Shown: positions 1 through 63,197 of the stretch, one piece after another
How positions within the stretch are numbered: the stretch's first letter is position 1
Layout: each line of letters starts with the position of its first letter
Assembly: GCA_005889275.1 (NCBI GenBank)
Contig: VBFI01000043.1
Coordinates: 1-63,197, forward strand
Reading direction: 5' to 3'
Length of the DNA: 63,197 nt
DNA from: Chloroflexota bacterium
GTDB lineage: Bacteria; Chloroflexota; Limnocylindria; P2-11E
The notes under the pieces: generated by a model
The model's database searches: none
Told to the model about the DNA's origin: nothing
The model's input: the letters and a program-made list of their open reading frames with translations, nothing else
Program-made: the position numbers and the translations under genes

Positions 1-984
1 GAGATGATGCAGTCCGTCATCGAGGCCGGAACGAAGATCTGCGCCGATATCAGCGAAGCCCGGAACGAGATCGCGACCCTGCGCGGAACGCTCGCGATGC
101 TCCTCCGCCCCGCCGGGCTGCGCATCGCGTCCGCGGGCACGCACCCGTTCTCGCATTGGCAGGACCAGCAGGTCACCGAGGCCGAGCGCTACAAGGTCCT
201 CGAGGACGAGCTGCAGGACGTGATCCGCGAGCTGCTGATCTTCGGCCTGCACGTCCACGTCGGGATCGCCGACCGCGAACGGCGGGTCGAGGTGATGAAC
301 GAGGCCCGGTATTTCCTTCCGCACCTGCTCGCCATCTCGACGTCGAGCCCGTTCTGGCTCGCGCGCAACACCGGCCTCAAGTCGTACCGTCAGGTCATCT
401 GGGGACGCTTCCCCCGTACGGGCATTCCCCCCGAGTTCGCGAGCTACGACGAGTTCGAGAACTTCGTCGAGCTTCTGGTGAAGACGGCCTCCATCGACAA
501 CGGACGGAAGATCTGGTGGGACCTCCGCCCGCACGCCTTCTACCCGACGATCGAATTCCGCGTCTGCGACGCGGCGACGAGGCTCGAGGAGACGCTCTGC
601 ATCGCCGCGCTCATTCAGGCGATCTGCGCGAAGCTCCTCGTGCTCCGTGAAAAGAACCTCGGCTTCCGCCGGTACGCCCCGAGCCTCATCCAGGAGAACA
701 AGTGGCGCGCGATGCGCGGCGGCATGGATGCCAAGCTCATCGACTTCGGCAAGCAGACCGAGGTCCCGATGAAGGAGCTCGCGGTCGAGCTCCTCGAGTT
801 CGTCGACGACGTCGTCGACGCGCTCGGTTCGCGCCGCGAGGTTTCGTACCTCGAGACGATCGTGCGCGACGGGACGAGCGCCGACCGCCAGCTCCGGATC
901 TGGAAGGAAACCGGGCACCTGCACGCGGTCGTCGACCAGGTCGCGGCCGAGACCGTGGCCGGGGTCGCCGAGGTGGTCGCGTAG
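1..984 (+). CDS. ybdK: Carboxylate-amine ligase, YbdK / glutamate-cysteine ligase family 2 (5' end cut by window edge)
   Basis: Frame is open from nt 1. The product aligns from about residue 55 of YbdK-type proteins (GTHPF..W, FGLHVHVG, WWDLRP....TIEFRVCD motifs). TAG stop at 982-984. Confidence 0.8.
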   Translation, partial: EMMQSVIEAGTKICADISEARNEIATLRGTLAMLLRPAGLRIASAGTHPFSHWQDQQVTEAERYKVLEDELQDVIRELLIFGLHVHVGIADRERRVEVMNEARYFLPHLLAISTSSPFWLARNTGLKSYRQVIWGRFPRTGIPPEFASYDEFENFVELLVKTASIDNGRKIWWDLRPHAFYPTIEFRVCDAATRLEETLCIAALIQAICAKLLVLREKNLGFRRYAPSLIQENKWRAMRGGMDAKLIDFGKQTEVPMKELAVELLEFVDDVVDALGSRREVSYLETIVRDGTSADRQLRIWKETGHLHAVVDQVAAETVAGVAEVVA

Positions 985-1826
985 TGCCGAGCGTCACCGA
1001 GGCCGTCGAGGCGCTGGTGCGCGCGACCGCGGATCTCCCCGACGAGGAGATGGACCGGCCCTGGACCTGGGACGCCTACGACGAGGAAGGCCTCCGCTTC
1101 GCGCTGCTCCTCGCGCAGCACGAGCTGCGCGACCTCGCGGTCCGGATGTCCGCGTTGCGCCGGGCTCCCGCGACGCAAGCGGAGCTCATCCTCACGCAGT
1201 ACCACGCCGCGTACCGTGACCTCACCGGCGCGCTCGCGGGCACACAGGACGAGGATCTCGACCGCGCGCCGGCGGCCGAGGAGTGGCCGGTCCGCGAGGT
1301 CCTGCGGCACATGCTCGGCGCGGAATACGGCTTCCTCGGCGTCGTGCAGTACGCGCGGTCGCCCGAGCGGCCGGCCGACGCCGCGCGGGCCGAGGCCGGG
1401 CTCTCAGGATTTCGCGAGCGCCACGGCTACCGCGGCCCGGCGGAGCTCCCCGGAGGGATCGCCGAGGTGCGGACGGCGCTCTTCGAGGTCCACCGGCGGG
1501 TCCTTCGCGAGCTCGCCGGCCTTACCGACGACGAGCTCGAGTGGCCCGCGTTCTTCTGGGACGGCGAAAGGCCGATCCGCTTCCGGCTGCACCGCTTCGC
1601 GGCGCACCTCGTGCAGCACACGGTCCAGGTGGACAAGACGCTGGTCGCGATCGGTGACGCCCCGACCGAAGCGCAGCGCCTCGTCCGGATCCTTTACCGC
1701 GAGCTCGCGCCGGTCGAGATGCTCGCCGCGGGCGGCGTCGGCGAGGCCGAGCGGCGCGCCGTGGCGGCCACGCTCTGGGACCGGGCCGGCGAGATCGAGG
1801 CGCTGGTGAACGTCGTCCCGCACTAG
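984..1826 (+). CDS. DinB-family (DinB_2 / MDMPI_N-like) metal-dependent protein
   Basis: GTG at 984 overlaps the upstream TAG (TAGTG). His-containing helices (RHMLGAEYGF, HRFAAHLVQHTVQ) are typical of the DinB fold. The longer 702-start ORF is R/G-rich and overlaps ybdK. Confidence 0.6.
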   Translation: MPSVTEAVEALVRATADLPDEEMDRPWTWDAYDEEGLRFALLLAQHELRDLAVRMSALRRAPATQAELILTQYHAAYRDLTGALAGTQDEDLDRAPAAEEWPVREVLRHMLGAEYGFLGVVQYARSPERPADAARAEAGLSGFRERHGYRGPAELPGGIAEVRTALFEVHRRVLRELAGLTDDELEWPAFFWDGERPIRFRLHRFAAHLVQHTVQVDKTLVAIGDAPTEAQRLVRILYRELAPVEMLAAGGVGEAERRAVAATLWDRAGEIEALVNVVPH

Positions 1827-1832
1827 ACCGGT

Positions 1833-3272
1833 TCAGTCGGCGGTCGCGAGATCCTTGGCGACCGCCGTCAGGACGTCGCCCGCCTTCTTGAGATGCGCCA
1901 CGTCGACGACCGCCGGCACGTCCTTGTACGTATGGAGGATGTAGTCCGACCAGCCGACGAAGACCGCGGGCACGCGACGCCGCACGAAGGTCGTCTGGTC
2001 GCTGCCGCCGCCACCGATCGGCTGGCTCGAGATGCCGAGCTTCGTCGCGGCGTCACGAACGCGCTTCTGCAGCTCGGGCGCCTCGCTCGAGACGATGAGC
2101 GAGCTGCCGCAGCAGCCGATCACGTCGAGGTCGATCATCGCGATGAGGCTCTCCACGCGTCCGGGCGTCACCGCCGTCTGCGCCGCGTACGCCTCGGATC
2201 CGAGCAGGCCCTCTTCCTCGCCGGCGAACGCGACGAACAGGACCGAATGGCGCAGCGAGGCCTTCGCCGCGGAGAGCGCGCGCGCCATCTCGATGACGAC
2301 CGCGGGTCCTGAGGCGTTGTCGTTGGCAGCCTGGAACACCGAGCCGTCCGGATCGGTCCCCACGCCGTCGAGATGGCCCCCGACCATGACCGCGCGCTTC
2401 GCGGCGTCGGGATCGGGTGCCCGGAGCAGGCCCACGACGTTGAACGCGTCGACGTCGTGCACGGGCGTGAGCGACACGCTCATGCGCACGACCGTCGGGA
2501 CGTCGAAGCCGGAGTCGGGCGCGTTCGGGTCGGCACGCCGGGCGTTCACCGCGGCCTGCTCGTCGCTCACCTTCTTGCCGCTCGCGGCCAAGAGGTCGTT
2601 CGCGACATCCTCCGTGATGACCAGCGTTGGGATCGTGGCGGACTGCAACCGCGGGATCGGCGAGTAGCGGATCGTCGCGCCGCCGATGACGAGGACTCCG
2701 GCCGCGCCCTCGGCGTACGCGTTCTCGACCGCGCTGCCGCCCCCGGGCATCACCGGTCCGGTCACAAGCGCGATCTTCCCTTTGACGTTCGCGCCCGCGA
2801 AGTCGTTCTGGCCATTTGCGCGCGCGGCTCCGCCGACGACGGCGATCTCCGCCTCCGCCGACCCGCTCCCGGATCGCCCGCCGACGCTCTCGGTGAAGTC
2901 GACCCGCGCCTTGTATTGCTTCGCGGCCGCCCCGGTGCGGCTCAGCGCCGGCATCGCGGTGTTGTCAACGATCGGCGTCGTGAAGTGCTGGAAGAAGGTG
3001 CCGCCGTCTCCCCACGGCTCGAGACCGATCTCGCTGAACCGGTCCGCGACGTACCCGGCGGCGTCCCGATATCCCGGCGAGCCGGTGTAGCGGCCACCCC
3101 GCGCCACGTCGGCGAGCCAATCGACGTGCGCCTTTGCTCTCGTCCCATCGAACTCCCCCGCGGTCTGGCTCGCAGCCGCGGGCGACGGCCGGGGTGTCGG
3201 CGAGTCAGCCGGCTGCGCGATGGGACCGCACGCCGCGAGGAGCACCGCTCCGACGACGAACGCCCGGATCAC
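1833..3272 (-). CDS. M28-family aminopeptidase lipoprotein with PA domain
   Basis: Motifs [15 protein letters not shown] and [11 protein letters not shown] are M28 zinc ligands. Signal plus lipobox LLAAC. GTG at 3272 overlaps the metG stop (GTGA). The upstream 40 codons of the tracked ORF are A/R-rich and lie inside metG. Confidence 0.8.
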
Positions 3273-5059
3273 TTGCCCCCGTGCTCTTCCATCCGGCGGA
3301 GCTCCTCCAGGACGATGCTGGGGTCCAGCTTCTTGAAGAGCGGCTGCGGCTCGCGAAGCTTCTGCCCGGGCTCGAGCTTCGGCGGCGCCCACGTCCCTGC
3401 GAGACGGCGGTAGTCGCCGGTGAGGACCTCGTGCGTCGACGCGTCCTCCTCGCGGACGGTGCGGCGCTCGGGCGCCGCGGCGATGACCCCGTCGTGCCCG
3501 AGGTACTCATGGAGCTTCTGGCTGGAGAACGGAACGAACGGGGTGAACATCAGCTTGAGGTCGTCGACGCAACGAAGCGCGACGTACAGGACCGTCCCCG
3601 CGCGCTCACGGTCCGTCGCGATCAGCTTCCAGGGCTCGTTCGTCGTGAGGTACTGGTTCACGAGCGCGGCGAGATGCAGGGCCTCCTGGAGCGCGGCACG
3701 AAAGCGTGCCGCCTCGAGGTGCTCTCCGACGCTCGTGAAGCCGTGGTCGACCGTCTCGACGAGGATGGTGTCCTCCGCCGTGAGCGGCCCGGGCCGGGGC
3801 ACCTCGCCGAAGCGGCGAAAGGCGTTCACAAGGGTCCGGTGCGCGAGGTTGCCCCAGGTCGCGACGAGCTCGTCGTTGTTGCGTCGCACGAAGTCCGCCC
3901 AGGTGAAGTCGGTGTCCTGCGTCTCGGGACCCGCGAGCATGAGGTAGAACCGCAGCGCGTCGGCGTCGTACCGCGAGAGGAAGTCATTGACGTAGACCGC
4001 GACCCCGCGGCTCGTCGAGAACTTTCTGCCCTCCATGGTGAGGAACTCGCTCGACACGACGTTGTACGGGAGCTGCAGCGGCTCGCCGCGCCCGCCCGCG
4101 ATCTTCCCGCCGTTGCCGTAGCCGAGCAGGATCGCGGGCCAGATGGTGGTGTGGAAGACGATGTTGTCCTTCCCCATGAAGTAGAAGTGGCGGCACGCGG
4201 GGTCCTGCCAGAAGTCGCGCCACGCCTCGGGCCGGTCGATCATCTTCGCCCACTCGACCGCCGCGGAGAAGTAGCCGATCACCGCGTCGAACCACACGTA
4301 CATGCGTTTGTCAGGGCGGTCTTCCCATCCCGGAAGCGGGATGGGCACGCCCCAGTCGATGTCGCGGGTGATCGCGCGCGGCTTGAGGTTCGCGATGTAG
4401 TTGAGCGAGAAGTTGCGCACGTTCGGCCGCCAGTGCGACTGACGTGAGATCCATCTGGTGAGCGGCTCGGCGAACGCCGGGAGATCGAGATAGAAGTGCT
4501 CGCTCTCCTTGAAGATCGGACGGGTGCCGTCGATCCGTGAGCGCGGGTTGATGAGCTGCTCGGGGTCGAGCTGGTTTCCGCAGTTGTCGCACTGGTCACC
4601 GCGGGCGCTCGGGAAGCCGCAGATCGGACACGTGCCCTCGATGTACCGGTCAGGCAACGTCCGTCCGGTCGATTCCTGGAAGGCGCCGAGGGCGGTCTTC
4701 TTGATGAGGTAGCCCTTGTCGAAGAGCGTCTTGAAGACGTCCTGCACCACGGTGGTGTGGTTGCGCGTCGTGGTGCGCGTGAAGCAGTCGTAGGAGAGTC
4801 CGAGCGCGCGGAGGTCCTCGCTGATGATCCGGTTGTACTTGTCGACGGCCTCCTTCGGCGTGAGGCCCTCGGCGTCGGCCTGGATGAGGTTCGGCGTTCC
4901 GTGCTCGTCGGTGCCGCTCACCATCAGGACGTCGTTCCCCTTCAGGCGGTGATAGCGCGCGAAGACGTCCGACGGGACGCCGAAACCGGCGACGTGGCCG
5001 AGATGTCGCGGGCCGTTCGTATACGGCCAGGCGACGGCGACGAAGATGCGCTCGGGCAT
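3269..5059 (-). CDS. metG: Methionine--tRNA ligase
   Basis: N-terminal HIGH-type motif ([13 protein letters not shown]), CxxC...CxxC zinc knuckle (CPICG...CDNCG) and KFSTSRG (KMSKS-like). Confidence 0.95.
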
Positions 5060-5069
5060 GTGCCCAAAC

Positions 5070-5075
5070 TAGCCT
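5070..5075 (+). promoter_or_regulatory. -10-like TAGCCT, 6 nt upstream of the tatD GTG (leaderless signature)
   Basis: TANNNT hexamer + N6 + GTG. No SD is possible in a 6-nt gap. Confidence 0.45.
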
Positions 5076-5081
5076 CTGCCC

Positions 5082-5870
5082 GTGATCGACGCACACGCTC
5101 ATCTCACCGATCGACGTTTCGCCGACGACGTCGACCTGGTCCTCGAGCGCGCTCGGCACGTCGGCATCGAGCGCGTGCTCACCGCCGGCGAAGACCTCGC
5201 GTCGAGCGAGGCCGCGCTTGCGCTCGCGCGCCGACACGATGACGTGCGCGTCGCGGTCGGCGTGCATCCGCACCGGGCCGAATCGTGGAACGACGACGTC
5301 GCGCGCGCGCTCGCGGAGCTCGCGCGCGACGGCAACGTCGTCGCGATCGGCGAGATCGGGCTCGACCACTCGGGGCGGAGCGCGCCGCTCGAGGCGCAGG
5401 AGCGCGCCCTTCGCGGCCAGCTCGCGCTCGCGCAGCGGCTCGGCCTCCCGGTCGTGCTGCACGTGCGGGACGCCGGGCCGCGCGTTCGCTCGGTGCTTGG
5501 GGAGGCGGGTCCGATCCGCGGGATGGTCCACTGCTACAGCGAAGGACCCGAGGAGCTCCCCGCCTGGATCGACCTCGGCTGCTTCGTCTCGTTCGCGGGC
5601 ACGCTCACGTATCCCGGGAGCGACCGGCTTCGCCAGGCGGCCGCGGCCGCGCCGCAGGATTGGATCCTCGCCGAGACCGATGCGCCGTACCTCGCGCCGC
5701 AGAACGTCCGCGGCCGGCGGAACGAGCCCCTCTACGTGGCGGCGACCCACGCCGCCCTCGCCCAGGCCCTCGGCGAGGACCTGGGCATCCTGGCCGGCCG
5801 GATCGCCCTGAACGCCCGGACCCTCTTCGGGGAGCGCTGGGGAACCTCGCCTGCCCGGCCGGCGTCTTGA
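5082..5870 (+). CDS. TatD-family metal-dependent hydrolase (DNase)
   Basis: MIDAHAHL start, HVRDA, HCYSG-like (VHCYSE) and ETDAPYL motifs. GTG start lies 6 nt after a TAGCCT -10-like hexamer. Confidence 0.85.
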   Translation: MIDAHAHLTDRRFADDVDLVLERARHVGIERVLTAGEDLASSEAALALARRHDDVRVAVGVHPHRAESWNDDVARALAELARDGNVVAIGEIGLDHSGRSAPLEAQERALRGQLALAQRLGLPVVLHVRDAGPRVRSVLGEAGPIRGMVHCYSEGPEELPAWIDLGCFVSFAGTLTYPGSDRLRQAAAAAPQDWILAETDAPYLAPQNVRGRRNEPLYVAATHAALAQALGEDLGILAGRIALNARTLFGERWGTSPARPAS

Positions 5871-5893
5871 CGGGCAGAACGTCTCGAAAGCAG

Positions 5894-6787
5894 GTGAAGC
5901 TCGTGGGCAAGCTCGTCCTTGGTCTCGCCGCGTTCGCACTGGTGCTCGGCGCCTGCTCGCAGGCCGCCACGACGGCGGGCGCGCCCGCCACGGTCGGCCG
6001 GACGGAGGTCGGATCCGGTTTCTCCACCGACGCCTCGTCCAAGGGGGGAGCGCCCCTGACCGTCGCGCCGCAGGAGGGCATCCCGGCGGTCGTCGTGAAC
6101 GCCGATCGCAACCTCATCCTCACGGCGAAGATCGACATGCGTACGAAGGACCCCTGGGCGACCAGCCAGACGGTCCAGCAGCTCGCCGGATCCCTCGGCG
6201 GTGACGTGCTGAACGTGAACGAGTCAGGCACGTCCGACAACCGCACCGCGTCGCTCACCATCCGCGTCCCCTCGCGCAGCTTCCAGGAGGCCCTTCGGCA
6301 GATCCGCGCGCTCGACGGCGAGGTCGTGACCTCGAACGTCAGCGGGCAGGACGTCACCGATCAGTTCGTCGACCTTCAGGCCCGTCTCACGGCGAAGCAG
6401 GCCGAGGAGGCCCGCTACAACGCGCTCCTCGTGCGCGCGAACACGATCGACGAGATCCTGAAGATCGACAGCGCGCTCTCGAACGTCCGCACGCAGGTCG
6501 AGCAGCTCACCGGACAGATCAACTCGATCAAGAGCCGGACCGACTTCTCGACCATCTCGATGTCGGTCTCGCCGATCACGATCCTGCCGGTGTCGGAGCC
6601 GGCGCGGGCGTGGGACCCCGCGAAGACCGTGGTCCGCGCGCTCGGCGCGCTCGCCGCGATGCTGCAGGTGTTCGGTGACGTCGCCATCTGGCTCATCGTC
6701 TTCGGCTGGATTCCGCTCATCGCGCTCGCCGGGATCTTCTTGGCGGCACGCGCCCGTCGTCCCGCGATAAGCCCACCGACCGCTTAG
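5894..6787 (+). CDS. DUF4349-like lipoprotein with C-terminal TM anchor
   Basis: Signal plus lipobox (LVLGAC), coiled-coil middle (LQARLTAKQAEEARYNALL...) and a C-terminal hydrophobic pair. The start could instead be GTG 5903. Confidence 0.6.
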   Translation: MKLVGKLVLGLAAFALVLGACSQAATTAGAPATVGRTEVGSGFSTDASSKGGAPLTVAPQEGIPAVVVNADRNLILTAKIDMRTKDPWATSQTVQQLAGSLGGDVLNVNESGTSDNRTASLTIRVPSRSFQEALRQIRALDGEVVTSNVSGQDVTDQFVDLQARLTAKQAEEARYNALLVRANTIDEILKIDSALSNVRTQVEQLTGQINSIKSRTDFSTISMSVSPITILPVSEPARAWDPAKTVVRALGALAAMLQVFGDVAIWLIVFGWIPLIALAGIFLAARARRPAISPPTA

Positions 6788-6812
6788 TTCCCTCAGCGCA
6801 TTCCCTCGCGAG

Positions 6813-6848
6813 CCGGCCCGCCCTCCACGGCGGGCCGGTTCGTGTTTG
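6813..6848 (+). terminator. Hairpin terminator after the DUF4349 gene
   Basis: 10-bp GC stem CCGGCCCGCC / GGCGGGCCGG, 6-nt loop, followed by TTCGTGTTTG. Confidence 0.55.
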
Positions 6849-6873
6849 CGTGGGCCGAGACGCGGCCTAGGCT
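6845..6873 (+). promoter_or_regulatory. Respiratory-operon promoter: TTTGCG-N17-TAGGCT, 6 nt upstream of the ctaC GTG (leaderless signature)
   Basis: Hexamers read directly. The GTG is at 6880. Confidence 0.5.
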
Positions 6874-6879
6874 CCGGGC

Positions 6880-7757
6880 GTGAGGCCGCCCGCCGAATCC
6901 ATCGGCAACCTCGCAGTGATCGTGGGGGCGATCGCGCTCCTCATCTTCGTCGCCGTTGAGGGCGCGCTCGTCTACGTGGTCTGGCGGTACCGCGCGTCGC
7001 GGACCACGACGCCCGCGCTCTTCGAAGGTCATACGCGGCTCGAGATCGCGTGGACCGCGATCCCCGCGCTCACGCTCGTCGTCGTCTTCGCCCTGATGCT
7101 CGGCACGCTCGGCGAGATCGGCGCCGCGCTCGAACCCGGGATGCGCGTGCGGGCCGTCGGCCACCAGTGGTGGTGGGAGTTCACGTACGGCGACGTCGTG
7201 ACCGCGAACGAGATGCACATCCCTGTCGGCACCGCCGTCGAGGTCGACCTTCTCTCCGCCGACGTGAACCACAGCTTCTGGGTGCCGGAGCTCGGCGGAA
7301 AGATCGACATGATCCCGGGCCAGACCAATCACGTCCGCCTGCTCGCGCGGCGCGCGGGCGTGTACGAGGGCCAGTGCGCCGAGTTCTGCGGGGTAGAGCA
7401 CGCGTGGATGCGCATTCGCGTCGTCGCCGAGCCCGCGGACGAGTTCGCTCGCTGGCTCGCCGCGCAGGCCGCGCCGGCCGCCGCCGCGGCGACCGATGGC
7501 GAGCGCGTGTTCATGGCCAACACCTGCGTGAGCTGCCACGCCATCCGTGGGACGCCGGCGACCGGCCGGGCGGGGCCCGACCTCACGCACGTGGGCGCGC
7601 GCGCCACCATCGGCGCGGGGGTGCTCCCGCAGGGCGTCGCGGATCTGCGCGAATGGCTCGCCGATCCGCAGCGCTACAAGCCGGGTTCGCTCATGCCGCG
7701 CGTGCCGCTCTCCGGCGCGGACCTCGACGCCGTCGCGGCGTACCTGGCGGCGCTCCG

Positions 7758-7761
<4 letters not shown>
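6880..7761 (+). CDS. ctaC: Cytochrome c oxidase subunit II with fused C-terminal cytochrome c domain (caa3-type)
   Basis: Two N-terminal TM helices. CuA site HSFWVPELGGK...CAEFCGVEHAWM. C-terminal CVSCH heme-c motif. Confidence 0.9.
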
Positions 7762-9382
<1,621 letters not shown>

Positions 9383-9386
<4 letters not shown>

Positions 9387-9940
9387 TCGCCGACGCCAGC
9401 CGCGCGCCCGCGCTCGTCACGAACCGGACCCTCCTCGGCATGGTCCTCTTCATCTCGTCGGAGTCGATCTTCTTCTTCGCCGTCGTCGTCGCCTATCTCG
9501 CGAACCGCGACGCCGGCCTCGCCGACGCGCGCGCGAATCTCGACCTCTTGCGCACCGCGATCTTCTCCGTCGCCCTCTTCGCGAGCAGCGGCACGGTCGC
9601 GGTCGCGGCGGCGCGGCGAGACGGGCGATGGATCGCCGCGACGTTCGCGCTCGGCGCGATCTTCCTGGGCGGCCAGGGGAGCGAATATCTGCGATTGCTC
9701 CAGACGGGCGTCGGCCCGCAGAGCGCGCTGTTCGGCACGACCTTCTTCACGCTGACCGGGCTGCATGGACTGCACGTCCTCGTCGGCCTCATCGCGCTGG
9801 CGGCGCTGGCGCTCGCGGCGCGGAGCCGTCGCGGCGCGGTCCGCCCCGTCGCGTGGGAGGCCGTGAGCATCTACTGGCACTTCGTCGACGCCGTCTGGGT
9901 CGTCGTCTTCACCGTCGTCTACGTGGGGACCTTCGTGTGA
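9383..9940 (+). CDS. ctaE: Cytochrome c oxidase subunit III
   Basis: ATGA overlap with ctaD. Polytopic hydrophobic product with FFTLTGLHGLHVLVG and YWHFVD motifs. Confidence 0.85.
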
Positions 9941-10110
9941 GCGGCCATGCGGTGCCCTCGCCATCGATCTGGCCGGTGACCCTCGCGGTCGGCGCCGGGC
10001 TTGCCGCGGTTGGTTTGCTCACGAACTGGGTCGTGCTCCTCGCCGGAGTGGCGATCCTGGCGCTCGGGATCGTCGGATGGATCGCCGAGTCGCTCGAGCA
10101 GACCGGATGA
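9937..10110 (+). CDS. Small two-TM membrane protein, possible oxidase subunit IV
   Basis: GTGA overlap with ctaE and ATGA overlap with the Rieske gene. The 57-aa product is two hydrophobic helices. The function is inferred from position only. Confidence 0.5.
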   Translation: MSGHAVPSPSIWPVTLAVGAGLAAVGLLTNWVVLLAGVAILALGIVGWIAESLEQTG

Positions 10111-10607
10111 GCCCGCTCGATCGCCGGACCTTTCTCTCCCGGATCACCGTCGCGCTCAGCGTGTTCATCGCCGGACTGGTCGGCGTCCCGATCCTCGGCA
10201 ACCTGCTCGCGCCGCTCTTCCGAGCGCCGCCCGACGGCTTCGTCGAGGTCGCCAAGGTGGCCGACTTCGCGCTCGGCGTCACGAAGCTCGTCTCCATCCG
10301 CGACCAGAGCCCGCTCGCCTGGGCGGGTCAGACGGCCGACACCGCGCTCTGGGTCCGGCGGCGTGAGGACGCGGGACCGCAGATGTTCCAGGTCTTCAAC
10401 GTGAACTGCACGCACCTCGGATGTCCGGTGAACTGGCAGGCGTCGGCGAAGATCTTTCTCTGCCCGTGCCACGGCGGCGTGTACTACGCCGACGGCACGG
10501 TCGCCGGCGGCCCGCCGCCGCGGCCGCTCTTCGAACGCGAGTGGCAGGTGAGCGGCGATCGACTGCTGGTGCGGCAGCAGCCTCTTCCCACCGTGAAGCA
10601 GGGATGA
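10107..10607 (+). CDS. Rieske [2Fe-2S] protein of a menaquinol/quinol:cytochrome c reductase
   Basis: Twin-arginine leader (DRRTFL). CTHLGC...CPCHGG cluster-binding boxes. Confidence 0.9.
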   Translation: MSPLDRRTFLSRITVALSVFIAGLVGVPILGNLLAPLFRAPPDGFVEVAKVADFALGVTKLVSIRDQSPLAWAGQTADTALWVRRREDAGPQMFQVFNVNCTHLGCPVNWQASAKIFLCPCHGGVYYADGTVAGGPPPRPLFEREWQVSGDRLLVRQQPLPTVKQG

Positions 10608-12025
10608 GCGTGCTTCGCGGTATCGGGAAAATCCCAGGCCAGATCGCGAGCTGGCTCGGGGAGCGGTTCGAGCTCGAGGACAGCGTGCTCGCCGTCCTTC
10701 GGCACCCCGTCCCGCGAGAGCTCGAGCGCCCCGTGGGCTGGTGGTACGTGTTCGGCAGCGCGACCCTCGCGGTCTTCGTCGTGCAGGTCGCGACCGGCGT
10801 CGGCCTCGCGATGACCTATGTCCCGGCGCCGAACAGCGCGTACGACTCGCTGCAGTTCATCAGCCACGACGCGACGCTCGGTGCGGTCGTACGCGGGATC
10901 CATTACTTCGGCGCGGGCGCCATGGTCGTGCTCGTCCTCATCCACATGACGCAGGTCTACCTCTTTGGCGCGTTCAAGTTCCCGCGCGAGGCGAACTGGC
11001 TCTCGGGCTCGCTGCTCCTTCTCGCGGTGCTGGCGATGGCCTTCACCGGCCAGCTGCTCCGATGGGACCAGGACGCGTTCTGGTCGATCGTCGTCGCGGC
11101 GGAGCAGGCGGCGCAGGCGCCGCTCATCGGCGACTGGCTCGCCCACCTGGTGGTCGCGGGCGCGAACGTCGGCGGCGCGACGCTCACGCGCTTCTACGCG
11201 ACCCATGTCTTCCTCATCCCGGCCGCGACCTTCGGACTGATCGGGATCCACCTGTACCTCGTCGTGAAACGAGGGATCTCGGAGCCGCCGGTCGCCGGAG
11301 TCGGCGTCGACAGGCGCACGTACCGCCGGCGCTACGAGGAGATCCTGGGCCGCGGCATCCCCTTCTGGCCGGACGCGGCGTGGCGCGACGCGGCCATCTC
11401 GGCGGTCGTCGTCGTGATCGTGGTCGTGCTCGCGGCGCTCATCGGCGCGCCGGCCCTTGGCCGGGCTCCGGATCCGACGGTCGTCATCGCGGACCCGCGG
11501 CCCGACTGGTACTTCCTCGGCTACTTCGCGCTGCTCGCGCTGATCCCGCCGGCGACCGAGGCGATCGTCATCATCGGCCTGCCCCTCCTCGCGTTCGTCT
11601 TCCTCTTTCTCGTGCCGATCTTCTGGCCCGACGGCGAGCGGCACTGGTCACGGCGTCCGGTCGCGATCGCCGCGGTCGCGTTGCCTTTCATCGCGTACGC
11701 CTCTCTGACCGTCGCCGGCCTTCAGTCGCCGTGGGTGCCGCTGCTCGAGGGCGCGAACCTGCCGACCTCGGTGACCGCCGGCCTCGAGCCGCAGGCGGCG
11801 CGCGGCGCACAGCTCTTCACGGCGAAGAGCTGCTGGGCGTGCCACCAGATCGACGGCAGCGGCGGGCGCAAGGGCCCGGACCTTTCGCACGTGGCCGCGC
11901 GCCTGACGCGAGAGCGGCTGGTCGCGCGGATCGCGGGTGGCGGCGGTGGGATGCCCGCCTTCGCCGGCAGTCTCGCGCCGCAGGAGCTCGACGACCTCAC
12001 CACGTTCCTCTTCACGCGCAAGTAG
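10604..12025 (+). CDS. Cytochrome b (b6 + subunit IV-like) with fused C-terminal monoheme cytochrome c
   Basis: ATGA overlap with the Rieske gene. Cytochrome b N-terminal signatures (WWYVFGS, RGIHYFGA, conserved His in helices), extra TM helices, and a C-terminal CWACH heme-c motif. Confidence 0.85.
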   Translation: MSVLRGIGKIPGQIASWLGERFELEDSVLAVLRHPVPRELERPVGWWYVFGSATLAVFVVQVATGVGLAMTYVPAPNSAYDSLQFISHDATLGAVVRGIHYFGAGAMVVLVLIHMTQVYLFGAFKFPREANWLSGSLLLLAVLAMAFTGQLLRWDQDAFWSIVVAAEQAAQAPLIGDWLAHLVVAGANVGGATLTRFYATHVFLIPAATFGLIGIHLYLVVKRGISEPPVAGVGVDRRTYRRRYEEILGRGIPFWPDAAWRDAAISAVVVVIVVVLAALIGAPALGRAPDPTVVIADPRPDWYFLGYFALLALIPPATEAIVIIGLPLLAFVFLFLVPIFWPDGERHWSRRPVAIAAVALPFIAYASLTVAGLQSPWVPLLEGANLPTSVTAGLEPQAARGAQLFTAKSCWACHQIDGSGGRKGPDLSHVAARLTRERLVARIAGGGGGMPAFAGSLAPQELDDLTTFLFTRK

Positions 12026-12101
12026 ACGAGCAGACACACGCCCCGATGTCTCGTGCGACCCCCTGCGTCGGGTTTGACAACTCGGTGAGCTGACTCAGGC
12101 C

Positions 12102-12107
12102 TAGCCT
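12102..12107 (+). promoter_or_regulatory. -10-like TAGCCT, 6 nt upstream of GTG 12114 (leaderless signature)
   Basis: Same TAGSCT-N6-GTG geometry. Confidence 0.45.
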
Positions 12108-12113
12108 CCGGCG

Positions 12114-14372
12114 GTGTCCGTCTCCCGTTACGTGTGCATCGGGTTGGTCTCCGCGGCGGCGCTCCTCTTCCAGGTCGCGCAGACACGGCTCTTCAGCGCT
12201 TCATACGGCTATCACCTCACCTACCTGGTGATCAGCGTCTCGCTTCTCGGGGTGGGGAGCGGCGCCACCCTGAGCGGGCTTTTCGATCGGCGCTTACGAC
12301 GGCCCTCGCTCAGTTCGCTCGCGCTCGGCGCGGCCGCGAGCGCTCTGGCGGCGCTCTTTCTCGAGACGCACATCGACCCGGGCGTCGCGCTCGCCGCCGC
12401 GATCCTCGTCGCGTTCGTCGCCGGCGCGCTGCCCTTCGTGTTCGCAAGCTGGATCGTCGTTCGGAGCCTTCGCGAAGCGCCGAGGCGCGCGGGTCGTCTC
12501 TACTCCGTGGACCTCGCCGGCGCCGCAGCCGGGAGCCTTTTCGCGTTCGCCGGTCTGCCGTCGCTCGGAGCTCCCGGGCTGTATGGCGCTTCGGCCTGCC
12601 TGTCAGCGCTCGCCGCCATCGTGATCGCGGGCCCGCGCCTACGCCCCATAGCGGGCGTCGTCTCCGCGTTCGCGCTGACCGTGGCCCTGACCCTGAACGG
12701 TGACGCGATCGCGCCCCCGCAGAGCGGTCCCGCGAAGCGACCGGTGTACGGCACAAACATCACCCATCTGGAGACGCGCTGGGACCCACACGCCCGAGTC
12801 GACGTCATTCATTACGAGGGACTTCCGGCCGGGGCGTTGTATCTCAACTTCATCGACCCCGCGTACGCGGCTCCACGGCCGGACGCGGACTTCATGCTCC
12901 TGGACCAAACCGCCGCGACTCAGATTCTCGACGGCTCCGGCGACCTCAGCGTCCTTCGCGCGAGCATCATCGCGGCGCCGTACGAGCTGTTGTCGCGGCC
13001 GCACGTTCTGATCATCGGTCCGGGGGGCGGCATCGACATCCAGAACGCGCTCATTCACGGCGCCTCCCAGGTCGACGCGGTCGAGGTGAATCGCGGGGTC
13101 TCGAGCCTGATGCGTGGCCCTCTGTCCGACTACAGCGGGCACGTGTACTCCGCGGCGCACGTGAACGTCGTCGAGGACGAGGCGCGGAGCTACATCAGGC
13201 GTTCGGCGGATCGGTACGACCTCATCCTGATGACGGTCGTCGACAGCTACGCCGCCCTCGCGAGCGGGGCGTACGCGCTCTCGGAGAGTTACCTGTACAC
13301 CGCCGAGGCCTTCGACGATTACCTCGGTCACATCGCGGACCACGGCGTCCTCGCGGTCGGGCGCTTCTATCGCGACCCGCCGATCGAGATGTTGAACACG
13401 GCGGCACTCGGGGTCGCGGCATTGCGGGAGCGCGGCGTCGCCGACCCGCTGGCGCACCTCGCGGTGCTCCGATATCTCGACTTCGGCCTGCTCATCGTTC
13501 GGGACGACGGGTTCGATGCGTCGTCGGCGACCGCCATCCGCCGGTTCGCCGCGGACCACCACTTCACCGTGGCGTTCGACCCGCTCGACCGGACCGGTCC
13601 GTTCGCCGAAGGCCTCGCCGGCACGCCGGTGCCGGCCACCGACGACCGGCCGTTCTTCTTCGCGAATCCGGGCACCAACGTGCCGATCGCTTATCTGATC
13701 CTTTTCGGCGCGCTGATCCCGGCGGTCGTGCTGTCGTGGGGGCTGCTTCTTCTTCCGCTGCGGAAGGTGATGGGTGCGGCGCTCGCCAGCGCGGTCGGCC
13801 GGCGCACCACGGTGCAGGCGCTCGCGGTCGGCTTCGGCTTCATCGCCGCGGAGATCGTCCTGCTCCAGCGACTCACGCTCTACCTGGGCCAGCCCGCACT
13901 CGCCCTCGCCGTCGGACTTGCCGCGCTCCTCGTGGGAGCGGCCGGCGGATCGGCCGCGTCCACCCGCGGCAGGGTTCCCGTCGCCCGCGCGGCCCTGGCG
14001 AGCGCCATCGTGGTGGCCGTCGCACTGCTCGTCTTCGACCGCATCGCGGCCGCCACGCTCGCGTGGCCGCTCCTCGCCCGCGGCGCGACAGCCTCTCTCG
14101 TGTCCATCGCGATCGGGCTTCCACTCGGATCCGTCTTCCCGAGTGTCATCGCGTCGGCCGGTGCGCACGACGATGGGCTCGTCGCGTGGGCCTGGGCGGT
14201 CAACGGTGCGGCGTCGGTCATCGGCTCCATCCTCGCGGTGGTCGCCGCGCTCACGATCGGCTTCACCGGCGTTGGTTTCCTCGCGGCGGCGTGCTACATC
14301 CTCGCCGTCGTCCCGTCCGCGTCCGGGCTGCGGCTCGGGTTCGGCGCAGAGAGGTCACCTCAACCCACGTAG
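12114..14372 (+). CDS. Polytopic membrane protein with central spermidine-synthase-like (SAM-MTase fold) domain
   Basis: N-terminal and C-terminal blocks of TM helices flank a soluble domain with VLIIGPGGG...DAVEVN...YDLILMTVVDS motifs. Confidence 0.7.
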   Translation: MSVSRYVCIGLVSAAALLFQVAQTRLFSASYGYHLTYLVISVSLLGVGSGATLSGLFDRRLRRPSLSSLALGAAASALAALFLETHIDPGVALAAAILVAFVAGALPFVFASWIVVRSLREAPRRAGRLYSVDLAGAAAGSLFAFAGLPSLGAPGLYGASACLSALAAIVIAGPRLRPIAGVVSAFALTVALTLNGDAIAPPQSGPAKRPVYGTNITHLETRWDPHARVDVIHYEGLPAGALYLNFIDPAYAAPRPDADFMLLDQTAATQILDGSGDLSVLRASIIAAPYELLSRPHVLIIGPGGGIDIQNALIHGASQVDAVEVNRGVSSLMRGPLSDYSGHVYSAAHVNVVEDEARSYIRRSADRYDLILMTVVDSYAALASGAYALSESYLYTAEAFDDYLGHIADHGVLAVGRFYRDPPIEMLNTAALGVAALRERGVADPLAHLAVLRYLDFGLLIVRDDGFDASSATAIRRFAADHHFTVAFDPLDRTGPFAEGLAGTPVPATDDRPFFFANPGTNVPIAYLILFGALIPAVVLSWGLLLLPLRKVMGAALASAVGRRTTVQALAVGFGFIAAEIVLLQRLTLYLGQPALALAVGLAALLVGAAGGSAASTRGRVPVARAALASAIVVAVALLVFDRIAAATLAWPLLARGATASLVSIAIGLPLGSVFPSVIASAGAHDDGLVAWAWAVNGAASVIGSILAVVAALTIGFTGVGFLAAACYILAVVPSASGLRLGFGAERSPQPT

Positions 14373-14413
14373 CCGGCGCCCTCGCACGGCGCTCGCCCCT
14401 AGACTTCGCGGCG

Positions 14414-14851
14414 ATGTCCGACCTCCGCGTGCGACCGATGAACGAGCTCGACATCGAGGGCATCTGCCGCATCGACGAGAAGATCACCGGTCGCTACCGC
14501 CCCGAGGTCTGGGAGCAGCGCGTCGCGTATTACATCCGGCGCGACCCGGACTCGTCGCAAATCGCCGAGCAGGGCGGACGCGTCGTCGGCTTCATGCTCG
14601 GCGAGGTACGGGGTGGTGAGTTCGGGCTCGAGGAGCCGACCGGCTGGGTCGAGTTCTTCGGCGTCGACCCCGGTGCGCGCGAGAAAGGGATCGGGCGGCG
14701 GCTCATCGAAGCGCTGCTCGCGCACTTCCGCGCTCGCGGCGCGCACGTCGCGCGCACCATGGTCGCCGCACAGGACAAGGAGATCGCCGGGTTCATCTCG
14801 GCGATGGGCTTCAGCCCGGCGCCGCTCAGCGCGCTGGAGAAGCGCCTCTAG
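14414..14851 (+). CDS. GNAT-family N-acetyltransferase
   Basis: Acetyl-CoA binding motif (VDPGAREKGIGRRLIEAL). 145 aa. Confidence 0.8.
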   Translation: MSDLRVRPMNELDIEGICRIDEKITGRYRPEVWEQRVAYYIRRDPDSSQIAEQGGRVVGFMLGEVRGGEFGLEEPTGWVEFFGVDPGAREKGIGRRLIEALLAHFRARGAHVARTMVAAQDKEIAGFISAMGFSPAPLSALEKRL

Positions 14852-15819
14852 CCAGCGACGACCTTCGCGCGATCGAGCGCCGGACGCAGCACCTTTTCCC
14901 AGAACGCGAGGAAGCCGTCCTGGTCGGGGCCGACCTGGTGCAGACCGACGTGATCGAAGCCCGCGTCGACGCACCGTTGGATCGCCTTCAGGTACGGCTC
15001 GGGGTCCGGCCCTACTGGGACGTCCTTCGTGGCCTCCTCGAGCGTCACGTGCTCGGTCGCCGCGGCGAAATCCGCCGGGCGGCGCAGCTCCTGCGAGAGC
15101 TGGCCGCCGAGCGCGCCCGTCGGCCAGAGCTGGTGCACGAGGCGGCGCGCGGCGCTCGCCTCGCGACCCCAGCAGACCTGCACCTCGACGTATTTCGGTT
15201 TCCCCGCGCCGCCGGCCTTCTCGTACCTCGCGACCAGCTCGTTGTCGGGCGCGCTCGCGATGAGGCCATCGCCGGCCCGCGCCGCGAGCTCGGCCGCCTT
15301 CGGGCCTTTCGCGGCGACGTAGATCGGCGGCGGCGACTCGCTAGCGGTGTAGAGACGCGCGTCCTCGACGGTGAAGTAGCGCCCGCGGAAGCTCCGCTCG
15401 CCGCCGCGGAACAGCGTTCGCAGCACGTCGATCGCCTCCTCGAGCATGTCGCGCCGCGCCTCGATCGGCGGCCAGCCGCGGCCGATGACGTGCTCGTTCA
15501 GGTTCTCACCGGTGCCGAGCCCCAGGAAGAAGCGGCCCTCGAGCATGACCGACGAGGTCGCCGCGGCCTGGGCGACGATCGCCGGGTGTATGCGGATGAT
15601 CGGGCACGTGACGCCGGTGCCCACGGTGAGCTTCGTCGTCGCGGCGATCCCACCGATGACTGACCAGACGAACGGGCTCTGGCCCTGCCGGTCGATCCAC
15701 GGGTGGAAGTGATCGGAGAGCTGGACGTACGGGAAACCCGCCGCCTCGGCGTGCTGGGCGGCACGCACCATCTCGGTCGGTCCGTGCTCCTCGCTGGAGA
15801 TCCAGAACCCGACCTGCAC
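14848..15819 (-). CDS. LLM-class (luciferase-like) F420-dependent oxidoreductase, G6PDH-related subfamily
   Basis: Family-typical N-terminus begins at VQVGFWISSEEHGP...SDHFHPW, plus LGLGTGENLNEH. I prefer GTG 15819 over the tracked ATG 15903, because 15903 sits inside the palindromic operator at 15890-15904. Confidence 0.7.
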   Translation of the reverse strand: MQVGFWISSEEHGPTEMVRAAQHAEAAGFPYVQLSDHFHPWIDRQGQSPFVWSVIGGIAATTKLTVGTGVTCPIIRIHPAIVAQAAATSSVMLEGRFFLGLGTGENLNEHVIGRGWPPIEARRDMLEEAIDVLRTLFRGGERSFRGRYFTVEDARLYTASESPPPIYVAAKGPKAAELAARAGDGLIASAPDNELVARYEKAGGAGKPKYVEVQVCWGREASAARRLVHQLWPTGALGGQLSQELRRPADFAAATEHVTLEEATKDVPVGPDPEPYLKAIQRCVDAGFDHVGLHQVGPDQDGFLAFWEKVLRPALDRAKVVAG

Positions 15820-15889
15820 GCCGGGGCGCCCATGCACCACGCGTGCCGCTTTGGCACGCGGTTCGCTTCGCACGACGTGCGCTTGGGCG

Positions 15890-15904
15890 AACGGTATGAC
15901 CATT
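15890..15904. promoter_or_regulatory. Operator A: AACGGTATGACCATT (reverse: AATGGTCATACCGTT), GntR/FadR-type palindrome
   Basis: Lies in the divergent region between the LLM oxidoreductase and the BoxB-like operon, 4 nt upstream of the TAGGCT -10. Confidence 0.7.
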
Positions 15905-15908
15905 TCGT

Positions 15909-15914
15909 TAGGCT
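15909..15914 (+). promoter_or_regulatory. -10-like TAGGCT, 6 nt upstream of the BoxB-like GTG 15921 (leaderless signature)
   Basis: Same geometry. Operator A occupies the spacer just upstream. Confidence 0.5.
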
Positions 15915-15920
15915 AGACGC

Positions 15921-17228
15921 GTGAACGACGAGATCCGGGCGCTTCCGAAGGCCTATCACGAGGCGATCGAGCACTGGCAGCGCCACAACTTCCCCGACTA
16001 TCCGAAGCTCGCGGAAGAGTGGGATCGCTTCTTCCCCAAGGACGAGCCGTTCTGCCTCTGCGCGAAGATCGCGACCGACACCCCCGACGACATCGAGGTG
16101 GGGGATCATCGCGGCGAGAGGAAGGCGCTCGTCCCGAAAGAGCTCCCGCCGGAGGCGGCCCAGCACCTGCTGATGCAGATCAAGGCGCAGGCTTCCACCG
16201 AATTCGGATCGATCCAGCAGCATCAGGGCACGCTCGCGCGCGCGCAGGAGCCGCAGGATCACGCGTGGGCGCTCCGCGTTATGGCCGAGGAGCTTCGCCA
16301 CGGCTACCAGATGGTCCACCTGCTCACGAGCGCGGACTGGTCGCCGGTGACCGACACGAAGGCCGCGGACATGGTCGAGGAGATCCTCTCGATGCAGACC
16401 GGCTCGCACGTGCTCGCGGCGTTCAACCTCGAGTACGACAGCTTCCTCGACAACGTCGTCTTCGCGGCCTTCATCGATCGGGTCGGCAAGTACCAGCTCA
16501 CGATGCAGAAGATCTCCGCGTACCGGCCGTACGCCTCGAGCATGCCGCCGATGCTCCGGGAGGAGGCGTTCCACCTCGCGGCCGGGGTGATCCCGCTCCG
16601 GCGCTGGGTCGAGGCCGCCGCGCGCGGCGACGGCTACATCTCGATGGGCGACATCCAGCGCGCGATCGCGAAGTGGTTCGGCCGGGGTCTCGAGATGTTC
16701 GGAGACGAACGCGGCGGGCAGACGAACGTGAAGTTCGGCCTCAAGGACATGGCCAACCGTGAGGCGCAGGACATGTACGTAGACGAGCTCCAGCGGATGC
16801 TCGACGACCTGAACGAGCGCTACGTGCGCGCGCGCTTCCCGAACCTGCCTCGCGACGAAGCGGAGGCGCGCTTCGCGCGGGTCAGAGCGGGCGAGACCGT
16901 CGAGGGCGTGGGGCCGGACGAGCTGCTGCGGCTGCCCGACCGGCGCTTCTTCCGGCGGCGCGGGGAGCCGGCCTACCAGATGGTCGGCGCGCACGGCGAG
17001 AGCTTCACCGACGTCGAGCGGTACGTCGCGCACGTGCTCGCGTACCTGCCGGAGGCGTACCGCGCCTCCATCGACGTCAAGCACTGGGCCGATCTGCAGC
17101 GTAAGGTCGCGCGCGGCGAGATGCCGCTCAAGGAGGCGATCAGCTCGATGCCCCGCCTCGCGCGCGTCGGGGGCGCGTGCCCCTGCGCGAAGTCGGTCCG
17201 CTGGGTCATGGAGTCGACTCCCAACTAG
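15921..17228 (+). CDS. BoxB-like di-iron aryl-CoA oxygenase (benzoyl-CoA 2,3-epoxidase B family, PaaA/BoxB ferritin-like fold)
   Basis: Recalled BoxB landmarks match: EHWQ near the N-terminus, STEFGSIQQHQ, AEELRH (ExxH), IDRVGKYQL, REEAFH (ExxH). The leaderless-type GTG is 6 nt after TAGGCT. Confidence 0.7.
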   Translation: MNDEIRALPKAYHEAIEHWQRHNFPDYPKLAEEWDRFFPKDEPFCLCAKIATDTPDDIEVGDHRGERKALVPKELPPEAAQHLLMQIKAQASTEFGSIQQHQGTLARAQEPQDHAWALRVMAEELRHGYQMVHLLTSADWSPVTDTKAADMVEEILSMQTGSHVLAAFNLEYDSFLDNVVFAAFIDRVGKYQLTMQKISAYRPYASSMPPMLREEAFHLAAGVIPLRRWVEAAARGDGYISMGDIQRAIAKWFGRGLEMFGDERGGQTNVKFGLKDMANREAQDMYVDELQRMLDDLNERYVRARFPNLPRDEAEARFARVRAGETVEGVGPDELLRLPDRRFFRRRGEPAYQMVGAHGESFTDVERYVAHVLAYLPEAYRASIDVKHWADLQRKVARGEMPLKEAISSMPRLARVGGACPCAKSVRWVMESTPN

Positions 17229-17246
17229 TCCGACCGGAGGGTCAAG

Positions 17247-17969
17247 GTGACGCAGTTCAACGACCGGATCGAGCCCAAGGACTTCGCGAAGATGCCCAAG
17301 GAGTACCAGAGTCTCCTCACGCGGCTGCTCACGATCCAGGCCGACTGCGAGATCGGCGGGCCGCACATCTACGTCGACCACTGGACGCTTCGCGCGCCGA
17401 CGGTCGACGATCAGTGGCGCGTCGCGAAGATCGCCATGGAGGAGATCGACCACTGCCGCAAGTTCCTCCGCATGCTCGGGCTCCTCGAGATCGATCGATC
17501 GGACATCCTCACGCGCCCGCGCAGCAAGCGCGAGGTCGACGCGTTCAAAGAGGACATGCCGCACTGGGCCGACTTCGCCGCGTTCGGCATGCTGATCGAC
17601 AAGGTGGGTGAGTACCAGCTCGAGGAGATGACGAGCTCGTCGTACCGTCCGGTCGAGGACTACCTGCCGCAGATCCTCCGCGAGGAGAAAGGCCACATCA
17701 GCTACGGGCAGCAGCAGCTCGAGAAACTGGTGAAATCGGGCGATGAAGGGCGCGCGGCCGCCCAGGCCGCGATCGACAAGTGGTACATCGTCGGTCTCGA
17801 CATGTTCGGGACATCGGGCTCGTCCCGGACCGAGCGCTACATCGAGTGGGGTCTGAAGCGTCGTACGAACGAGGAAGCGCGCCGCCAGTACATCGCCGAG
17901 GTCGACCCACAGATCGAGGCCCTGGGTCTCGTCATCCCGGACAAGCTCCAGGGCCGGAAGTACCTCTAG
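17247..17969 (+). CDS. PaaA/PaaC-family ferritin-like di-iron protein (short paralog of the upstream gene)
   Basis: GGAGGG SD 5 nt upstream of the GTG. Both ExxH boxes are kept (MEEIDH, REEKGH), plus IDKVGEYQL. Confidence 0.7.
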   Translation: MTQFNDRIEPKDFAKMPKEYQSLLTRLLTIQADCEIGGPHIYVDHWTLRAPTVDDQWRVAKIAMEEIDHCRKFLRMLGLLEIDRSDILTRPRSKREVDAFKEDMPHWADFAAFGMLIDKVGEYQLEEMTSSSYRPVEDYLPQILREEKGHISYGQQQLEKLVKSGDEGRAAAQAAIDKWYIVGLDMFGTSGSSRTERYIEWGLKRRTNEEARRQYIAEVDPQIEALGLVIPDKLQGRKYL

Positions 17970-18007
17970 CCACGGTCCGCGAGACCTTTAACCTCGCGGT
18001 CGCGCTC

Positions 18008-19492
18008 GTGGACGCGCACCTCGAGGCGGGTCGCGGCGATCGGCCGGCGATCCGCTCCTCGGGTGAGACTCTTTCATACGCCGCGGTCGCGGGCCGGGTG
18101 AACCGGGCCGGGAACGCGCTCCGGGCGCTCGGCGTCGAGCCCGAACAGCGCGTCGCCCTCATCCTCCCTGACTCGCCGGACTTCGTCGCTGCGTTCCTCG
18201 GCGCGATCAAGGTCGGGGCCGTGCCCGTGACGCTCTCGACGCTCCTCACGCCTTTTGACCAGGCAGTCCTGATCGACGACAGTCGAGCGCGCGTCCTCGT
18301 CGTCCACGAGACGCTCGCCCCGGCGCTCGAGGCACAGCGCGCCCAGCTCCGCCAGCTGCGGCACGTGCTCGTGGCGGGCGGTGCGCGCTCGTCGTTCGCC
18401 GCCGCCGTCGCGGGCGCGTCGGACGAGCTCGAGCCCGAGCCAACGCGGCCGGACGACATGTGCTTCTGGCAGTACTCGAGCGGCACGACCGGCAGACCGA
18501 AGGCGGTCGTGCATCTGCAGCAGAGCGCGCTTGCTCCCGCGGAGCTCCATGGCCGGCACGTCGTCGCGATGCGGCCGGACGATCGCGTGTTCAGCGTCGC
18601 GAAGCTCTTCTTCTCGTACGGCCTGAACAACTCTCTGGTCATCCCCTTCCGGCACGGCGCGCTGACGATCCTCGAGTCCGCTCGTCCGGAGCCCGCGACC
18701 GTGTTCGAGACCATCGCCCGGGAGCGCCCGACCGTGTTCTACGGCGTGCCGACGAGCTACGGCGCGATGCTCGCGCACGGCGGCGAGCCGGACACGAGCT
18801 CGATCCGCGTCTACGTCTCGGCCGGTGAGGCGCTGCCGAAGCCGCTGTTCCAGCGATGGAAGGCGCGTTTCGGCCAGGAGATCCTCGACGGCATCGGCTC
18901 GACCGAGATCGGATACATCGCGATCTCGAATTTCGCGGGCCGGGCCCGGCCCGGCACGTCGGGCGAGGTCATCCCCGGGTACGAGGCGAAGGTCGTCGAC
19001 GGCGAGGGTCAGCGGCTGCCTCCCGGCGAGATCGGCGACCTGCTCGTCCGGGGGCCGTCGACCGCGCTCGGCTACTGGAACAACCGCGCCGCGACGAAGC
19101 GGACCTTCCGCGGCGAATGGGTGTTCACCGGCGATCGCTATTCCGTGGACGCCGAGGGCTACCACATGTACCAGGGGCGCAGCGACGACCTCCTGAAGGT
19201 CGGCGGGATCTGGGTATCGCCGCTCGAGGTCGAGACGGCCCTGCTCGAGCACGACGCGGTGCTCGAGTGCGCGGTGGTCGCGCGTGAGGACTCGGACGGT
19301 CTCGTCAAACCGAGCGCCTACGTGGTCCTCCGCGAGGGCGGCGCGCCGAGCCAGGGTCTCGCCGGGGAGCTCCGTGCGTTCGTGAAAGACCGCCTGGCGC
19401 CGTACAAGTACCCTCGGTGGATCGAGTTCGTACCGGAGCTGCCGAAGACGTCCACCGGGAAGATCCAGCGCTTCAAGCTGCGGGCGCGATGA
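18008..19492 (+). CDS. Aryl-CoA ligase, benzoate / 4-hydroxybenzoate-CoA ligase family (AMP-forming); start uncertain
   Basis: YSSGTTGRPKAVVH AMP-binding box and C-terminal PKTSTGKIQRFKLR. The conserved N-terminal FNLAVALVDAHLEAGRGDRPA lies upstream of the first non-overlapping canonical start (GTG 18008). See findings. Confidence 0.75.
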   Translation: MDAHLEAGRGDRPAIRSSGETLSYAAVAGRVNRAGNALRALGVEPEQRVALILPDSPDFVAAFLGAIKVGAVPVTLSTLLTPFDQAVLIDDSRARVLVVHETLAPALEAQRAQLRQLRHVLVAGGARSSFAAAVAGASDELEPEPTRPDDMCFWQYSSGTTGRPKAVVHLQQSALAPAELHGRHVVAMRPDDRVFSVAKLFFSYGLNNSLVIPFRHGALTILESARPEPATVFETIARERPTVFYGVPTSYGAMLAHGGEPDTSSIRVYVSAGEALPKPLFQRWKARFGQEILDGIGSTEIGYIAISNFAGRARPGTSGEVIPGYEAKVVDGEGQRLPPGEIGDLLVRGPSTALGYWNNRAATKRTFRGEWVFTGDRYSVDAEGYHMYQGRSDDLLKVGGIWVSPLEVETALLEHDAVLECAVVAREDSDGLVKPSAYVVLREGGAPSQGLAGELRAFVKDRLAPYKYPRWIEFVPELPKTSTGKIQRFKLRAR

Positions 19493-19956
19493 CCACGCAC
19501 CGCGTCGCGTTCACGCTGAACGGCGCAGCGCGCGCGATCGACGTTCCCGCGGACCGCCTCCTCATCGACGCGCTTCGCGACGAACTCGGCGCGACGGGTA
19601 CGAAGCTCGGATGCGGCATCGGCGTGTGCGGCGCCTGCAGCGTGCTCGTCGACGGCGAGCTCCTCTCCGCATGCCTCCTGCCGGCCATCTTCGTCGACGG
19701 GCATGCCGTCACGACCGTCGAAGGGCTCGCCGCCGATGGCGAGCTCACCGCGACGCAGGATGCCTTCATCCGCGATGGTGGTTTCCAGTGCGGCATCTGC
19801 ACGCCGGGCCAGCTCGTCGCGGCGACCGCGCTGCTCGTCGAGCACCCCCGGCCGAGTCCCGACGAGATCCGGACGTGGATGATGGGGAATCTCTGCCGGT
19901 GCACCGGCTACTACGGCATCGAGCGCGCGATCGGCCGCGCGGCGGGGATGACGTGA
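19489..19956 (+). CDS. [2Fe-2S]-binding small subunit of a molybdenum hydroxylase (CoxS/XdhC-type)
   Basis: ATGA overlap with the ligase. CGIGVCGAC and CGICTPG...CRCTGY cluster motifs. Confidence 0.9.
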   Translation: MTTHRVAFTLNGAARAIDVPADRLLIDALRDELGATGTKLGCGIGVCGACSVLVDGELLSACLLPAIFVDGHAVTTVEGLAADGELTATQDAFIRDGGFQCGICTPGQLVAATALLVEHPRPSPDEIRTWMMGNLCRCTGYYGIERAIGRAAGMT

Positions 19957-20801
19957 GCTTCGACTACCACGCGCCGCGATCGGTCGGCGAGGCTCTCGCG
20001 CTCCTCGAGCGTTATGGCGAGGACGCGCATGTCATGGCGGGCGGCACCGCGACGGTGCTCCTCATGCGGCAGGGGCTCCTCCGTCCCGGTCACGTCGTCG
20101 GCCTTCGCGCGATCGACGAGCTTCGCGGTATCTCGCGCACCGGGAGCGGCGGCCTGCGGATCGGCGCGACCGTGACACACCGGGAAGTCGAGCGCTCCGC
20201 CGAGGCGCGCGCGTACAGCTCCGCGCTCATCGAGGCTTTCGCGAGCGTCGCGACCGTGCGCATCCGCAATCAGGCGACGGTCGCCGGGAATCTCGCGCAC
20301 GCGGATCCGGCTCAGGATCCGCCGCCGATGCTCGCGGCCTTTGGCGCGACCGTGAACGTCCGGTCGCCGCGCGGCGGCCGCGCGCTGCCGGTCAGCGAGC
20401 TCGCGGTCGATCACTTCACCACGTCGCTCGCGCACGACGAGGTCATCACGGAGATCGTGCTGCCCCCGCTCGAAGCGGGCTCGCGCGGCACGTACCTGAA
20501 GTTCCTCCCGAAGACCGCCGACGACTACGCGACGGTGTCCGTCGCCGCGACCCTGCGGCTGGCAGACGACGGGACGATCGCCGAGACGCGGATCGTGCTG
20601 GGCGCGGTCGGGCCGACACCCATCCGAGCCCGTCGCGTCGAGGAGGCGCTGCGTGGGCGAACCGCTCGAGCGGTCGCGGAAGCCGCGGCGCTGGTCCGGG
20701 AAGAGGTCGACCCGATCGACGACGCCCGCGGCTCGGTGTCGTACAAACGGGAGATGGCTCGGGTCTGGACCGGACGCGCGCTGGCGCGACTCCTCCGATG
20801 A
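19953..20801 (+). CDS. FAD-binding medium subunit of a molybdenum hydroxylase (CoxM-type)
   Basis: GTGA overlap. AGGTATVLLMR FAD motif, CO-dehydrogenase flavoprotein C-terminal domain. The protein contains no cysteine. Confidence 0.85.
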   Translation: MSFDYHAPRSVGEALALLERYGEDAHVMAGGTATVLLMRQGLLRPGHVVGLRAIDELRGISRTGSGGLRIGATVTHREVERSAEARAYSSALIEAFASVATVRIRNQATVAGNLAHADPAQDPPPMLAAFGATVNVRSPRGGRALPVSELAVDHFTTSLAHDEVITEIVLPPLEAGSRGTYLKFLPKTADDYATVSVAATLRLADDGTIAETRIVLGAVGPTPIRARRVEEALRGRTARAVAEAAALVREEVDPIDDARGSVSYKREMARVWTGRALARLLR

Positions 20802-21247
20802 AGTTCACGCACACCGCCACCGTCGCCGCGCCGCGCGCGAAGGTGTGGGCCCAGGTGATGGACGTCCCCGCGGCCGCGCGGTGCGTTCCGGGCGTCGCGT
20901 CGGTTCGTGCGTCGGGCAACGGCAAGTACCAGGGGACGCTCGCGGTCCAGGTTGGGCCGGTCCGCCTCGTCCTCGACGGCGACCTCGCGATCACCGCGCG
21001 CGATGAGACGGCGGGCACGGCGTCGCTTCGCGCCGAGGCAAAGGATTCGCGCGTCGGTGGCGCCATCCACGCGACGATGAACCTCGCGCTCGCCGAAAAA
21101 GGTGGCGAGACTGAGCTCCGCATCGACAGCGACCTCGCCGTGATGGGTCGCCTGGGCGAGTTCGGGCAGCCGGTCATCAAGCGGAAGGCCGACCAGCTCA
21201 TGCGCGACTTCGCCGAGTGCCTGGCGCGCCAGGCTTCCGCCCGGTGA
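20798..21247 (+). CDS. SRPBCC / CoxG-family protein
   Basis: ATGA overlap. 149 aa with the typical CoxG layout (VWAQVMD...CVPG...GEFGQPVIKRKADQLMRDF). Confidence 0.75.
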   Translation: MKFTHTATVAAPRAKVWAQVMDVPAAARCVPGVASVRASGNGKYQGTLAVQVGPVRLVLDGDLAITARDETAGTASLRAEAKDSRVGGAIHATMNLALAEKGGETELRIDSDLAVMGRLGEFGQPVIKRKADQLMRDFAECLARQASAR

Positions 21248-23442
21248 CGAACGTCGCCGACCGGACCGCTTCCGTCCTCGGCGATCCGGAGTACCGGGTC
21301 GAGGGGCGGGACAAGGTCACCGGCGCCGCCCGGTACGCGGCGGACGTCGCGATGCCTGGCATGCTCCATGTCGCCTTCGTCGCGAGTCCGTACGCGCACG
21401 CGCGCATCGTCGCGATCGACGTGTCCGACGCGCGCGCGCTTCCCGGGGTGCGGGCGGTGATCACGGGCGAGGACACGAAGCCGGCACGGCTCGGTCGGCG
21501 GCTGCAGGACTGGCCGGTCCTCTGCTGGGACCGCGTCCTCTTCATCGGCGACCGCGTCGCCGCGATCGCGGCGGACAGCGCGGCGATCGCCGAGGACGCG
21601 GCGCGCCGCGTGCGTGTGGAGTACGAGGAGCTTCCCGCCGTCCTCGATGCGGACGCCGCGCGCGGTCCCCAGGCGCCGGTGCTCCATCCCGACGCGTCCT
21701 CGTACCGGTATTTCGGCGGCGACCGTCCCTCGATCCCGCATCCGAATTTGCAGGCATACGCGGTCCACCGCCACGGCGACGTCGATGCCGGCTTTCGGGC
21801 GGCGCATCGCGTCTACTCCCACACGTTCACGGTGCCGCGGACGCATCAGGCGTACATCGAGCCCCGCGCCGCCCTCGTTTGGCTCGACGGCGAAGTGCTG
21901 CACGTCGTCACCACCAACAAGGCGCCGTTCGCGCTGCGCCAGCAGATGGCCGCCTCGCTTGGGATCGCCGAAGCGAACATCGTGGTGGACGCCGGACACA
22001 TCGGCGGCGATTTCGGCGGGAAGGGGCTCTCGCTCGACGAGTTCGCCCTCGCCTACCTCGCGCGCGCGAGCGGCCGCCCGGTTCGTTCGGTCACCCGCTA
22101 CGCCGACGACATGCAGGCCACGAACACGCGTCACGCCGCCACGATCGCGCTGACCACTGCGGTCGACGCCGACGGTCGGATCCTCGCCCACACCTCGCGA
22201 GTCGTGTTCGACGGCGGCGCGTACGCGGCGGGAAAGCCGGTCGCGACGCTCCTGCCGGGCGACGCGATGCTCACGCTCGCCGGGTACCGGGTCCCGGCGG
22301 CCTCGGTCGAGGCGATGAGCGTGTATACGAACCAGGTGCCGGCGGGCCACTCGCGCGCGCCGGGCCAGCCGCAGAACGCGTTCGCCGCGGAGTCGCACAT
22401 CGATCTCGTCGCGCGGTCGCTCGGCATCGATCCGCTGGTCATGCGCGAGCGCAACGTGGTACGGCCGGGCGACATCGATATCACCGGCGCGCCCTGGCAT
22501 GGCACCGACGGCGCGGAGGTGCTCGCGCGACTCCGGACCGCCGCTCACTACGCCGAGGCGCGAACGACCCCGCACAGCCTCGGCGCGCCCGCCATCGGCT
22601 CCGGCGTCGCGCTCGGCGTTCGGCACGTCGGACGGGGACGCGCGTCGATGGTGCTGCGCCTCAGTCGAGGCCGCGTGGAGCTTCGCACCGGCGTGGCCGA
22701 CCAGGGGGGCGGCGCCTACACGCTCTTCCAGCGCATCGTCGCGACCGAGCTCGGGATCCCGCTCGGTCGCGTCACCGTGACGCGCGGCGCGACGGACGCG
22801 GTGCCGAACGATCCGGGCGTGGGAGGAAGTCGGGTGACGCCGGTGCAGGGCGGCGCCGCCCTGGACGCGGCCCGCAAGCTCCGGGTCAGGCTCGCCGAGC
22901 TCGGCCGCGCTCTGGCCGACGCGGGCGATCTCGAGGTGATCGGCGAGGCGTCGCAGGAGACCCACGACGCCTCGATGTACGCCTACGCGCTGCGCGTCCT
23001 CGTGGACGTGGAGACCGGCTCCACGAAGGTCGAGCACGCGACCCTCGTCGCGGACGTGGGGACGGTCATCAACCCGGTTGCCCTGCGCGGGCAGCTCGAG
23101 GGTGGCTTCGTGTTCGGCCTCGGGCAGGCGCTCATGGAGGAGCTGCGCCTCGAGGACGGCCGCGTCACGAACCCGAGCTTCGCGGATTACAAGATCCCCA
23201 CGATCGCCGATGTCCCGCCGCTTCAGGTCGAGCTCATCACGGGCGACCCCGGGCCGGGGCCCTTCGGGGCGAAGTCCGTCGGCGAGCTCGCGAATCCGGC
23301 CGTCGGCGCGGCGGTCGCGAACGCGGTCCAAGACGCCGTCGGCGTCCGCGTGTGGAGCTTGCCGATCACGGCCGAGAAGATCTGGGCGGAGCTCACCCGA
23401 CCCGACGAAGTGCGCGAGGTCGCCGGCTCGGCCGAGGATTGA
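21244..23442 (+). CDS. Molybdopterin-binding large subunit of a xanthine-dehydrogenase-family hydroxylase (CoxL-like, not CO dehydrogenase)
   Basis: GTGA overlap. RVEGRDKVTGAARYAAD N-terminus, GGDFGGKG and AGHSRAPGQPQ motifs. I saw no AYxCSFR CODH signature. Confidence 0.85.
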   Translation: MTNVADRTASVLGDPEYRVEGRDKVTGAARYAADVAMPGMLHVAFVASPYAHARIVAIDVSDARALPGVRAVITGEDTKPARLGRRLQDWPVLCWDRVLFIGDRVAAIAADSAAIAEDAARRVRVEYEELPAVLDADAARGPQAPVLHPDASSYRYFGGDRPSIPHPNLQAYAVHRHGDVDAGFRAAHRVYSHTFTVPRTHQAYIEPRAALVWLDGEVLHVVTTNKAPFALRQQMAASLGIAEANIVVDAGHIGGDFGGKGLSLDEFALAYLARASGRPVRSVTRYADDMQATNTRHAATIALTTAVDADGRILAHTSRVVFDGGAYAAGKPVATLLPGDAMLTLAGYRVPAASVEAMSVYTNQVPAGHSRAPGQPQNAFAAESHIDLVARSLGIDPLVMRERNVVRPGDIDITGAPWHGTDGAEVLARLRTAAHYAEARTTPHSLGAPAIGSGVALGVRHVGRGRASMVLRLSRGRVELRTGVADQGGGAYTLFQRIVATELGIPLGRVTVTRGATDAVPNDPGVGGSRVTPVQGGAALDAARKLRVRLAELGRALADAGDLEVIGEASQETHDASMYAYALRVLVDVETGSTKVEHATLVADVGTVINPVALRGQLEGGFVFGLGQALMEELRLEDGRVTNPSFADYKIPTIADVPPLQVELITGDPGPGPFGAKSVGELANPAVGAAVANAVQDAVGVRVWSLPITAEKIWAELTRPDEVREVAGSAED

Positions 23443-23449
23443 CCCCGGC

Positions 23450-24244
23450 ATGAGCGTCTCGTGCGATCGCGTGACCATCCGCTTCCGAGCGAGCGTGGAA
23501 GCGGTGAGCGACGTCTCGCTCGACGTCGCTCGCGGCGAGTTCGTCGCGATCGTCGGGCCGAGCGGATGCGGGAAATCGACGCTGCTCAACGCGATCGCCG
23601 ATCTCCTCGATCCGGCGATCTGCGAGGTGACCGGCCGGATCGAGATCGACGGCGCCGGTCGTCGGGAGCGGACGCGCCGCGACGCGAACCTCGGCTACGT
23701 GTTCCAGCGGGACGCCCTGCTGCCGTGGCAGACGCTCCTCGAGAACACCCAGCTCGGCCTGGCGATCCGGGGCATCGGGAAGGAGCGCCGCCTCGCGCGC
23801 GCACGTGAGCTCATCGCGATGGCCGGGCTCGCCGGGTTCGAGCACTACTACCCGCACCAGGTCTCAGGCGGGATGCGGCAGCGTGCATCGCTCGTCCGGA
23901 CGCTCGCCTACGAACCGCAGACGATCCTCATGGACGAGCCGTTCGGCGCGCTCGACGCGCAGAACCGCATGGTGCTCCAGGCGGAGCTCCTCAAGATCTG
24001 GCAGGAGACGCCGCGCACGATCCTCTTCGTCACGCACGACCTCGCCGAGGCGATCGTGCTCGCGCAGCGCGTCATCGTCATGTCGCGGCGGCCCGGGCGG
24101 GTGAAAGCGGTCCACGCGATCGACCTGCCCTACCCGCGCGACGCCTTCGCGCTCCGCGGCTCGGCGGAGTTCGCCCGGCTCGAGACCACCATCTGGCAGG
24201 CGCTTCGCGACGAGTTCCGGCTCGCGACCGAAACGAACGCGTGA
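23450..24244 (+). CDS. ABC transporter ATP-binding protein (NitT/TauT family)
   Basis: Walker A GPSGCGKST, signature VSGGMRQR, Walker B ILMDEPFGALD. Confidence 0.9.
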   Translation: MSVSCDRVTIRFRASVEAVSDVSLDVARGEFVAIVGPSGCGKSTLLNAIADLLDPAICEVTGRIEIDGAGRRERTRRDANLGYVFQRDALLPWQTLLENTQLGLAIRGIGKERRLARARELIAMAGLAGFEHYYPHQVSGGMRQRASLVRTLAYEPQTILMDEPFGALDAQNRMVLQAELLKIWQETPRTILFVTHDLAEAIVLAQRVIVMSRRPGRVKAVHAIDLPYPRDAFALRGSAEFARLETTIWQALRDEFRLATETNA

Positions 24245-25029
24245 GCCGCACCTGGTCGCTCGCCCTTCGCCGCACGGCGCTCATCGTCGCGATCTTCGTG
24301 CTGTGGGAGGCGGTGACCGGGGGGTTCGGCCTGGGGATCGTCCTCGTGAGCCCGGCGATCCTCGCACGCCCATCGAGCGCACTCGGCGAGCTGGGCCCCT
24401 ACGCGCAGTCGGGCCTGCTCTGGCGGGACCTCTCGACGACCCTCACCGAAGCGATGGTCGGGCTCGTGCTCGGCATCATCGGCGGCGCGGCGCTCGGCCT
24501 GGGTCTCGCGTACCTCCGCGGCACCTCGGAGGTCGTCGAGCCCGTGCTCGTTTCGCTCAACTCGCTGCCGAGGATCGCGGTCGCGCCGATCCTCCTGCCG
24601 CTCTTCGGGCTCGGGATCGCGTCGAAGATCGCGCTCAGCTTCTTCACGGTGTTCTTCGTCGTCTTCTTCAACACGTATCTCGGCATCCGCTCGGTCGATC
24701 CGGAGCTGGTCAAGGCGGTGCAGGTGATGGGCGGGAGCCGCGCGCACCTCGCCCGCTTCGTCGTGCTCCCGTCGGTGTTCAGCTGGATCTTCGCGGCCCT
24801 TCGGACGAGCGTGAGCTTCGCGCTCACCGGTGCGGTGGTCGGCGAGTTCGTCGGGGCCTCGGCCGGCCTCGGCTACCGGCTCAACATCGCGGCGGGCCTT
24901 CTCGATACCAAGCGCGTCTATCTCATACTCCTCATCCTCATGGTCTTCGCGGTCACGCTGGTGGAGATCGCCAAGCGGGTGGAGGCGAGACTGCTGCGCT
25001 GGCGCCCCTCCGCGACGCTCGGCACGTAG
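24241..25029 (+). CDS. ABC transporter permease (NitT/TauT family)
   Basis: GTGA overlap. Six hydrophobic segments. EAA-like loop (RSVDPELVKAVQVMGGSRAHLARFVVLP). Confidence 0.85.
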   Translation: MSRTWSLALRRTALIVAIFVLWEAVTGGFGLGIVLVSPAILARPSSALGELGPYAQSGLLWRDLSTTLTEAMVGLVLGIIGGAALGLGLAYLRGTSEVVEPVLVSLNSLPRIAVAPILLPLFGLGIASKIALSFFTVFFVVFFNTYLGIRSVDPELVKAVQVMGGSRAHLARFVVLPSVFSWIFAALRTSVSFALTGAVVGEFVGASAGLGYRLNIAAGLLDTKRVYLILLILMVFAVTLVEIAKRVEARLLRWRPSATLGT

Positions 25030-25040
25030 GGGGGAACCAC

Positions 25041-26114
25041 ATGCGACGCGCATCCGGACCGCTCCTGGGCATCGCGATGGTGCTGGCCGCGTGCGGACAG
25101 GCGGCGCCGGCGGCAAGCTCGGCGCCGTCCGCCTCGGGATCCCAGGCCGCGGCCACGCCGAAGCCGCCGGCCGACAAGGTGACGCTCACCGGCATCAACT
25201 CGACGGAGCTCAATCTGCCCACGCTCGTGGCCATCGCCAAGGGCTACTTCGCCGAGGAGAACATCGAGCTCGCGGAGTTCGTCATCGGGTCGAGCGGCAC
25301 GCTGCGGCAGGGGATGATCGCCAAGCAGTACGACTTCGGTCTCTATGCCTTCGTGCACGTCCCGATCGCGCGGCTGGCCGGTTCGCCGTTCAAGATGGTC
25401 GTGCAGGTGCACGACCAGGAGATCTTCGGCCTCATCGCGCGGACCGCCCTCAAGGATCAGGTAAAGGCCGTCAAGGACCTCAAAGGAAAGAAGATCGGCT
25501 TCACCACACCGGGCTCGGGCACGTGGGCGCTCGCGAACGTCTACCTGAGGAAGGCGGGTCTCGATCCCGACAAGGACGTCGAGCTCGTCTCGCTCGGCGG
25601 CGACAACGCCGTCTTCTATACGGCGCTGCAGTCCGGCCGCGTCGACGCGATCGCGTCGTTCGAGCCGATCGGGACGAAGGTGATCGCCGACAACGTCGGG
25701 TACTACGTCCTCGACGCCTACGCAGCCGGGACCGCGAAGGAGCAGCTCGGCTCCGAGAAGGCCGACGCGCTCGGCCTGGTCACCCGCGAGGACGTCATCG
25801 CGGCGAAGCCCGATCTCGTGAAGCGGATGGTGAACGTGCAGAAGAAAGGCCTCGACTTCATCCGCGCGAACACCCCGAGCGCGATCGCCGGTCTCATCAT
25901 GGGCAACACGCAGGCGGCGCAGCAGTTCCAGGGCTACGACACGGCGCTCGTCGCGAGGGTCATCGAGCACGTCAAGGGCGGGTTCGGCACCGGATGCGTG
26001 AGCAAGTCGGGATTCGACTCCGAGATGAAGATCGCGCTCGACTACAAGCTCGTGAGCGGCCCGATCACCTTCGAGCAGTTCGCCGACACCTCGTTCGCCG
26101 GGAGCTGCCCCTAG
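25041..26114 (+). CDS. ABC substrate-binding lipoprotein, NMT1/SsuA-like (SBP-1, divergent paralog)
   Basis: Lipobox VLAAC. DLKGKKIGFTTPGSG motif typical of NitT/TauT SBPs. Confidence 0.8.
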   Translation: MRRASGPLLGIAMVLAACGQAAPAASSAPSASGSQAAATPKPPADKVTLTGINSTELNLPTLVAIAKGYFAEENIELAEFVIGSSGTLRQGMIAKQYDFGLYAFVHVPIARLAGSPFKMVVQVHDQEIFGLIARTALKDQVKAVKDLKGKKIGFTTPGSGTWALANVYLRKAGLDPDKDVELVSLGGDNAVFYTALQSGRVDAIASFEPIGTKVIADNVGYYVLDAYAAGTAKEQLGSEKADALGLVTREDVIAAKPDLVKRMVNVQKKGLDFIRANTPSAIAGLIMGNTQAAQQFQGYDTALVARVIEHVKGGFGTGCVSKSGFDSEMKIALDYKLVSGPITFEQFADTSFAGSCP

Positions 26115-26117
26115 GGG

Positions 26118-27908
26118 CTACCGCGGGACGATCCGGACGTCGATGAGGGCCGGGCCGCCTTCGTCGACAGCCGCGACGGCCTGGCGCATCGCGCCGGCGA
26201 GCGCCGCCGGCTCGCTCACCGGACCGATGCCGGTGACGCCGAGATCGCGCGCGAGTCTCGCGAAGTCCACGGCCGGGGTGTCCATCCGCTGGCCGACCCA
26301 GCGATTCTCCACCGGCCGGAGGCGCGCGCGAGCGACCCGCTCCTGGTGCTCCTCGTCGTTGAAATAGCTCTGGTTGTTCGCGATCACGAACAGGATCGGG
26401 ATCGCGTGGTGCGCCGCCGTCCAGAGGGCGGTCGGAGCGGCGAGGAGCTCGCCGTCGCCGATGACCGCGACCACGGTGCGGCCGCTGCCGCGCGCCGCCA
26501 GGGCCGCCCCGACCGCGATCCCCGGGCACGAGCCGACTCCGGCGCCGCCGTCGTGGCCAAGGTGAGCATGCGGGCGAGTGAACTCCCACGCGGTCGTCGG
26601 CCAGGGACCGAGCGGCGCCTGCGCCACGATCGCGTCGTCCGCCCGCCGTCCGAGCGCGGCGCGCAGCTCGCCGAGCGCGCGCGCGAGGTGGACCGGGGAG
26701 CTGTCGCGCCGCGCGTCGTTCTCGGCGGTCCAGGCCGCGCGGCGTTCGCGCGAGCGCCGGCCGACGACCTTCGCGCGGTCTTCGGCCCTCCGGCGCGCGT
26801 TCGGCGCATCCGCGAGCAGCCGCTCCACGGCGGAGCGCAGGGCCGCGATCGTCGGATCGGCGCTCGCGGTGATCGCGATCTCAGCGAGAACGACCTCCTG
26901 GTAGTCGGCCGACCAGGAGCGCGTCGCGTAGGACTCGAGCGAGACGTTCACCAGGTGGACCGGTCGGCCCGCCCGCGACCGAAGCGCCCCCGCGACATCG
27001 AGACGGTCCACGGCGAGGATCACGTCGGCGTCACCGATCTCCGCCACCGCCGCGTCGTGTGACTGCGAGCGCCACATGCCCTGGTGGAGCGGGTGGTCCG
27101 TCGGAAACGAGGTCGGGCCGGAGCGGTCGGTGGTGACCGCGGCGCCGACGAGCTCCGCGAGCGCGACCGTGTCCGCCCACGCGGCGTCGCTCGCGCTCGT
27201 GCGCCCGAGCAGCAGCAGCGGGCGCTCGGCCTCGACGAGGAGCCTCGCCGCGCGATCGACCGCGTCAGGGTCCGGCGCCGGCGCGGTCGCCGGCACGACG
27301 TTCGTCAGATCGGGGATGGCGATGGGCGCCGCGAGGCGCTCCTCCTGCAGTCCCTGGTCGAGACAGACGTAGACGGGTCCGCGGGGCTCGAGGTGCGCGA
27401 GCTGCCATGCCCGCAGAAGGGAGCCGGGCATCGCCGCCACGCTCGCGGGCTGATCCTCCCACTTCGTGAAGTCGCGAACGAGCTCGCCCTGCGCGTGCGC
27501 GGTGTGGATCCAGTCGATCCAGGGCCGCCGCGCGGTCGCGTCCATCGGTCCGGTCCCACCGAGAACGAGGACCGGGACCCGGTCGCACCACGCGCAGAAG
27601 ATGGTCATCGTCGCGTGCATGAGCCCGACCGTGCTGTGGACCGCCGCGGCCATCGCGCGCCCGGTGAGCTTCGCGTAGCCGTGGGCGACGGCCACCGCGA
27701 CCTCTTCGTGGTTGCAGAGGACGAGCGACGGGCCGTCGTTGGAGAGGTAGTTGACGATGCTGTCGTGCAACCCGCGAAACGACGCCCCCGGCATGAGCGC
27801 GATGTACGGGACGCGAAGCCGCCGCAGCATCTCGGCCGCGACGTCCGACCCCCACTCCGGAGAGGCCGGACGCGCGGAGACGATCGTCGGGACGTCGCGG
27901 AGGCTCAT
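26118..27908 (-). CDS. Thiamine-diphosphate-dependent enzyme (acetolactate synthase / benzoylformate decarboxylase / Xsc superfamily), copy 1
   Basis: N-terminal Pyr domain (HEEVAVAVAHGYAK), C-terminal ThDP box IGDGELL...NNQSY. Confidence 0.8.
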   Translation of the reverse strand: MSLRDVPTIVSARPASPEWGSDVAAEMLRRLRVPYIALMPGASFRGLHDSIVNYLSNDGPSLVLCNHEEVAVAVAHGYAKLTGRAMAAAVHSTVGLMHATMTIFCAWCDRVPVLVLGGTGPMDATARRPWIDWIHTAHAQGELVRDFTKWEDQPASVAAMPGSLLRAWQLAHLEPRGPVYVCLDQGLQEERLAAPIAIPDLTNVVPATAPAPDPDAVDRAARLLVEAERPLLLLGRTSASDAAWADTVALAELVGAAVTTDRSGPTSFPTDHPLHQGMWRSQSHDAAVAEIGDADVILAVDRLDVAGALRSRAGRPVHLVNVSLESYATRSWSADYQEVVLAEIAITASADPTIAALRSAVERLLADAPNARRRAEDRAKVVGRRSRERRAAWTAENDARRDSSPVHLARALGELRAALGRRADDAIVAQAPLGPWPTTAWEFTRPHAHLGHDGGAGVGSCPGIAVGAALAARGSGRTVVAVIGDGELLAAPTALWTAAHHAIPILFVIANNQSYFNDEEHQERVARARLRPVENRWVGQRMDTPAVDFARLARDLGVTGIGPVSEPAALAGAMRQAVAAVDEGGPALIDVRIVPR

Positions 27909-27947
27909 CGCAGCCGCGACTCTATGGGAGGCGCGCCCGCGGCGCCG

Positions 27948-28982
27948 TTACCGCTTGTCGACGCCCCGGTCCGCTGCGCTCTTCACGAATGACTCGTCGA
28001 TCATCGTCTTGACGTCGACCGACTTCACCGCCGCGTTCGACGCGGCGAGCGTCTCCTGCGCGGCCGCGAAGAGCTCCGCCTTCGGGTAGGGCAGCGCCGC
28101 GAGCGCCTCGGCGAGGTAGAAGTCGACCGCCTCCTCGAAGCCCTTCTGTGTCGGCGGCGCGTTGAAGTACTTGCGCATGATCGTGACGGTCTGCGGCTTG
28201 TTCTTCCTCATCCAGGCGTTCGCCTCGACGATCGAGTCGATGAACCGCTGCATCACCTCCTTCTTCGCTGAGACGAACGAGCTCTGCACCACGATGCCCG
28301 TCTGCGCCGTGGCGAGCTTCTGGCCCGCGAGGTCGTAGATGCTGTGGAAGCCCTTGTCGATGAGCTCCGCGGTGTTCGGCGGATCGTCGACGGCCGCCTG
28401 GATCGAGCCCGCGAACAGCGCGGCAGTTCGCTGCGCGTGGGAGCTCAGCGGGATGAGCGTGACGTCCTTGTCCGGGTCGAGTCCGAGCGCCTTCAACGCC
28501 TTGCGCGTCGCGATGTCGGACGAGCCGCCGGGATTCGAGATGCCGATCTTCTTGCCTTTGAGATCCTGCGCCGTCTTGATCTCGGGCGCGGCCATGAGGT
28601 GATACGGGAACACCGGCGTCAGCACGGCGGTCACGGTGATCTTTCCGCCACTTGCTGTCGCCGAGAGCGCCTCGGCGCCGCCGACGCCGATGATCTCGAC
28701 CCCGCTCGCGAGGAGCGCGGCCATCCCCTGGGCGCCGCCGTTGATCGACTGCAAGTCGACGGTCAGTCCGTTCTTCGTGAAGATCCCGGCGTCCATGGCC
28801 GTCCAGATGGGAAGGCTGTCGCCGGTGAGGTTCGTGTACGCGACCTTCACGGCGATCGGTGTCATGGGCGTCGCCGACGCGGCGGCCGATTCCGCGACCG
28901 TCGGGGTGGGTGGCGTCGTCGCACCGCCGCACGCGGCGAGGACGACGCAGGCGATCGTGACGAGGCTGATGAGCTGGCGCAT
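27948..28982 (-). CDS. ABC substrate-binding lipoprotein, NMT1/SsuA-like (SBP-2)
   Basis: ATG 28982 preceded by AGGAGGAG. Lipobox VLAAC. DLKGKKIGISNPGGSSD. Paralogous to SBP-3 and SBP-4. Confidence 0.85.
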   Translation of the reverse strand: MRQLISLVTIACVVLAACGGATTPPTPTVAESAAASATPMTPIAVKVAYTNLTGDSLPIWTAMDAGIFTKNGLTVDLQSINGGAQGMAALLASGVEIIGVGGAEALSATASGGKITVTAVLTPVFPYHLMAAPEIKTAQDLKGKKIGISNPGGSSDIATRKALKALGLDPDKDVTLIPLSSHAQRTAALFAGSIQAAVDDPPNTAELIDKGFHSIYDLAGQKLATAQTGIVVQSSFVSAKKEVMQRFIDSIVEANAWMRKNKPQTVTIMRKYFNAPPTQKGFEEAVDFYLAEALAALPYPKAELFAAAQETLAASNAAVKSVDVKTMIDESFVKSAADRGVDKR

Positions 28983-28990
28983 ATCTCCTC

Positions 28991-30733
28991 CTAGCGGAAA
29001 CGCTTTTCTTCTCTGTGTCGGACGACCGTGTCGACGAGGGCAGGCCGCTTTTCCGTGCGGACGACCGCGAGCGCGCGCTCGAGCGCGGGCCGCACCTTCG
29101 CGGGCTCGACGATCGGACCTTCGGCGTGCCAGCCGAATGAGCGCGCCAGCATCGCGAAGTCTGGCGCGGGGTCGTCGATCTCCTGCCCGACCCGCGCGTT
29201 CTCCTTCGGCGTCCCGCGGTGCTGCGCGACGCGCAGCTGATGCTCCCAGTCGTTGTAGTAGGCGCGGTTGTTGTACATGACCACGAGGAGCGGGATGCGG
29301 TGCCGCACCGCGGTCCAGAGCGCGCCCGGGTCGTACAGCAGGTCGCCGTCGGGCTGGATGTCGACGACGAGCCGTTCGGTGCCGCGATACGCGAGCCCGA
29401 CCCCGATCGAGGTCCCGATCTGCGTCGCCGTGCCCGACGAGCGCCCGGCGTGCCGATGGGGACCATCGACGTCCCAGAGGCGGAGGGCCCAGTCCTCCAG
29501 CGTGTTCGAGGTGAGGATCCAGTCCTCGCCCTTGATGACCGACCAGATCTCCGACGCGAGCCGTGGCGCCGTGAGTGGCGAGGCGTCCCAATCCTCGCGC
29601 GCCTCCTTTTCCCACCGCGCCCGGATCGCCTCATGCGCGCGCCGGAGCTCGGCGCAGCGGACGCTCCGATCGCGCGTCCCGCGCTCGCGCACGGCGACGC
29701 GAAGGGCAGGGAGCGCGAGCCGCGTGTCGGCGACGATCGAGAGGGTGACCGGCTGGAACTCGCCAAGGTCCTCGGCCCACTGGCTCTGCCGGAGCTCGGA
29801 GAGGCCGATGTCCACGATCGGCGTGCCCGACCGGACGCGCGAGCGCTTCTCGTTCGTCAGCCGATCGAGCTCGTTCAGCGGCCGCGAAAGGTCGCCGACG
29901 TCGAGCGCCAGCACGAGATCGGCGTCCGCGAGCGCGTCGCCGCCGGTGAGGTTCTGCGAATGGCGGTTCGGGAAGCTCACGCGGCCGCCGAGATCGATCA
30001 CCGCGGCGGCGGTCTCCTCGGCGAGCCCGATGAGCTCGCCGACCGCCTCGGCGTGACGGCCGGTGAACTCGGTCAGGATGACCGGGCGTTCGGCATGGGC
30101 GAGGAGCTCGGCGGCGCGCGCGATGGCGGCCGGATCGGCCTGCGCGGGGCTGGGCCGTGCGCCCGCGGCGACGGCCGACACATCGATCGGGCGATCGAGC
30201 TTCTCCTCCTGGAGCCCGGCGTCGTAACACACGTACACCGGACCGGCAGGCTCGGTCGTCGCCATGCGGTAGGCGCGCGCGAACGAGGCGGGGAAGTCGG
30301 GCACCGTCGCGGGCTGGTCGTCCCACTTCGTGTAGTCGCGGACCGCGTTCGCGTTCACCTGCGCGGTGTGGATCCAATCGATATGCGGCCGCCGCTTCGT
30401 CCGGTCGACGGGTCCTGTCGCTCCGAGGACGAGGACCGGGGCGCGGTCGACGTGCGCGTAGTAGATGGTCATCGTGGCGTGGAGGAGCCCGACGACGTCG
30501 TGCACCGCGGCGGCCATCGGCCGGCCGGTGACCTTCGCGTAGCCGTGCGCGATCGACACGGCGATCTCCTCGTGCGTGCAGAGGATGATCTCCGGTTTGT
30601 TCCCGCCGTAGTTGACGAGCGAGTCATGGAGGCCGCGATAGGACGCGCCCGGATTCAGCGCGACATAGTCGATCCCGAAGGCCCGGAGGAGATCGACGAT
30701 GACATCGGAGCCGTAGCGCTGCTGCGGCGCTAT
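28991..30733 (-). CDS. Thiamine-diphosphate-dependent enzyme, copy 2 (paralog of 26118-27908); non-canonical start likely
   Basis: The tracked ORF starts at GTG 30559. The same frame stays open and encodes the conserved YGSDVIVDLLRAFGIDYVALNPGASYRGLHDSLVNY...HEEIAVSIAHGYAK up to 30733. ThDP box DGDLL...NNRAY. Confidence 0.7.
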   Translation of the reverse strand: MAPQQRYGSDVIVDLLRAFGIDYVALNPGASYRGLHDSLVNYGGNKPEIILCTHEEIAVSIAHGYAKVTGRPMAAAVHDVVGLLHATMTIYYAHVDRAPVLVLGATGPVDRTKRRPHIDWIHTAQVNANAVRDYTKWDDQPATVPDFPASFARAYRMATTEPAGPVYVCYDAGLQEEKLDRPIDVSAVAAGARPSPAQADPAAIARAAELLAHAERPVILTEFTGRHAEAVGELIGLAEETAAAVIDLGGRVSFPNRHSQNLTGGDALADADLVLALDVGDLSRPLNELDRLTNEKRSRVRSGTPIVDIGLSELRQSQWAEDLGEFQPVTLSIVADTRLALPALRVAVRERGTRDRSVRCAELRRAHEAIRARWEKEAREDWDASPLTAPRLASEIWSVIKGEDWILTSNTLEDWALRLWDVDGPHRHAGRSSGTATQIGTSIGVGLAYRGTERLVVDIQPDGDLLYDPGALWTAVRHRIPLLVVMYNNRAYYNDWEHQLRVAQHRGTPKENARVGQEIDDPAPDFAMLARSFGWHAEGPIVEPAKVRPALERALAVVRTEKRPALVDTVVRHREEKRFR

Positions 30734-31764
30734 TTGGTCCCGACCCCGCGCTTCTCTGCGTCCTGCACGAACGAGTCGTCGATCGCCCTGGTCACGTCGA
30801 GATCCTTCACCGTCGGGTTCGTCGCCACGAGCGTCTGCTTCGTGTAATCGAACGCCGCCCGATCGAGGTGCGGGTAGGTCGGCATGATCTGCGTGACGTA
30901 GAAGTCGTAGGCCTGCGACAGGGCGTCCTGGTCGTCCACGCTCAGGAGCTTCGCCATGACCTTGACCGTTCCGGGCTTGTCTTTCTTCGCGGCGGCGATC
31001 GCCTCGATCTCGGCGTCGATGAACGCCTGAACCGTCTGACGGTTCGCGGTGAGGTAGGAGCGGCGCACGATCGTGCAGTTGTCCGTCGCCGGGATCTTTT
31101 CCGCGGCGAGGTCCACCACGACCTTGAAGCCCTGCTTGAGCAGCAGGACCGTGTCCGGCGGGTGGCCCGGACCGGCGTACGCGGCGCCGCCGAGCATGCC
31201 CTTCGTGAGGTTGGCGACGGAGCCGAACGCCTGCTTCGTCACGTCCTTCTGGGGATCGAGCCCGAGCCGCTGCAGCGAGAGGTCCGCGGCGACCTCGCTG
31301 GAGCCGCCCTTCGACGCGAGCCCGACGACCTTGCCTTTGAGGTCAGCGGGCGTCTTGTAGTCGGTCTTGGCGAGCAGCTGCCACGGCGTGACCGGGACGA
31401 ACAGCGCGACCGCGACCATGTCGGAGCCGGCCGCGACGCCGCTCATCGTCTCCGTCCCGCCGAAGTTCGCGAATTGCACCTGACCCGAGATGAGCGCCGC
31501 GGCCGAGGGCGAGCCGCCGTCGATGAGCGAGAGATCGACGTCGAGTCCGTGCTTGCTGAAGATGCCCATCTCCTTCGCGAAGAAGGGCGCGAGGTTCGCC
31601 GGCGAAACGTTTCCGTAGGAAGCCTTGATCTTGATGGGCTCGGGCGCCGCGCTCCCGCCGGATGCGACCGGCTGGCTTGGCGTGGCCGTCGTCCCGCTGC
31701 CACACGCCGCGATGACGATCGCTACAAGTGCGATCGGAACGAGTGCGCGTGAGAGTCTGCGCAT
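30730..31764 (-). CDS. ABC substrate-binding lipoprotein, NMT1/SsuA-like (SBP-3)
   Basis: ATG 31764 is 8 nt after GGAGG. Lipobox IAAC. DLKGKVVGLASKGGSSE. Confidence 0.85.
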   Translation of the reverse strand: MRRLSRALVPIALVAIVIAACGSGTTATPSQPVASGGSAAPEPIKIKASYGNVSPANLAPFFAKEMGIFSKHGLDVDLSLIDGGSPSAAALISGQVQFANFGGTETMSGVAAGSDMVAVALFVPVTPWQLLAKTDYKTPADLKGKVVGLASKGGSSEVAADLSLQRLGLDPQKDVTKQAFGSVANLTKGMLGGAAYAGPGHPPDTVLLLKQGFKVVVDLAAEKIPATDNCTIVRRSYLTANRQTVQAFIDAEIEAIAAAKKDKPGTVKVMAKLLSVDDQDALSQAYDFYVTQIMPTYPHLDRAAFDYTKQTLVATNPTVKDLDVTRAIDDSFVQDAEKRGVGTK

Positions 31765-31805
31765 CACCGCCACCTCCGCGCCGTCGCCCGCCCGCGGCGG
31801 CGGCC

Positions 31806-31820
31806 AAAGGTTATACCATT
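31806..31820. promoter_or_regulatory. Operator B: AAAGGTTATACCATT
   Basis: Lies 42 nt upstream of the SBP-3 start (minus strand). One mismatch to the palindrome. Confidence 0.6.
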
Positions 31821-31865
31821 CGGCGGTCCGCTCAGAGGGCCCTCCAGCGGGTATGACGCGGTGGT

Positions 31866-32150
31866 CTATCTCGAGGATGCCGCCGGATCAGAGCGCGCGA
31901 TGGCGCGCTCGAGCGCCCCCTCGAGGTAGACCGGCTCGATCCCACTCGCCCAGTAGCGCAGCGACTCGAGGTTCGGCTGCGTCGTCTCCGCGTCGGTGCG
32001 GCGCACGATCCCGCGCCCGCCGCGTGGCTGGAACTCGAACCATCCGATCCAGGTCCCGTCCTCGCGGGGACGCCCGACCGCGCGCGCGGCGTAGAGGTGT
32101 CCGTCCTCGTCCGCGACCTCGCTCGTGAACTCATGGATCGTCGTGTCCAC
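31866..32150 (-). CDS. Small conserved hypothetical protein (94 aa)
   Basis: Balanced, acidic composition unlike GC-artefact ORFs. Motif TTQPN...YWASG..PVYLEGAL resembles a small protein family I recall from high-GC Gram-positives. Confidence 0.5.
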   Translation of the reverse strand: MDTTIHEFTSEVADEDGHLYAARAVGRPREDGTWIGWFEFQPRGGRGIVRRTDAETTQPNLESLRYWASGIEPVYLEGALERAIARSDPAASSR

Positions 32151-32226
32151 GTCGTCTTTAGCCTGGCGGATTGCGTGCCGTTACGCTCGCGTTACCTCGG
32201 GCCGGCGACCGCCGGCAGCGGGCTCA

Positions 32227-33333
32227 TCAGGCAAAGTTCCGATCTTCGACCGTGAGCGCGAGGTCACCTCCGGAAACCCAGACCCCCGGCGTGATCTGCT
32301 CATCGACCACCATCGGCATCCAGTTCCCGAAGAGCACGACGACGCGCCGAACGAACGGCTCGCGCAGGGTGGCGCCGCCGGCGTTCGTGGTGAGCAGCGT
32401 CGCCCGGATCTGGACCGTGGCCAGACCGTCCGGAACCGGGGAGACCCCGTTCGTGTCGCGGAACGTGTCGTACCGCTCGATGGTCGCCGTCACGTTCGCG
32501 AACGTGCGCGACGGCGTGTCCGCGCGGTCGAGGGAGGCGAGATATGCCTTGTGGCCCGTCGCGTAGGGCGTATCGCCGTGCATCCCAAAGGACTCGACGG
32601 CCGATCCCGGGACCCAGCTCTCCTCACGGAGCAGGACCCCGATCGCCTCTGCGGTCTGCCGGCGGACGCCGTCGACGACCACCGTCTGCGGTCCGTTGAA
32701 CCAGCGCCCGTTCGACGCGTCCCAGGCATCGACGACCATCGGGCTGTCGCCGACCAGCCGGAGGCGGCCGGTCTCGGTCTGGTCCGGGGCGGAGCCGTCG
32801 ACCGCTTTGTCCACGATCGTCGCCGTGACCTCGGCGACGGCGCGCGTTCCCCACGGCTTCACCAGGACGCGATCGACGTGGATGGAGCCTACCGCGAACT
32901 TCCGTTTCACTCCGTCGTTCGAAGCGCCGATGCCGGCGACGACCGCGTCACGGAACCGGCCGCTGATCGCTCCGAGCTGCGAGGGATCCTTGCCGCCGGA
33001 GTCGCGGAAGCGGTCGAGGGCGTCGAGGTACCGCTCGAGGCCGATCCGGATCCGACCCTCGTGGTCGTCGTTGCTGGCCACCGACTGAAGGATCAGCGAT
33101 GGGCTGATCGGGAAGGCCGGCGCGACGATGACCGCGGGCGTCTCGACACTTGCCGTCGGGGAGTCGGGCTTGGGCGAGGCCGCCGGCGCGAGTGTGGACG
33201 ACGGCTCCGGCGACGCGGTCGCGTCCGGCGCCGCGGCGGTCGTGGGCGACGGCTGTAGGGCGTCGTCGCGCTGCGCCGGCGCGCACGCGGCGACGGCGGT
33301 CGCGAGCAGTACGAGCGCGATGACCGGGCGCAT
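32227..33333 (-). CDS. Lipoprotein of unknown function
   Basis: Signal plus lipobox (AVAAC), Pro/Ala/Ser-rich linker, then a globular domain with normal composition. Confidence 0.6.
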   Translation of the reverse strand: MRPVIALVLLATAVAACAPAQRDDALQPSPTTAAAPDATASPEPSSTLAPAASPKPDSPTASVETPAVIVAPAFPISPSLILQSVASNDDHEGRIRIGLERYLDALDRFRDSGGKDPSQLGAISGRFRDAVVAGIGASNDGVKRKFAVGSIHVDRVLVKPWGTRAVAEVTATIVDKAVDGSAPDQTETGRLRLVGDSPMVVDAWDASNGRWFNGPQTVVVDGVRRQTAEAIGVLLREESWVPGSAVESFGMHGDTPYATGHKAYLASLDRADTPSRTFANVTATIERYDTFRDTNGVSPVPDGLATVQIRATLLTTNAGGATLREPFVRRVVVLFGNWMPMVVDEQITPGVWVSGGDLALTVEDRNFA

Positions 33334-33441
33334 CCGCGGAAACGGTAGGGTGGGCCCGGCCCGCCGACAATGCGGATTTCGTCAGGGGTTTGTCGTACGC
33401 ACGGCCTACGACTTATCGCGCGGGCAGCCGGGGGGTCGCTC

Positions 33442-34920
33442 CTACGGCAGGTCCTTCGGCTTCTCTCCCTTGCCGACGAGCCAGCCCCAGCGCTCGAGCG
33501 CGAGACGCTTCGTCTCCGGTGTGGGAAGCTGCGAGACCGGGAAGCGATCGCGCCACTCCCACGGCCGCGTCGCGTCGATGATCGCGCGCGAGCTGAAGCC
33601 CTTCTTGTCCGGGTGGATGCGCGGATCGAGCGGGCCGCTCCACGCGCGCGGGATGATGTCGATCGATTCGGCCGGCTCGCTGCGGGTGCACATCGCCCAG
33701 AGGACCTGCTCGAGATCCATCACGTCGATGTCGTCGTCGACGACGACGGTGTAGCGACCCAGGTACGCGCCGGTATGCACGCTCGCCGCCGCGTGCCCGA
33801 CCTGCCGCGCGTGACCGGCGTACCGCTGGCTGATCGAGACCGCGTTGAAGAGACGCGAGCCGCCGACCTCGTGGCACCACACGCCGACGATGCCCGGGAT
33901 CGACGCCGCCTCGAGGTCGCCGCGCAGGCGCGCGCTCCGCATGAACGCACGGTAGAAGGACTGCTCGTCGGGCGGCACGTTCGGCGGCGAGGCGAGGATG
34001 ATCGGATCGCTGCGGTGGTAGATCGCTTCGACGCGGAACACCGGCTCCGCACGCTCGCCCGAGGCGTAGTAGCCGGTCCACTCGCCGAAGGGACCCTCGA
34101 CCTCGCGCTCCTCGGGGTCGACCCAGCCCTCCATGACGATCTCGGCATCGGCCGGGATCGGCAGCCCGGTGACCGGCCCCTTCACGACGCGATACGGCGC
34201 GCCGCGGACGCCCCCGGCCCAGTCGTACTCGGTCGTCCCGTAGGGGATCTCGGTGCAGGCGGCGAGGAAGAGGAGCGGGTCGCCGCCGGGGCAGAAGGCG
34301 AGCGGCATGCGCTCCTTGCGCGCGAACCACTTGTCGCGATGCTGCCGGCCGTGCTTGCCCGGTGAGATGTAAAAGCCAAGGCGCGTCTTGTCGTGGACCA
34401 TCACCCGATACGTCCCGAGGTTCACCCAGCCCTCGTCGGGGTCGCGGGTGATGTCGAAGCTCCCGGTGCCGAGGTAGCGTCCCCCGTCGAACTCGTGCCA
34501 CTTCGGGGCGGGGAACATGAGGCAGTTGACCTCGCTGCCGCGCAGGACGTTCTCGAACACGGGTCCGTCCTTGACGACCTCCGCCGGGATGGTGGGGATG
34601 CCCTTGCGCACGCGCTCCTGCCAGCTGCGCACGAGCTCGTGCGGCGAGGCGTTCGGGTCGAGACCGAGCGTCACCGCGATTCGTGGGAAGGAGCCGAGGC
34701 CGTTCGACAGGACGCGGAATCCCTTGCGGTAACCCTTGATCTCGTCGAAGAGCGTCGCTTTCGACGGGCGCGTGCGGCCGAGCAGTTCGGTCGCCATGCC
34801 GATGTCCTCTTCGGTGTTCGCGCCGCGTACCGTCTGAAGCTCGCCGAGCGCATCGACCCGCGTCAGCCAGTCGCGGAGGTCGGTGGGGGTGCTCACCTTT
34901 GTAGGGATCGTGGTGGTCAT
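33442..34920 (-). CDS. UbiD-family (prFMN-dependent) decarboxylase, paralog 1
   Basis: VNLGTYR, EGPFGEWTGYY and C-terminal IIDATRPW motifs. SD GGAGA 7 nt upstream. Confidence 0.85.
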   Translation of the reverse strand: MTTTIPTKVSTPTDLRDWLTRVDALGELQTVRGANTEEDIGMATELLGRTRPSKATLFDEIKGYRKGFRVLSNGLGSFPRIAVTLGLDPNASPHELVRSWQERVRKGIPTIPAEVVKDGPVFENVLRGSEVNCLMFPAPKWHEFDGGRYLGTGSFDITRDPDEGWVNLGTYRVMVHDKTRLGFYISPGKHGRQHRDKWFARKERMPLAFCPGGDPLLFLAACTEIPYGTTEYDWAGGVRGAPYRVVKGPVTGLPIPADAEIVMEGWVDPEEREVEGPFGEWTGYYASGERAEPVFRVEAIYHRSDPIILASPPNVPPDEQSFYRAFMRSARLRGDLEAASIPGIVGVWCHEVGGSRLFNAVSISQRYAGHARQVGHAAASVHTGAYLGRYTVVVDDDIDVMDLEQVLWAMCTRSEPAESIDIIPRAWSGPLDPRIHPDKKGFSSRAIIDATRPWEWRDRFPVSQLPTPETKRLALERWGWLVGKGEKPKDLP

Positions 34921-35029
34921 CGTTCCGTCTCCCCGCCGCTATTCATCGCCGCGTAACGGTACGCGTGGGGTGCGACCGAACGGTCGCTGGGTCCGCGTCG
35001 CACCACCAGCGCGAGGGCGTCTTGCGGCG

Positions 35030-35044
35030 AATGATCATACCATT
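35030..35044. promoter_or_regulatory. Operator C: AATGATCATACCATT
   Basis: Lies in the divergent region between UbiD-1 and the second ABC system. One mismatch. Confidence 0.65.
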
Positions 35045-35072
35045 GGACCAACCGTGCGATGCTGAGGTGAGC

Positions 35073-35870
35073 GTGGCGGTAAAGCTCGAAGCACGGCGCG
35101 TGGCGATCAAATACCGGCGGCAGAGCACCGGGCTCGATCTCGTCGCGGTCGATGGCGTCGACCTCCGGATCGATGACGGTGAGTTCGTGTCGATCGTCGG
35201 TCCATCCGGCTGCGGCAAGACGACGTTCCTCAACGCTGTCGACGGCCTGATCGCGATCGAATCCGGCGCGCTCGTGCTCGATGGACGCGAGATCGCGGCG
35301 CCCGGTCCGGATCGCGCGATGGTGTTCCAGCAGCCGAGCCTCCTGCCGTGGCGCACGGTCACCGGGAACGTCCTCTACGGCCTCGAGATGCAGCACCGCG
35401 GCGGGGAGGAATCGCGGAAGACCGCGGCGCGGCTCATCGATCTCGTCGGCCTGGAGGGATTCGCGGACTCGTGGCCCTCCGAGCTCTCCGGGGGGATGCA
35501 GCAGCGCGTGAACCTGGCCCGTGCGCTCGCGACGGACCCCGAGCTGCTGCTGCTGGACGAGCCGTTCGCGGCGCTCGACGCGCAGACCCGAGAGACGATG
35601 CAGCAGGAGCTCCTCCGCATCTGGGGCGCGACGCGCAAGACCGCTCTCTTCATCACCCACGACATCACCGAGGCTGTGTACCTCGCGGACCGCGTCATCG
35701 TGTTCACGGCTCGGCCGGGGCGCGTGAAGCTCGACGTGAGGATCGACCTGCCGCGCCCGCGGGACCTGCGCCTCAAGCGCGAGGCACGATTCATCGAGTA
35801 CGAGCGCACCATCTGGGAGTCGATCCGCGAAGAGGTGCTGCGGACCGAGTCGCGAGCCCAGGTCGCCTGA
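35073..35870 (+). CDS. ABC transporter ATP-binding protein (NitT/TauT family), second system
   Basis: Walker A GPSGCGKTT, LSGGMQQR, LLLDEPFAALD. I prefer GTG 35073 (GAGG 5 nt upstream) because ATG 35031 lies inside operator C. Confidence 0.85.
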   Translation: MAVKLEARRVAIKYRRQSTGLDLVAVDGVDLRIDDGEFVSIVGPSGCGKTTFLNAVDGLIAIESGALVLDGREIAAPGPDRAMVFQQPSLLPWRTVTGNVLYGLEMQHRGGEESRKTAARLIDLVGLEGFADSWPSELSGGMQQRVNLARALATDPELLLLDEPFAALDAQTRETMQQELLRIWGATRKTALFITHDITEAVYLADRVIVFTARPGRVKLDVRIDLPRPRDLRLKREARFIEYERTIWESIREEVLRTESRAQVA

Positions 35871-36802
35871 TGTCGCAGCAGCCGCCCGGAAATATCGACT
35901 CCGGCGTCGTCCTGGATGGCTCGTACCTGGCTGCGTCGCCAACACCCGCCGAGGCCGTGGCCCTCGCGCCCCGAGGCGCCGCGCGCGCGAGTGCCATTCG
36001 CGGCCACGAGCCGGTGATCATCGGCACGGTCACGGTCCTTCTCTTCTTCGTCGTCTGGCAGGGCATCGGCCTCCTTCGCGACCGCTCCCCGGACGGCCTG
36101 GCCCTCGGGCCGTTCCTGTTCGTGCCGCCGTCGCAGCTCTTCCTCCCCGCGCCGCTCGACATCGCGAAGGCGTTCCAGGCGTACGTCCAGGACGGACGGA
36201 TCTGGAAAGACGTCGCGGTGAGCGGCCAGGAGCTGGCCATCGGGTACGTCGCCGCGGCGATCCTCGGGATCATCCTCGGCCTCCTGGTCGGGTGGTACGC
36301 GCGCCTGCGCTACGCGCTCGATCCGTTCATCACCTTCCTCTACGCGACGCCGCGGATCGTCCTGCTCCCGCTCTTCATCATCTGGTTCGGGATCGGCGTC
36401 GAATCGAAGATCGCGGTGGTCTTCCTCGGGGCGATCTTCGCGATCCTCATCAACACGACCGCCGGAGTGCGGAACCTCGACGCCAACCTCGTGAAGGTGG
36501 CTCGATCGTTCGGAGCGTCGGACTTCCAGCTGTTCCGCACGATCGCGCTCCCCGGATCCGTGCCGTTCATCCTGACCGGGCTGCGCCTGGGGATCGGGCA
36601 CGCGCTCACCGGTGTCGTCGTCGGGGAGCTTGTCGCCGCTCAGTTCGGCGTCGGGCAGATGATGGCCGTCGCCGGCGCGACCTTCCAGAGCTCGAAGGTC
36701 TTCGCCGGGCTCTTCCTGATCGCGGGCGCCGGGATGCTCATGACCTTCACGCTCCAGCGGCTCGAGCAGCGCTTCCAGGCCTGGCGGCCGAAGCCGAACT
36801 AG
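35870..36802 (+). CDS. ABC transporter permease (NitT/TauT family), second system
   Basis: TGATG overlap with the ATPase. Polytopic. EAA-like loop (RNLDANLVKVARSFGASDFQLFRTIALP). Confidence 0.85.
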   Translation: MSQQPPGNIDSGVVLDGSYLAASPTPAEAVALAPRGAARASAIRGHEPVIIGTVTVLLFFVVWQGIGLLRDRSPDGLALGPFLFVPPSQLFLPAPLDIAKAFQAYVQDGRIWKDVAVSGQELAIGYVAAAILGIILGLLVGWYARLRYALDPFITFLYATPRIVLLPLFIIWFGIGVESKIAVVFLGAIFAILINTTAGVRNLDANLVKVARSFGASDFQLFRTIALPGSVPFILTGLRLGIGHALTGVVVGELVAAQFGVGQMMAVAGATFQSSKVFAGLFLIAGAGMLMTFTLQRLEQRFQAWRPKPN

Positions 36803-36889
36803 GTCGCCCGAGGCGCAGCCGCACTCCCGCGCGCGGGCCCACTCGTCGCGGGAGGCTAGGCTTGTCGGACAACACAGGGGAGGAAGCCC

Positions 36890-37279
36890 ATGGCAGGGAA
36901 CATCGTTCACTTCGAGATCAACGCCAAGGACGCCGGCCGCGCGAAGCGCTTCTACAGCACCGTCTTCGGTTGGAAGTTCAAGGACTCGGCCATGCCCGGT
37001 ATCGAGTACTACCTGACGGACGGGACGCAGCCTCCCGGGGCGATCAACCCGATGCAGCAGGACCCCGGTCCGGTCGTGTACTTCGACACGGACGACATCG
37101 ATGCGTCCATCAGGAAGATCCGCGAGCTCGGCGGAAAGGCCGACGACAAGCAGCCGATCCAGGGCCAGGGCTGGTTCGCGGCATGTGTCGACACAGAGGG
37201 AAACAAGATCTCGCTCTTCCAGGCCGACCCGAGCGTGACGGTGGAGACCGAGCGCCAGTACCAGCAAGCCCGCGCATAA
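36890..37279 (+). CDS. VOC-family (glyoxalase/bleomycin-resistance fold) protein
   Basis: IVHFEI...AKRFYSTVFGW...GWFAACVDTEGNKISLFQ. Strong SD GGGGAGGAAG. Confidence 0.8.
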   Translation: MAGNIVHFEINAKDAGRAKRFYSTVFGWKFKDSAMPGIEYYLTDGTQPPGAINPMQQDPGPVVYFDTDDIDASIRKIRELGGKADDKQPIQGQGWFAACVDTEGNKISLFQADPSVTVETERQYQQARA

Positions 37280-37312
37280 GGTCGAACCAACAGCAGCTCT
37301 CATACGCGACCT

Positions 37313-37347
37313 GAGGCCGCCGGGACGCGGGTTGGCCCGGCGGCCTC
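37313..37347 (+). terminator. GC-rich hairpin after the VOC gene (no U-tract)
   Basis: Perfect 12-bp stem GAGGCCGCCGGG / CCCGGCGGCCTC with an 11-nt loop, abutting operator D. Confidence 0.45.
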
Positions 37348-37362
37348 AATGGTCATACCATT
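37348..37362. promoter_or_regulatory. Operator D: AATGGTCATACCATT (perfect 6-3-6 palindrome), autoregulatory site
   Basis: Ends 9 nt upstream of the gntR GTG and directly follows a 12-bp-stem hairpin. Confidence 0.75.
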
Positions 37363-37371
37363 CGCAGCGCT

Positions 37372-38133
37372 GTGTTCACTCCGATCCACCAGGCGCGCGC
37401 CTCGGGTGAGATCGTTTCCCAGATCGAGCGGGCGATCTTCGCCGAGGAGCTCTCGGCGGGCGACCGGCTCCAATCAGAGCGCGAGCTGGCCGAGCAGTTC
37501 GGCGTCTCACGCATCACCGTGCGTGACGCGCTCCGCGTCCTCGAGGCGCGCGGCCTCATCCGTGTGAAGGTCGGCGCGACCGGCGGGGCGTTCGGCGCGG
37601 ACGCGAGCACCGACCGCGTGGCCGAATCGCTCTCGACGATGATCCGACTCAAGCGCATGACCCTCTCCGAGCTCGCGGAGGCGCGGACGGTCGTCGAGGC
37701 GGCCACCGCCGCGCTCGCCGCCCAGCGCGCCAACGCCGGAGCCGTCTCGCGCCTCGCGCAGAACGCGCAGCAGGGCCGCGCGGTGATCCGCGAGAGCGTC
37801 ACCCACGCGGAGGCGAGCATGGACTTCCATGTCGAACTCGCGCGCGCGGCCGGCAACGAGGTCCTCTACGCGACGGTCGCGGCGTATCGCGAGCTGCTCG
37901 TCCCGGCGCTCCGCGATCTGCGCAACCCGAGCACGGTGAACAAGACGCAGAAGATCCACGAGGAGCTCGTCGAGGCGGTCCGCCGCCACGATGCGGAAGG
38001 GGCGCGCGAGCTGATGGTGGCGCATCTCGAGGACTTCGAGAAGCGTCTGCGCAGGCGGCTCGTGGAACGGGAAGAGGAGCGCCTTCCGACCGGCAACGTG
38101 CATCGACTCGTCCGTCCCGGAGGAAAACGCTGA
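37372..38133 (+). CDS. GntR-family transcriptional regulator, FadR subfamily (FCD ligand domain)
   Basis: wHTH LQSERELAEQFGVSRITVRDALRVLEARGLI, followed by an all-helical FCD-type domain (HVELARAAGNEVL...H). Confidence 0.9.
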   Translation: MFTPIHQARASGEIVSQIERAIFAEELSAGDRLQSERELAEQFGVSRITVRDALRVLEARGLIRVKVGATGGAFGADASTDRVAESLSTMIRLKRMTLSELAEARTVVEAATAALAAQRANAGAVSRLAQNAQQGRAVIRESVTHAEASMDFHVELARAAGNEVLYATVAAYRELLVPALRDLRNPSTVNKTQKIHEELVEAVRRHDAEGARELMVAHLEDFEKRLRRRLVEREEERLPTGNVHRLVRPGGKR

Positions 38134-39935
38134 TGGCGGTCGCAGCGAGACCCAGCCAGCGGACCGGCCGCGGCTACCCGGACCTGCGCGAGCATCTCGA
38201 GGCGCTCGACCGGGCCGGCCTGCTCGTCAGGGTCCGCCGTCCGATGCTCGCCGAGACCGAGATCCATCCGCTCGTGCGGTGGCAGTACCGCGGCGGCTTG
38301 CCGGAGGAGGACTGGAACGCGTTCCTCTTCGAGGACGTCCGGACCGTGAAGGGCGGGCGGTCTCCTTTCCGCGTCGGCGTCGGCGTGCTCGCCGCATCCA
38401 GGTACGTCTACGCGACCGGCCTCGGCTGCGCGCCTGATGAGATCGCCGCCCGGTGGGAGCGCGCGCTCGCTGAGCGCATCGCGCCGACCATCGTCGAGAC
38501 CGGGCCGGTGCACGAGGAGGTGCACATGGGCGACGCGCTCCTCGAGAAGGGCGGGACCGCGGAGTTCCCGATCCCGATCTCGACGCCCGGCTTCGACAAC
38601 GGGCCGTACACGACGTGCACGCACTGGTTCACGAAGGATCCCGAGACCGGCGTGCGCAACCAGGGCAACTACCGGGGTCAGATCAAGAGCCCGACGCGCA
38701 TCGGCATCTTCCCCTCGGGGCTCGGTCAGGACGTTTACATCCACTGGCAGAAGGCGCGCAAGAAGGGAGAGCACCTGCCGGCCGCGCTGGTGATCGGCGG
38801 CCCGCCCGTGGTCAGCTATGCGGCAGTGCAAAAGGTGCCGTACGGGATCGACGAGCTCTCGATCGCCGGCGGCCTCGCGGGCGAGCCGATCCGGCTCGTG
38901 CGTTGCAAGACCGTCCCGCTCGAGGTGCCGGCCGAGGCGGAGATCGTCTTCGAGGGGTACATCAACACGCAGGAGCTCGAGGAAGAGGGCCCCTTCGGCG
39001 AGAGCCACGGCTACATGCACCCGCGCCAGCTCAATCCCTTCTTCGAGGTCACCGCGATCACGCACCGGAAGGACGCGATCTGGGTCTCGTTCATCAGCCA
39101 GGTCACGCCCTCGGAATCGAGCGTCATCAAGAAGGTCGCCTACGAGCCGATCTTCACGCAGCATCTGCGGCAGACCTGCAACATCCGCAGCGTGAAGCGC
39201 GTCGTCATGCACGAGCCGCTCACGAACCTCCGCAAGCTCATCGTCGTGCAGATGGCGAACGGCGCGCGCGAAGCGGAGATCTGGCGCGCCTTGCGCGCCG
39301 CATCGTCGTTCAACCAGGGAGTGGGAAAGATCTGCGTGGCGGTCGACGAGGACATCGATCCGGAGGACTCGACCGCGCTCTGGTGGGCGGTCTGCTACCG
39401 ATCGCGCCCCGCGCAGGACGTCGAGATCACCGGCCATCTCGAGAAGGGCCACGCGCCGCCGTTCAAGGGCACGGGCATCGAGCAGGCCGCCGAAGGGCGC
39501 GACGTCGTGGGGCACGGCGACCCGGCGGACGACAGCGGCATGCTCATCAATGCCTGCCTCAAGGAGCCGTGGCCGCCGATCTCGCTTCCGAGCAAAGAGC
39601 ACATGGAGAACGCGCTCGAGATCTGGAACGAGCTCGGCCTGCCAAAGGTCCGCCCGCAGCGGCCCTGGTACGGCTATTCGCTCGGGCAGTGGGACGCCGA
39701 GCTCGAGGAGGAGGCTCGACTCGCCCTCCTGGGGGAGCACTTCAAGACCGGAGAGAAGATGGCGAAGCGCCGCGTGAAGCTCTCCGACACCCGCGCCGCG
39801 CGAGCCGACGCCTATCTCGGCACCGACCCGGTCCCCGGCACGCCGGTCGACCGGCGAGCCGCGGAGCAGGGTCCGGGCGGGCCCGGGTACGACGACGAGG
39901 CCCCGCGCGAAGTCCCGAACGACGACGCAGTGTGA
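38133..39935 (+). CDS. UbiD-family decarboxylase, paralog 2, with ~95-aa charged C-terminal extension
   Basis: TGATG overlap with gntR. NQGNYRGQ and EGPFGESHGYM motifs. Confidence 0.85.
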   Translation: MAVAARPSQRTGRGYPDLREHLEALDRAGLLVRVRRPMLAETEIHPLVRWQYRGGLPEEDWNAFLFEDVRTVKGGRSPFRVGVGVLAASRYVYATGLGCAPDEIAARWERALAERIAPTIVETGPVHEEVHMGDALLEKGGTAEFPIPISTPGFDNGPYTTCTHWFTKDPETGVRNQGNYRGQIKSPTRIGIFPSGLGQDVYIHWQKARKKGEHLPAALVIGGPPVVSYAAVQKVPYGIDELSIAGGLAGEPIRLVRCKTVPLEVPAEAEIVFEGYINTQELEEEGPFGESHGYMHPRQLNPFFEVTAITHRKDAIWVSFISQVTPSESSVIKKVAYEPIFTQHLRQTCNIRSVKRVVMHEPLTNLRKLIVVQMANGAREAEIWRALRAASSFNQGVGKICVAVDEDIDPEDSTALWWAVCYRSRPAQDVEITGHLEKGHAPPFKGTGIEQAAEGRDVVGHGDPADDSGMLINACLKEPWPPISLPSKEHMENALEIWNELGLPKVRPQRPWYGYSLGQWDAELEEEARLALLGEHFKTGEKMAKRRVKLSDTRAARADAYLGTDPVPGTPVDRRAAEQGPGGPGYDDEAPREVPNDDAV

Positions 39936-40012
39936 TGCGCATGGCGGTCTCGTCGAAGGCGGGATGAAATGAGCGACGAGCGGTTCATCCGCGAGGAGCG
40001 AATCTGCCAGCC

Positions 40013-40480
40013 ATGAGCACGTCTGCGCGGCGGAGCCGCGAGATTGAGCAGGATCGGTATGCCGCGGCGAAGCAGATTCTCTCGCGGATCGCGGCGATCG
40101 CCGAGCATCCTGGTTCACGGACGACGCGGCTGATCCAGGCCTCACGAGAGTTCAGCGTTTCGCTCCTCCACGACGCGCAGCAGGACCTCGCGATGGCCGC
40201 CGGCCGCTCGGCCGAGGGCCCCGACAAGTTCGCGGCACTGGGGATCCCGGTCGCGACGCAGCCTGAGTTCAAGGCTCCGGCCGTCGACGGCAGTCTCGCG
40301 ATGCTCTGGTGCAGGGTCGTCGAGGAGCGCCCGACCGGCGATCACATCCTCTTCGTCGGCGAGATCCAGGGCGCCGTCACCAACGACCGGAAGTTCGACG
40401 CGCTCCTTCGATATCGGCGGCGCTACCTGCGCATGGGCCACTGGACCTCCGAGGAAGCTCCCGAGGGATACCCGACGTAG
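40013..40480 (+). CDS. Flavin-reductase-like domain protein, N-terminal half aberrant (possible remnant)
   Basis: The C-terminal 100 aa match flavin reductase domain landmarks (FSVSLL..DQ..LA..., PDKF, GDHILFVGEI, LLYRRRY). The first ~45 aa do not. Confidence 0.5.
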   Translation: MSTSARRSREIEQDRYAAAKQILSRIAAIAEHPGSRTTRLIQASREFSVSLLHDAQQDLAMAAGRSAEGPDKFAALGIPVATQPEFKAPAVDGSLAMLWCRVVEERPTGDHILFVGEIQGAVTNDRKFDALLRYRRRYLRMGHWTSEEAPEGYPT

Positions 40481-40482
40481 GC

Positions 40483-41058
40483 GTGCGGCGGATCGTCGTC
40501 GGGATCTCGGGTGCCTCCGGCGCGATCTACGGCATCCGCATGCTCGAGGCCCTGCAGAAGGCGAAGGACGTCGAGACCCACCTGATCGTCTCGACCGGCG
40601 CGAAGGCGACGATCGCGTATGAGACGCCGTGGCGGATGGAGAATGTTCTTGGCCTCGCCGACATCGTCCACGACGAGCGCGATCTCTCCGCGACCCTCGC
40701 GAGCGGCAGCTTTCAGACCCACGGCATGGTCGTCGCGCCGTGCTCGATCCGGACGATGTCGTCGATCGCCAACTCGTTGAACGACAACCTCATCGTGCGG
40801 GCGGCGGACGTCCACTTGAAGGAGCGCCGCACGCTCGTGCTCATGGTGCGCGAGACCCCGCTCCACGCGGGACACCTCCGCCTGATGCACGAGCTCGCGC
40901 TCACCGGTGCGGTCATCCTTCCGCCCGCTCCCGGCTTCTACCACCTGCCCAAGACGATCGAGGATCTCGTCGATCACAGCGTCGGCAAGGCGCTGGACCA
41001 GCTCGGGATCGAGCACGCGCTCTTCCGAAGGTGGAACGGAGTCGCCAAGACGGAGTGA
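40483..41058 (+). CDS. ubiX: Flavin prenyltransferase UbiX (prFMN synthase)
   Basis: RIVVGISGASGAIYG, VVAPCS..T...IA and LVLMVRETPLH motifs. GTG 2 nt after the upstream stop. Confidence 0.9.
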   Translation: MRRIVVGISGASGAIYGIRMLEALQKAKDVETHLIVSTGAKATIAYETPWRMENVLGLADIVHDERDLSATLASGSFQTHGMVVAPCSIRTMSSIANSLNDNLIVRAADVHLKERRTLVLMVRETPLHAGHLRLMHELALTGAVILPPAPGFYHLPKTIEDLVDHSVGKALDQLGIEHALFRRWNGVAKTE

Positions 41059-41774
41059 GCGTCCGGAGCCCGTCCGGCCTCGCCCTCCAGGTCGCCGCGG
41101 CGAGCCGGGCGCTCGCGGTCGCCGGCCTCTTCGACATGCACGGCCACCTGAGCGTCCGCGAGGGCGACATCGCGTATGTGAACGCGCACAGCGCGAGCCG
41201 GATCGCGATCCGACCCGACGAGGTCGCGAGTGTGCGCATCGGGGACGGGGCCACGGTCGGCGGGACCCCACCGAGCGAGCTGCCCATTCATCTTGAGATC
41301 TACCGGGCGCGCGCCGACGTCGGCGCGGTCGTCCACTTCCATGCGCTCTACGCGACCGCGCTGGCGGTCGCAGGGAAGCCCTTCGTCGCCGCCTTCAACG
41401 CGGGCGCCCCGTTCGGTCGCGAGGTCCCCGTCTTCGACGATCCGCGGCTCGTACGCGACGACGCGATGGGCCGGAGGGTCGCCGCCGTCGTGGGGAGCGG
41501 GCGCGCGGCGGTCCTGCGTGGGCACGGCGCGGTGATCGCCGCGGCGGGCATCGTTGACGCGGTCGCCCTGGCCCTCGAGCTCGAGGAGAGCGCTCGGCGG
41601 CTCTGGCTCAGCTACGCGATCGGCGGGCCCCGACGCTTCAGCGCGGACGAGCTCGCGAGCGTTGCCGCCGGGATCGGTGAGCCGCGCGTCACGCGCAAGA
41701 TCTGGATCGACGCGCTCGAACGTGCCCGCCTCGCGGGGGCCCTGGCCGGACTCGACATTGAGTCGCTGATCTGA
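41055..41774 (+). CDS. Class II aldolase / adducin N-terminal domain protein
   Basis: GTGA overlap with ubiX. ELPIHLEIY and VVHFHALYATA (HxH metal ligands) motifs. Confidence 0.75.
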   Translation: MSVRSPSGLALQVAAASRALAVAGLFDMHGHLSVREGDIAYVNAHSASRIAIRPDEVASVRIGDGATVGGTPPSELPIHLEIYRARADVGAVVHFHALYATALAVAGKPFVAAFNAGAPFGREVPVFDDPRLVRDDAMGRRVAAVVGSGRAAVLRGHGAVIAAAGIVDAVALALELEESARRLWLSYAIGGPRRFSADELASVAAGIGEPRVTRKIWIDALERARLAGALAGLDIESLI

Positions 41775-41877
41775 ACCCGAACGGTCCCGGCGGCCCGCCC
41801 GCGCTACGGCCTCCTCGCGCTCTGTCAAGGCAGGCCGACCCTCGCCATGGCGGGCCTCGACCCGCGCGCGTCGGCTC

Positions 41878-42639
41878 GTGATACTCCCCGGCGTGCCGGT
41901 CGATCAGGACGAGCGCGAGATCGAGGAGAGCCGGGAGAGCTACCGCGAGTGGCTCGCCGGCCCCGAGTCGTTCCTTGCGGCCGTCGCGCGTCATGAGCTC
42001 CCGATCGGCGAGACCCTGCGGTTCGGCGCGAACGCCGACGTCGACCTCCCCGACGCGGGCGCGCGCCTCGAGATCGCCGCGAGCGAGGATGGCTTCCGGG
42101 TCGATGGCTTTAAACGCGGCCCGGGGATCGTCCGGCTCGGCCGCTACCGCCTCCGGCTCTCGCACCAGAACGCGCCCGCCGTCGTGATCCTCGATCCGGA
42201 GGCGCCTCGACCGACGCTCGCGCCACGGTGGTACCCGTACGACGCGCGCTTTCGGCTGACGCTCTCGCTGGAGCCGGACGCGCTGCGGATCGCGCTCGGA
42301 TCGACGCGCGAGCACGATCGGTCGGCCGAGCGGGTGGGCTGGTTCGCGTTCACCCTGGAGGGCAACGCCTGCCGGCTCGCGGCCACGCGCCTCATCGAGC
42401 CGGGCGTGCCGAAGGACTCGCTCCAGCTCTTCTTCCGGGACCGCACCAGCGGCGAAACCACGTACGGCCTCGGCCGCTATCTCGATCTCGAGGACTCCGG
42501 AGATGGCCGCTACGTCGTCGACTTCAACCGCGCATACAACCCGGCATGCGCGTTTTCGCCCTACTACAACTGCCCGGTCCCTCCGGAAGAGAACCGCCTT
42601 CCGGTCATGATCACCGCGGGAGAGATGACACCCCGGTAG
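41878..42639 (+). CDS. DUF1684-family protein
   Basis: C-terminal AYNPACAFSPYYNCPVPPEENRLPVMITAGE is the signature of DUF1684. Confidence 0.7.
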   Translation: MILPGVPVDQDEREIEESRESYREWLAGPESFLAAVARHELPIGETLRFGANADVDLPDAGARLEIAASEDGFRVDGFKRGPGIVRLGRYRLRLSHQNAPAVVILDPEAPRPTLAPRWYPYDARFRLTLSLEPDALRIALGSTREHDRSAERVGWFAFTLEGNACRLAATRLIEPGVPKDSLQLFFRDRTSGETTYGLGRYLDLEDSGDGRYVVDFNRAYNPACAFSPYYNCPVPPEENRLPVMITAGEMTPR

Positions 42640-42684
42640 GGCTGGCATGGTCCCTGCGGCCGCTTTCCGGCAGGAGGTCACGAA

Positions 42685-42999
42685 ATGGATACACGCACCC
42701 AGGAGGTCCACGTCCCGAGCGAGCACGTGGCTGTTGTCGCGATCTTCGCGGACCGCGAGGCGGCGGAAGCCGCGATCGATGCCCTCCTCGACCAGCGCTT
42801 CACCGACGATCAGATCTCGCTCGTCGCGCGCGGCGCCGGCACCGACGAGTCCGGAAAGTTCGTGCCGGGCGGGCTCATGGTGACGGTGAATGCGACGGGC
42901 CGCGAGCACGACGCCGAGCGGATCCTCACCAGCCACGAGGCCAGCGAGGTGACGACGAACCGCGTCGGCGCGACGGGAAGGGTCGGCGAGGAGACCTAG
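42685..42999 (+). CDS. Small general-stress-like protein (YflT/DUF1269-like N-terminal domain)
   Basis: VVAIFADREAAEAAIDALLDQRF..DQISLVARG motif. 104 aa. Confidence 0.45.
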   Translation: MDTRTQEVHVPSEHVAVVAIFADREAAEAAIDALLDQRFTDDQISLVARGAGTDESGKFVPGGLMVTVNATGREHDAERILTSHEASEVTTNRVGATGRVGEET

Positions 43000-43874
43000 C
43001 GGGCGGCCGCCGGCCGCAACGAGACCGCGCTGTCGATCCAGCGGGTGATGGCGTCGGCCACATCGCGTTCGTGCCCCGAATAGAGATGGTTGGCGCCGGC
43101 GATCATCGCGCCGGTGAAGCGGTCCGGGATGACCTGCCTGAGACGCTCGAGGTCGCTCTCACCACCTACCGCGGCCTCGTCGGTGCCATACATCGCAAGG
43201 ACCGGGCAGCTCGTCGTCACGAGAAGGCCGGAGGGATCGCCAACGAGGGAGCGCGAAAGGATTGTCGCCGCGCTGAGCCGCCCGAACGTGAGTCCCGCGG
43301 TTCCGAGATCGACGAGCTCCTGTGGCCGACCGGCGTTCACGGCTTCACGGGCCCTCGCCAAGAGATCCTCGCCGGGCCGGGCGGCGAAGCCTCGGAGCGG
43401 CGGAGAGGCGAGGATCAGCCCGACGAGCTCGCGGTCGGGTCGGGCGCTCGTGTAGAGGAGCGCCTTCACGGCGCCGAGACTGTGCCCGAGCAGCACGATG
43501 CGCCTCGCGCCGGATGCGAGCGCGAGATCGATCCAGGCGTCGAGATCCTCGGCGGCGTCCTCGAGTCGTTCGAACCAGGCGCCGCCGAGGCGCACACCAT
43601 CGCGGGTCGGCAACGGAGTCGCGAGGCCCGACCCACGATTGTTGCCGGCGATGACCGTGTATCCAGCCGCACCGAGTTCGCGCCCGACCCGCACGTGCCC
43701 CTGCCGGAACACGGAGCTTCGGACCCCATGCATGTAGACGATCGCGAGATCGCTCGGCGGCGGCCCATGCCGGACGCCCTCGAGCAGCAGTCCGTCGGAG
43801 GTGTACGCGTGGAGCAGCTCTTCCGTCACCGAGTCCGGCAACGCTACTCCGCCGGACCGCGGGCCCCCGCGCAT
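42996..43874 (-). CDS. Alpha/beta-fold hydrolase
   Basis: Nucleophile elbow GHSLGA. ATG 43874 is chosen because the longer tracked ORF would run through operator E and into the SBP-4 gene. Confidence 0.7.
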   Translation of the reverse strand: MRGGPRSGGVALPDSVTEELLHAYTSDGLLLEGVRHGPPPSDLAIVYMHGVRSSVFRQGHVRVGRELGAAGYTVIAGNNRGSGLATPLPTRDGVRLGGAWFERLEDAAEDLDAWIDLALASGARRIVLLGHSLGAVKALLYTSARPDRELVGLILASPPLRGFAARPGEDLLARAREAVNAGRPQELVDLGTAGLTFGRLSAATILSRSLVGDPSGLLVTTSCPVLAMYGTDEAAVGGESDLERLRQVIPDRFTGAMIAGANHLYSGHERDVADAITRWIDSAVSLRPAAAR

Positions 43875-44031
43875 CGCGTCGATCACCGCCTGCGCGAGGA
43901 TCCAACCCCACTTCTTGCGTGTCTCGCGCTTGGTCTCGGCGTCGGGGCCGATCGCGATCGAAGACGAGCGGCTCGACGCCGCAGACGACCGCTCGCGGAG
44001 GTCTCCGCATTCTCCGCCGCGTCGGTGGTCA

Positions 44032-44046
44032 AATGGTCTTACCATT
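44032..44046. promoter_or_regulatory. Operator E: AATGGTCTTACCATT (perfect palindrome)
   Basis: Lies 34 nt upstream of the SBP-4 ATG, at the head of the SBP4-UbiD3-CoA-transferase-fni operon. Confidence 0.75.
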
Positions 44047-44079
44047 CTTGCGGAGCAACGGTTCGTGGGAGGTGTGGCC

Positions 44080-45102
44080 ATGCGTCGAGCGCTCGGTGCC
44101 GGTCTCGCTCTGGTCGTGCTGGCCGCCGCCTGTGGGGGCACCGGCCAGGTCTCGACGCCGAGCGCGTCCGCGGGTGGCACGCTCGCGCCGCCGCCGGCCG
44201 TCCACCTCGAGGTCAGCTACAGCAACGTCATCGGGGACGAGCTGCCGCTCTGGGCCACGAAGGAGGGCGGCTTCTTCGACAAGAACGGTCTTGACGTGAA
44301 CCTCTCCAACATCGCGAGCGCGCAGGGCGTGCCGGCGGTGATCGCCGGGCAGGTCACCTTCGCCCAGGTCGGCGGGTCCGAGGTCCTCTCAGCGAACGCG
44401 GGAGGCGCCGATCTCGTCGTCGTCGCGCAGCTCGCCGGCGTGTATCCCTTCGTGCTCGAGGTCGCGGCCGACATCAAGACCGTCGCCGACCTGAAGGGCA
44501 AGAAGATCGGGGTGTCGACCGTGGGCTCGTCCTCCGACATCGCGACGCGGGTGGCGCTCAAGAAGATGGGGCTCGATCCTGAGAAGGACGTGAGCATCCT
44601 GGCGGTCGGCTCCGCGGCGAACCGCGTCGCGGCGCTCTTCGCCGGATCCATCCAGGGTGGCGTCTCCCAGCCGCCGGACTCGCTCGACCTCGAGGCGAAG
44701 GGTTTCCATGTCCTCTACGACCTCGCCTCGCAGAAGCTGCCGTCGGCGAACACGTCGGTGGCCGTTCGGCGCTCGTACATCGCGCAGAACAAGGACGTCG
44801 TCCAGCGCTACGTCGACTCGATCGTCCTCGGGATCAAGAAGCTGAAGTCCGACAAGGCCTTCGGGATCTCGGTCCTGAAGAAGTACTTCAACTCGACCGA
44901 CGATGCGAAGATGGGCGTGACCTACGACTTCTACGCGCTGAGCGTCGCGCCGGTACAGCCGTTCGCGAAGCTCGAGATGTACACCGATTCGCAGGTCACG
45001 CTCGGCGCGACGAACGCTGCCGTGAAGAGCTACGACTTGAGCAAGATGCTCGACTCGACCTTCGTTCAGAGTTCGATCGACCGCAACCTCGACAAGAACT
45101 GA
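44080..45102 (+). CDS. ABC substrate-binding lipoprotein, NMT1/SsuA-like (SBP-4)
   Basis: SD GGGAGGTG. Lipobox LAAAC. DLKGKKIGVSTVGSSSD. Close paralog of SBP-2. Confidence 0.85.
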   Translation: MRRALGAGLALVVLAAACGGTGQVSTPSASAGGTLAPPPAVHLEVSYSNVIGDELPLWATKEGGFFDKNGLDVNLSNIASAQGVPAVIAGQVTFAQVGGSEVLSANAGGADLVVVAQLAGVYPFVLEVAADIKTVADLKGKKIGVSTVGSSSDIATRVALKKMGLDPEKDVSILAVGSAANRVAALFAGSIQGGVSQPPDSLDLEAKGFHVLYDLASQKLPSANTSVAVRRSYIAQNKDVVQRYVDSIVLGIKKLKSDKAFGISVLKKYFNSTDDAKMGVTYDFYALSVAPVQPFAKLEMYTDSQVTLGATNAAVKSYDLSKMLDSTFVQSSIDRNLDKN

Positions 45103-45116
45103 TCAGGGAGCAGCTG

Positions 45117-46742
45117 ATGGCAACGGCGCAAGCGGACGTCCGGCGGAAGGCGGCAAAGACCCCGCTCCGCGATCCGAGGGAGGCGCCTCGAGCGCCGCAG
45201 GAGGCCCTTCGCTCGCTCCCGAAGACGATCGAGTGGCTGCGCCGTGAGGGCCTGCTCATGGAGACGGACACCCCGGTATCGGGAGACCTCGAGCTCACCG
45301 GCATCCAGAAGCACTTCGATGGGAGCTATCCCATCCTCTTCAACAATGTGAAGGGCTACCCGAACGTGCGGGCGATCACGAACTTCTTCGCGAACATGGA
45401 CATCGTCGATCGCCTCTTCGGATGGCAGGACCGCACCGCCCGCACACGCGAGCTCGCGCACGCGCTCACGCACCCGATCCCGAGCGAGGTCGTCTCGCAG
45501 GAGGAGGCGCCCTGTCAGCAGGAGGTCATCACCGACGACCTCGACGTGAACAAGTACATCCTGCCGATCCGGCATACCCACCTCGAGTCGGAGATCACGA
45601 TCGGCTCCGGCAACAGCGTCGTCGTCGGCGACAAGTTCTGGGGCGGCAGCCACATCGGCTACAACCGCATGAACTTCCGCTGGGGCAACATCGGCACCTT
45701 CCAGATCTCGCCCGGCTCGCACATGTGGCAGGTCATGACGAAGTACTACAAGGACGAGCCGGTCCCGCTCACGGTTTGCTTTGGACTCCCCGCGGCGGCG
45801 ACGCTGCTCGCGGGCGGCGGCTTCGACTATGTCGTGCTCCCGCGCGGCGGCGACGAGCTCGGCGCGGCCGGCGCGGTGCAGGGGTTCCCGATGCGCCTCG
45901 TGAAGGCTCGCACCGTCGACGCGTACGCGGTCGCCGACTGCGAGTACGTGCTCGAGGGCTACCTCCATCCCCGCGACAAGCGGTATGAGACGAAAGAGGC
46001 CGAGGAGCACGACACCCAGGGGCGCTACCACTTCCACCCGGAATGGGCCGGCTACATGGGCAAGGCGTACAAGGCGCCGACCTTCCACGTCAGCGCGATC
46101 ACGATGCGCCGGCGCTCGGATCGCCCGTTCATCTACCCGATGGGCGTGCACATGTACGACTGCAACAACATCGACACGACCGTGCGCGAGGCGGCATTCT
46201 TCGAGTTGTGTGAAAGGATTCAGCCGGGGCTGATCCAGGACGTCAACATCCCGTTCCCGATGACCGACTGGGCCGGCGCGATCCTGCAGGTGCGCAAGCG
46301 CCTCAAGACCGACGACGGCTTCACGAGAAACTTCCTCGCCGCGGCGATGGCCTGCAGCTCGGGCATGCGCCTCTGCATCGCGGTCGACAGCGACGTCGAC
46401 ATCTACTCGATGGACGACATCATCTGGGCGCTCACGACGCGGGTGAACCCGCGCGACGACATCCTGAATCCGGTGCCAGGGGGCGCGGGACAGACGTTCA
46501 TCCCGTCGGAACGGCTCACCGCGGGTGGCGCGCAGTGGACCGCGATGAACACGCGGTTCGAAGGCGGCATGGCGATCGACGCGACCGTTCCGTACGGGTT
46601 CGAGAACGACTTCATGCGGCCGGTCTATCCGATCGACCGGGTGGACCCCTCAGGTTGGTTCGACGAGGACCAGATCACGAAGGGCAAGGCGGCCATGAAG
46701 ACGTCGTCGTGGGCGGAGGTCCTCGCGCGCACCGGCCGCTAA
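45117..46742 (+). CDS. UbiD-family decarboxylase, paralog 3 (divergent active-site region)
   Basis: Overall UbiD architecture (NNVKGYP, IGYNRMNF, HPEWAGYMG in place of EGPFGE.TGY, C-terminal AIDATVPY). Confidence 0.75.
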   Translation: MATAQADVRRKAAKTPLRDPREAPRAPQEALRSLPKTIEWLRREGLLMETDTPVSGDLELTGIQKHFDGSYPILFNNVKGYPNVRAITNFFANMDIVDRLFGWQDRTARTRELAHALTHPIPSEVVSQEEAPCQQEVITDDLDVNKYILPIRHTHLESEITIGSGNSVVVGDKFWGGSHIGYNRMNFRWGNIGTFQISPGSHMWQVMTKYYKDEPVPLTVCFGLPAAATLLAGGGFDYVVLPRGGDELGAAGAVQGFPMRLVKARTVDAYAVADCEYVLEGYLHPRDKRYETKEAEEHDTQGRYHFHPEWAGYMGKAYKAPTFHVSAITMRRRSDRPFIYPMGVHMYDCNNIDTTVREAAFFELCERIQPGLIQDVNIPFPMTDWAGAILQVRKRLKTDDGFTRNFLAAAMACSSGMRLCIAVDSDVDIYSMDDIIWALTTRVNPRDDILNPVPGGAGQTFIPSERLTAGGAQWTAMNTRFEGGMAIDATVPYGFENDFMRPVYPIDRVDPSGWFDEDQITKGKAAMKTSSWAEVLARTGR

Positions 46743-46752
46743 CCGCGCGGTA

Positions 46753-48987
46753 GTGCTCGACGGGATTCGCGTCCTCGACCTCGGCGACGATTCCGGCGCG
46801 CACTGCGCGCGGATCCTCGCCGAGCTTGGGGCCGAGGTCAGGCGATCGCGCGACCCCACACGTGCCGCCTCGGCCGACGTCGTCGTCCAGACCGAGGATC
46901 GTCTCCACTACGACAGGCTCGCGACGGCGAACCCGCGCACGATCCTCGTCACCATCACGCCCTACGGCACGACGGGACCGCTCGCCGGCGTGCCCGCGTC
47001 GGATCTCGAGGTCACCGCGGCGAGCGGGTGCCTCTGGCTCGCGGGGGAGCCCGGCCGCACTCCCGTTCGGACCACCCTTCCGCAGTCGCCGTACTGGACC
47101 GGCATGTACGCGGCTCTCGGCGCGCTCGCCGCCCTGGCGGCGCGCGAGCGGAGCGGACGGGGGCAGCACGTCGACGTCTCGGCCCAGGCCGCCATGGCGA
47201 CCGTGCACCCACCGGCCATCGTGTTCTGGGAGACCTTGCGCGAGGAGCATCGCCGCCTCGGCCCCTATCTCATCGGACGGAGTGTCGTCGGCGCCAAGTT
47301 CCGCAACATCTGGCCCTGCGCTGACGGGTATCTCGCGTTCGCGATCCAGGGCGGTCCGATCGGCCGCCACACCGGTCGGATGCTCGCCGATTGGATGCGC
47401 GAGAAAGACGCCGTCGATCCGGTCATCGGCGCGATCGATTGGGAGCGATTCGACAATCGAACGCTCACGCAGGACGAGGTCGACCGCCTCGAGTCGGCCG
47501 TCGGAGCGTTTCTCGCCACGCTCACGAAGCGCGAGTTCTTCGCGGGGGTGATCGCGCGGAACATGCTCGGGTATCCGGTCGCCGACGTCCGCGACATCTT
47601 CGCCGACGAGCAGCTCGGCTCTCGCCGGTTCTGGCAGGAGGTCGTGCACGAGGGCCGCACCCTTCGCGTGCCGGGCGGGTTCGCCCTCTTCGACGGCGAG
47701 CGGCCACGCACGGCTCACCTGAAGCCAGACGCGGTGGCCGGCGAGGACTGGAGCGACGCGACGCGACCAAAGAGCGCGGAGCTCTTGGCGGAGGAAAGCC
47801 CCAACCGAGCGGTGTCGTCAGCCTTGAGCGGCCTCCGAGTCATCGAGTTCGGGTGGGCGGCGGCGGGACCGCTCGTCGGAAAATACCTGGCGAATCTCGG
47901 CGCCGAAGTGATCCACGTCGAAAGCGGCACCGTGCTCGATCCGTTTCGATCGACCTACCCGCCGTTCAAGGGCGAGCCCGCCCCCAACACGGCCGCGATG
48001 TTCGCGTTCTACGACGACGGCAAGAAGGGCGTCACCCTCAACCTGAAGCATCCCCGTGCGGCCGAGCTCGCGCTTCGGCTCATCGCCAAGGCGGACGTGG
48101 TGATCGAAAGCTTTCCCGCGGGGACGCTCGCCCGGCGCGGCCTCACGGTCGACGCGATGCGCGCGGCAAAGCGGGACCTCGTCATCCTCTCGAGCTGCAA
48201 CCAGGGACAGACCGGCCCGCACGCGCAGCATCCCGGGTACGGCAGCCAGCTCACCGCGCTCGCGGGCTTCAACGAGCTGCTCGGCGAGCGCGGTCGGACC
48301 CCGGTCATCCTGTACGGGCCGTACATCGACTACATCGCCGTCGGCTACGGCGTCATCGCCATCCTCGCGGCCCTCCAGCGGCGGCGCCGCGACGGCGACG
48401 GCTGCGTCATCGACCTCTCCCAGTACGAGGCCGGGTTGCAGTTCATGGCGCCGGCCCTCCTCGAGCACGCGCGCGATGGGTCCGTCCCCACACGGGACGG
48501 CAACCGGGACGCCGTCGCGCGTCCGCACGGCGTCTACCGGTGCGCGGGCGACGACCGCTGGGTCGCGCTCAGCATCTGGGACGAGGATGAGTTCGCGCGT
48601 CTCCGGTCGCTCGCGGGACACTTCGAATGGTCGCGCGCCGATCCCGACCTCGACGCCTGCATCGAGCAATGGACCGGCGTGCGGTCGCGCGAGGAGATCG
48701 TCGAGGCGCTTCGCGAGGAACGTCTGCGGGTCGCGCCCGTGGTCACCATCTCCGAGCTCGCCGCCGATCCCCAGCTCGCGGCGCGCAGGTTCTGGCGCCG
48801 CACGAGCCATCCCGTGCTCGGCGCACTGACCGTCATGGCGCCGCCGTTCATCCTTTCGCGAACCCCGGCCGTCCTGGAGCGCGCGGGGCCGACGCTCGGG
48901 GAACACAACGGCGAGGTGTGGCAGGGGCTTCTCGGCCTCGGCGACACCGAGTACCGTGCCCTCGCGTCGGAGGGGGTGTTCGACTGA
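46753..48987 (+). CDS. Fused tandem family III CoA-transferase (CaiB/BaiF/Frc type), two domains in one 744-aa chain
   Basis: Two repeats of the GxRVxxxG...LAxLGAEV Rossmann start (residues ~4 and ~360). Each is followed by a ...AALAAL/ILAAL helix and a C-terminal small domain. Confidence 0.8.
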   Translation: MLDGIRVLDLGDDSGAHCARILAELGAEVRRSRDPTRAASADVVVQTEDRLHYDRLATANPRTILVTITPYGTTGPLAGVPASDLEVTAASGCLWLAGEPGRTPVRTTLPQSPYWTGMYAALGALAALAARERSGRGQHVDVSAQAAMATVHPPAIVFWETLREEHRRLGPYLIGRSVVGAKFRNIWPCADGYLAFAIQGGPIGRHTGRMLADWMREKDAVDPVIGAIDWERFDNRTLTQDEVDRLESAVGAFLATLTKREFFAGVIARNMLGYPVADVRDIFADEQLGSRRFWQEVVHEGRTLRVPGGFALFDGERPRTAHLKPDAVAGEDWSDATRPKSAELLAEESPNRAVSSALSGLRVIEFGWAAAGPLVGKYLANLGAEVIHVESGTVLDPFRSTYPPFKGEPAPNTAAMFAFYDDGKKGVTLNLKHPRAAELALRLIAKADVVIESFPAGTLARRGLTVDAMRAAKRDLVILSSCNQGQTGPHAQHPGYGSQLTALAGFNELLGERGRTPVILYGPYIDYIAVGYGVIAILAALQRRRRDGDGCVIDLSQYEAGLQFMAPALLEHARDGSVPTRDGNRDAVARPHGVYRCAGDDRWVALSIWDEDEFARLRSLAGHFEWSRADPDLDACIEQWTGVRSREEIVEALREERLRVAPVVTISELAADPQLAARRFWRRTSHPVLGALTVMAPPFILSRTPAVLERAGPTLGEHNGEVWQGLLGLGDTEYRALASEGVFD

Positions 48988-50105
48988 GCGAAGCGGAGGA
49001 CATCGCGCGGCGGAAGGGGGAGCACCTGAAGCTCGCCGCCGAGGCGGACGTCGAGACGAGGACCCCGGCGGGATGGGACGACGTGCAGATCGTCCACGAC
49101 GCGCTGCCGGATCTTGACGCGACGGACGTCGACCTCGGTACCAGCTTCCTCGGGCGGAAGCTCGCGTTGCCGCTCGTCATCTCGGGCATGACCGGTGGGC
49201 ACGGGCGCGCGCTCGCCGTGAACGAGCTCCTCGCGCGGGTCGCCGAGAAGCACGGCATCGCGATGGGCGTCGGGAGCCAGCGCGCGGCGATCCGGGACCC
49301 GCTGCTCGCGCCGACCTACTCGGTCGTCCGAGAGGCGGCACCACACGCCTTCGTGATCGCGAACGTCGGGATCTCGCAGCTCGTGAAGCAGGACCGCGAG
49401 GCGGCACTCGGAGCGCGCGACATCGCCCAGATCGTCTCCATGGTCCGCGCCGACGCGCTCGCGGTACACCTCAACTACCTCGAAGAGTCGGTGCAGCCCG
49501 AGGGGCAGACGCGGGCGCGGGGCGCGCTTGCCGCGATCGCGGCGCTCGCGCGCCGATCGCGCGTGCCGATCATCGCGAAGGAGACCGGGGCCGGGATCAC
49601 GCGCGAGGTGGCCCTGCGCCTGCGGCGTGCGGGTGTGAAAGCGATCGACGTCGGCGGGGTCGGCGGGACCTCGTTCGCCGCGATCGAAGCGCTGCGGGCC
49701 GCGGCGCAGTCCGAGACCGCGCGCATGACTCTCGGCAACCGGTTCCGCGACTGGGGTGTGCCGACGGCGGTCGCCGTCGCCGGCGTCGCGACCGTCGGAC
49801 TGCCGGTGATCGCGACCGGCGGTGTTCGGAGCGGCCTCGACGCGGCGAAGGCGCTCGCGCTCGGAGCGACGCTTGTCGGGGTCGGCCGGCCGCTGCTCCA
49901 GGCCGCGCTCCGCGGCGAGGAGGCGGTCGACCAATGGATCGCCGAGTTCGAGCTCGAGCTCCGGACGGCGGTATTTCTGTCAGGAGCCCGGCGCGTGGGA
50001 GAGCTTCGCCGCGCCGCGATCGTGATCACCGGAGCGTCGAAGCAATGGATCGACCAGCTCGGCTATCGGCGAGTCGGCGTTCGCGCTTCCCCGACCCGCC
50101 GCTGA
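48984..50105 (+). CDS. fni: Type 2 (FMN-dependent) isopentenyl-diphosphate delta-isomerase; probable CTG start
   Basis: RKGEHL near the N-terminus, SGMTGG, GVGSQRA, IAKETGAG, VGGVGGTSFAAIE, ATGGVRSGLDAAKALALGA. GGAGGGGG SD 7 nt upstream of CTG 48984, which overlaps the upstream TGA. Confidence 0.8.
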   Translation: MSEAEDIARRKGEHLKLAAEADVETRTPAGWDDVQIVHDALPDLDATDVDLGTSFLGRKLALPLVISGMTGGHGRALAVNELLARVAEKHGIAMGVGSQRAAIRDPLLAPTYSVVREAAPHAFVIANVGISQLVKQDREAALGARDIAQIVSMVRADALAVHLNYLEESVQPEGQTRARGALAAIAALARRSRVPIIAKETGAGITREVALRLRRAGVKAIDVGGVGGTSFAAIEALRAAAQSETARMTLGNRFRDWGVPTAVAVAGVATVGLPVIATGGVRSGLDAAKALALGATLVGVGRPLLQAALRGEEAVDQWIAEFELELRTAVFLSGARRVGELRRAAIVITGASKQWIDQLGYRRVGVRASPTRR

Positions 50106-50178
50106 ATCGTCCCCCGGTCGTTCGTCCCCCGGTCCAGTGACCGTTAGGTGAGGCTGATGGTGCAACCTAATCCCGATC

Positions 50179-51435
50179 TTGCGGAGACGTGCTGTCTACA
50201 CGACGCTGCTGGCGATCGGGCTCATGGTCCTGCCCTCCCACGCGGCCAGCGCGGATGACGATCGCCCGACCCCGACGCCGAAGCCCACCCCGACGCCCGG
50301 TCCCGGGCTGACCACCGCGCAGACACCCGCGCCGATCCCCACGCCGGCACCGCGCTCCTCCGCGACGGCGGCCCCCACGCCGACGGCCACGGCGTCGCCC
50401 TCGCCGACCGGCGATCCGGCGAGCTCCGATCCGGCGGAGGCACGCGCACGCGACGCGGCGCTCCTCGCGAACGCGCGGACGCTCGCTCAGGTCATCGACG
50501 CGCAGGCCCGTGTGGCACAGGACGAGCTCGTCGCGCTCGGCCACGAGGTGACCCAGGTGTCCTCGGACCTCGACGGGGTGAACGCGGACATCGCCGATCT
50601 CGCGGCGCGCTCAGCCGAGCGCCGCGCCCTGCAGGATCGGCTCGCGCGTGATGCCTTCCGGCTGAACGCACGCTCGCCGAGCCCGGCGCCTGCCGCGATC
50701 AGCCAGGCGCAGAGCGAGGCCCTGGACGATCTGCGCGCGCTCGAGGCGGGGCTGGGCTCCGCGCAGGCGCGACTCGAGGATCGGGCGACGACGCTCGCCC
50801 GGCTCACCGAGTCGGTCGGTGCGAAGCAGGGACAGCTGGCGCGTCTTCGCGATCGCGCGCGCGTGCTCGCCGCCGCAGCGGCGAACGGCGACGGCGACGC
50901 ACGCGCCGCGCAGGTCGCCGTGCTCCGCGCGCTCGCTCAGGACGCCGCGGCCGCGCAGACGTCCCTCGCGCAGCTCGTCGCGTCGGCGATGACGAGCGAC
51001 GGCTTGTCGACGACGTCGTGGTCCTTGCCGATGCGCGGGCCGATCACCCAGCCGTTCGGTCCGAGCGCGCTCGAGCTCGAGCCGGCCCGGATCTATCGGG
51101 GAACCTTCTACGAGCACTTCCACGACGCGATCGACATCGCGGCGTCGCTGGGCACGCCGGTCATGGCTGCCGCGGATGGCCAGGTCACGTTCGTCGGTCA
51201 CCTGCCTGACGGCGCGATGATCGTCCTCGTCGCGCATGCCGGCGGCTTCGTGACGGAGTACGCGCACCTTGACGACACCTTCGTCCTGCCGCCCGTCCGC
51301 GCGGGGCAGAACGTGAAGGCCGGCCAGGTCATCGGATTCGTCGGGCTTACCGGCATCACCACCGGCCCGCACGTGCACTTCGCGGTGCTGCGAAGTGGCG
51401 AGCCGGTGGACCCACTGTCGCTCATCGGCCGGTAG
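50179..51435 (+). CDS. M23-family metallopeptidase with N-terminal signal, Pro/Thr-rich linker and coiled-coil (EnvC-like)
   Basis: HDAIDI...GFVGLTGITTGPHVHF M23 zinc motifs. TTG start. Confidence 0.8.
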   Translation: MRRRAVYTTLLAIGLMVLPSHAASADDDRPTPTPKPTPTPGPGLTTAQTPAPIPTPAPRSSATAAPTPTATASPSPTGDPASSDPAEARARDAALLANARTLAQVIDAQARVAQDELVALGHEVTQVSSDLDGVNADIADLAARSAERRALQDRLARDAFRLNARSPSPAPAAISQAQSEALDDLRALEAGLGSAQARLEDRATTLARLTESVGAKQGQLARLRDRARVLAAAAANGDGDARAAQVAVLRALAQDAAAAQTSLAQLVASAMTSDGLSTTSWSLPMRGPITQPFGPSALELEPARIYRGTFYEHFHDAIDIAASLGTPVMAAADGQVTFVGHLPDGAMIVLVAHAGGFVTEYAHLDDTFVLPPVRAGQNVKAGQVIGFVGLTGITTGPHVHFAVLRSGEPVDPLSLIGR

Positions 51436-51982
51436 CGGCCGGTCGGCTCAGCTCGAGCACGCCGAGCGCGAGCGCCGCGGCCGATGAGAGCTGCGCGATC
51501 TCGCCCGCACGCAGCCGCCCGGCGATCTCGGCGAGGGGCACGAGCAGGATCTCCATCTCCTCGAGGTCACCCGACGCGGGCTCGGCGACGCGTCGTGCGC
51601 CGCGACCCAGGAACACGTGCTCCGTGGCCACACCGTAGTTGCCATCGACCACGAATCGTCCGAGCGCGGACCATTCGCCCGCTTCGTATCCGGTCTCCTC
51701 GCGCAGCTCGCGCCTCGCCGCGGCGAGCTGGTCCTCGCCGCCCTCGACGTAGCCCGCGGGCACGGCGAGCGAGATCGTGCGCGGTCCGTGCTTGTACGAG
51801 CGGATCAGGACAAACTCGTCCTGTTCGGTCACCGCGACGATCGCGACGAAGTCGCGCGTTCGTACCGACAGGAACCCGTCGATCTCCCGCCCGTCCGGAA
51901 GGGCGACGCGCTCCTCGGCGACCTCCATCCACGGCGGCCGTGACAGAAGCGTCCGGCGAGCAAGCGTGCGCCACGGTCGCAT
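51422..51982 (-). CDS. Nudix hydrolase (ADP-ribose pyrophosphatase-like)
   Basis: Nudix box GGEDQLAAARRELREETGYEA. ATG 51982 overlaps the upstream TGA (TGATG). Confidence 0.8.
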   Translation of the reverse strand: MRPWRTLARRTLLSRPPWMEVAEERVALPDGREIDGFLSVRTRDFVAIVAVTEQDEFVLIRSYKHGPRTISLAVPAGYVEGGEDQLAAARRELREETGYEAGEWSALGRFVVDGNYGVATEHVFLGRGARRVAEPASGDLEEMEILLVPLAEIAGRLRAGEIAQLSSAAALALGVLELSRPAATGR

Positions 51983-53106
51983 CAGCGAAGGGCGTACTTC
52001 TCGAGTTTCTTTCGGTCGAGTGACAGCCCGAGCCCGGGCCGTTCGGGAAGCGCGAGCTCGCCGTTTACCGGTTGTGGAAGGGGCGTCGTGAAGATCTCGG
52101 CGAGCGGGTTGGCGATCCACATCCACTCCAGGCGCGCCAGCGACGGGGTGGCGGCCGCGAGATGTAACGACGCGAGCTGCGCGACGCCACACGAAAAGCC
52201 GGTGTGCGGCGCGACCTTCACGTTATGGGTTTGAGCGAGGGCGCCGAGGCGCATCGCGGCGGTGAAGCCACCGATGCGCGCGATCTCCGGCTGGACGTAA
52301 TCGAGGGCCCGTCGCTTGAGGAGCTCGCGGAAACCGAAGAGCCCGAACTCGGATTCGCCCGCGGCCACGGGGATGGGCTGCGAGCGCCGGACGAGCTCGT
52401 AGCCGTCGATGTCGTCGGGAAAGACCGGCTCCTCGATGAACCAAAGGTCGAACTTCGCGACTCGGTGACACACGCGCACCGCGGTCGCCGCGTCGTAGGC
52501 GGAGTTCACGTCCGCGCCCATCGCGATCTCCGGGCCGATCGCCTCCCGGATCACGCGACAGACCTCGACGTCGGCGTTCGGTCCGCCCCACTCGGCCGAT
52601 CTCCCGAGCTGGATCTTGATCGCGTGATGCCCGCGCGCGACGGCGGCCCTCGCTTCCTCCGCCATCGCGCGTGGCTCGGCCGTGTACACCTTCGAGCCGT
52701 ACACCGGGACGCGCTCGCGCGCCGCGCCGCCGAGCGCTCTGTAGAGCGGAACGCGCTGCGCCTGCGCGACGATGTCCCAGAGGGCCTGGTCGATGCCGCT
52801 CATGCCCTCCTGGACGAAGCCGCGGTAATGGCCCCAGGGACGGAGCGTCGCGAACATCGCGTCGTGGAGACCTTGGACGTCGCGCGCGTCCTTGCCCTCG
52901 ACCACCGGCCAGAGGAGGTCGCGCACCACGGTCTCGACGACCCGGGGCGCGCGCCGCGCGATGCACTCGCCGACGCCGGTGATGCCGTCGTCCGTCGTGA
53001 TCTCGACGAGGGTCGCGGTGAAGGTGTCGTACGCGCCTGCGCCGAAATGGATCGTCTTCTCGGCCTTGGCCGAGAGCGCCCAGGTATCGAGCTTGACGAT
53101 CTTCAG
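51982..53106 (-). CDS. Enolase-superfamily enzyme (mandelate racemase / muconate lactonizing enzyme family); probable CTG start
   Basis: Barrel-domain metal ligands (DVNSAY, FIEEP, AAGESE). The capping domain (KIVKLDTWAL...LVEITTDDGITGVGEC) is encoded upstream of the first canonical start, in the same open frame. Confidence 0.75.
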   Translation of the reverse strand: MKIVKLDTWALSAKAEKTIHFGAGAYDTFTATLVEITTDDGITGVGECIARRAPRVVETVVRDLLWPVVEGKDARDVQGLHDAMFATLRPWGHYRGFVQEGMSGIDQALWDIVAQAQRVPLYRALGGAARERVPVYGSKVYTAEPRAMAEEARAAVARGHHAIKIQLGRSAEWGGPNADVEVCRVIREAIGPEIAMGADVNSAYDAATAVRVCHRVAKFDLWFIEEPVFPDDIDGYELVRRSQPIPVAAGESEFGLFGFRELLKRRALDYVQPEIARIGGFTAAMRLGALAQTHNVKVAPHTGFSCGVAQLASLHLAAATPSLARLEWMWIANPLAEIFTTPLPQPVNGELALPERPGLGLSLDRKKLEKYALR

Positions 53107-53165
53107 GCTTGCTTACCCCCTCAGAGGGCGACAGGCTAGCCGAGTTGGCCCACCATGTCCGCGAT

Positions 53166-55232
53166 ATGACCGCGGATCAGCGGGCGCGCTCCTCGTACGA
53201 GCGCCGCGTCCGAGTGGCGTCGGAGATCGCGAGCTGGGGTATCGGAGCGGCCCTCCTCGGGACGGCGGCGCTGCCCACGACCGATCCGGCGTCGCGGATC
53301 GGCCTGCTCGCGAGCTCGGCGCTCCTCTTTCTCTTCGCGACCCTCTGGTTCCACGTGTTCCCGGACAACTGGCTGGGACACAGCCGGTTCGCGGTCGGCA
53401 CCGCCACGACGCAGATCATCGCGGCGATCCTCCTCGTCCTGACCGGCGGCATCGACTCCCGGTACTTCCCGTTCTACGTGCTGCCGGTCCTCGCGACGGT
53501 CTTCGGGATGCGGATCTCGGGAACGCTCTTCACCGGCACGATCGCCGTCGTCGGCTTCATCGCGACGATGGCCGGGGAGATCTTCCTCGCTCGCGAGCCG
53601 GCGATGCTCGACCTCGGCGTCATCCGCTTCTTCGCGCTCGTCTCCGTCATCGCGATCGCCGCGCTCATCTCGCGTACGACTCAGGAGACGCGCTCGCTGC
53701 TGCGGCAGCGGACCGACGAGCTCGCGGAACAGAACGTCGAGCTGGAGGTCGCTCGCAACACCGCGCTCGCGCTCGCGCGCGTGCGCGAGCTTCACGAGCT
53801 CGTCCGGGTGGTCTACGAGGCGGCGAAGAACTCGCTCGCCATCGACCGTCTCTATCTCTTCGCGTCGCAGCCCGACTTCACCGACGGCTACACGATCGGG
53901 CCGACCGGGACGATGGAAGAATTCCACGCCGATCCGGCCCTCCCCGAGGACGCGCCCCGCCGGCGCGCGGTCCGCGAAAAGCGGACCGTCGCGGTGAACG
54001 ACGCCCGTGACGAAGGCGGAGGCGTCCGCGTCCCCACGCACCATCATTTCGCGGCAGGCCTGTTCGTTCCGCTCATCCAACGGAGCGAGGTGATCGGATT
54101 GATGGCCGTCTCGAGCCACGAGGCGCGTCAGTGGACGGCCCACGAGATCCGCCTCGCCGAGGTCATCGGCGACGCCTCCGCGGCGGCGGTCGCGTCATTT
54201 CTCGCGCTCGAGGAAGTCCGCGCGCAGAGCGAGCGGCTCGAGCGGCGGATGAAAGTCCTCGAGAGCATGGACAACCTCGTGGACTCGCTCGGCCTCGCGA
54301 CCGATGAGCCATCGCTCGCGCAGACCGCCGCCCGGAGCATCCAGCAGGGCTTCCACCTGCCGGCGGCGACCGTCCTGTTCACCGACCCGTCCGTCGCGAT
54401 CCTCGAGCCGGTCGGAACGGCGGGCAAGGCCACGGCCCATCCGGTGGTGAACGGACCCACGAGCTGCCCGGCGATCCGGAGCGGGCGCTTCTTCGAGGTG
54501 AAATCGGCGGAGGACCCGGTGGTGTGCCCGTTCATGCCGTTCCGTTCGCACTACTCCTGCCTGCCGCTCGTGGCCGGCGGCGATTCTGTCGGCGCGCTCT
54601 TTCTGGAGCCCGACGAGGAATCGCTCCTCGACATCGCGGTCCTGCGCGCGGCCGCCGACCGCGTGGCTCTCAGCCTCGCCACGCGGCGCGTGCTCGAGAC
54701 CGCGCAGCGCCAGGCGACGACGGACGGTCTCACCGGGCTCCACAATCGGCACTTCCTCGCCGAGCAGATCCGGCTGATGCACTCGCTCGCGGCGCGCCAT
54801 GGCCAGCCGTACAGCGTCGTCGCGATCGACGTCGACGGCCTGAAGAGGGTGAACGACACCTACGGCCACGAGCAGGGGGATCTCGCCCTCCGCGGCCTGG
54901 CGAACACGCTTCGCCGCACGGTGCGCTCCTCCGACGTCGGGGTCCGCACGGGCGGCGACGAGTTCCTCGTGCTCATGCCGCAATCGACCCTGGACGAAGC
55001 CCGGATCGCCGCCGAGCGGGTCCGCGAGGCGGTCGATGTGCAGGGCCGCGCGGACCCGCGGATCGCGATCACCGTCAGCGCGGGCGTCGCCAGCTGGCGG
55101 CCCGGCCGGAGCGCCGAGCAGGTCCTCGAGGCCGCCGACCTGATGCTGTACGCGGCCAAGCGAGCCGGGAAAGACCGGGTCATGGCCGAGGTTTCCCTCG
55201 CGGCGGCTGGAGGCGACCCGGCCGCGACTTGA
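53166..55232 (+). CDS. Membrane-anchored GAF-GAF-GGDEF diguanylate cyclase
   Basis: About 5-6 N-terminal TM helices. C-terminal DGLTGLHNRH...RTGGDEFLVL with an RSSD I-site 5 residues upstream. Confidence 0.8.
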   Translation: MTADQRARSSYERRVRVASEIASWGIGAALLGTAALPTTDPASRIGLLASSALLFLFATLWFHVFPDNWLGHSRFAVGTATTQIIAAILLVLTGGIDSRYFPFYVLPVLATVFGMRISGTLFTGTIAVVGFIATMAGEIFLAREPAMLDLGVIRFFALVSVIAIAALISRTTQETRSLLRQRTDELAEQNVELEVARNTALALARVRELHELVRVVYEAAKNSLAIDRLYLFASQPDFTDGYTIGPTGTMEEFHADPALPEDAPRRRAVREKRTVAVNDARDEGGGVRVPTHHHFAAGLFVPLIQRSEVIGLMAVSSHEARQWTAHEIRLAEVIGDASAAAVASFLALEEVRAQSERLERRMKVLESMDNLVDSLGLATDEPSLAQTAARSIQQGFHLPAATVLFTDPSVAILEPVGTAGKATAHPVVNGPTSCPAIRSGRFFEVKSAEDPVVCPFMPFRSHYSCLPLVAGGDSVGALFLEPDEESLLDIAVLRAAADRVALSLATRRVLETAQRQATTDGLTGLHNRHFLAEQIRLMHSLAARHGQPYSVVAIDVDGLKRVNDTYGHEQGDLALRGLANTLRRTVRSSDVGVRTGGDEFLVLMPQSTLDEARIAAERVREAVDVQGRADPRIAITVSAGVASWRPGRSAEQVLEAADLMLYAAKRAGKDRVMAEVSLAAAGGDPAAT

Positions 55233-55257
55233 CGGCTCTCGGGGCCTCTCGTAGAGT
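55229..55257 (+). promoter_or_regulatory. groESL promoter: TTGACG-N17-TAGAGT
   Basis: Near-consensus -35 and -10 with 17-nt spacing, immediately upstream of CIRCE. Confidence 0.7.
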
Positions 55258-55258
55258 C

Positions 55259-55285
55259 TTAGCAGTCAAGCCTGGCGAGTGCTAA
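55259..55285. promoter_or_regulatory. CIRCE element (HrcA operator): TTAGCAGTC-N9-GAGTGCTAA
   Basis: 17 of 18 matches to the consensus TTAGCACTC-N9-GAGTGCTAA, upstream of groES. Confidence 0.9.
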
Positions 55286-55349
55286 TCCAGTTCTGACGCC
55301 CTGCGGCGGGCACGCCGCGCCCGAAATCAACCAAGGAGGGGAGAACCCA

Positions 55350-55679
55350 GTGGCAGTCGCAACCGCACCCCAGCCCAAAGGGAAGCTCAAGCTCAGGCCG
55401 CTTGGCTCCCGCGTCGTGATCAAGGCCCTCGAGCGCGAGGAAGTCACGAAGAGCGGGATCGTCCTGCCGGACACCGCGAAGGAGAAGCCCCAGGAGGGCA
55501 AGATCCTGGCGGTCGGTCCCGGCGACCGGCACCCGGACACCGGCGAGCGCATCCCGGTGGAGCTCAAGGAGGGCGATCGCGTCCTCTTCCAGAAGTACGC
55601 GGGCACCGAATTCAAGCTCGACGACGAGGACCTTCTCATCTTGAGTGAGAAAGACGTCCTCGCGATCGTGCAGAACTAG
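55350..55679 (+). CDS. groES: Co-chaperonin GroES
   Basis: [11 protein letters not shown]...[34 protein letters not shown]. Confidence 0.95.
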
Positions 55680-55691
55680 CGGGAGAACCAG

Positions 55692-57323
55692 ATGGCAAAA
55701 CAGCTCGTCTTCACTGACGACGCACGCAAGAAGCTCAAGGCTGGCATCGACACGATGGCCAACGCCGTCAAGACAACGCTCGGGCCCAAGGGCCGAAACG
55801 TCGCCGTCGACAAGAAGTTCGGCTCCCCGACCGTCACGCACGACGGCGTCACCGTCGCGCGCGAGGTCGAGCTCGAGGACCCCTTTGAGAACATGGGCGC
55901 GCAGCTTCTCAAGGAAGCGGCCACCAAGACGAACCACATCGCCGGCGACGGCACGACCACCTCGGTCGTCCTCGCGCAGGCGATCGTCCACGAGGGCCTG
56001 CGGAACATCGCGGCAGGCGCCAACCCGATGCTCCTGAAGCGGGGCCTCGAAAAGGGCGTCGCGGCGGTCGTCGAGGAGATCAAGAAGCAGGCGACGCCGG
56101 TGAAGGGCAAGGAAGAGATCGCCCAGATCGCGACCATCTCCGCGGCCGACAAGCAGATCGGCGAGCTCATCGCCGAAGTCATGGAGAAGGTCGGACGCGA
56201 AGGCGTCATCACCGTCGAGGAGTCCAAGGGGCTGCAGTTCGAGACCGAGTTCGTCGAAGGAATGCAGATCGACCGCGGGTACATCTCGGCGTACTTCGTC
56301 ACCAACGCCGACCGCATGGAAGCGGTCATCGAGGATCCCTACATCCTCATCACCGACAAGAAGATCTCGGCGATCACGGACATCCTCCCTGTGCTCGAGA
56401 AGCTCGTGCAGGTTTCGAAGAACCTCGTGATCGTCGCCGAGGACATCGACGGCGAGGCGCTCGCGACGCTCGTCGTGAACAAGCTCCGCGGCACGCTGAA
56501 CGTGCTCGGGGTGAAGGCACCCGGGTTCGGCGACCGCCGCAAGGCCATGCACGAGGACATCGCGATCCTCACCGGCGGACAGGTCATCACCGAAGAGGCC
56601 GGCAAGAAGATCGACGCGACCACGGTCCAGGACCTCGGCCGCGCTCGCCGCGTGACGGCGAACAAGGACGAGACCACGTTCGTCGAGGGCCACGGCTCTC
56701 AGGACAAGATCATGGCGCGCGTGAAGCAGATCAAGGCGCAGATCGAGGAGACCACCAGCGACTTCGACAAGGAGAAGCTCCAGGAGCGTCTCGCGAAGCT
56801 CGCCGGCGGCGTCGCCGTCATCAAGGTCGGCGCGGCCACCGAGGTGGAGCTCAAGGAGAAGAAGCACCGCGTCGAGGACGCGCTCTCGGCGGCCCGCGCG
56901 GGCGTCGAGGAGGGCATGGTCCCCGGTGGTGAGATCACGCTCATCAACGCGATCAAGGCGCTCGACACCGTGAAGGCCGAAGGCGACGAGAAGACCGGCG
57001 TGAACATCCTCCGCCGGGCGCTCGAGGAGCCCTTCCTCCAGCTCGTGCGCAACGCCGGCCAGGACGGATCCGTGGTCCTCGCGGACGTCCGCCGCAAGCA
57101 GATCGACACGAAGTCCCCGAGCTGGGGCTACGAGGTCATCAGCGGCCAGATCGTCGACCTGCCCAAGGCCGGGATCATCGACCCGGTCAAGGTCGTCCGA
57201 TCGGCGGTCGAGAACGGCGCGTCCATCGCGGCGATGATCCTCACGACCGAGGCGCTCATCACCGACCTTCCCGAGAAGGAGAAGGCTCCCGCGATGCCTC
57301 CGGGCGGCGGGATGGACTACTAG
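55692..57323 (+). CDS. groEL: Chaperonin GroEL
   Basis: AGDGTTT and [13 protein letters not shown] motifs, C-terminal GGM-type tail (PPGGGMDY). Confidence 0.97.
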
Positions 57324-57350
57324 CCGCTCAGCTCACGTCGAAGCCGCGTC

Positions 57351-57383
57351 GAGGCCCGCTCTCCGGAGCGGGCCTCTCTTTTT
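57351..57383 (+). terminator. Intrinsic terminator of groEL
   Basis: 11-bp stem GAGGCCCGCTC / GAGCGGGCCTC, 4-nt loop, then TCTTTTT. It overlaps the stop codon of the convergent anti-sigma gene. Confidence 0.8.
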
Positions 57384-58143
57384 ACGGGACGGCCGGAGTC
57401 GGCGCCGTCGCGATGCGGGACTCCATGACCACCTGACCCGAGCGCGCACCCCACGACGAGTCCTCGAGCGTCACCGCGCAGCGGTCGAAGCCGGAGACCT
57501 CCATGGTGATCGGCACCGCTTGAAGGTCGCGACCATTCGGATGAAAGGAAGCGGCGCGCGCCCAGGTGCTGTCCGGGCTGACCAGCCACACGGTGAGCAC
57601 CTTTCCCGACGCGACCGGCGGCAGGTCGTGGAAGAGCACGAACGGCGCATATCCGTCGGCACGCGGGTCGACGAGAGTGCCACCCGCGCCGGCGAACGCG
57701 TCCTTTCCGGCCATGTACCACCAGCGGCCTCCCTGCCGGAGGCCCTCGAGCGTCGCGTAGAGGTCGTTGCGCTCGCTCGCGGCCGTGTCCAGGCGGCGGT
57801 ACGCGTCGAGATCGACCGCACCCAGCACGACGACCGCGGCCACCAGCGCAGCGAGGCCGACACGCGAGAGACGGACTCGGCCGAGCGACCAGGGCACCGG
57901 CGATGGTCGGCGCCCGACGACGGCCCCGGCCCTCGCGGCCGCGAGCAACCGGTCGCGCAGCGCGGCGCTGGGCTCACGCGACGGAACCGCATCGGGAAGC
58001 GTGCTCACGACCTCGGCGAGAGCCGCGGCCTCGGCGCGACACGGGGAGCATTCGGCGATGTGCGCCGCAACCCGCTCGGCATCGGTCTCGGTGAGCGCGC
58101 CGAGCGCGTAGGCGTCGAGATCGTCGATGACGTGCTCGTTCAC
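57382..58143 (-). CDS. Anti-sigma factor, zf-HC2 / RskA-type, single TM
   Basis: N-terminal H..ECSPC zinc motif, a central TM helix and an extracytoplasmic RskA-like domain. 4-nt overlap with the sigma gene. Confidence 0.8.
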   Translation of the reverse strand: MNEHVIDDLDAYALGALTETDAERVAAHIAECSPCRAEAAALAEVVSTLPDAVPSREPSAALRDRLLAAARAGAVVGRRPSPVPWSLGRVRLSRVGLAALVAAVVVLGAVDLDAYRRLDTAASERNDLYATLEGLRQGGRWWYMAGKDAFAGAGGTLVDPRADGYAPFVLFHDLPPVASGKVLTVWLVSPDSTWARAASFHPNGRDLQAVPITMEVSGFDRCAVTLEDSSWGARSGQVVMESRIATAPTPAVP

Positions 58144-58691
58144 CGCGTCCGCTCCAGGACCCGCCGCATCTTCTGAAGCCCGATGCGCATCCGGCCCTTC
58201 ACGGTCCCGAGCGGCACGCCCATGAGCTCCGAAAGCTCGACGTGCGTGTAGCCGCCGAAGTACGCCAGCTCGATCGTCCGTCGCTGCGCCGGGGGCAGGC
58301 CCTCGAGGGCGTCGCGAACGGTCTTGTGCTCGACGTTGCGCTCGGCGGAGACGGCCGTGTCCTCATCGCCGGGCTGCAGCTCGGCCGCCTCGAGCGGGGC
58401 CGGTCGAAAGGTGGTCTTGCGGCGGAGGATGTCGACCGCACGGTGATGGACGATCGAGAGGAGCCAAGCCCGGGGGTTGCCACGTTCGCGGCGGTATCCG
58501 GTCGCGCCGCGCCAGGCCGAGAGGAACGCGTCCTGGACCACGTCCTCGGCCGACTCGCTCTCGCCGAGGATGCGGTACGCGAGGGAGTACGCCAGACGGC
58601 CATACCGGTCGTAAAGGGCGGCGAGCGCGCCAAGATCGCGCTCGGCGAGAGACCGGAGAAGTGCGTCGTCGGACGGCTGTGGGTCAGGCAC
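58140..58691 (-). CDS. ECF-type RNA polymerase sigma-70 factor
   Basis: Region 2 (DVVQDAFLSAW) and region 4 (LPPAQRRTIELAYFGGYTHVELSELMGVPLGTVKGRMR). Confidence 0.9.
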   Translation of the reverse strand: MPDPQPSDDALLRSLAERDLGALAALYDRYGRLAYSLAYRILGESESAEDVVQDAFLSAWRGATGYRRERGNPRAWLLSIVHHRAVDILRRKTTFRPAPLEAAELQPGDEDTAVSAERNVEHKTVRDALEGLPPAQRRTIELAYFGGYTHVELSELMGVPLGTVKGRMRIGLQKMRRVLERTR

Positions 58692-59056
58692 CTTGCTGAA
58701 TGTACGGTGGACGGACAGCCGCGGATGTCATGGTGGGGGAAAAGAAAGCGTCCCGAGCGACCTGCCTCCGTGCCCTACCGCAGCTTCGAAGCTCTGCGGC
58801 CTGGCCGTGGAGCCGATCCTCGATATCCTCTCGGACCGCCTTTGATGCTATCTCCGGTTGCGCTCCCGGGGACCGGTGCCCTTGATGGAATCTCGGACCC
58901 GTTCCCTTTAGCAGACCCCTCGGGACGAGAGGAAATCTACGGTCCGCCCAGTCGCCGAGCAACGGACTTATCCACCAAATCGAGACGCCGCCACGAAAAT
59001 TTGTCCACGACTTCAGCGCGCTTTTCCACCATCCGTCAACACGCGGCCGCGATTCC

Positions 59057-59062
59057 TACGAT
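59057..59062 (+). promoter_or_regulatory. -10-like TACGAT, 6 nt upstream of the pcrA GTG 59069 (leaderless signature)
   Basis: TANNNT + N6 + GTG. Confidence 0.4.
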
Positions 59063-59068
59063 GGAGGC

Positions 59069-61330
59069 GTGGCCGACCCGATCCTCGATCCGCTGAATCC
59101 CGAGCAGCGCGCCGCCGTGAGCCACGGCGACGGGCCGCTGCTGATCCTCGCCGGCGCGGGTTCTGGAAAGACCCGCGTGCTGACGCATCGGATCGCCTAT
59201 CTGATCCGCGATCTGGCCGTCCCGCCGAGCGCCATATTGGCCGTGACTTTCACGAACAAGGCCGCCCGCGAGATGCGCGAGCGACTCGACCGCCTCGTCG
59301 GCAAGGAGCGGCTCGCCGAGCTGACGGTCGGCACCTTCCACGCGTTCTGCGCGCGACTCCTCCGCCGCGAAGGACCGCTCGTCGGGATCGAACGCTCGTT
59401 CGCGATCTACGACGAGGCCGACCAGCGGGCGGTGCTGCGCCAGGCGATGAGCGAGACGAACGCCAGCGAGAAGATCTTCGCTCCAGGCGCGGTCTCGAAC
59501 GTCATCTCCGGCGCCAAGAACGAGCTTCGCGGCCCCGCTGACCTGGCGAGCAGCCCGAAGGGACAGCTCGACCGGATCGCGGCCATCGTGTGGAAGCGGT
59601 ACGACGAGCTCCTTCGAGAGAACAACGCCGTCGACTTCGACGACCTCCTGCTCCTCGGCTGCCGGTTGTTCGAGACGTCCGACCGCGCGCTCGAGCGCTG
59701 GCAGGACCGCTACCAGCACATCCTCGTGGACGAGTACCAGGACACCAACCGTGCGCAATACGTGCTCCTCCGCTATCTCGCCGGGTACCGCCAGAACCTC
59801 GCCGTCGTCGGCGACGACGACCAATCGGTTTTCAGCTGGCGCGGCGCCGACGTGCGCAACATCCTCGACTTCGAACGCGATTACCCGAACGCGAGAGTGG
59901 TCAAGCTCGAGCAGAACTATCGGTCGACCCAGCGGATCCTCGACGCGGCGCATTCGGTCGTCCGCAACAACGCGGCGCGCAAAGAAAAGAAGCTCTGGAC
60001 CGATCGTCTTGGTGGCCACGACCTCGTGGTGATGCAGGCCTACGACGAGTCGCACGAGGCCGAGCTCGTGGCACGCGAGATCGAGCGGCTGCAACGCGAG
60101 GGTGAGGCGCACGGAACGCGGGACGTCGCGATCCTCTACCGGACGAACGCGCAGTCCCGCGCGATCGAGGACACCTTCCGGGCGTTCGGCCTCGCCTACC
60201 AGATCGTCGGCGGCGTCTCCTTCTATCAGCGGCGCGAGGTGAAGGACACGCTCGCGTACCTCCGGCTCATCCGTAATCCGCAGGACGCGTTCGCGCTCGG
60301 ACGCGTCGTCAACACGCCGCCTCGCGGCCTCGGCGACAAGAGCCGGGCCGCGCTCCTCGCCTTCGCGCGCGAGCGCGAGATCAGTCTCGGCGAGGCGCTC
60401 ACCGAGGCCGGCCAGATCCCCAACATCCAGAAGCGCCAGCAGGAAGCGCTCATGGGCTTCGGCAGGCTCATGGAGCGGCTTCGTGCCGAGGCCGAGCGGC
60501 TCGAGCTGCCGCGGCTCATCGACGAGGTCGTCGCTCAGGCCGGATTCACCGCGTACCTGCGCGACGGCACCGAGGAAGGTGAGGAGCGCTGGGCGAACGT
60601 GCTCGAGCTGCGGACGCTCGCCGAGGACTACGCCGCGATCCCGCAGGACGAGCAGCTCCCGACCTTCCTCGAGGAGATCGCGCTCGTGTCCGACGTCGAC
60701 GAATACCAGGACGCCAAGCCGGCGGCGACGCTCATCACCATGCACGCCGTGAAGGGACTCGAGTTCCCGATCGTGTTCCTCACCGGGATGGAGGAAGGCG
60801 TGTTCCCGCACATGCGTGCCATCGACAGCGGCAGTGAGGCCGAGCTCGAGGAGGAGCGCCGCCTCTGTTACGTCGGCATCACGCGCGCGAAGGATCGCTG
60901 CTATCTGACGTACGCGCGGCGGCGCACGCTCTTCGGCCGCACGAACATGAACCCGCCCTCGCGGTTCTTGATGGAGCTTCCGAGCGAAGGCGTCGAGCTT
61001 CGCGGCAACGTCGAGACAGAGGAGCGCGACTCGTGGGCCGAGCTCGATTGGGAGCGCGACCGCGTGCGCTACGAGGAGCGCAAGCAGGCGCGGCGCGACG
61101 CGATGCTCGCCGGCCTGCCGGCGGCCTGGTCCGGTCGGGCGGCCAAGCTCCGCGTCGTGGCCGGCGACACCAGCTTCCGCGCGGGCGACCGGGTCCGGCA
61201 TCCGTCGCTCGGCGAAGGAATGGTCGTGTCGAGTGTGGCGCGCGACGACGACGAGGAAGTCACTGTCGCGTTCCCGGACAAGGGCGTGAAAAAGCTCATG
61301 GCCAGCTTCGCCAAGCTAGCGAGGGCCTAG
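59069..61330 (+). CDS. pcrA: ATP-dependent DNA helicase PcrA/UvrD
   Basis: LNPEQRAAV, AGAGSGKT, DEYQDTN, QNYRST, VGITRAK motifs. GTG 6 nt after TACGAT. Confidence 0.92.
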   Translation: MADPILDPLNPEQRAAVSHGDGPLLILAGAGSGKTRVLTHRIAYLIRDLAVPPSAILAVTFTNKAAREMRERLDRLVGKERLAELTVGTFHAFCARLLRREGPLVGIERSFAIYDEADQRAVLRQAMSETNASEKIFAPGAVSNVISGAKNELRGPADLASSPKGQLDRIAAIVWKRYDELLRENNAVDFDDLLLLGCRLFETSDRALERWQDRYQHILVDEYQDTNRAQYVLLRYLAGYRQNLAVVGDDDQSVFSWRGADVRNILDFERDYPNARVVKLEQNYRSTQRILDAAHSVVRNNAARKEKKLWTDRLGGHDLVVMQAYDESHEAELVAREIERLQREGEAHGTRDVAILYRTNAQSRAIEDTFRAFGLAYQIVGGVSFYQRREVKDTLAYLRLIRNPQDAFALGRVVNTPPRGLGDKSRAALLAFAREREISLGEALTEAGQIPNIQKRQQEALMGFGRLMERLRAEAERLELPRLIDEVVAQAGFTAYLRDGTEEGEERWANVLELRTLAEDYAAIPQDEQLPTFLEEIALVSDVDEYQDAKPAATLITMHAVKGLEFPIVFLTGMEEGVFPHMRAIDSGSEAELEEERRLCYVGITRAKDRCYLTYARRRTLFGRTNMNPPSRFLMELPSEGVELRGNVETEERDSWAELDWERDRVRYEERKQARRDAMLAGLPAAWSGRAAKLRVVAGDTSFRAGDRVRHPSLGEGMVVSSVARDDDEEVTVAFPDKGVKKLMASFAKLARA

Positions 61331-61382
61331 CGAGCCGACCGGGTGGGGCACGAACGGCACGCTGCTTGCCTGTGGGGCGCAC

Positions 61383-62495
61383 GTGCGGGGACGAGAGGGA
61401 GTTCGCCGGCGCGCGCGGCGCATCCAGGTGCGCGTTCCGCTCACACGGTCGAGTGATCTCTCCGTCGGTTTCTTCGTGCGGTCGTCGCGGCGCCGCCGTG
61501 GGAAGCGCGGCGCGATCCGGCGATGGGCCCACACCGCCGCTATCGCGGCGTGCATCGTCGTCGCGGCCCTGACCCCGGTCGCCACCGTGGCCGGCGCGAA
61601 CGAGCTCACCCGGGTGGCCGCCGTGGCCTGGGGCGAGCCGCGCGCGGCCCCGCTCGTCACGCGGGAGTACGAGCCGCCCCGGCCGGTCCTGTATGCGCGA
61701 CACGCGCCGATAACCGCCATTCGCGAGGATCCGCCGGCGCTCGAGGCGCATGTGGTCGGTCGGGGCGAGACGCTCCTCTCGATCGCCGCGGGGTACGGCA
61801 TCACCCCGCAGACCCTCGCCTACAACAATGGCCTCGCCGACACGGCCTCATTGCGCGACGGCCAGGCGCTGGTGGTGCCACCGCTCGACGCGGCGATCTA
61901 TGTCGTGCGCGAGGGCGAGACGATCGCCGACATCGCGACGCGTTTCGGCGCCGACCCGGGCGAGGTCCGCGACCTCAACCGCGTCGCGTACGAGCCGACC
62001 GACGTCACCGACGGCCGGGTGCTCCTCGTTCCCGTCCCGGACGGTCGTTTCCCCGGCTTCCGCCTGCGCGTGACCGACGCTCCGCGCGTCCTCGCGCCGC
62101 ACGTCCTCTGGCCGACCGCGGGTGTCGTGACGCAGCTCTTCTCGGCATCGCATACCGGGGTCGACATCGCCGCGCCGTACGGATCGCCGATCGTCGCGAG
62201 CGACGCCGGGACCGTGACCGAGGTGGGATGGCGTGGCCCCGGTGGCCTGTCCGTGTGTGTCCTCCACGACTGGGGCCTGGAGACGTGTGACTACCACGCC
62301 TCCGCGGTCAACGTCGAGCTCGGCGAGCGCGTCGCGCGCGGCGAGCGGATCGCGTCGGTCGGATCGACAGGCACCTCGACCGGTCCCCACGTGCACTGGG
62401 AAGCGCGCACGAACGGCGTCCTCGTCGATCCGATGACCTACGCGCCGACGACCGCCGTGGTGACGAAGGTCGGTGGAGCTACCGGCCAGCCCTGA
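61383..62495 (+). CDS. LysM (x2) - M23 peptidoglycan hydrolase
   Basis: Two LysM repeats (GETLLSIAAGYGI...; GETIADIATRFGA...) and M23 motifs (HTGVDIAAP, GSTGTSTGPHVHWE). The exact start is uncertain. Confidence 0.8.
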   Translation: MRGREGVRRRARRIQVRVPLTRSSDLSVGFFVRSSRRRRGKRGAIRRWAHTAAIAACIVVAALTPVATVAGANELTRVAAVAWGEPRAAPLVTREYEPPRPVLYARHAPITAIREDPPALEAHVVGRGETLLSIAAGYGITPQTLAYNNGLADTASLRDGQALVVPPLDAAIYVVREGETIADIATRFGADPGEVRDLNRVAYEPTDVTDGRVLLVPVPDGRFPGFRLRVTDAPRVLAPHVLWPTAGVVTQLFSASHTGVDIAAPYGSPIVASDAGTVTEVGWRGPGGLSVCVLHDWGLETCDYHASAVNVELGERVARGERIASVGSTGTSTGPHVHWEARTNGVLVDPMTYAPTTAVVTKVGGATGQP

Positions 62496-62498
62496 GCG

Positions 62499-62957
62499 CT
62501 ACCGGCGCTGGATGTCGAATGGTCCGGCGCGAACGCGATCGACTCTCACCAGTACCGCGGCACCCTGCCGATCCTTGTCCATGTCCTTCTCGATCTGCAG
62601 GACGCGGTCCCAGATGCGTTCGACCAGCCGCGGATCGTCGACCACACGCGCCTCGCCGTAGAAGCGGAGCGTCCGCCGGTCGCGCCCGGGGTTGCGGACG
62701 AAGACCGCCACCTTCGGGTTCGCCGAGAGCGCCGCATAGGTCTCGCGTTTCGCGCGCTCCCACCAGGCGAGGTGATCCCGGTCCCAGACCATGAGGCTTC
62801 CTTTGAGCGCGATGTCGGGCTGCCCGTCCTGCGCCGTCGCCACCAGACCCGTCGTCAGGGCGGCCTCGTGATCGATCCGTGCGGTGTCGACGATCGCCGC
62901 GAACGCCAGCAGGTCGATCTCGGTCACCGGCGGAGGACCTGGCGGCGCGGATGCCAT
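62499..62957 (-). CDS. Pyridoxamine 5'-phosphate oxidase-family (FMN/F420-binding split-barrel) protein
   Basis: About 150 aa with the typical LATVDxDGxP-like (LVATAQDGQPDI) and ...RTLRFYGEARV pattern. ATG 62957. Confidence 0.65.
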   Translation of the reverse strand: MASAPPGPPPVTEIDLLAFAAIVDTARIDHEAALTTGLVATAQDGQPDIALKGSLMVWDRDHLAWWERAKRETYAALSANPKVAVFVRNPGRDRRTLRFYGEARVVDDPRLVERIWDRVLQIEKDMDKDRQGAAVLVRVDRVRAGPFDIQRR

Positions 62958-62972
62958 CGCCGGCGACGCTAG

Positions 62973-63197
<225 letters not shown>

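Follow-up and report, generated by a model that had tools for sequence, protein, structure and literature searches.

Phthalates are mass-produced components of plasticisers, and o-phthalate is a breakdown product of plasticisers. To our knowledge, the CoA-dependent route from phthalate to benzoyl-CoA has been studied in just a handful of denitrifiers and sulfate reducers. In Aromatoleum aromaticum EbN1, the genes lie on plasmid 2 in the order ubiX, phthaloyl-CoA decarboxylase (PCD), CoA-transferase 1 and CoA-transferase 2; the background of the succinyl-CoA:phthalate CoA-transferase (SPT)/PCD pathway and the specificity of the characterised enzymes are described elsewhere (PMC13040137), and the name SptAB is that of PMC11659651. 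Another two-subunit system is BbsEF, the succinyl-CoA:(R)-benzylsuccinate CoA-transferase (PDB 9fn0, 9fol, 9fun). Our remarks on the structures of BbsEF (9FN0/9FOL/9FUN) and of PCD (8OZ5/8P02/8PMK) rest on the PDB titles and on our own alignments. Among the 12 literature matches listed of 7,335 loose ones, none concerned phthaloyl-CoA in Chloroflexota or used the term phthaloyl-CoA. Here we analysed a window of 63,197 nucleotides, meaning the whole stretch of DNA under study, from an uncultured Limnocylindria-like soil Chloroflexota. Comparison of its genes with those of EbN1 suggests that the locus is probably a module for the activation and decarboxylation of o-phthalate. The pathway is a known one, and the architecture is a new variant with a single unusual feature, namely that the CoA-transferase subunits are fused and the naturally inactive half has shrunk further.

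Results

The decarboxylase gene

45117..46742, forward strand: phthaloyl-CoA decarboxylase (PCD) orthologue of the prFMN-dependent UbiD family ("UbiD-3"), 541 aa

The reading frame is open, with a GC3 of 0.92 and a bias as in real genes, and it contains the UbiD_N, UbiD and UbiD_C domains (Pfam). Over residues 32-541 its product matches the PDB entries 8pmk/8oz5, "Phthaloyl-CoA decarboxylase" (E 1e-239, 800 bits), and it is 64% identical to the PCD of EbN1. The initial annotation had labelled this protein a divergent UbiD with a diverged catalytic loop. The motif HPEWAGYMG is indeed present, but the active-site loop bearing the catalytic Glu, HFHPEWAGYMGKAYKAPTFHV, has the same letters in 8pmk/8oz5 and in EbN1 PCD and aligns with the AroY loop MPEFPGYCGE; the motif is a conserved PCD signature and the label was abandoned. 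In a tree of 76 sequences, UbiD-3 falls within the PCD clade of EbN1 and Desulfosarcina cetonica (support 98), while a Syntrophorhabdus clade, the free-acid UbiDs and the UbiD-1 and UbiD-2 of the window stay outside; the phylogenetic comparison that had been proposed thus groups it with characterised PCDs and away from decarboxylases of the isophthaloyl-CoA type and of free acids. By homology and phylogeny, UbiD-3 is a clear PCD orthologue, and there is good reason to predict, as part of a single judgement on the whole module, that it decarboxylates phthaloyl-CoA to benzoyl-CoA. The logic of anaerobic phthalate degradation recognised earlier holds, but the substrate, which had been left as unknown, is most likely o-phthalate because UbiD-3 is a clear PCD orthologue.

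The fused CoA-transferase

46753-48987, forward strand: fused CoA-transferase ORF, 744 aa, with no stop between the halves
46753..47715, forward strand: N-half, residues 1-321, putative SptA/BbsE-type pseudo-subunit lacking the Asp (from PDB match and EbN1 identity)
46840..46878, forward strand: deletion site in the Rossmann region of the N-half, residues 30-42, RRSRDPTRAASAD (from alignments)
47722..47805, forward strand: inter-half linker, residues 324-351 (from low conservation and predicted disorder)
47815..48987, forward strand: C-half, residues 355-744, putative SptB/BbsF-type catalytic subunit (from PDB match and EbN1 identity)

This frame is likewise open (GC3 0.89, bias as in real genes), and the two family III repeats first noticed in its 744-aa product correspond to two CoA_transf_3 (PF02515) stretches (Pfam, whole-protein E 4e-134), both halves matching family III structures. 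The best PDB match of the N-half is 9fn0_A, chain A of BbsEF (E 4e-29), and the C-half matches 9fn0_B (E 1e-58). The N-half is 43% identical to EbN1 CoA-transferase 1 (P0123, motif PQSYCW) and the C-half 46% identical to CoA-transferase 2 (P0124). As the characterised SptA and SptB are no closer than this, we only infer, from these identities and from synteny, that succinyl-CoA would be the donor and o-phthalate the acceptor. Within the same overall judgement, the 744-aa protein is in all probability a gene fusion of the two SPT subunits (SptA-SptB).

The catalytic Asp attributed to the C-terminal repeat is Asp526 (codon 48328-48330), which occupies the nucleophile column where the long central helix begins, aligns with YGPYIDFIA of SptB and is conserved in 68/68 fused relatives. 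Its counterpart in BbsF is D178; this residue appears in the title of PDB 9fol ("D178-CoA adduct") and by our count on the BbsF alignment belongs to the B-type chain. The Pro assigned to the corresponding position of the N-half (codon 47089-47091) is Pro113, and it fills the catalytic-Asp column when the protein is aligned with solved structures or with SptA/SptB of EbN1. Among the 68 fused relatives this column holds P, Y, G, S, A, H, Q or R, with Asp in a single sequence (P0064) and never Glu; BbsE has Tyr, and the A-type motif PQ[SA]xxW carries Asp or Glu in 0/53 readable PCD-linked A-type subunits. Proper alignment thus places neither an Asp nor a Glu nucleophile in the N-half of our protein and leaves its second half in family III, which supports the suggestion that the N-half is catalytically dead. 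We considered that fusion had caused the loss of the Asp and rejected this, as split A-type subunits also lack it. Because the A-type partner of two-subunit enzymes is without Asp too, the Asp-less half would be inherited from an SptA/BbsE-type subunit, and the A-type nucleophile had probably, again as part of the joint reading, already gone in the ancestor shared with BbsE. The N-half nevertheless appears to be still needed, because its mean identity to relatives is about that of the C-half (57.4% vs 58.7%) and many of its residues are invariant.

The structure prediction that had been proposed yielded one compact unit (AlphaFold, mean pLDDT 92.3, pTM 0.94) with disorder only in the linker, where pLDDT is <50 at residues 324-331 and 335-351; the same region is variable and gap-rich in the alignment (columns 400-490). 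The best structural matches of the model are BbsF (TM 0.92) and BbsE (TM 0.86). These scores indicate a defined assembly of two halves, the threading of an interlocked ring being a feature that scores do not display. Together with the conserved D526 and an N-half column with Asp in one of 68 fused relatives and never Glu, they support the earlier view that the chain is a pseudo-heterodimer of covalently joined halves, only one of which carries a catalytic Asp, as far as sequence and model can tell, and a single active site would follow from it.

The initial annotation had further reported that about 50 residues are missing after LAELGAEV, and alignment and spacing agree on about 40-55. The segment RRSRDPTRAASAD stands in place of ~50-55 residues, among them the N-x-N-K-R motif and a single beta-strand, and residues 35-51 cover the counterpart of BbsE residues 38-109. 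Only 44 residues separate LGAxV from TPYG, vs 83 in EbN1 SptA and 83-99 in most relatives, and V29 and T69 lie 40 residues apart, vs a median of 80 among the 68 fused relatives. In the AlphaFold model the stretch from strand 2 to strand 4 holds fewer secondary-structure elements in the N-half than in the C-half. The deletion is real, since NCBI, ENA and JGI together provide 13 sequences of ≥99% identity, every one of them 744 aa long; by sequence comparison, this loss of ~40 extra residues from the N-half Rossmann region is specific to the species.

Genes for uptake and cofactor supply

40309..41058, forward strand: UbiX-type flavin prenyltransferase (Pfam Flavoprotein PF02441, E 8e-43, ORF residues 61-231)
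44080..45102, forward strand: NMT1/SsuA-type ABC substrate-binding protein, candidate uptake component (Pfam NMT1, NMT1_2)
49008..50105, forward strand: type 2 (FMN-dependent) isopentenyl-diphosphate isomerase (NCBIfam TIGR02151)

The UbiX-type domain begins near 40489, and no other gene of its type was seen where the window was surveyed. The genome has three UbiD homologues, each of them inside the window, and this UbiX presumably serves all three paralogues, PCD included. The frame of the binding protein is open from 43801; its 340-aa start was taken from the gene call on an independent contig (L092), where a 340-aa gene lies directly upstream of the PCD gene. The protein scores under the cut-off of the NCBIfam SsuA_fam model, and its candidacy as an orthologue of the ABC binding protein linked to PCD in EbN1 was set aside as weak (24% identity, E 8e-4). 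This weak likeness counts against the module reading. The isomerase matches TIGR02151 with 376 bits against a cut-off of 281.3, from residue 128 of ORF 48627-50105, with an uncertain start between 48984 and 49083; it is likely the source of the prenyl donor for prFMN synthesis.

Occurrence of PCD loci and of the fusion

A-type and B-type genes both occur at about 56/80 PCD loci, mostly directly downstream of PCD. The fused A-B form was found at 12 of these about 56 loci, in several phyla, and hundreds of metagenome and database proteins of 780-830 aa are fused forms, which are common in metagenomes. Close relatives of the same class (L007-L010) have split transferase genes, and an independent ENA contig encodes an identical 744-aa protein among the same neighbouring genes. 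Uncultured soil phyla carry the module widely, and fusion of the two transferase subunits into a single chain has happened at least two or three times.

Discussion

From homology, synteny, residue conservation and a compact predicted fold we propose the following scheme, in which the substrate, the CoA donor, the single-site mechanism and the part played by the isomerase are our predictions. A binding-protein-dependent transporter would take up the acid, and the 744-aa enzyme would move CoA from succinyl-CoA to o-phthalate at one active site, formed by the C-half (its large domain, with Asp526 and the CoA-binding Rossmann fold) and by the small domain of the N-half. The labile phthaloyl-CoA would immediately be decarboxylated to benzoyl-CoA by the prFMN-dependent PCD encoded directly upstream of the transferase. 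The prenylated flavin would come from UbiX, encoded 4 kb upstream, and from the type-2 IPP isomerase, whose gene follows directly downstream. The N-half would have a structural role in completing the interlocked dimer, and in this species its presumably unused CoA-binding region has lost a further ~40 residues.

The fate of benzoyl-CoA deserves separate mention. In this ~91%-complete genome the canonical benzoyl-CoA route was not found, with sub-threshold matches only for BoxB, BoxC and Oah and no match for BcrB, a result that counts against reading the locus as a benzoyl-CoA module.

It could be argued that both enzymes have some other ortho-dicarboxylate as their substrate, such as a substituted or a natural phthalate-like acid, and yield another aryl-CoA in place of benzoyl-CoA. 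Such a substrate would fit a genome with no recognised benzoyl-CoA dearomatising enzymes and the 43-46% identity to the characterised transferase subunits, as well as the deep divergence of the PCD clade across many phyla, which is hard to square with an industrial substrate less than a century old. We nonetheless regard it as unlikely: UbiD-3 has 64% identity and an identical loop to phthaloyl-CoA-specific PCDs, its clade is bracketed by the characterised PCDs of EbN1 and D. cetonica, which come from two distant phyla, the genome is ~9% incomplete, and the window also encodes BoxB/PaaA-like di-iron proteins and a member of the benzoate-CoA ligase family.

Two further objections concern the transferase itself. 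The N-half might be alive, through another acidic residue or as a second CoA site with a regulatory or catalytic role, given that it is conserved as well as the C-half, keeps an invariant S-D-L-E motif (D84) and has a fused relative, P0064, with Asp at the nucleophile column. But that relative is just 1 of 68, Glu never appears there and the 53 A-type subunits have neither; D84 corresponds to the G-Y-D motif found generally in family III and not to the nucleophile, the Rossmann segment with N-x-N-K-R is deleted, and the D178-CoA adduct of 9fol falls in the B-type chain, in line with D526, so that we consider an active N-half very improbable. The chance is slighter still that the 744-aa frame is an assembly or sequencing artefact joining two ordinary genes, for example because a stop codon was lost or a region collapsed. 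The source MAG is fragmented (235 contigs) and the close relatives L007-L010 have split genes, but the thirteen near-identical sequences from NCBI, ENA and JGI all have 744 aa, the independent ENA contig repeats both protein and context, and fused forms recur at 12 loci in several phyla and in hundreds of 780-830-aa database proteins; we rejected the artefact on the independent assemblies.

If the o-phthalate module is as we propose, an Asp-less partner subunit tolerates the loss of much of its CoA-binding fold, which would be natural evidence that one active site is enough for the enzyme. For engineering pathways of phthalate or plastic-waste valorisation, a single-chain SPT may also be a simpler part. 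More speculatively, and with rather little probability, the phthaloyl-CoA route of the abundant aerobic soil Limnocylindria would not belong to an anaerobic way of life but be an ancient module that predates industrial phthalates, takes a natural ortho-dicarboxylate and passes its aryl-CoA product to an undescribed route. Since no canonical enzyme for dearomatising benzoyl-CoA was recognised in the genome, two distant BoxB/PaaA-like di-iron proteins encoded next to a benzoate-CoA ligase (15921-19492) may be candidates for that route. Were this true, the fused single-site transferase with its shrinking pseudo-subunit would be a streamlined form that evolved repeatedly.

Comparison with known systems

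The locus refines a known system and leaves current understanding in place. The PCD of the sulfate reducer D. cetonica falls in the same clade as UbiD-3, but there phthalate is activated by an ATP-dependent phthalate CoA ligase and not by a CoA-transferase, and no CoA-transferase gene lies beside its PCD gene (L055). The SptAB/PCD system of EbN1 is closer: the order is again PCD, then A-type, then B-type transferase, the A-type is without Asp and the B-type has it, and ubiX and an IPP isomerase (idi) lie nearby. The transferase is, however, made of two polypeptides in EbN1 and of one here, where the A-type half lacks about 40-55 Rossmann residues and the C-terminal helix; the isomerase is of type 2 here and of type 1 in EbN1, UbiX presumably serves two other UbiD paralogues besides PCD, unlike that of EbN1, and the hosts are an oxygen-respiring Chloroflexota bacterium on one side and a denitrifying betaproteobacterium on the other.

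BbsEF is the best match in both sequence and structure, the N-half pairing with chain A and the C-half with chain B, and it shows the same asymmetry, with catalytic D178 in one subunit type and Tyr at that column in the other. It differs in having separate subunits with full-length Rossmann folds, at ~30-32% identity, and in its substrate and operon (the bbs operon of anaerobic toluene degradation). With the homodimeric family III enzymes Frc, YfdW, CaiB and SUGCT, the C-half has in common the fold and the nucleophilic Asp that opens the long helix; these enzymes consist of two identical subunits with two active sites, whereas in the 744-aa protein one site appears to have been abolished and the halves are covalently linked.

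Results

Two open reading frames, both with the GC3 bias typical of real genes in a window of about 70% G+C, encode UbiD-3 (P0001, 541 aa), in which Pfam detects all three UbiD domains, and a tandem CoA-transferase (P0002, 744 aa) with two CoA_transf_3 stretches (E 4e-134 for the whole protein). The host genome is a metagenome-assembled genome (MAG) of 2.78 Mb in 235 contigs, about 91% complete, and the window contains every one of its three UbiD homologues. UbiD-2 is the first gene of a GntR-controlled operon that also comprises the flavin-reductase-like gene, UbiX and the class II aldolase. The closest relatives of the locus are found in Candidatus Limnocylindria and other Chloroflexota MAGs.

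Genes surrounding UbiD-3 and the tandem CoA-transferase
33442-34920, minus strand: UbiD-1 paralogue (closest models phenylphosphate carboxylase beta and VdcC, below cut-off)
37372-38133: GntR/FCD regulator
38133-39935, plus strand: UbiD-2, 600 aa
40013-40480: flavin-reductase-like gene
40309-41058: UbiX
ending at 41774: class II aldolase
41878-42639: DUF1684 protein
42996-44180, minus strand: alpha/beta hydrolase
about 44080-45102: NMT1/SsuA-type binding protein
45117-46742: UbiD-3 (P0001)
46753-48987: tandem CoA-transferase (P0002)
about 49008-50105: type 2 IPP isomerase (TIGR02151, 376 bits against a cut-off of 281)
50179-51435: M23 peptidase

UbiD-3 can be predicted with confidence to be a phthaloyl-CoA decarboxylase (PCD). 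Over residues 32-541 it matches the "Phthaloyl-CoA decarboxylase" chains of PDB entries 8pmk and 8oz5 with an E-value of 1e-239, the runner-up structures, AroY-type decarboxylases, reaching only 1e-42, and it shares 64% identity with the PCD encoded on plasmid 2 of Aromatoleum aromaticum EbN1. The initial annotation had described a divergent UbiD of unknown substrate with a diverged catalytic loop; the loop, HFHPEWAGYMGKAYKAPTFHV, is made of the same residues in the 8pmk and 8oz5 chains and is therefore not diverged, and the PCD assignment supersedes the rest of that description. Since HFHPEWAGYMGKAYKAPTFHV aligns with the AroY loop MPEFPGYCGE, the catalytic Glu is kept. The phylogenetic comparison proposed at that stage gave a concordant placement: in a tree of 76 sequences, UbiD-3 falls within the clade containing the PCDs of EbN1 and Desulfosarcina cetonica, both of which are described as phthalate degraders using this enzyme (PMC13040137), and UbiD-1 and UbiD-2 are distant outgroups.

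A Syntrophorhabdus/deltaproteobacterial clade is split from this PCD clade with full support, the Syntrophorhabdus group standing apart on a long branch. Among the 80 genome loci encoding PCD relatives (L001-L080), orthologues with 60-90% identity are distributed over MAGs of Chloroflexota, Acidobacteriota, Dormibacterota, Alpha- and Gammaproteobacteria, Acidimicrobiia and SAR324, a range that goes far beyond the small number of cultured phthalate degraders in both breadth and depth. No family III CoA-transferase lies near the PCD relatives of L055, L072-L074 and L076, which belong to D. cetonica, Syntrophorhabdus and other deltaproteobacterial MAGs, and this is consistent with a ligase-type activation.

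On EbN1 plasmid 2 the gene order is ubiX, PCD and two CoA-transferase genes (395 aa, P0123; 406 aa, P0124), which encode SptA and SptB, the A- and B-type subunits of succinyl-CoA:phthalate CoA-transferase. P0002 shares 43% identity with P0123 in its N-half and 46% with P0124 in its C-half; the best-matching solved structures for the two halves are, respectively, chain A (9fn0_A, E 4e-29) and chain B (9fn0_B, E 1e-58) of BbsEF, the succinyl-CoA:(R)-benzylsuccinate CoA-transferase. By these matches P0002 is SptA fused to SptB. A- and B-type units are both present at about 56 of the 80 loci, mostly directly 3' of the PCD gene, and in 12 of these about 56 loci (L001-L006, the closest relatives, and L025, L036, L045, L048, L050 and L051) they form one uninterrupted frame, the others being split. 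The hosts of the 12 are Chloroflexota, Gamma- and Alphaproteobacteria and Acidimicrobiia, and about three changes are needed to explain the fused state on the PCD tree, of which well-supported branches force at least two. The fused arrangement is a recurrent variant of this architecture. A database search with P0002 returned 1865 matches at E <= 0.001; the 120 matches listed are mostly single-chain proteins of ~765-850 aa that align over the whole query and carry no annotation beyond "CoA transferase" or "CaiB-like", and we found no description of the fused architecture in the literature searched.

As first noted, the N-half is short in its Rossmann region: the spacing from LGAxV to TPYGxxGP is 44 residues in P0002 against 83 in EbN1 SptA; most relatives have 83-99 and the closest fused proteins 67-87. 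Likewise, the interval V29-T69 spans 40 residues, the median of 68 fused proteins being 80 and the next-shortest 62. The alignments show that an N-x-N-K-R motif and a strand-helix unit are absent, and the predicted model has fewer elements between strands 2 and 4 in the N-half than in the C-half. In the Limnocylindria fused clade the A-type unit has also lost its C-terminal helix segment ("LGEH..."), a linker taking its place. The extra Rossmann deletion is species-specific. The 744-aa form belongs to a sequence cluster of 21 members; 14 further listed members, from NCBI, ENA and JGI, measure 744 aa in 13 cases and 727 aa in one, identity to P0002 is at least 99% in the twelve 744-aa members that were aligned with it, and a separate ENA contig carries the same form in the same gene context. 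This near-identity across repositories, together with the independent contig, rules out an artefact. One metagenome protein (P0004, 778 aa) is a mosaic, 99.5-100% identical to P0002 from about residue 200 on, with only 57-68% identity in its first 100 residues and the longer Rossmann segment kept; either recent recombination at the N-half or a chimeric read assembly would produce it.

Discussion

The initial annotation had read P0002 as a covalently fused pseudo-heterodimer whose N-half has lost its nucleophile; the alignments confirm the observation and support the mechanistic reading. Asp526 (codon 48328-48330) aligns, by counting on the alignment, with D178 of BbsF, named as the D178-CoA adduct in the title of PDB entry 9fol, and with the Asp of YGPYIDFIA in EbN1 SptB, and it is invariant in 68/68 fused relatives. 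The corresponding N-half residue is Pro113 (47089-47091; ORF arithmetic returns both codon positions as originally given), and the column holds Tyr in EbN1 SptA (PQSYCW) and in BbsE. All 53 readable PCD-linked A-type units, fused or split, carry PQ[SA]xxW and have no Asp or Glu there, which rules out the dead N-half as a novelty of P0002; the Asp-less half is an ancestral trait of SptA/BbsE-type subunits that was inherited. In the fused set of 68, this position is occupied by P (34), Y (13), G (8), S (4), A (4), H (2), Q (1), R (1) and D (1). The single Asp bearer, P0064 (813 aa, PQADSW), may either have regained a second active site or owe this Asp to the way the sequences align locally.

The N-half and the C-half share on average 57.4% and 58.7% identity with relatives, and the N-half holds many invariant residues. 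This conservation is in keeping with a partner needed for the structure, not with a remnant in decay. The AlphaFold2 model of P0002, built on the 68-sequence alignment, has a mean pLDDT of 92.3 and a whole-chain pTM of 0.94, falling below 50 in pLDDT only in the linker (residues 324-331 and 335-351). The top Foldseek match was BbsF (rmsd 1.9, TM on target 0.92), followed closely by BbsE (TM on target 0.86), each spanning about half of P0002 (TMq about 0.5). The model thus supports an intramolecular pseudo-heterodimer with putative ring interlocking. In family III enzymes such as Frc and CaiB, each active site is formed where the large domain of one subunit meets the small domain of its partner, so that the single active site of P0002 would be built from the large domain of the C-half and the small domain of the N-half.

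As for the fate of benzoyl-CoA, no canonical dearomatising enzyme was found in the ~91%-complete genome (BoxB, BoxC and Oah far below threshold, BcrB without any match). This speaks for a physiological substrate of the module other than o-phthalate, an explanation to which we give a low probability beside the confident PCD assignment. Other genes of the window may be relevant to the fate of the UbiD-3 product. The window encodes a benzoate-CoA ligase family protein (TIGR02262, 616 bits), adjoined by two distant BoxB/PaaA-like di-iron proteins (15921-19492; 435 and 240 aa; best PDB matches BoxB 3per and PaaA, E 1e-9 to 1e-19), which are possible candidates for a non-canonical aryl-CoA epoxidase. 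Directly after the ligase gene comes a Mo-hydroxylase set (19417-23442), which may likewise be relevant and comprises CoxG, a MoCo subunit of 741 aa and a 2Fe-2S gamma subunit with an additional resemblance to 4-hydroxybenzoyl-CoA reductase gamma.

PCD needs prFMN, and a UbiX gene lies 4 kb upstream of the PCD gene. Between 48940 and 49100 there is no obvious canonical start for the type 2 IPP isomerase after the transferase stop (TGA, 48985-48987); the conserved N-terminus RRKGEHL is encoded from about 49008, which leaves the initiation codon uncertain. This isomerase gene directly follows the transferase, and we infer that its product supplies the prenyl donor for prFMN. The EbN1 cluster, too, contains an idi gene, which there lies beside ubiX-PCD.
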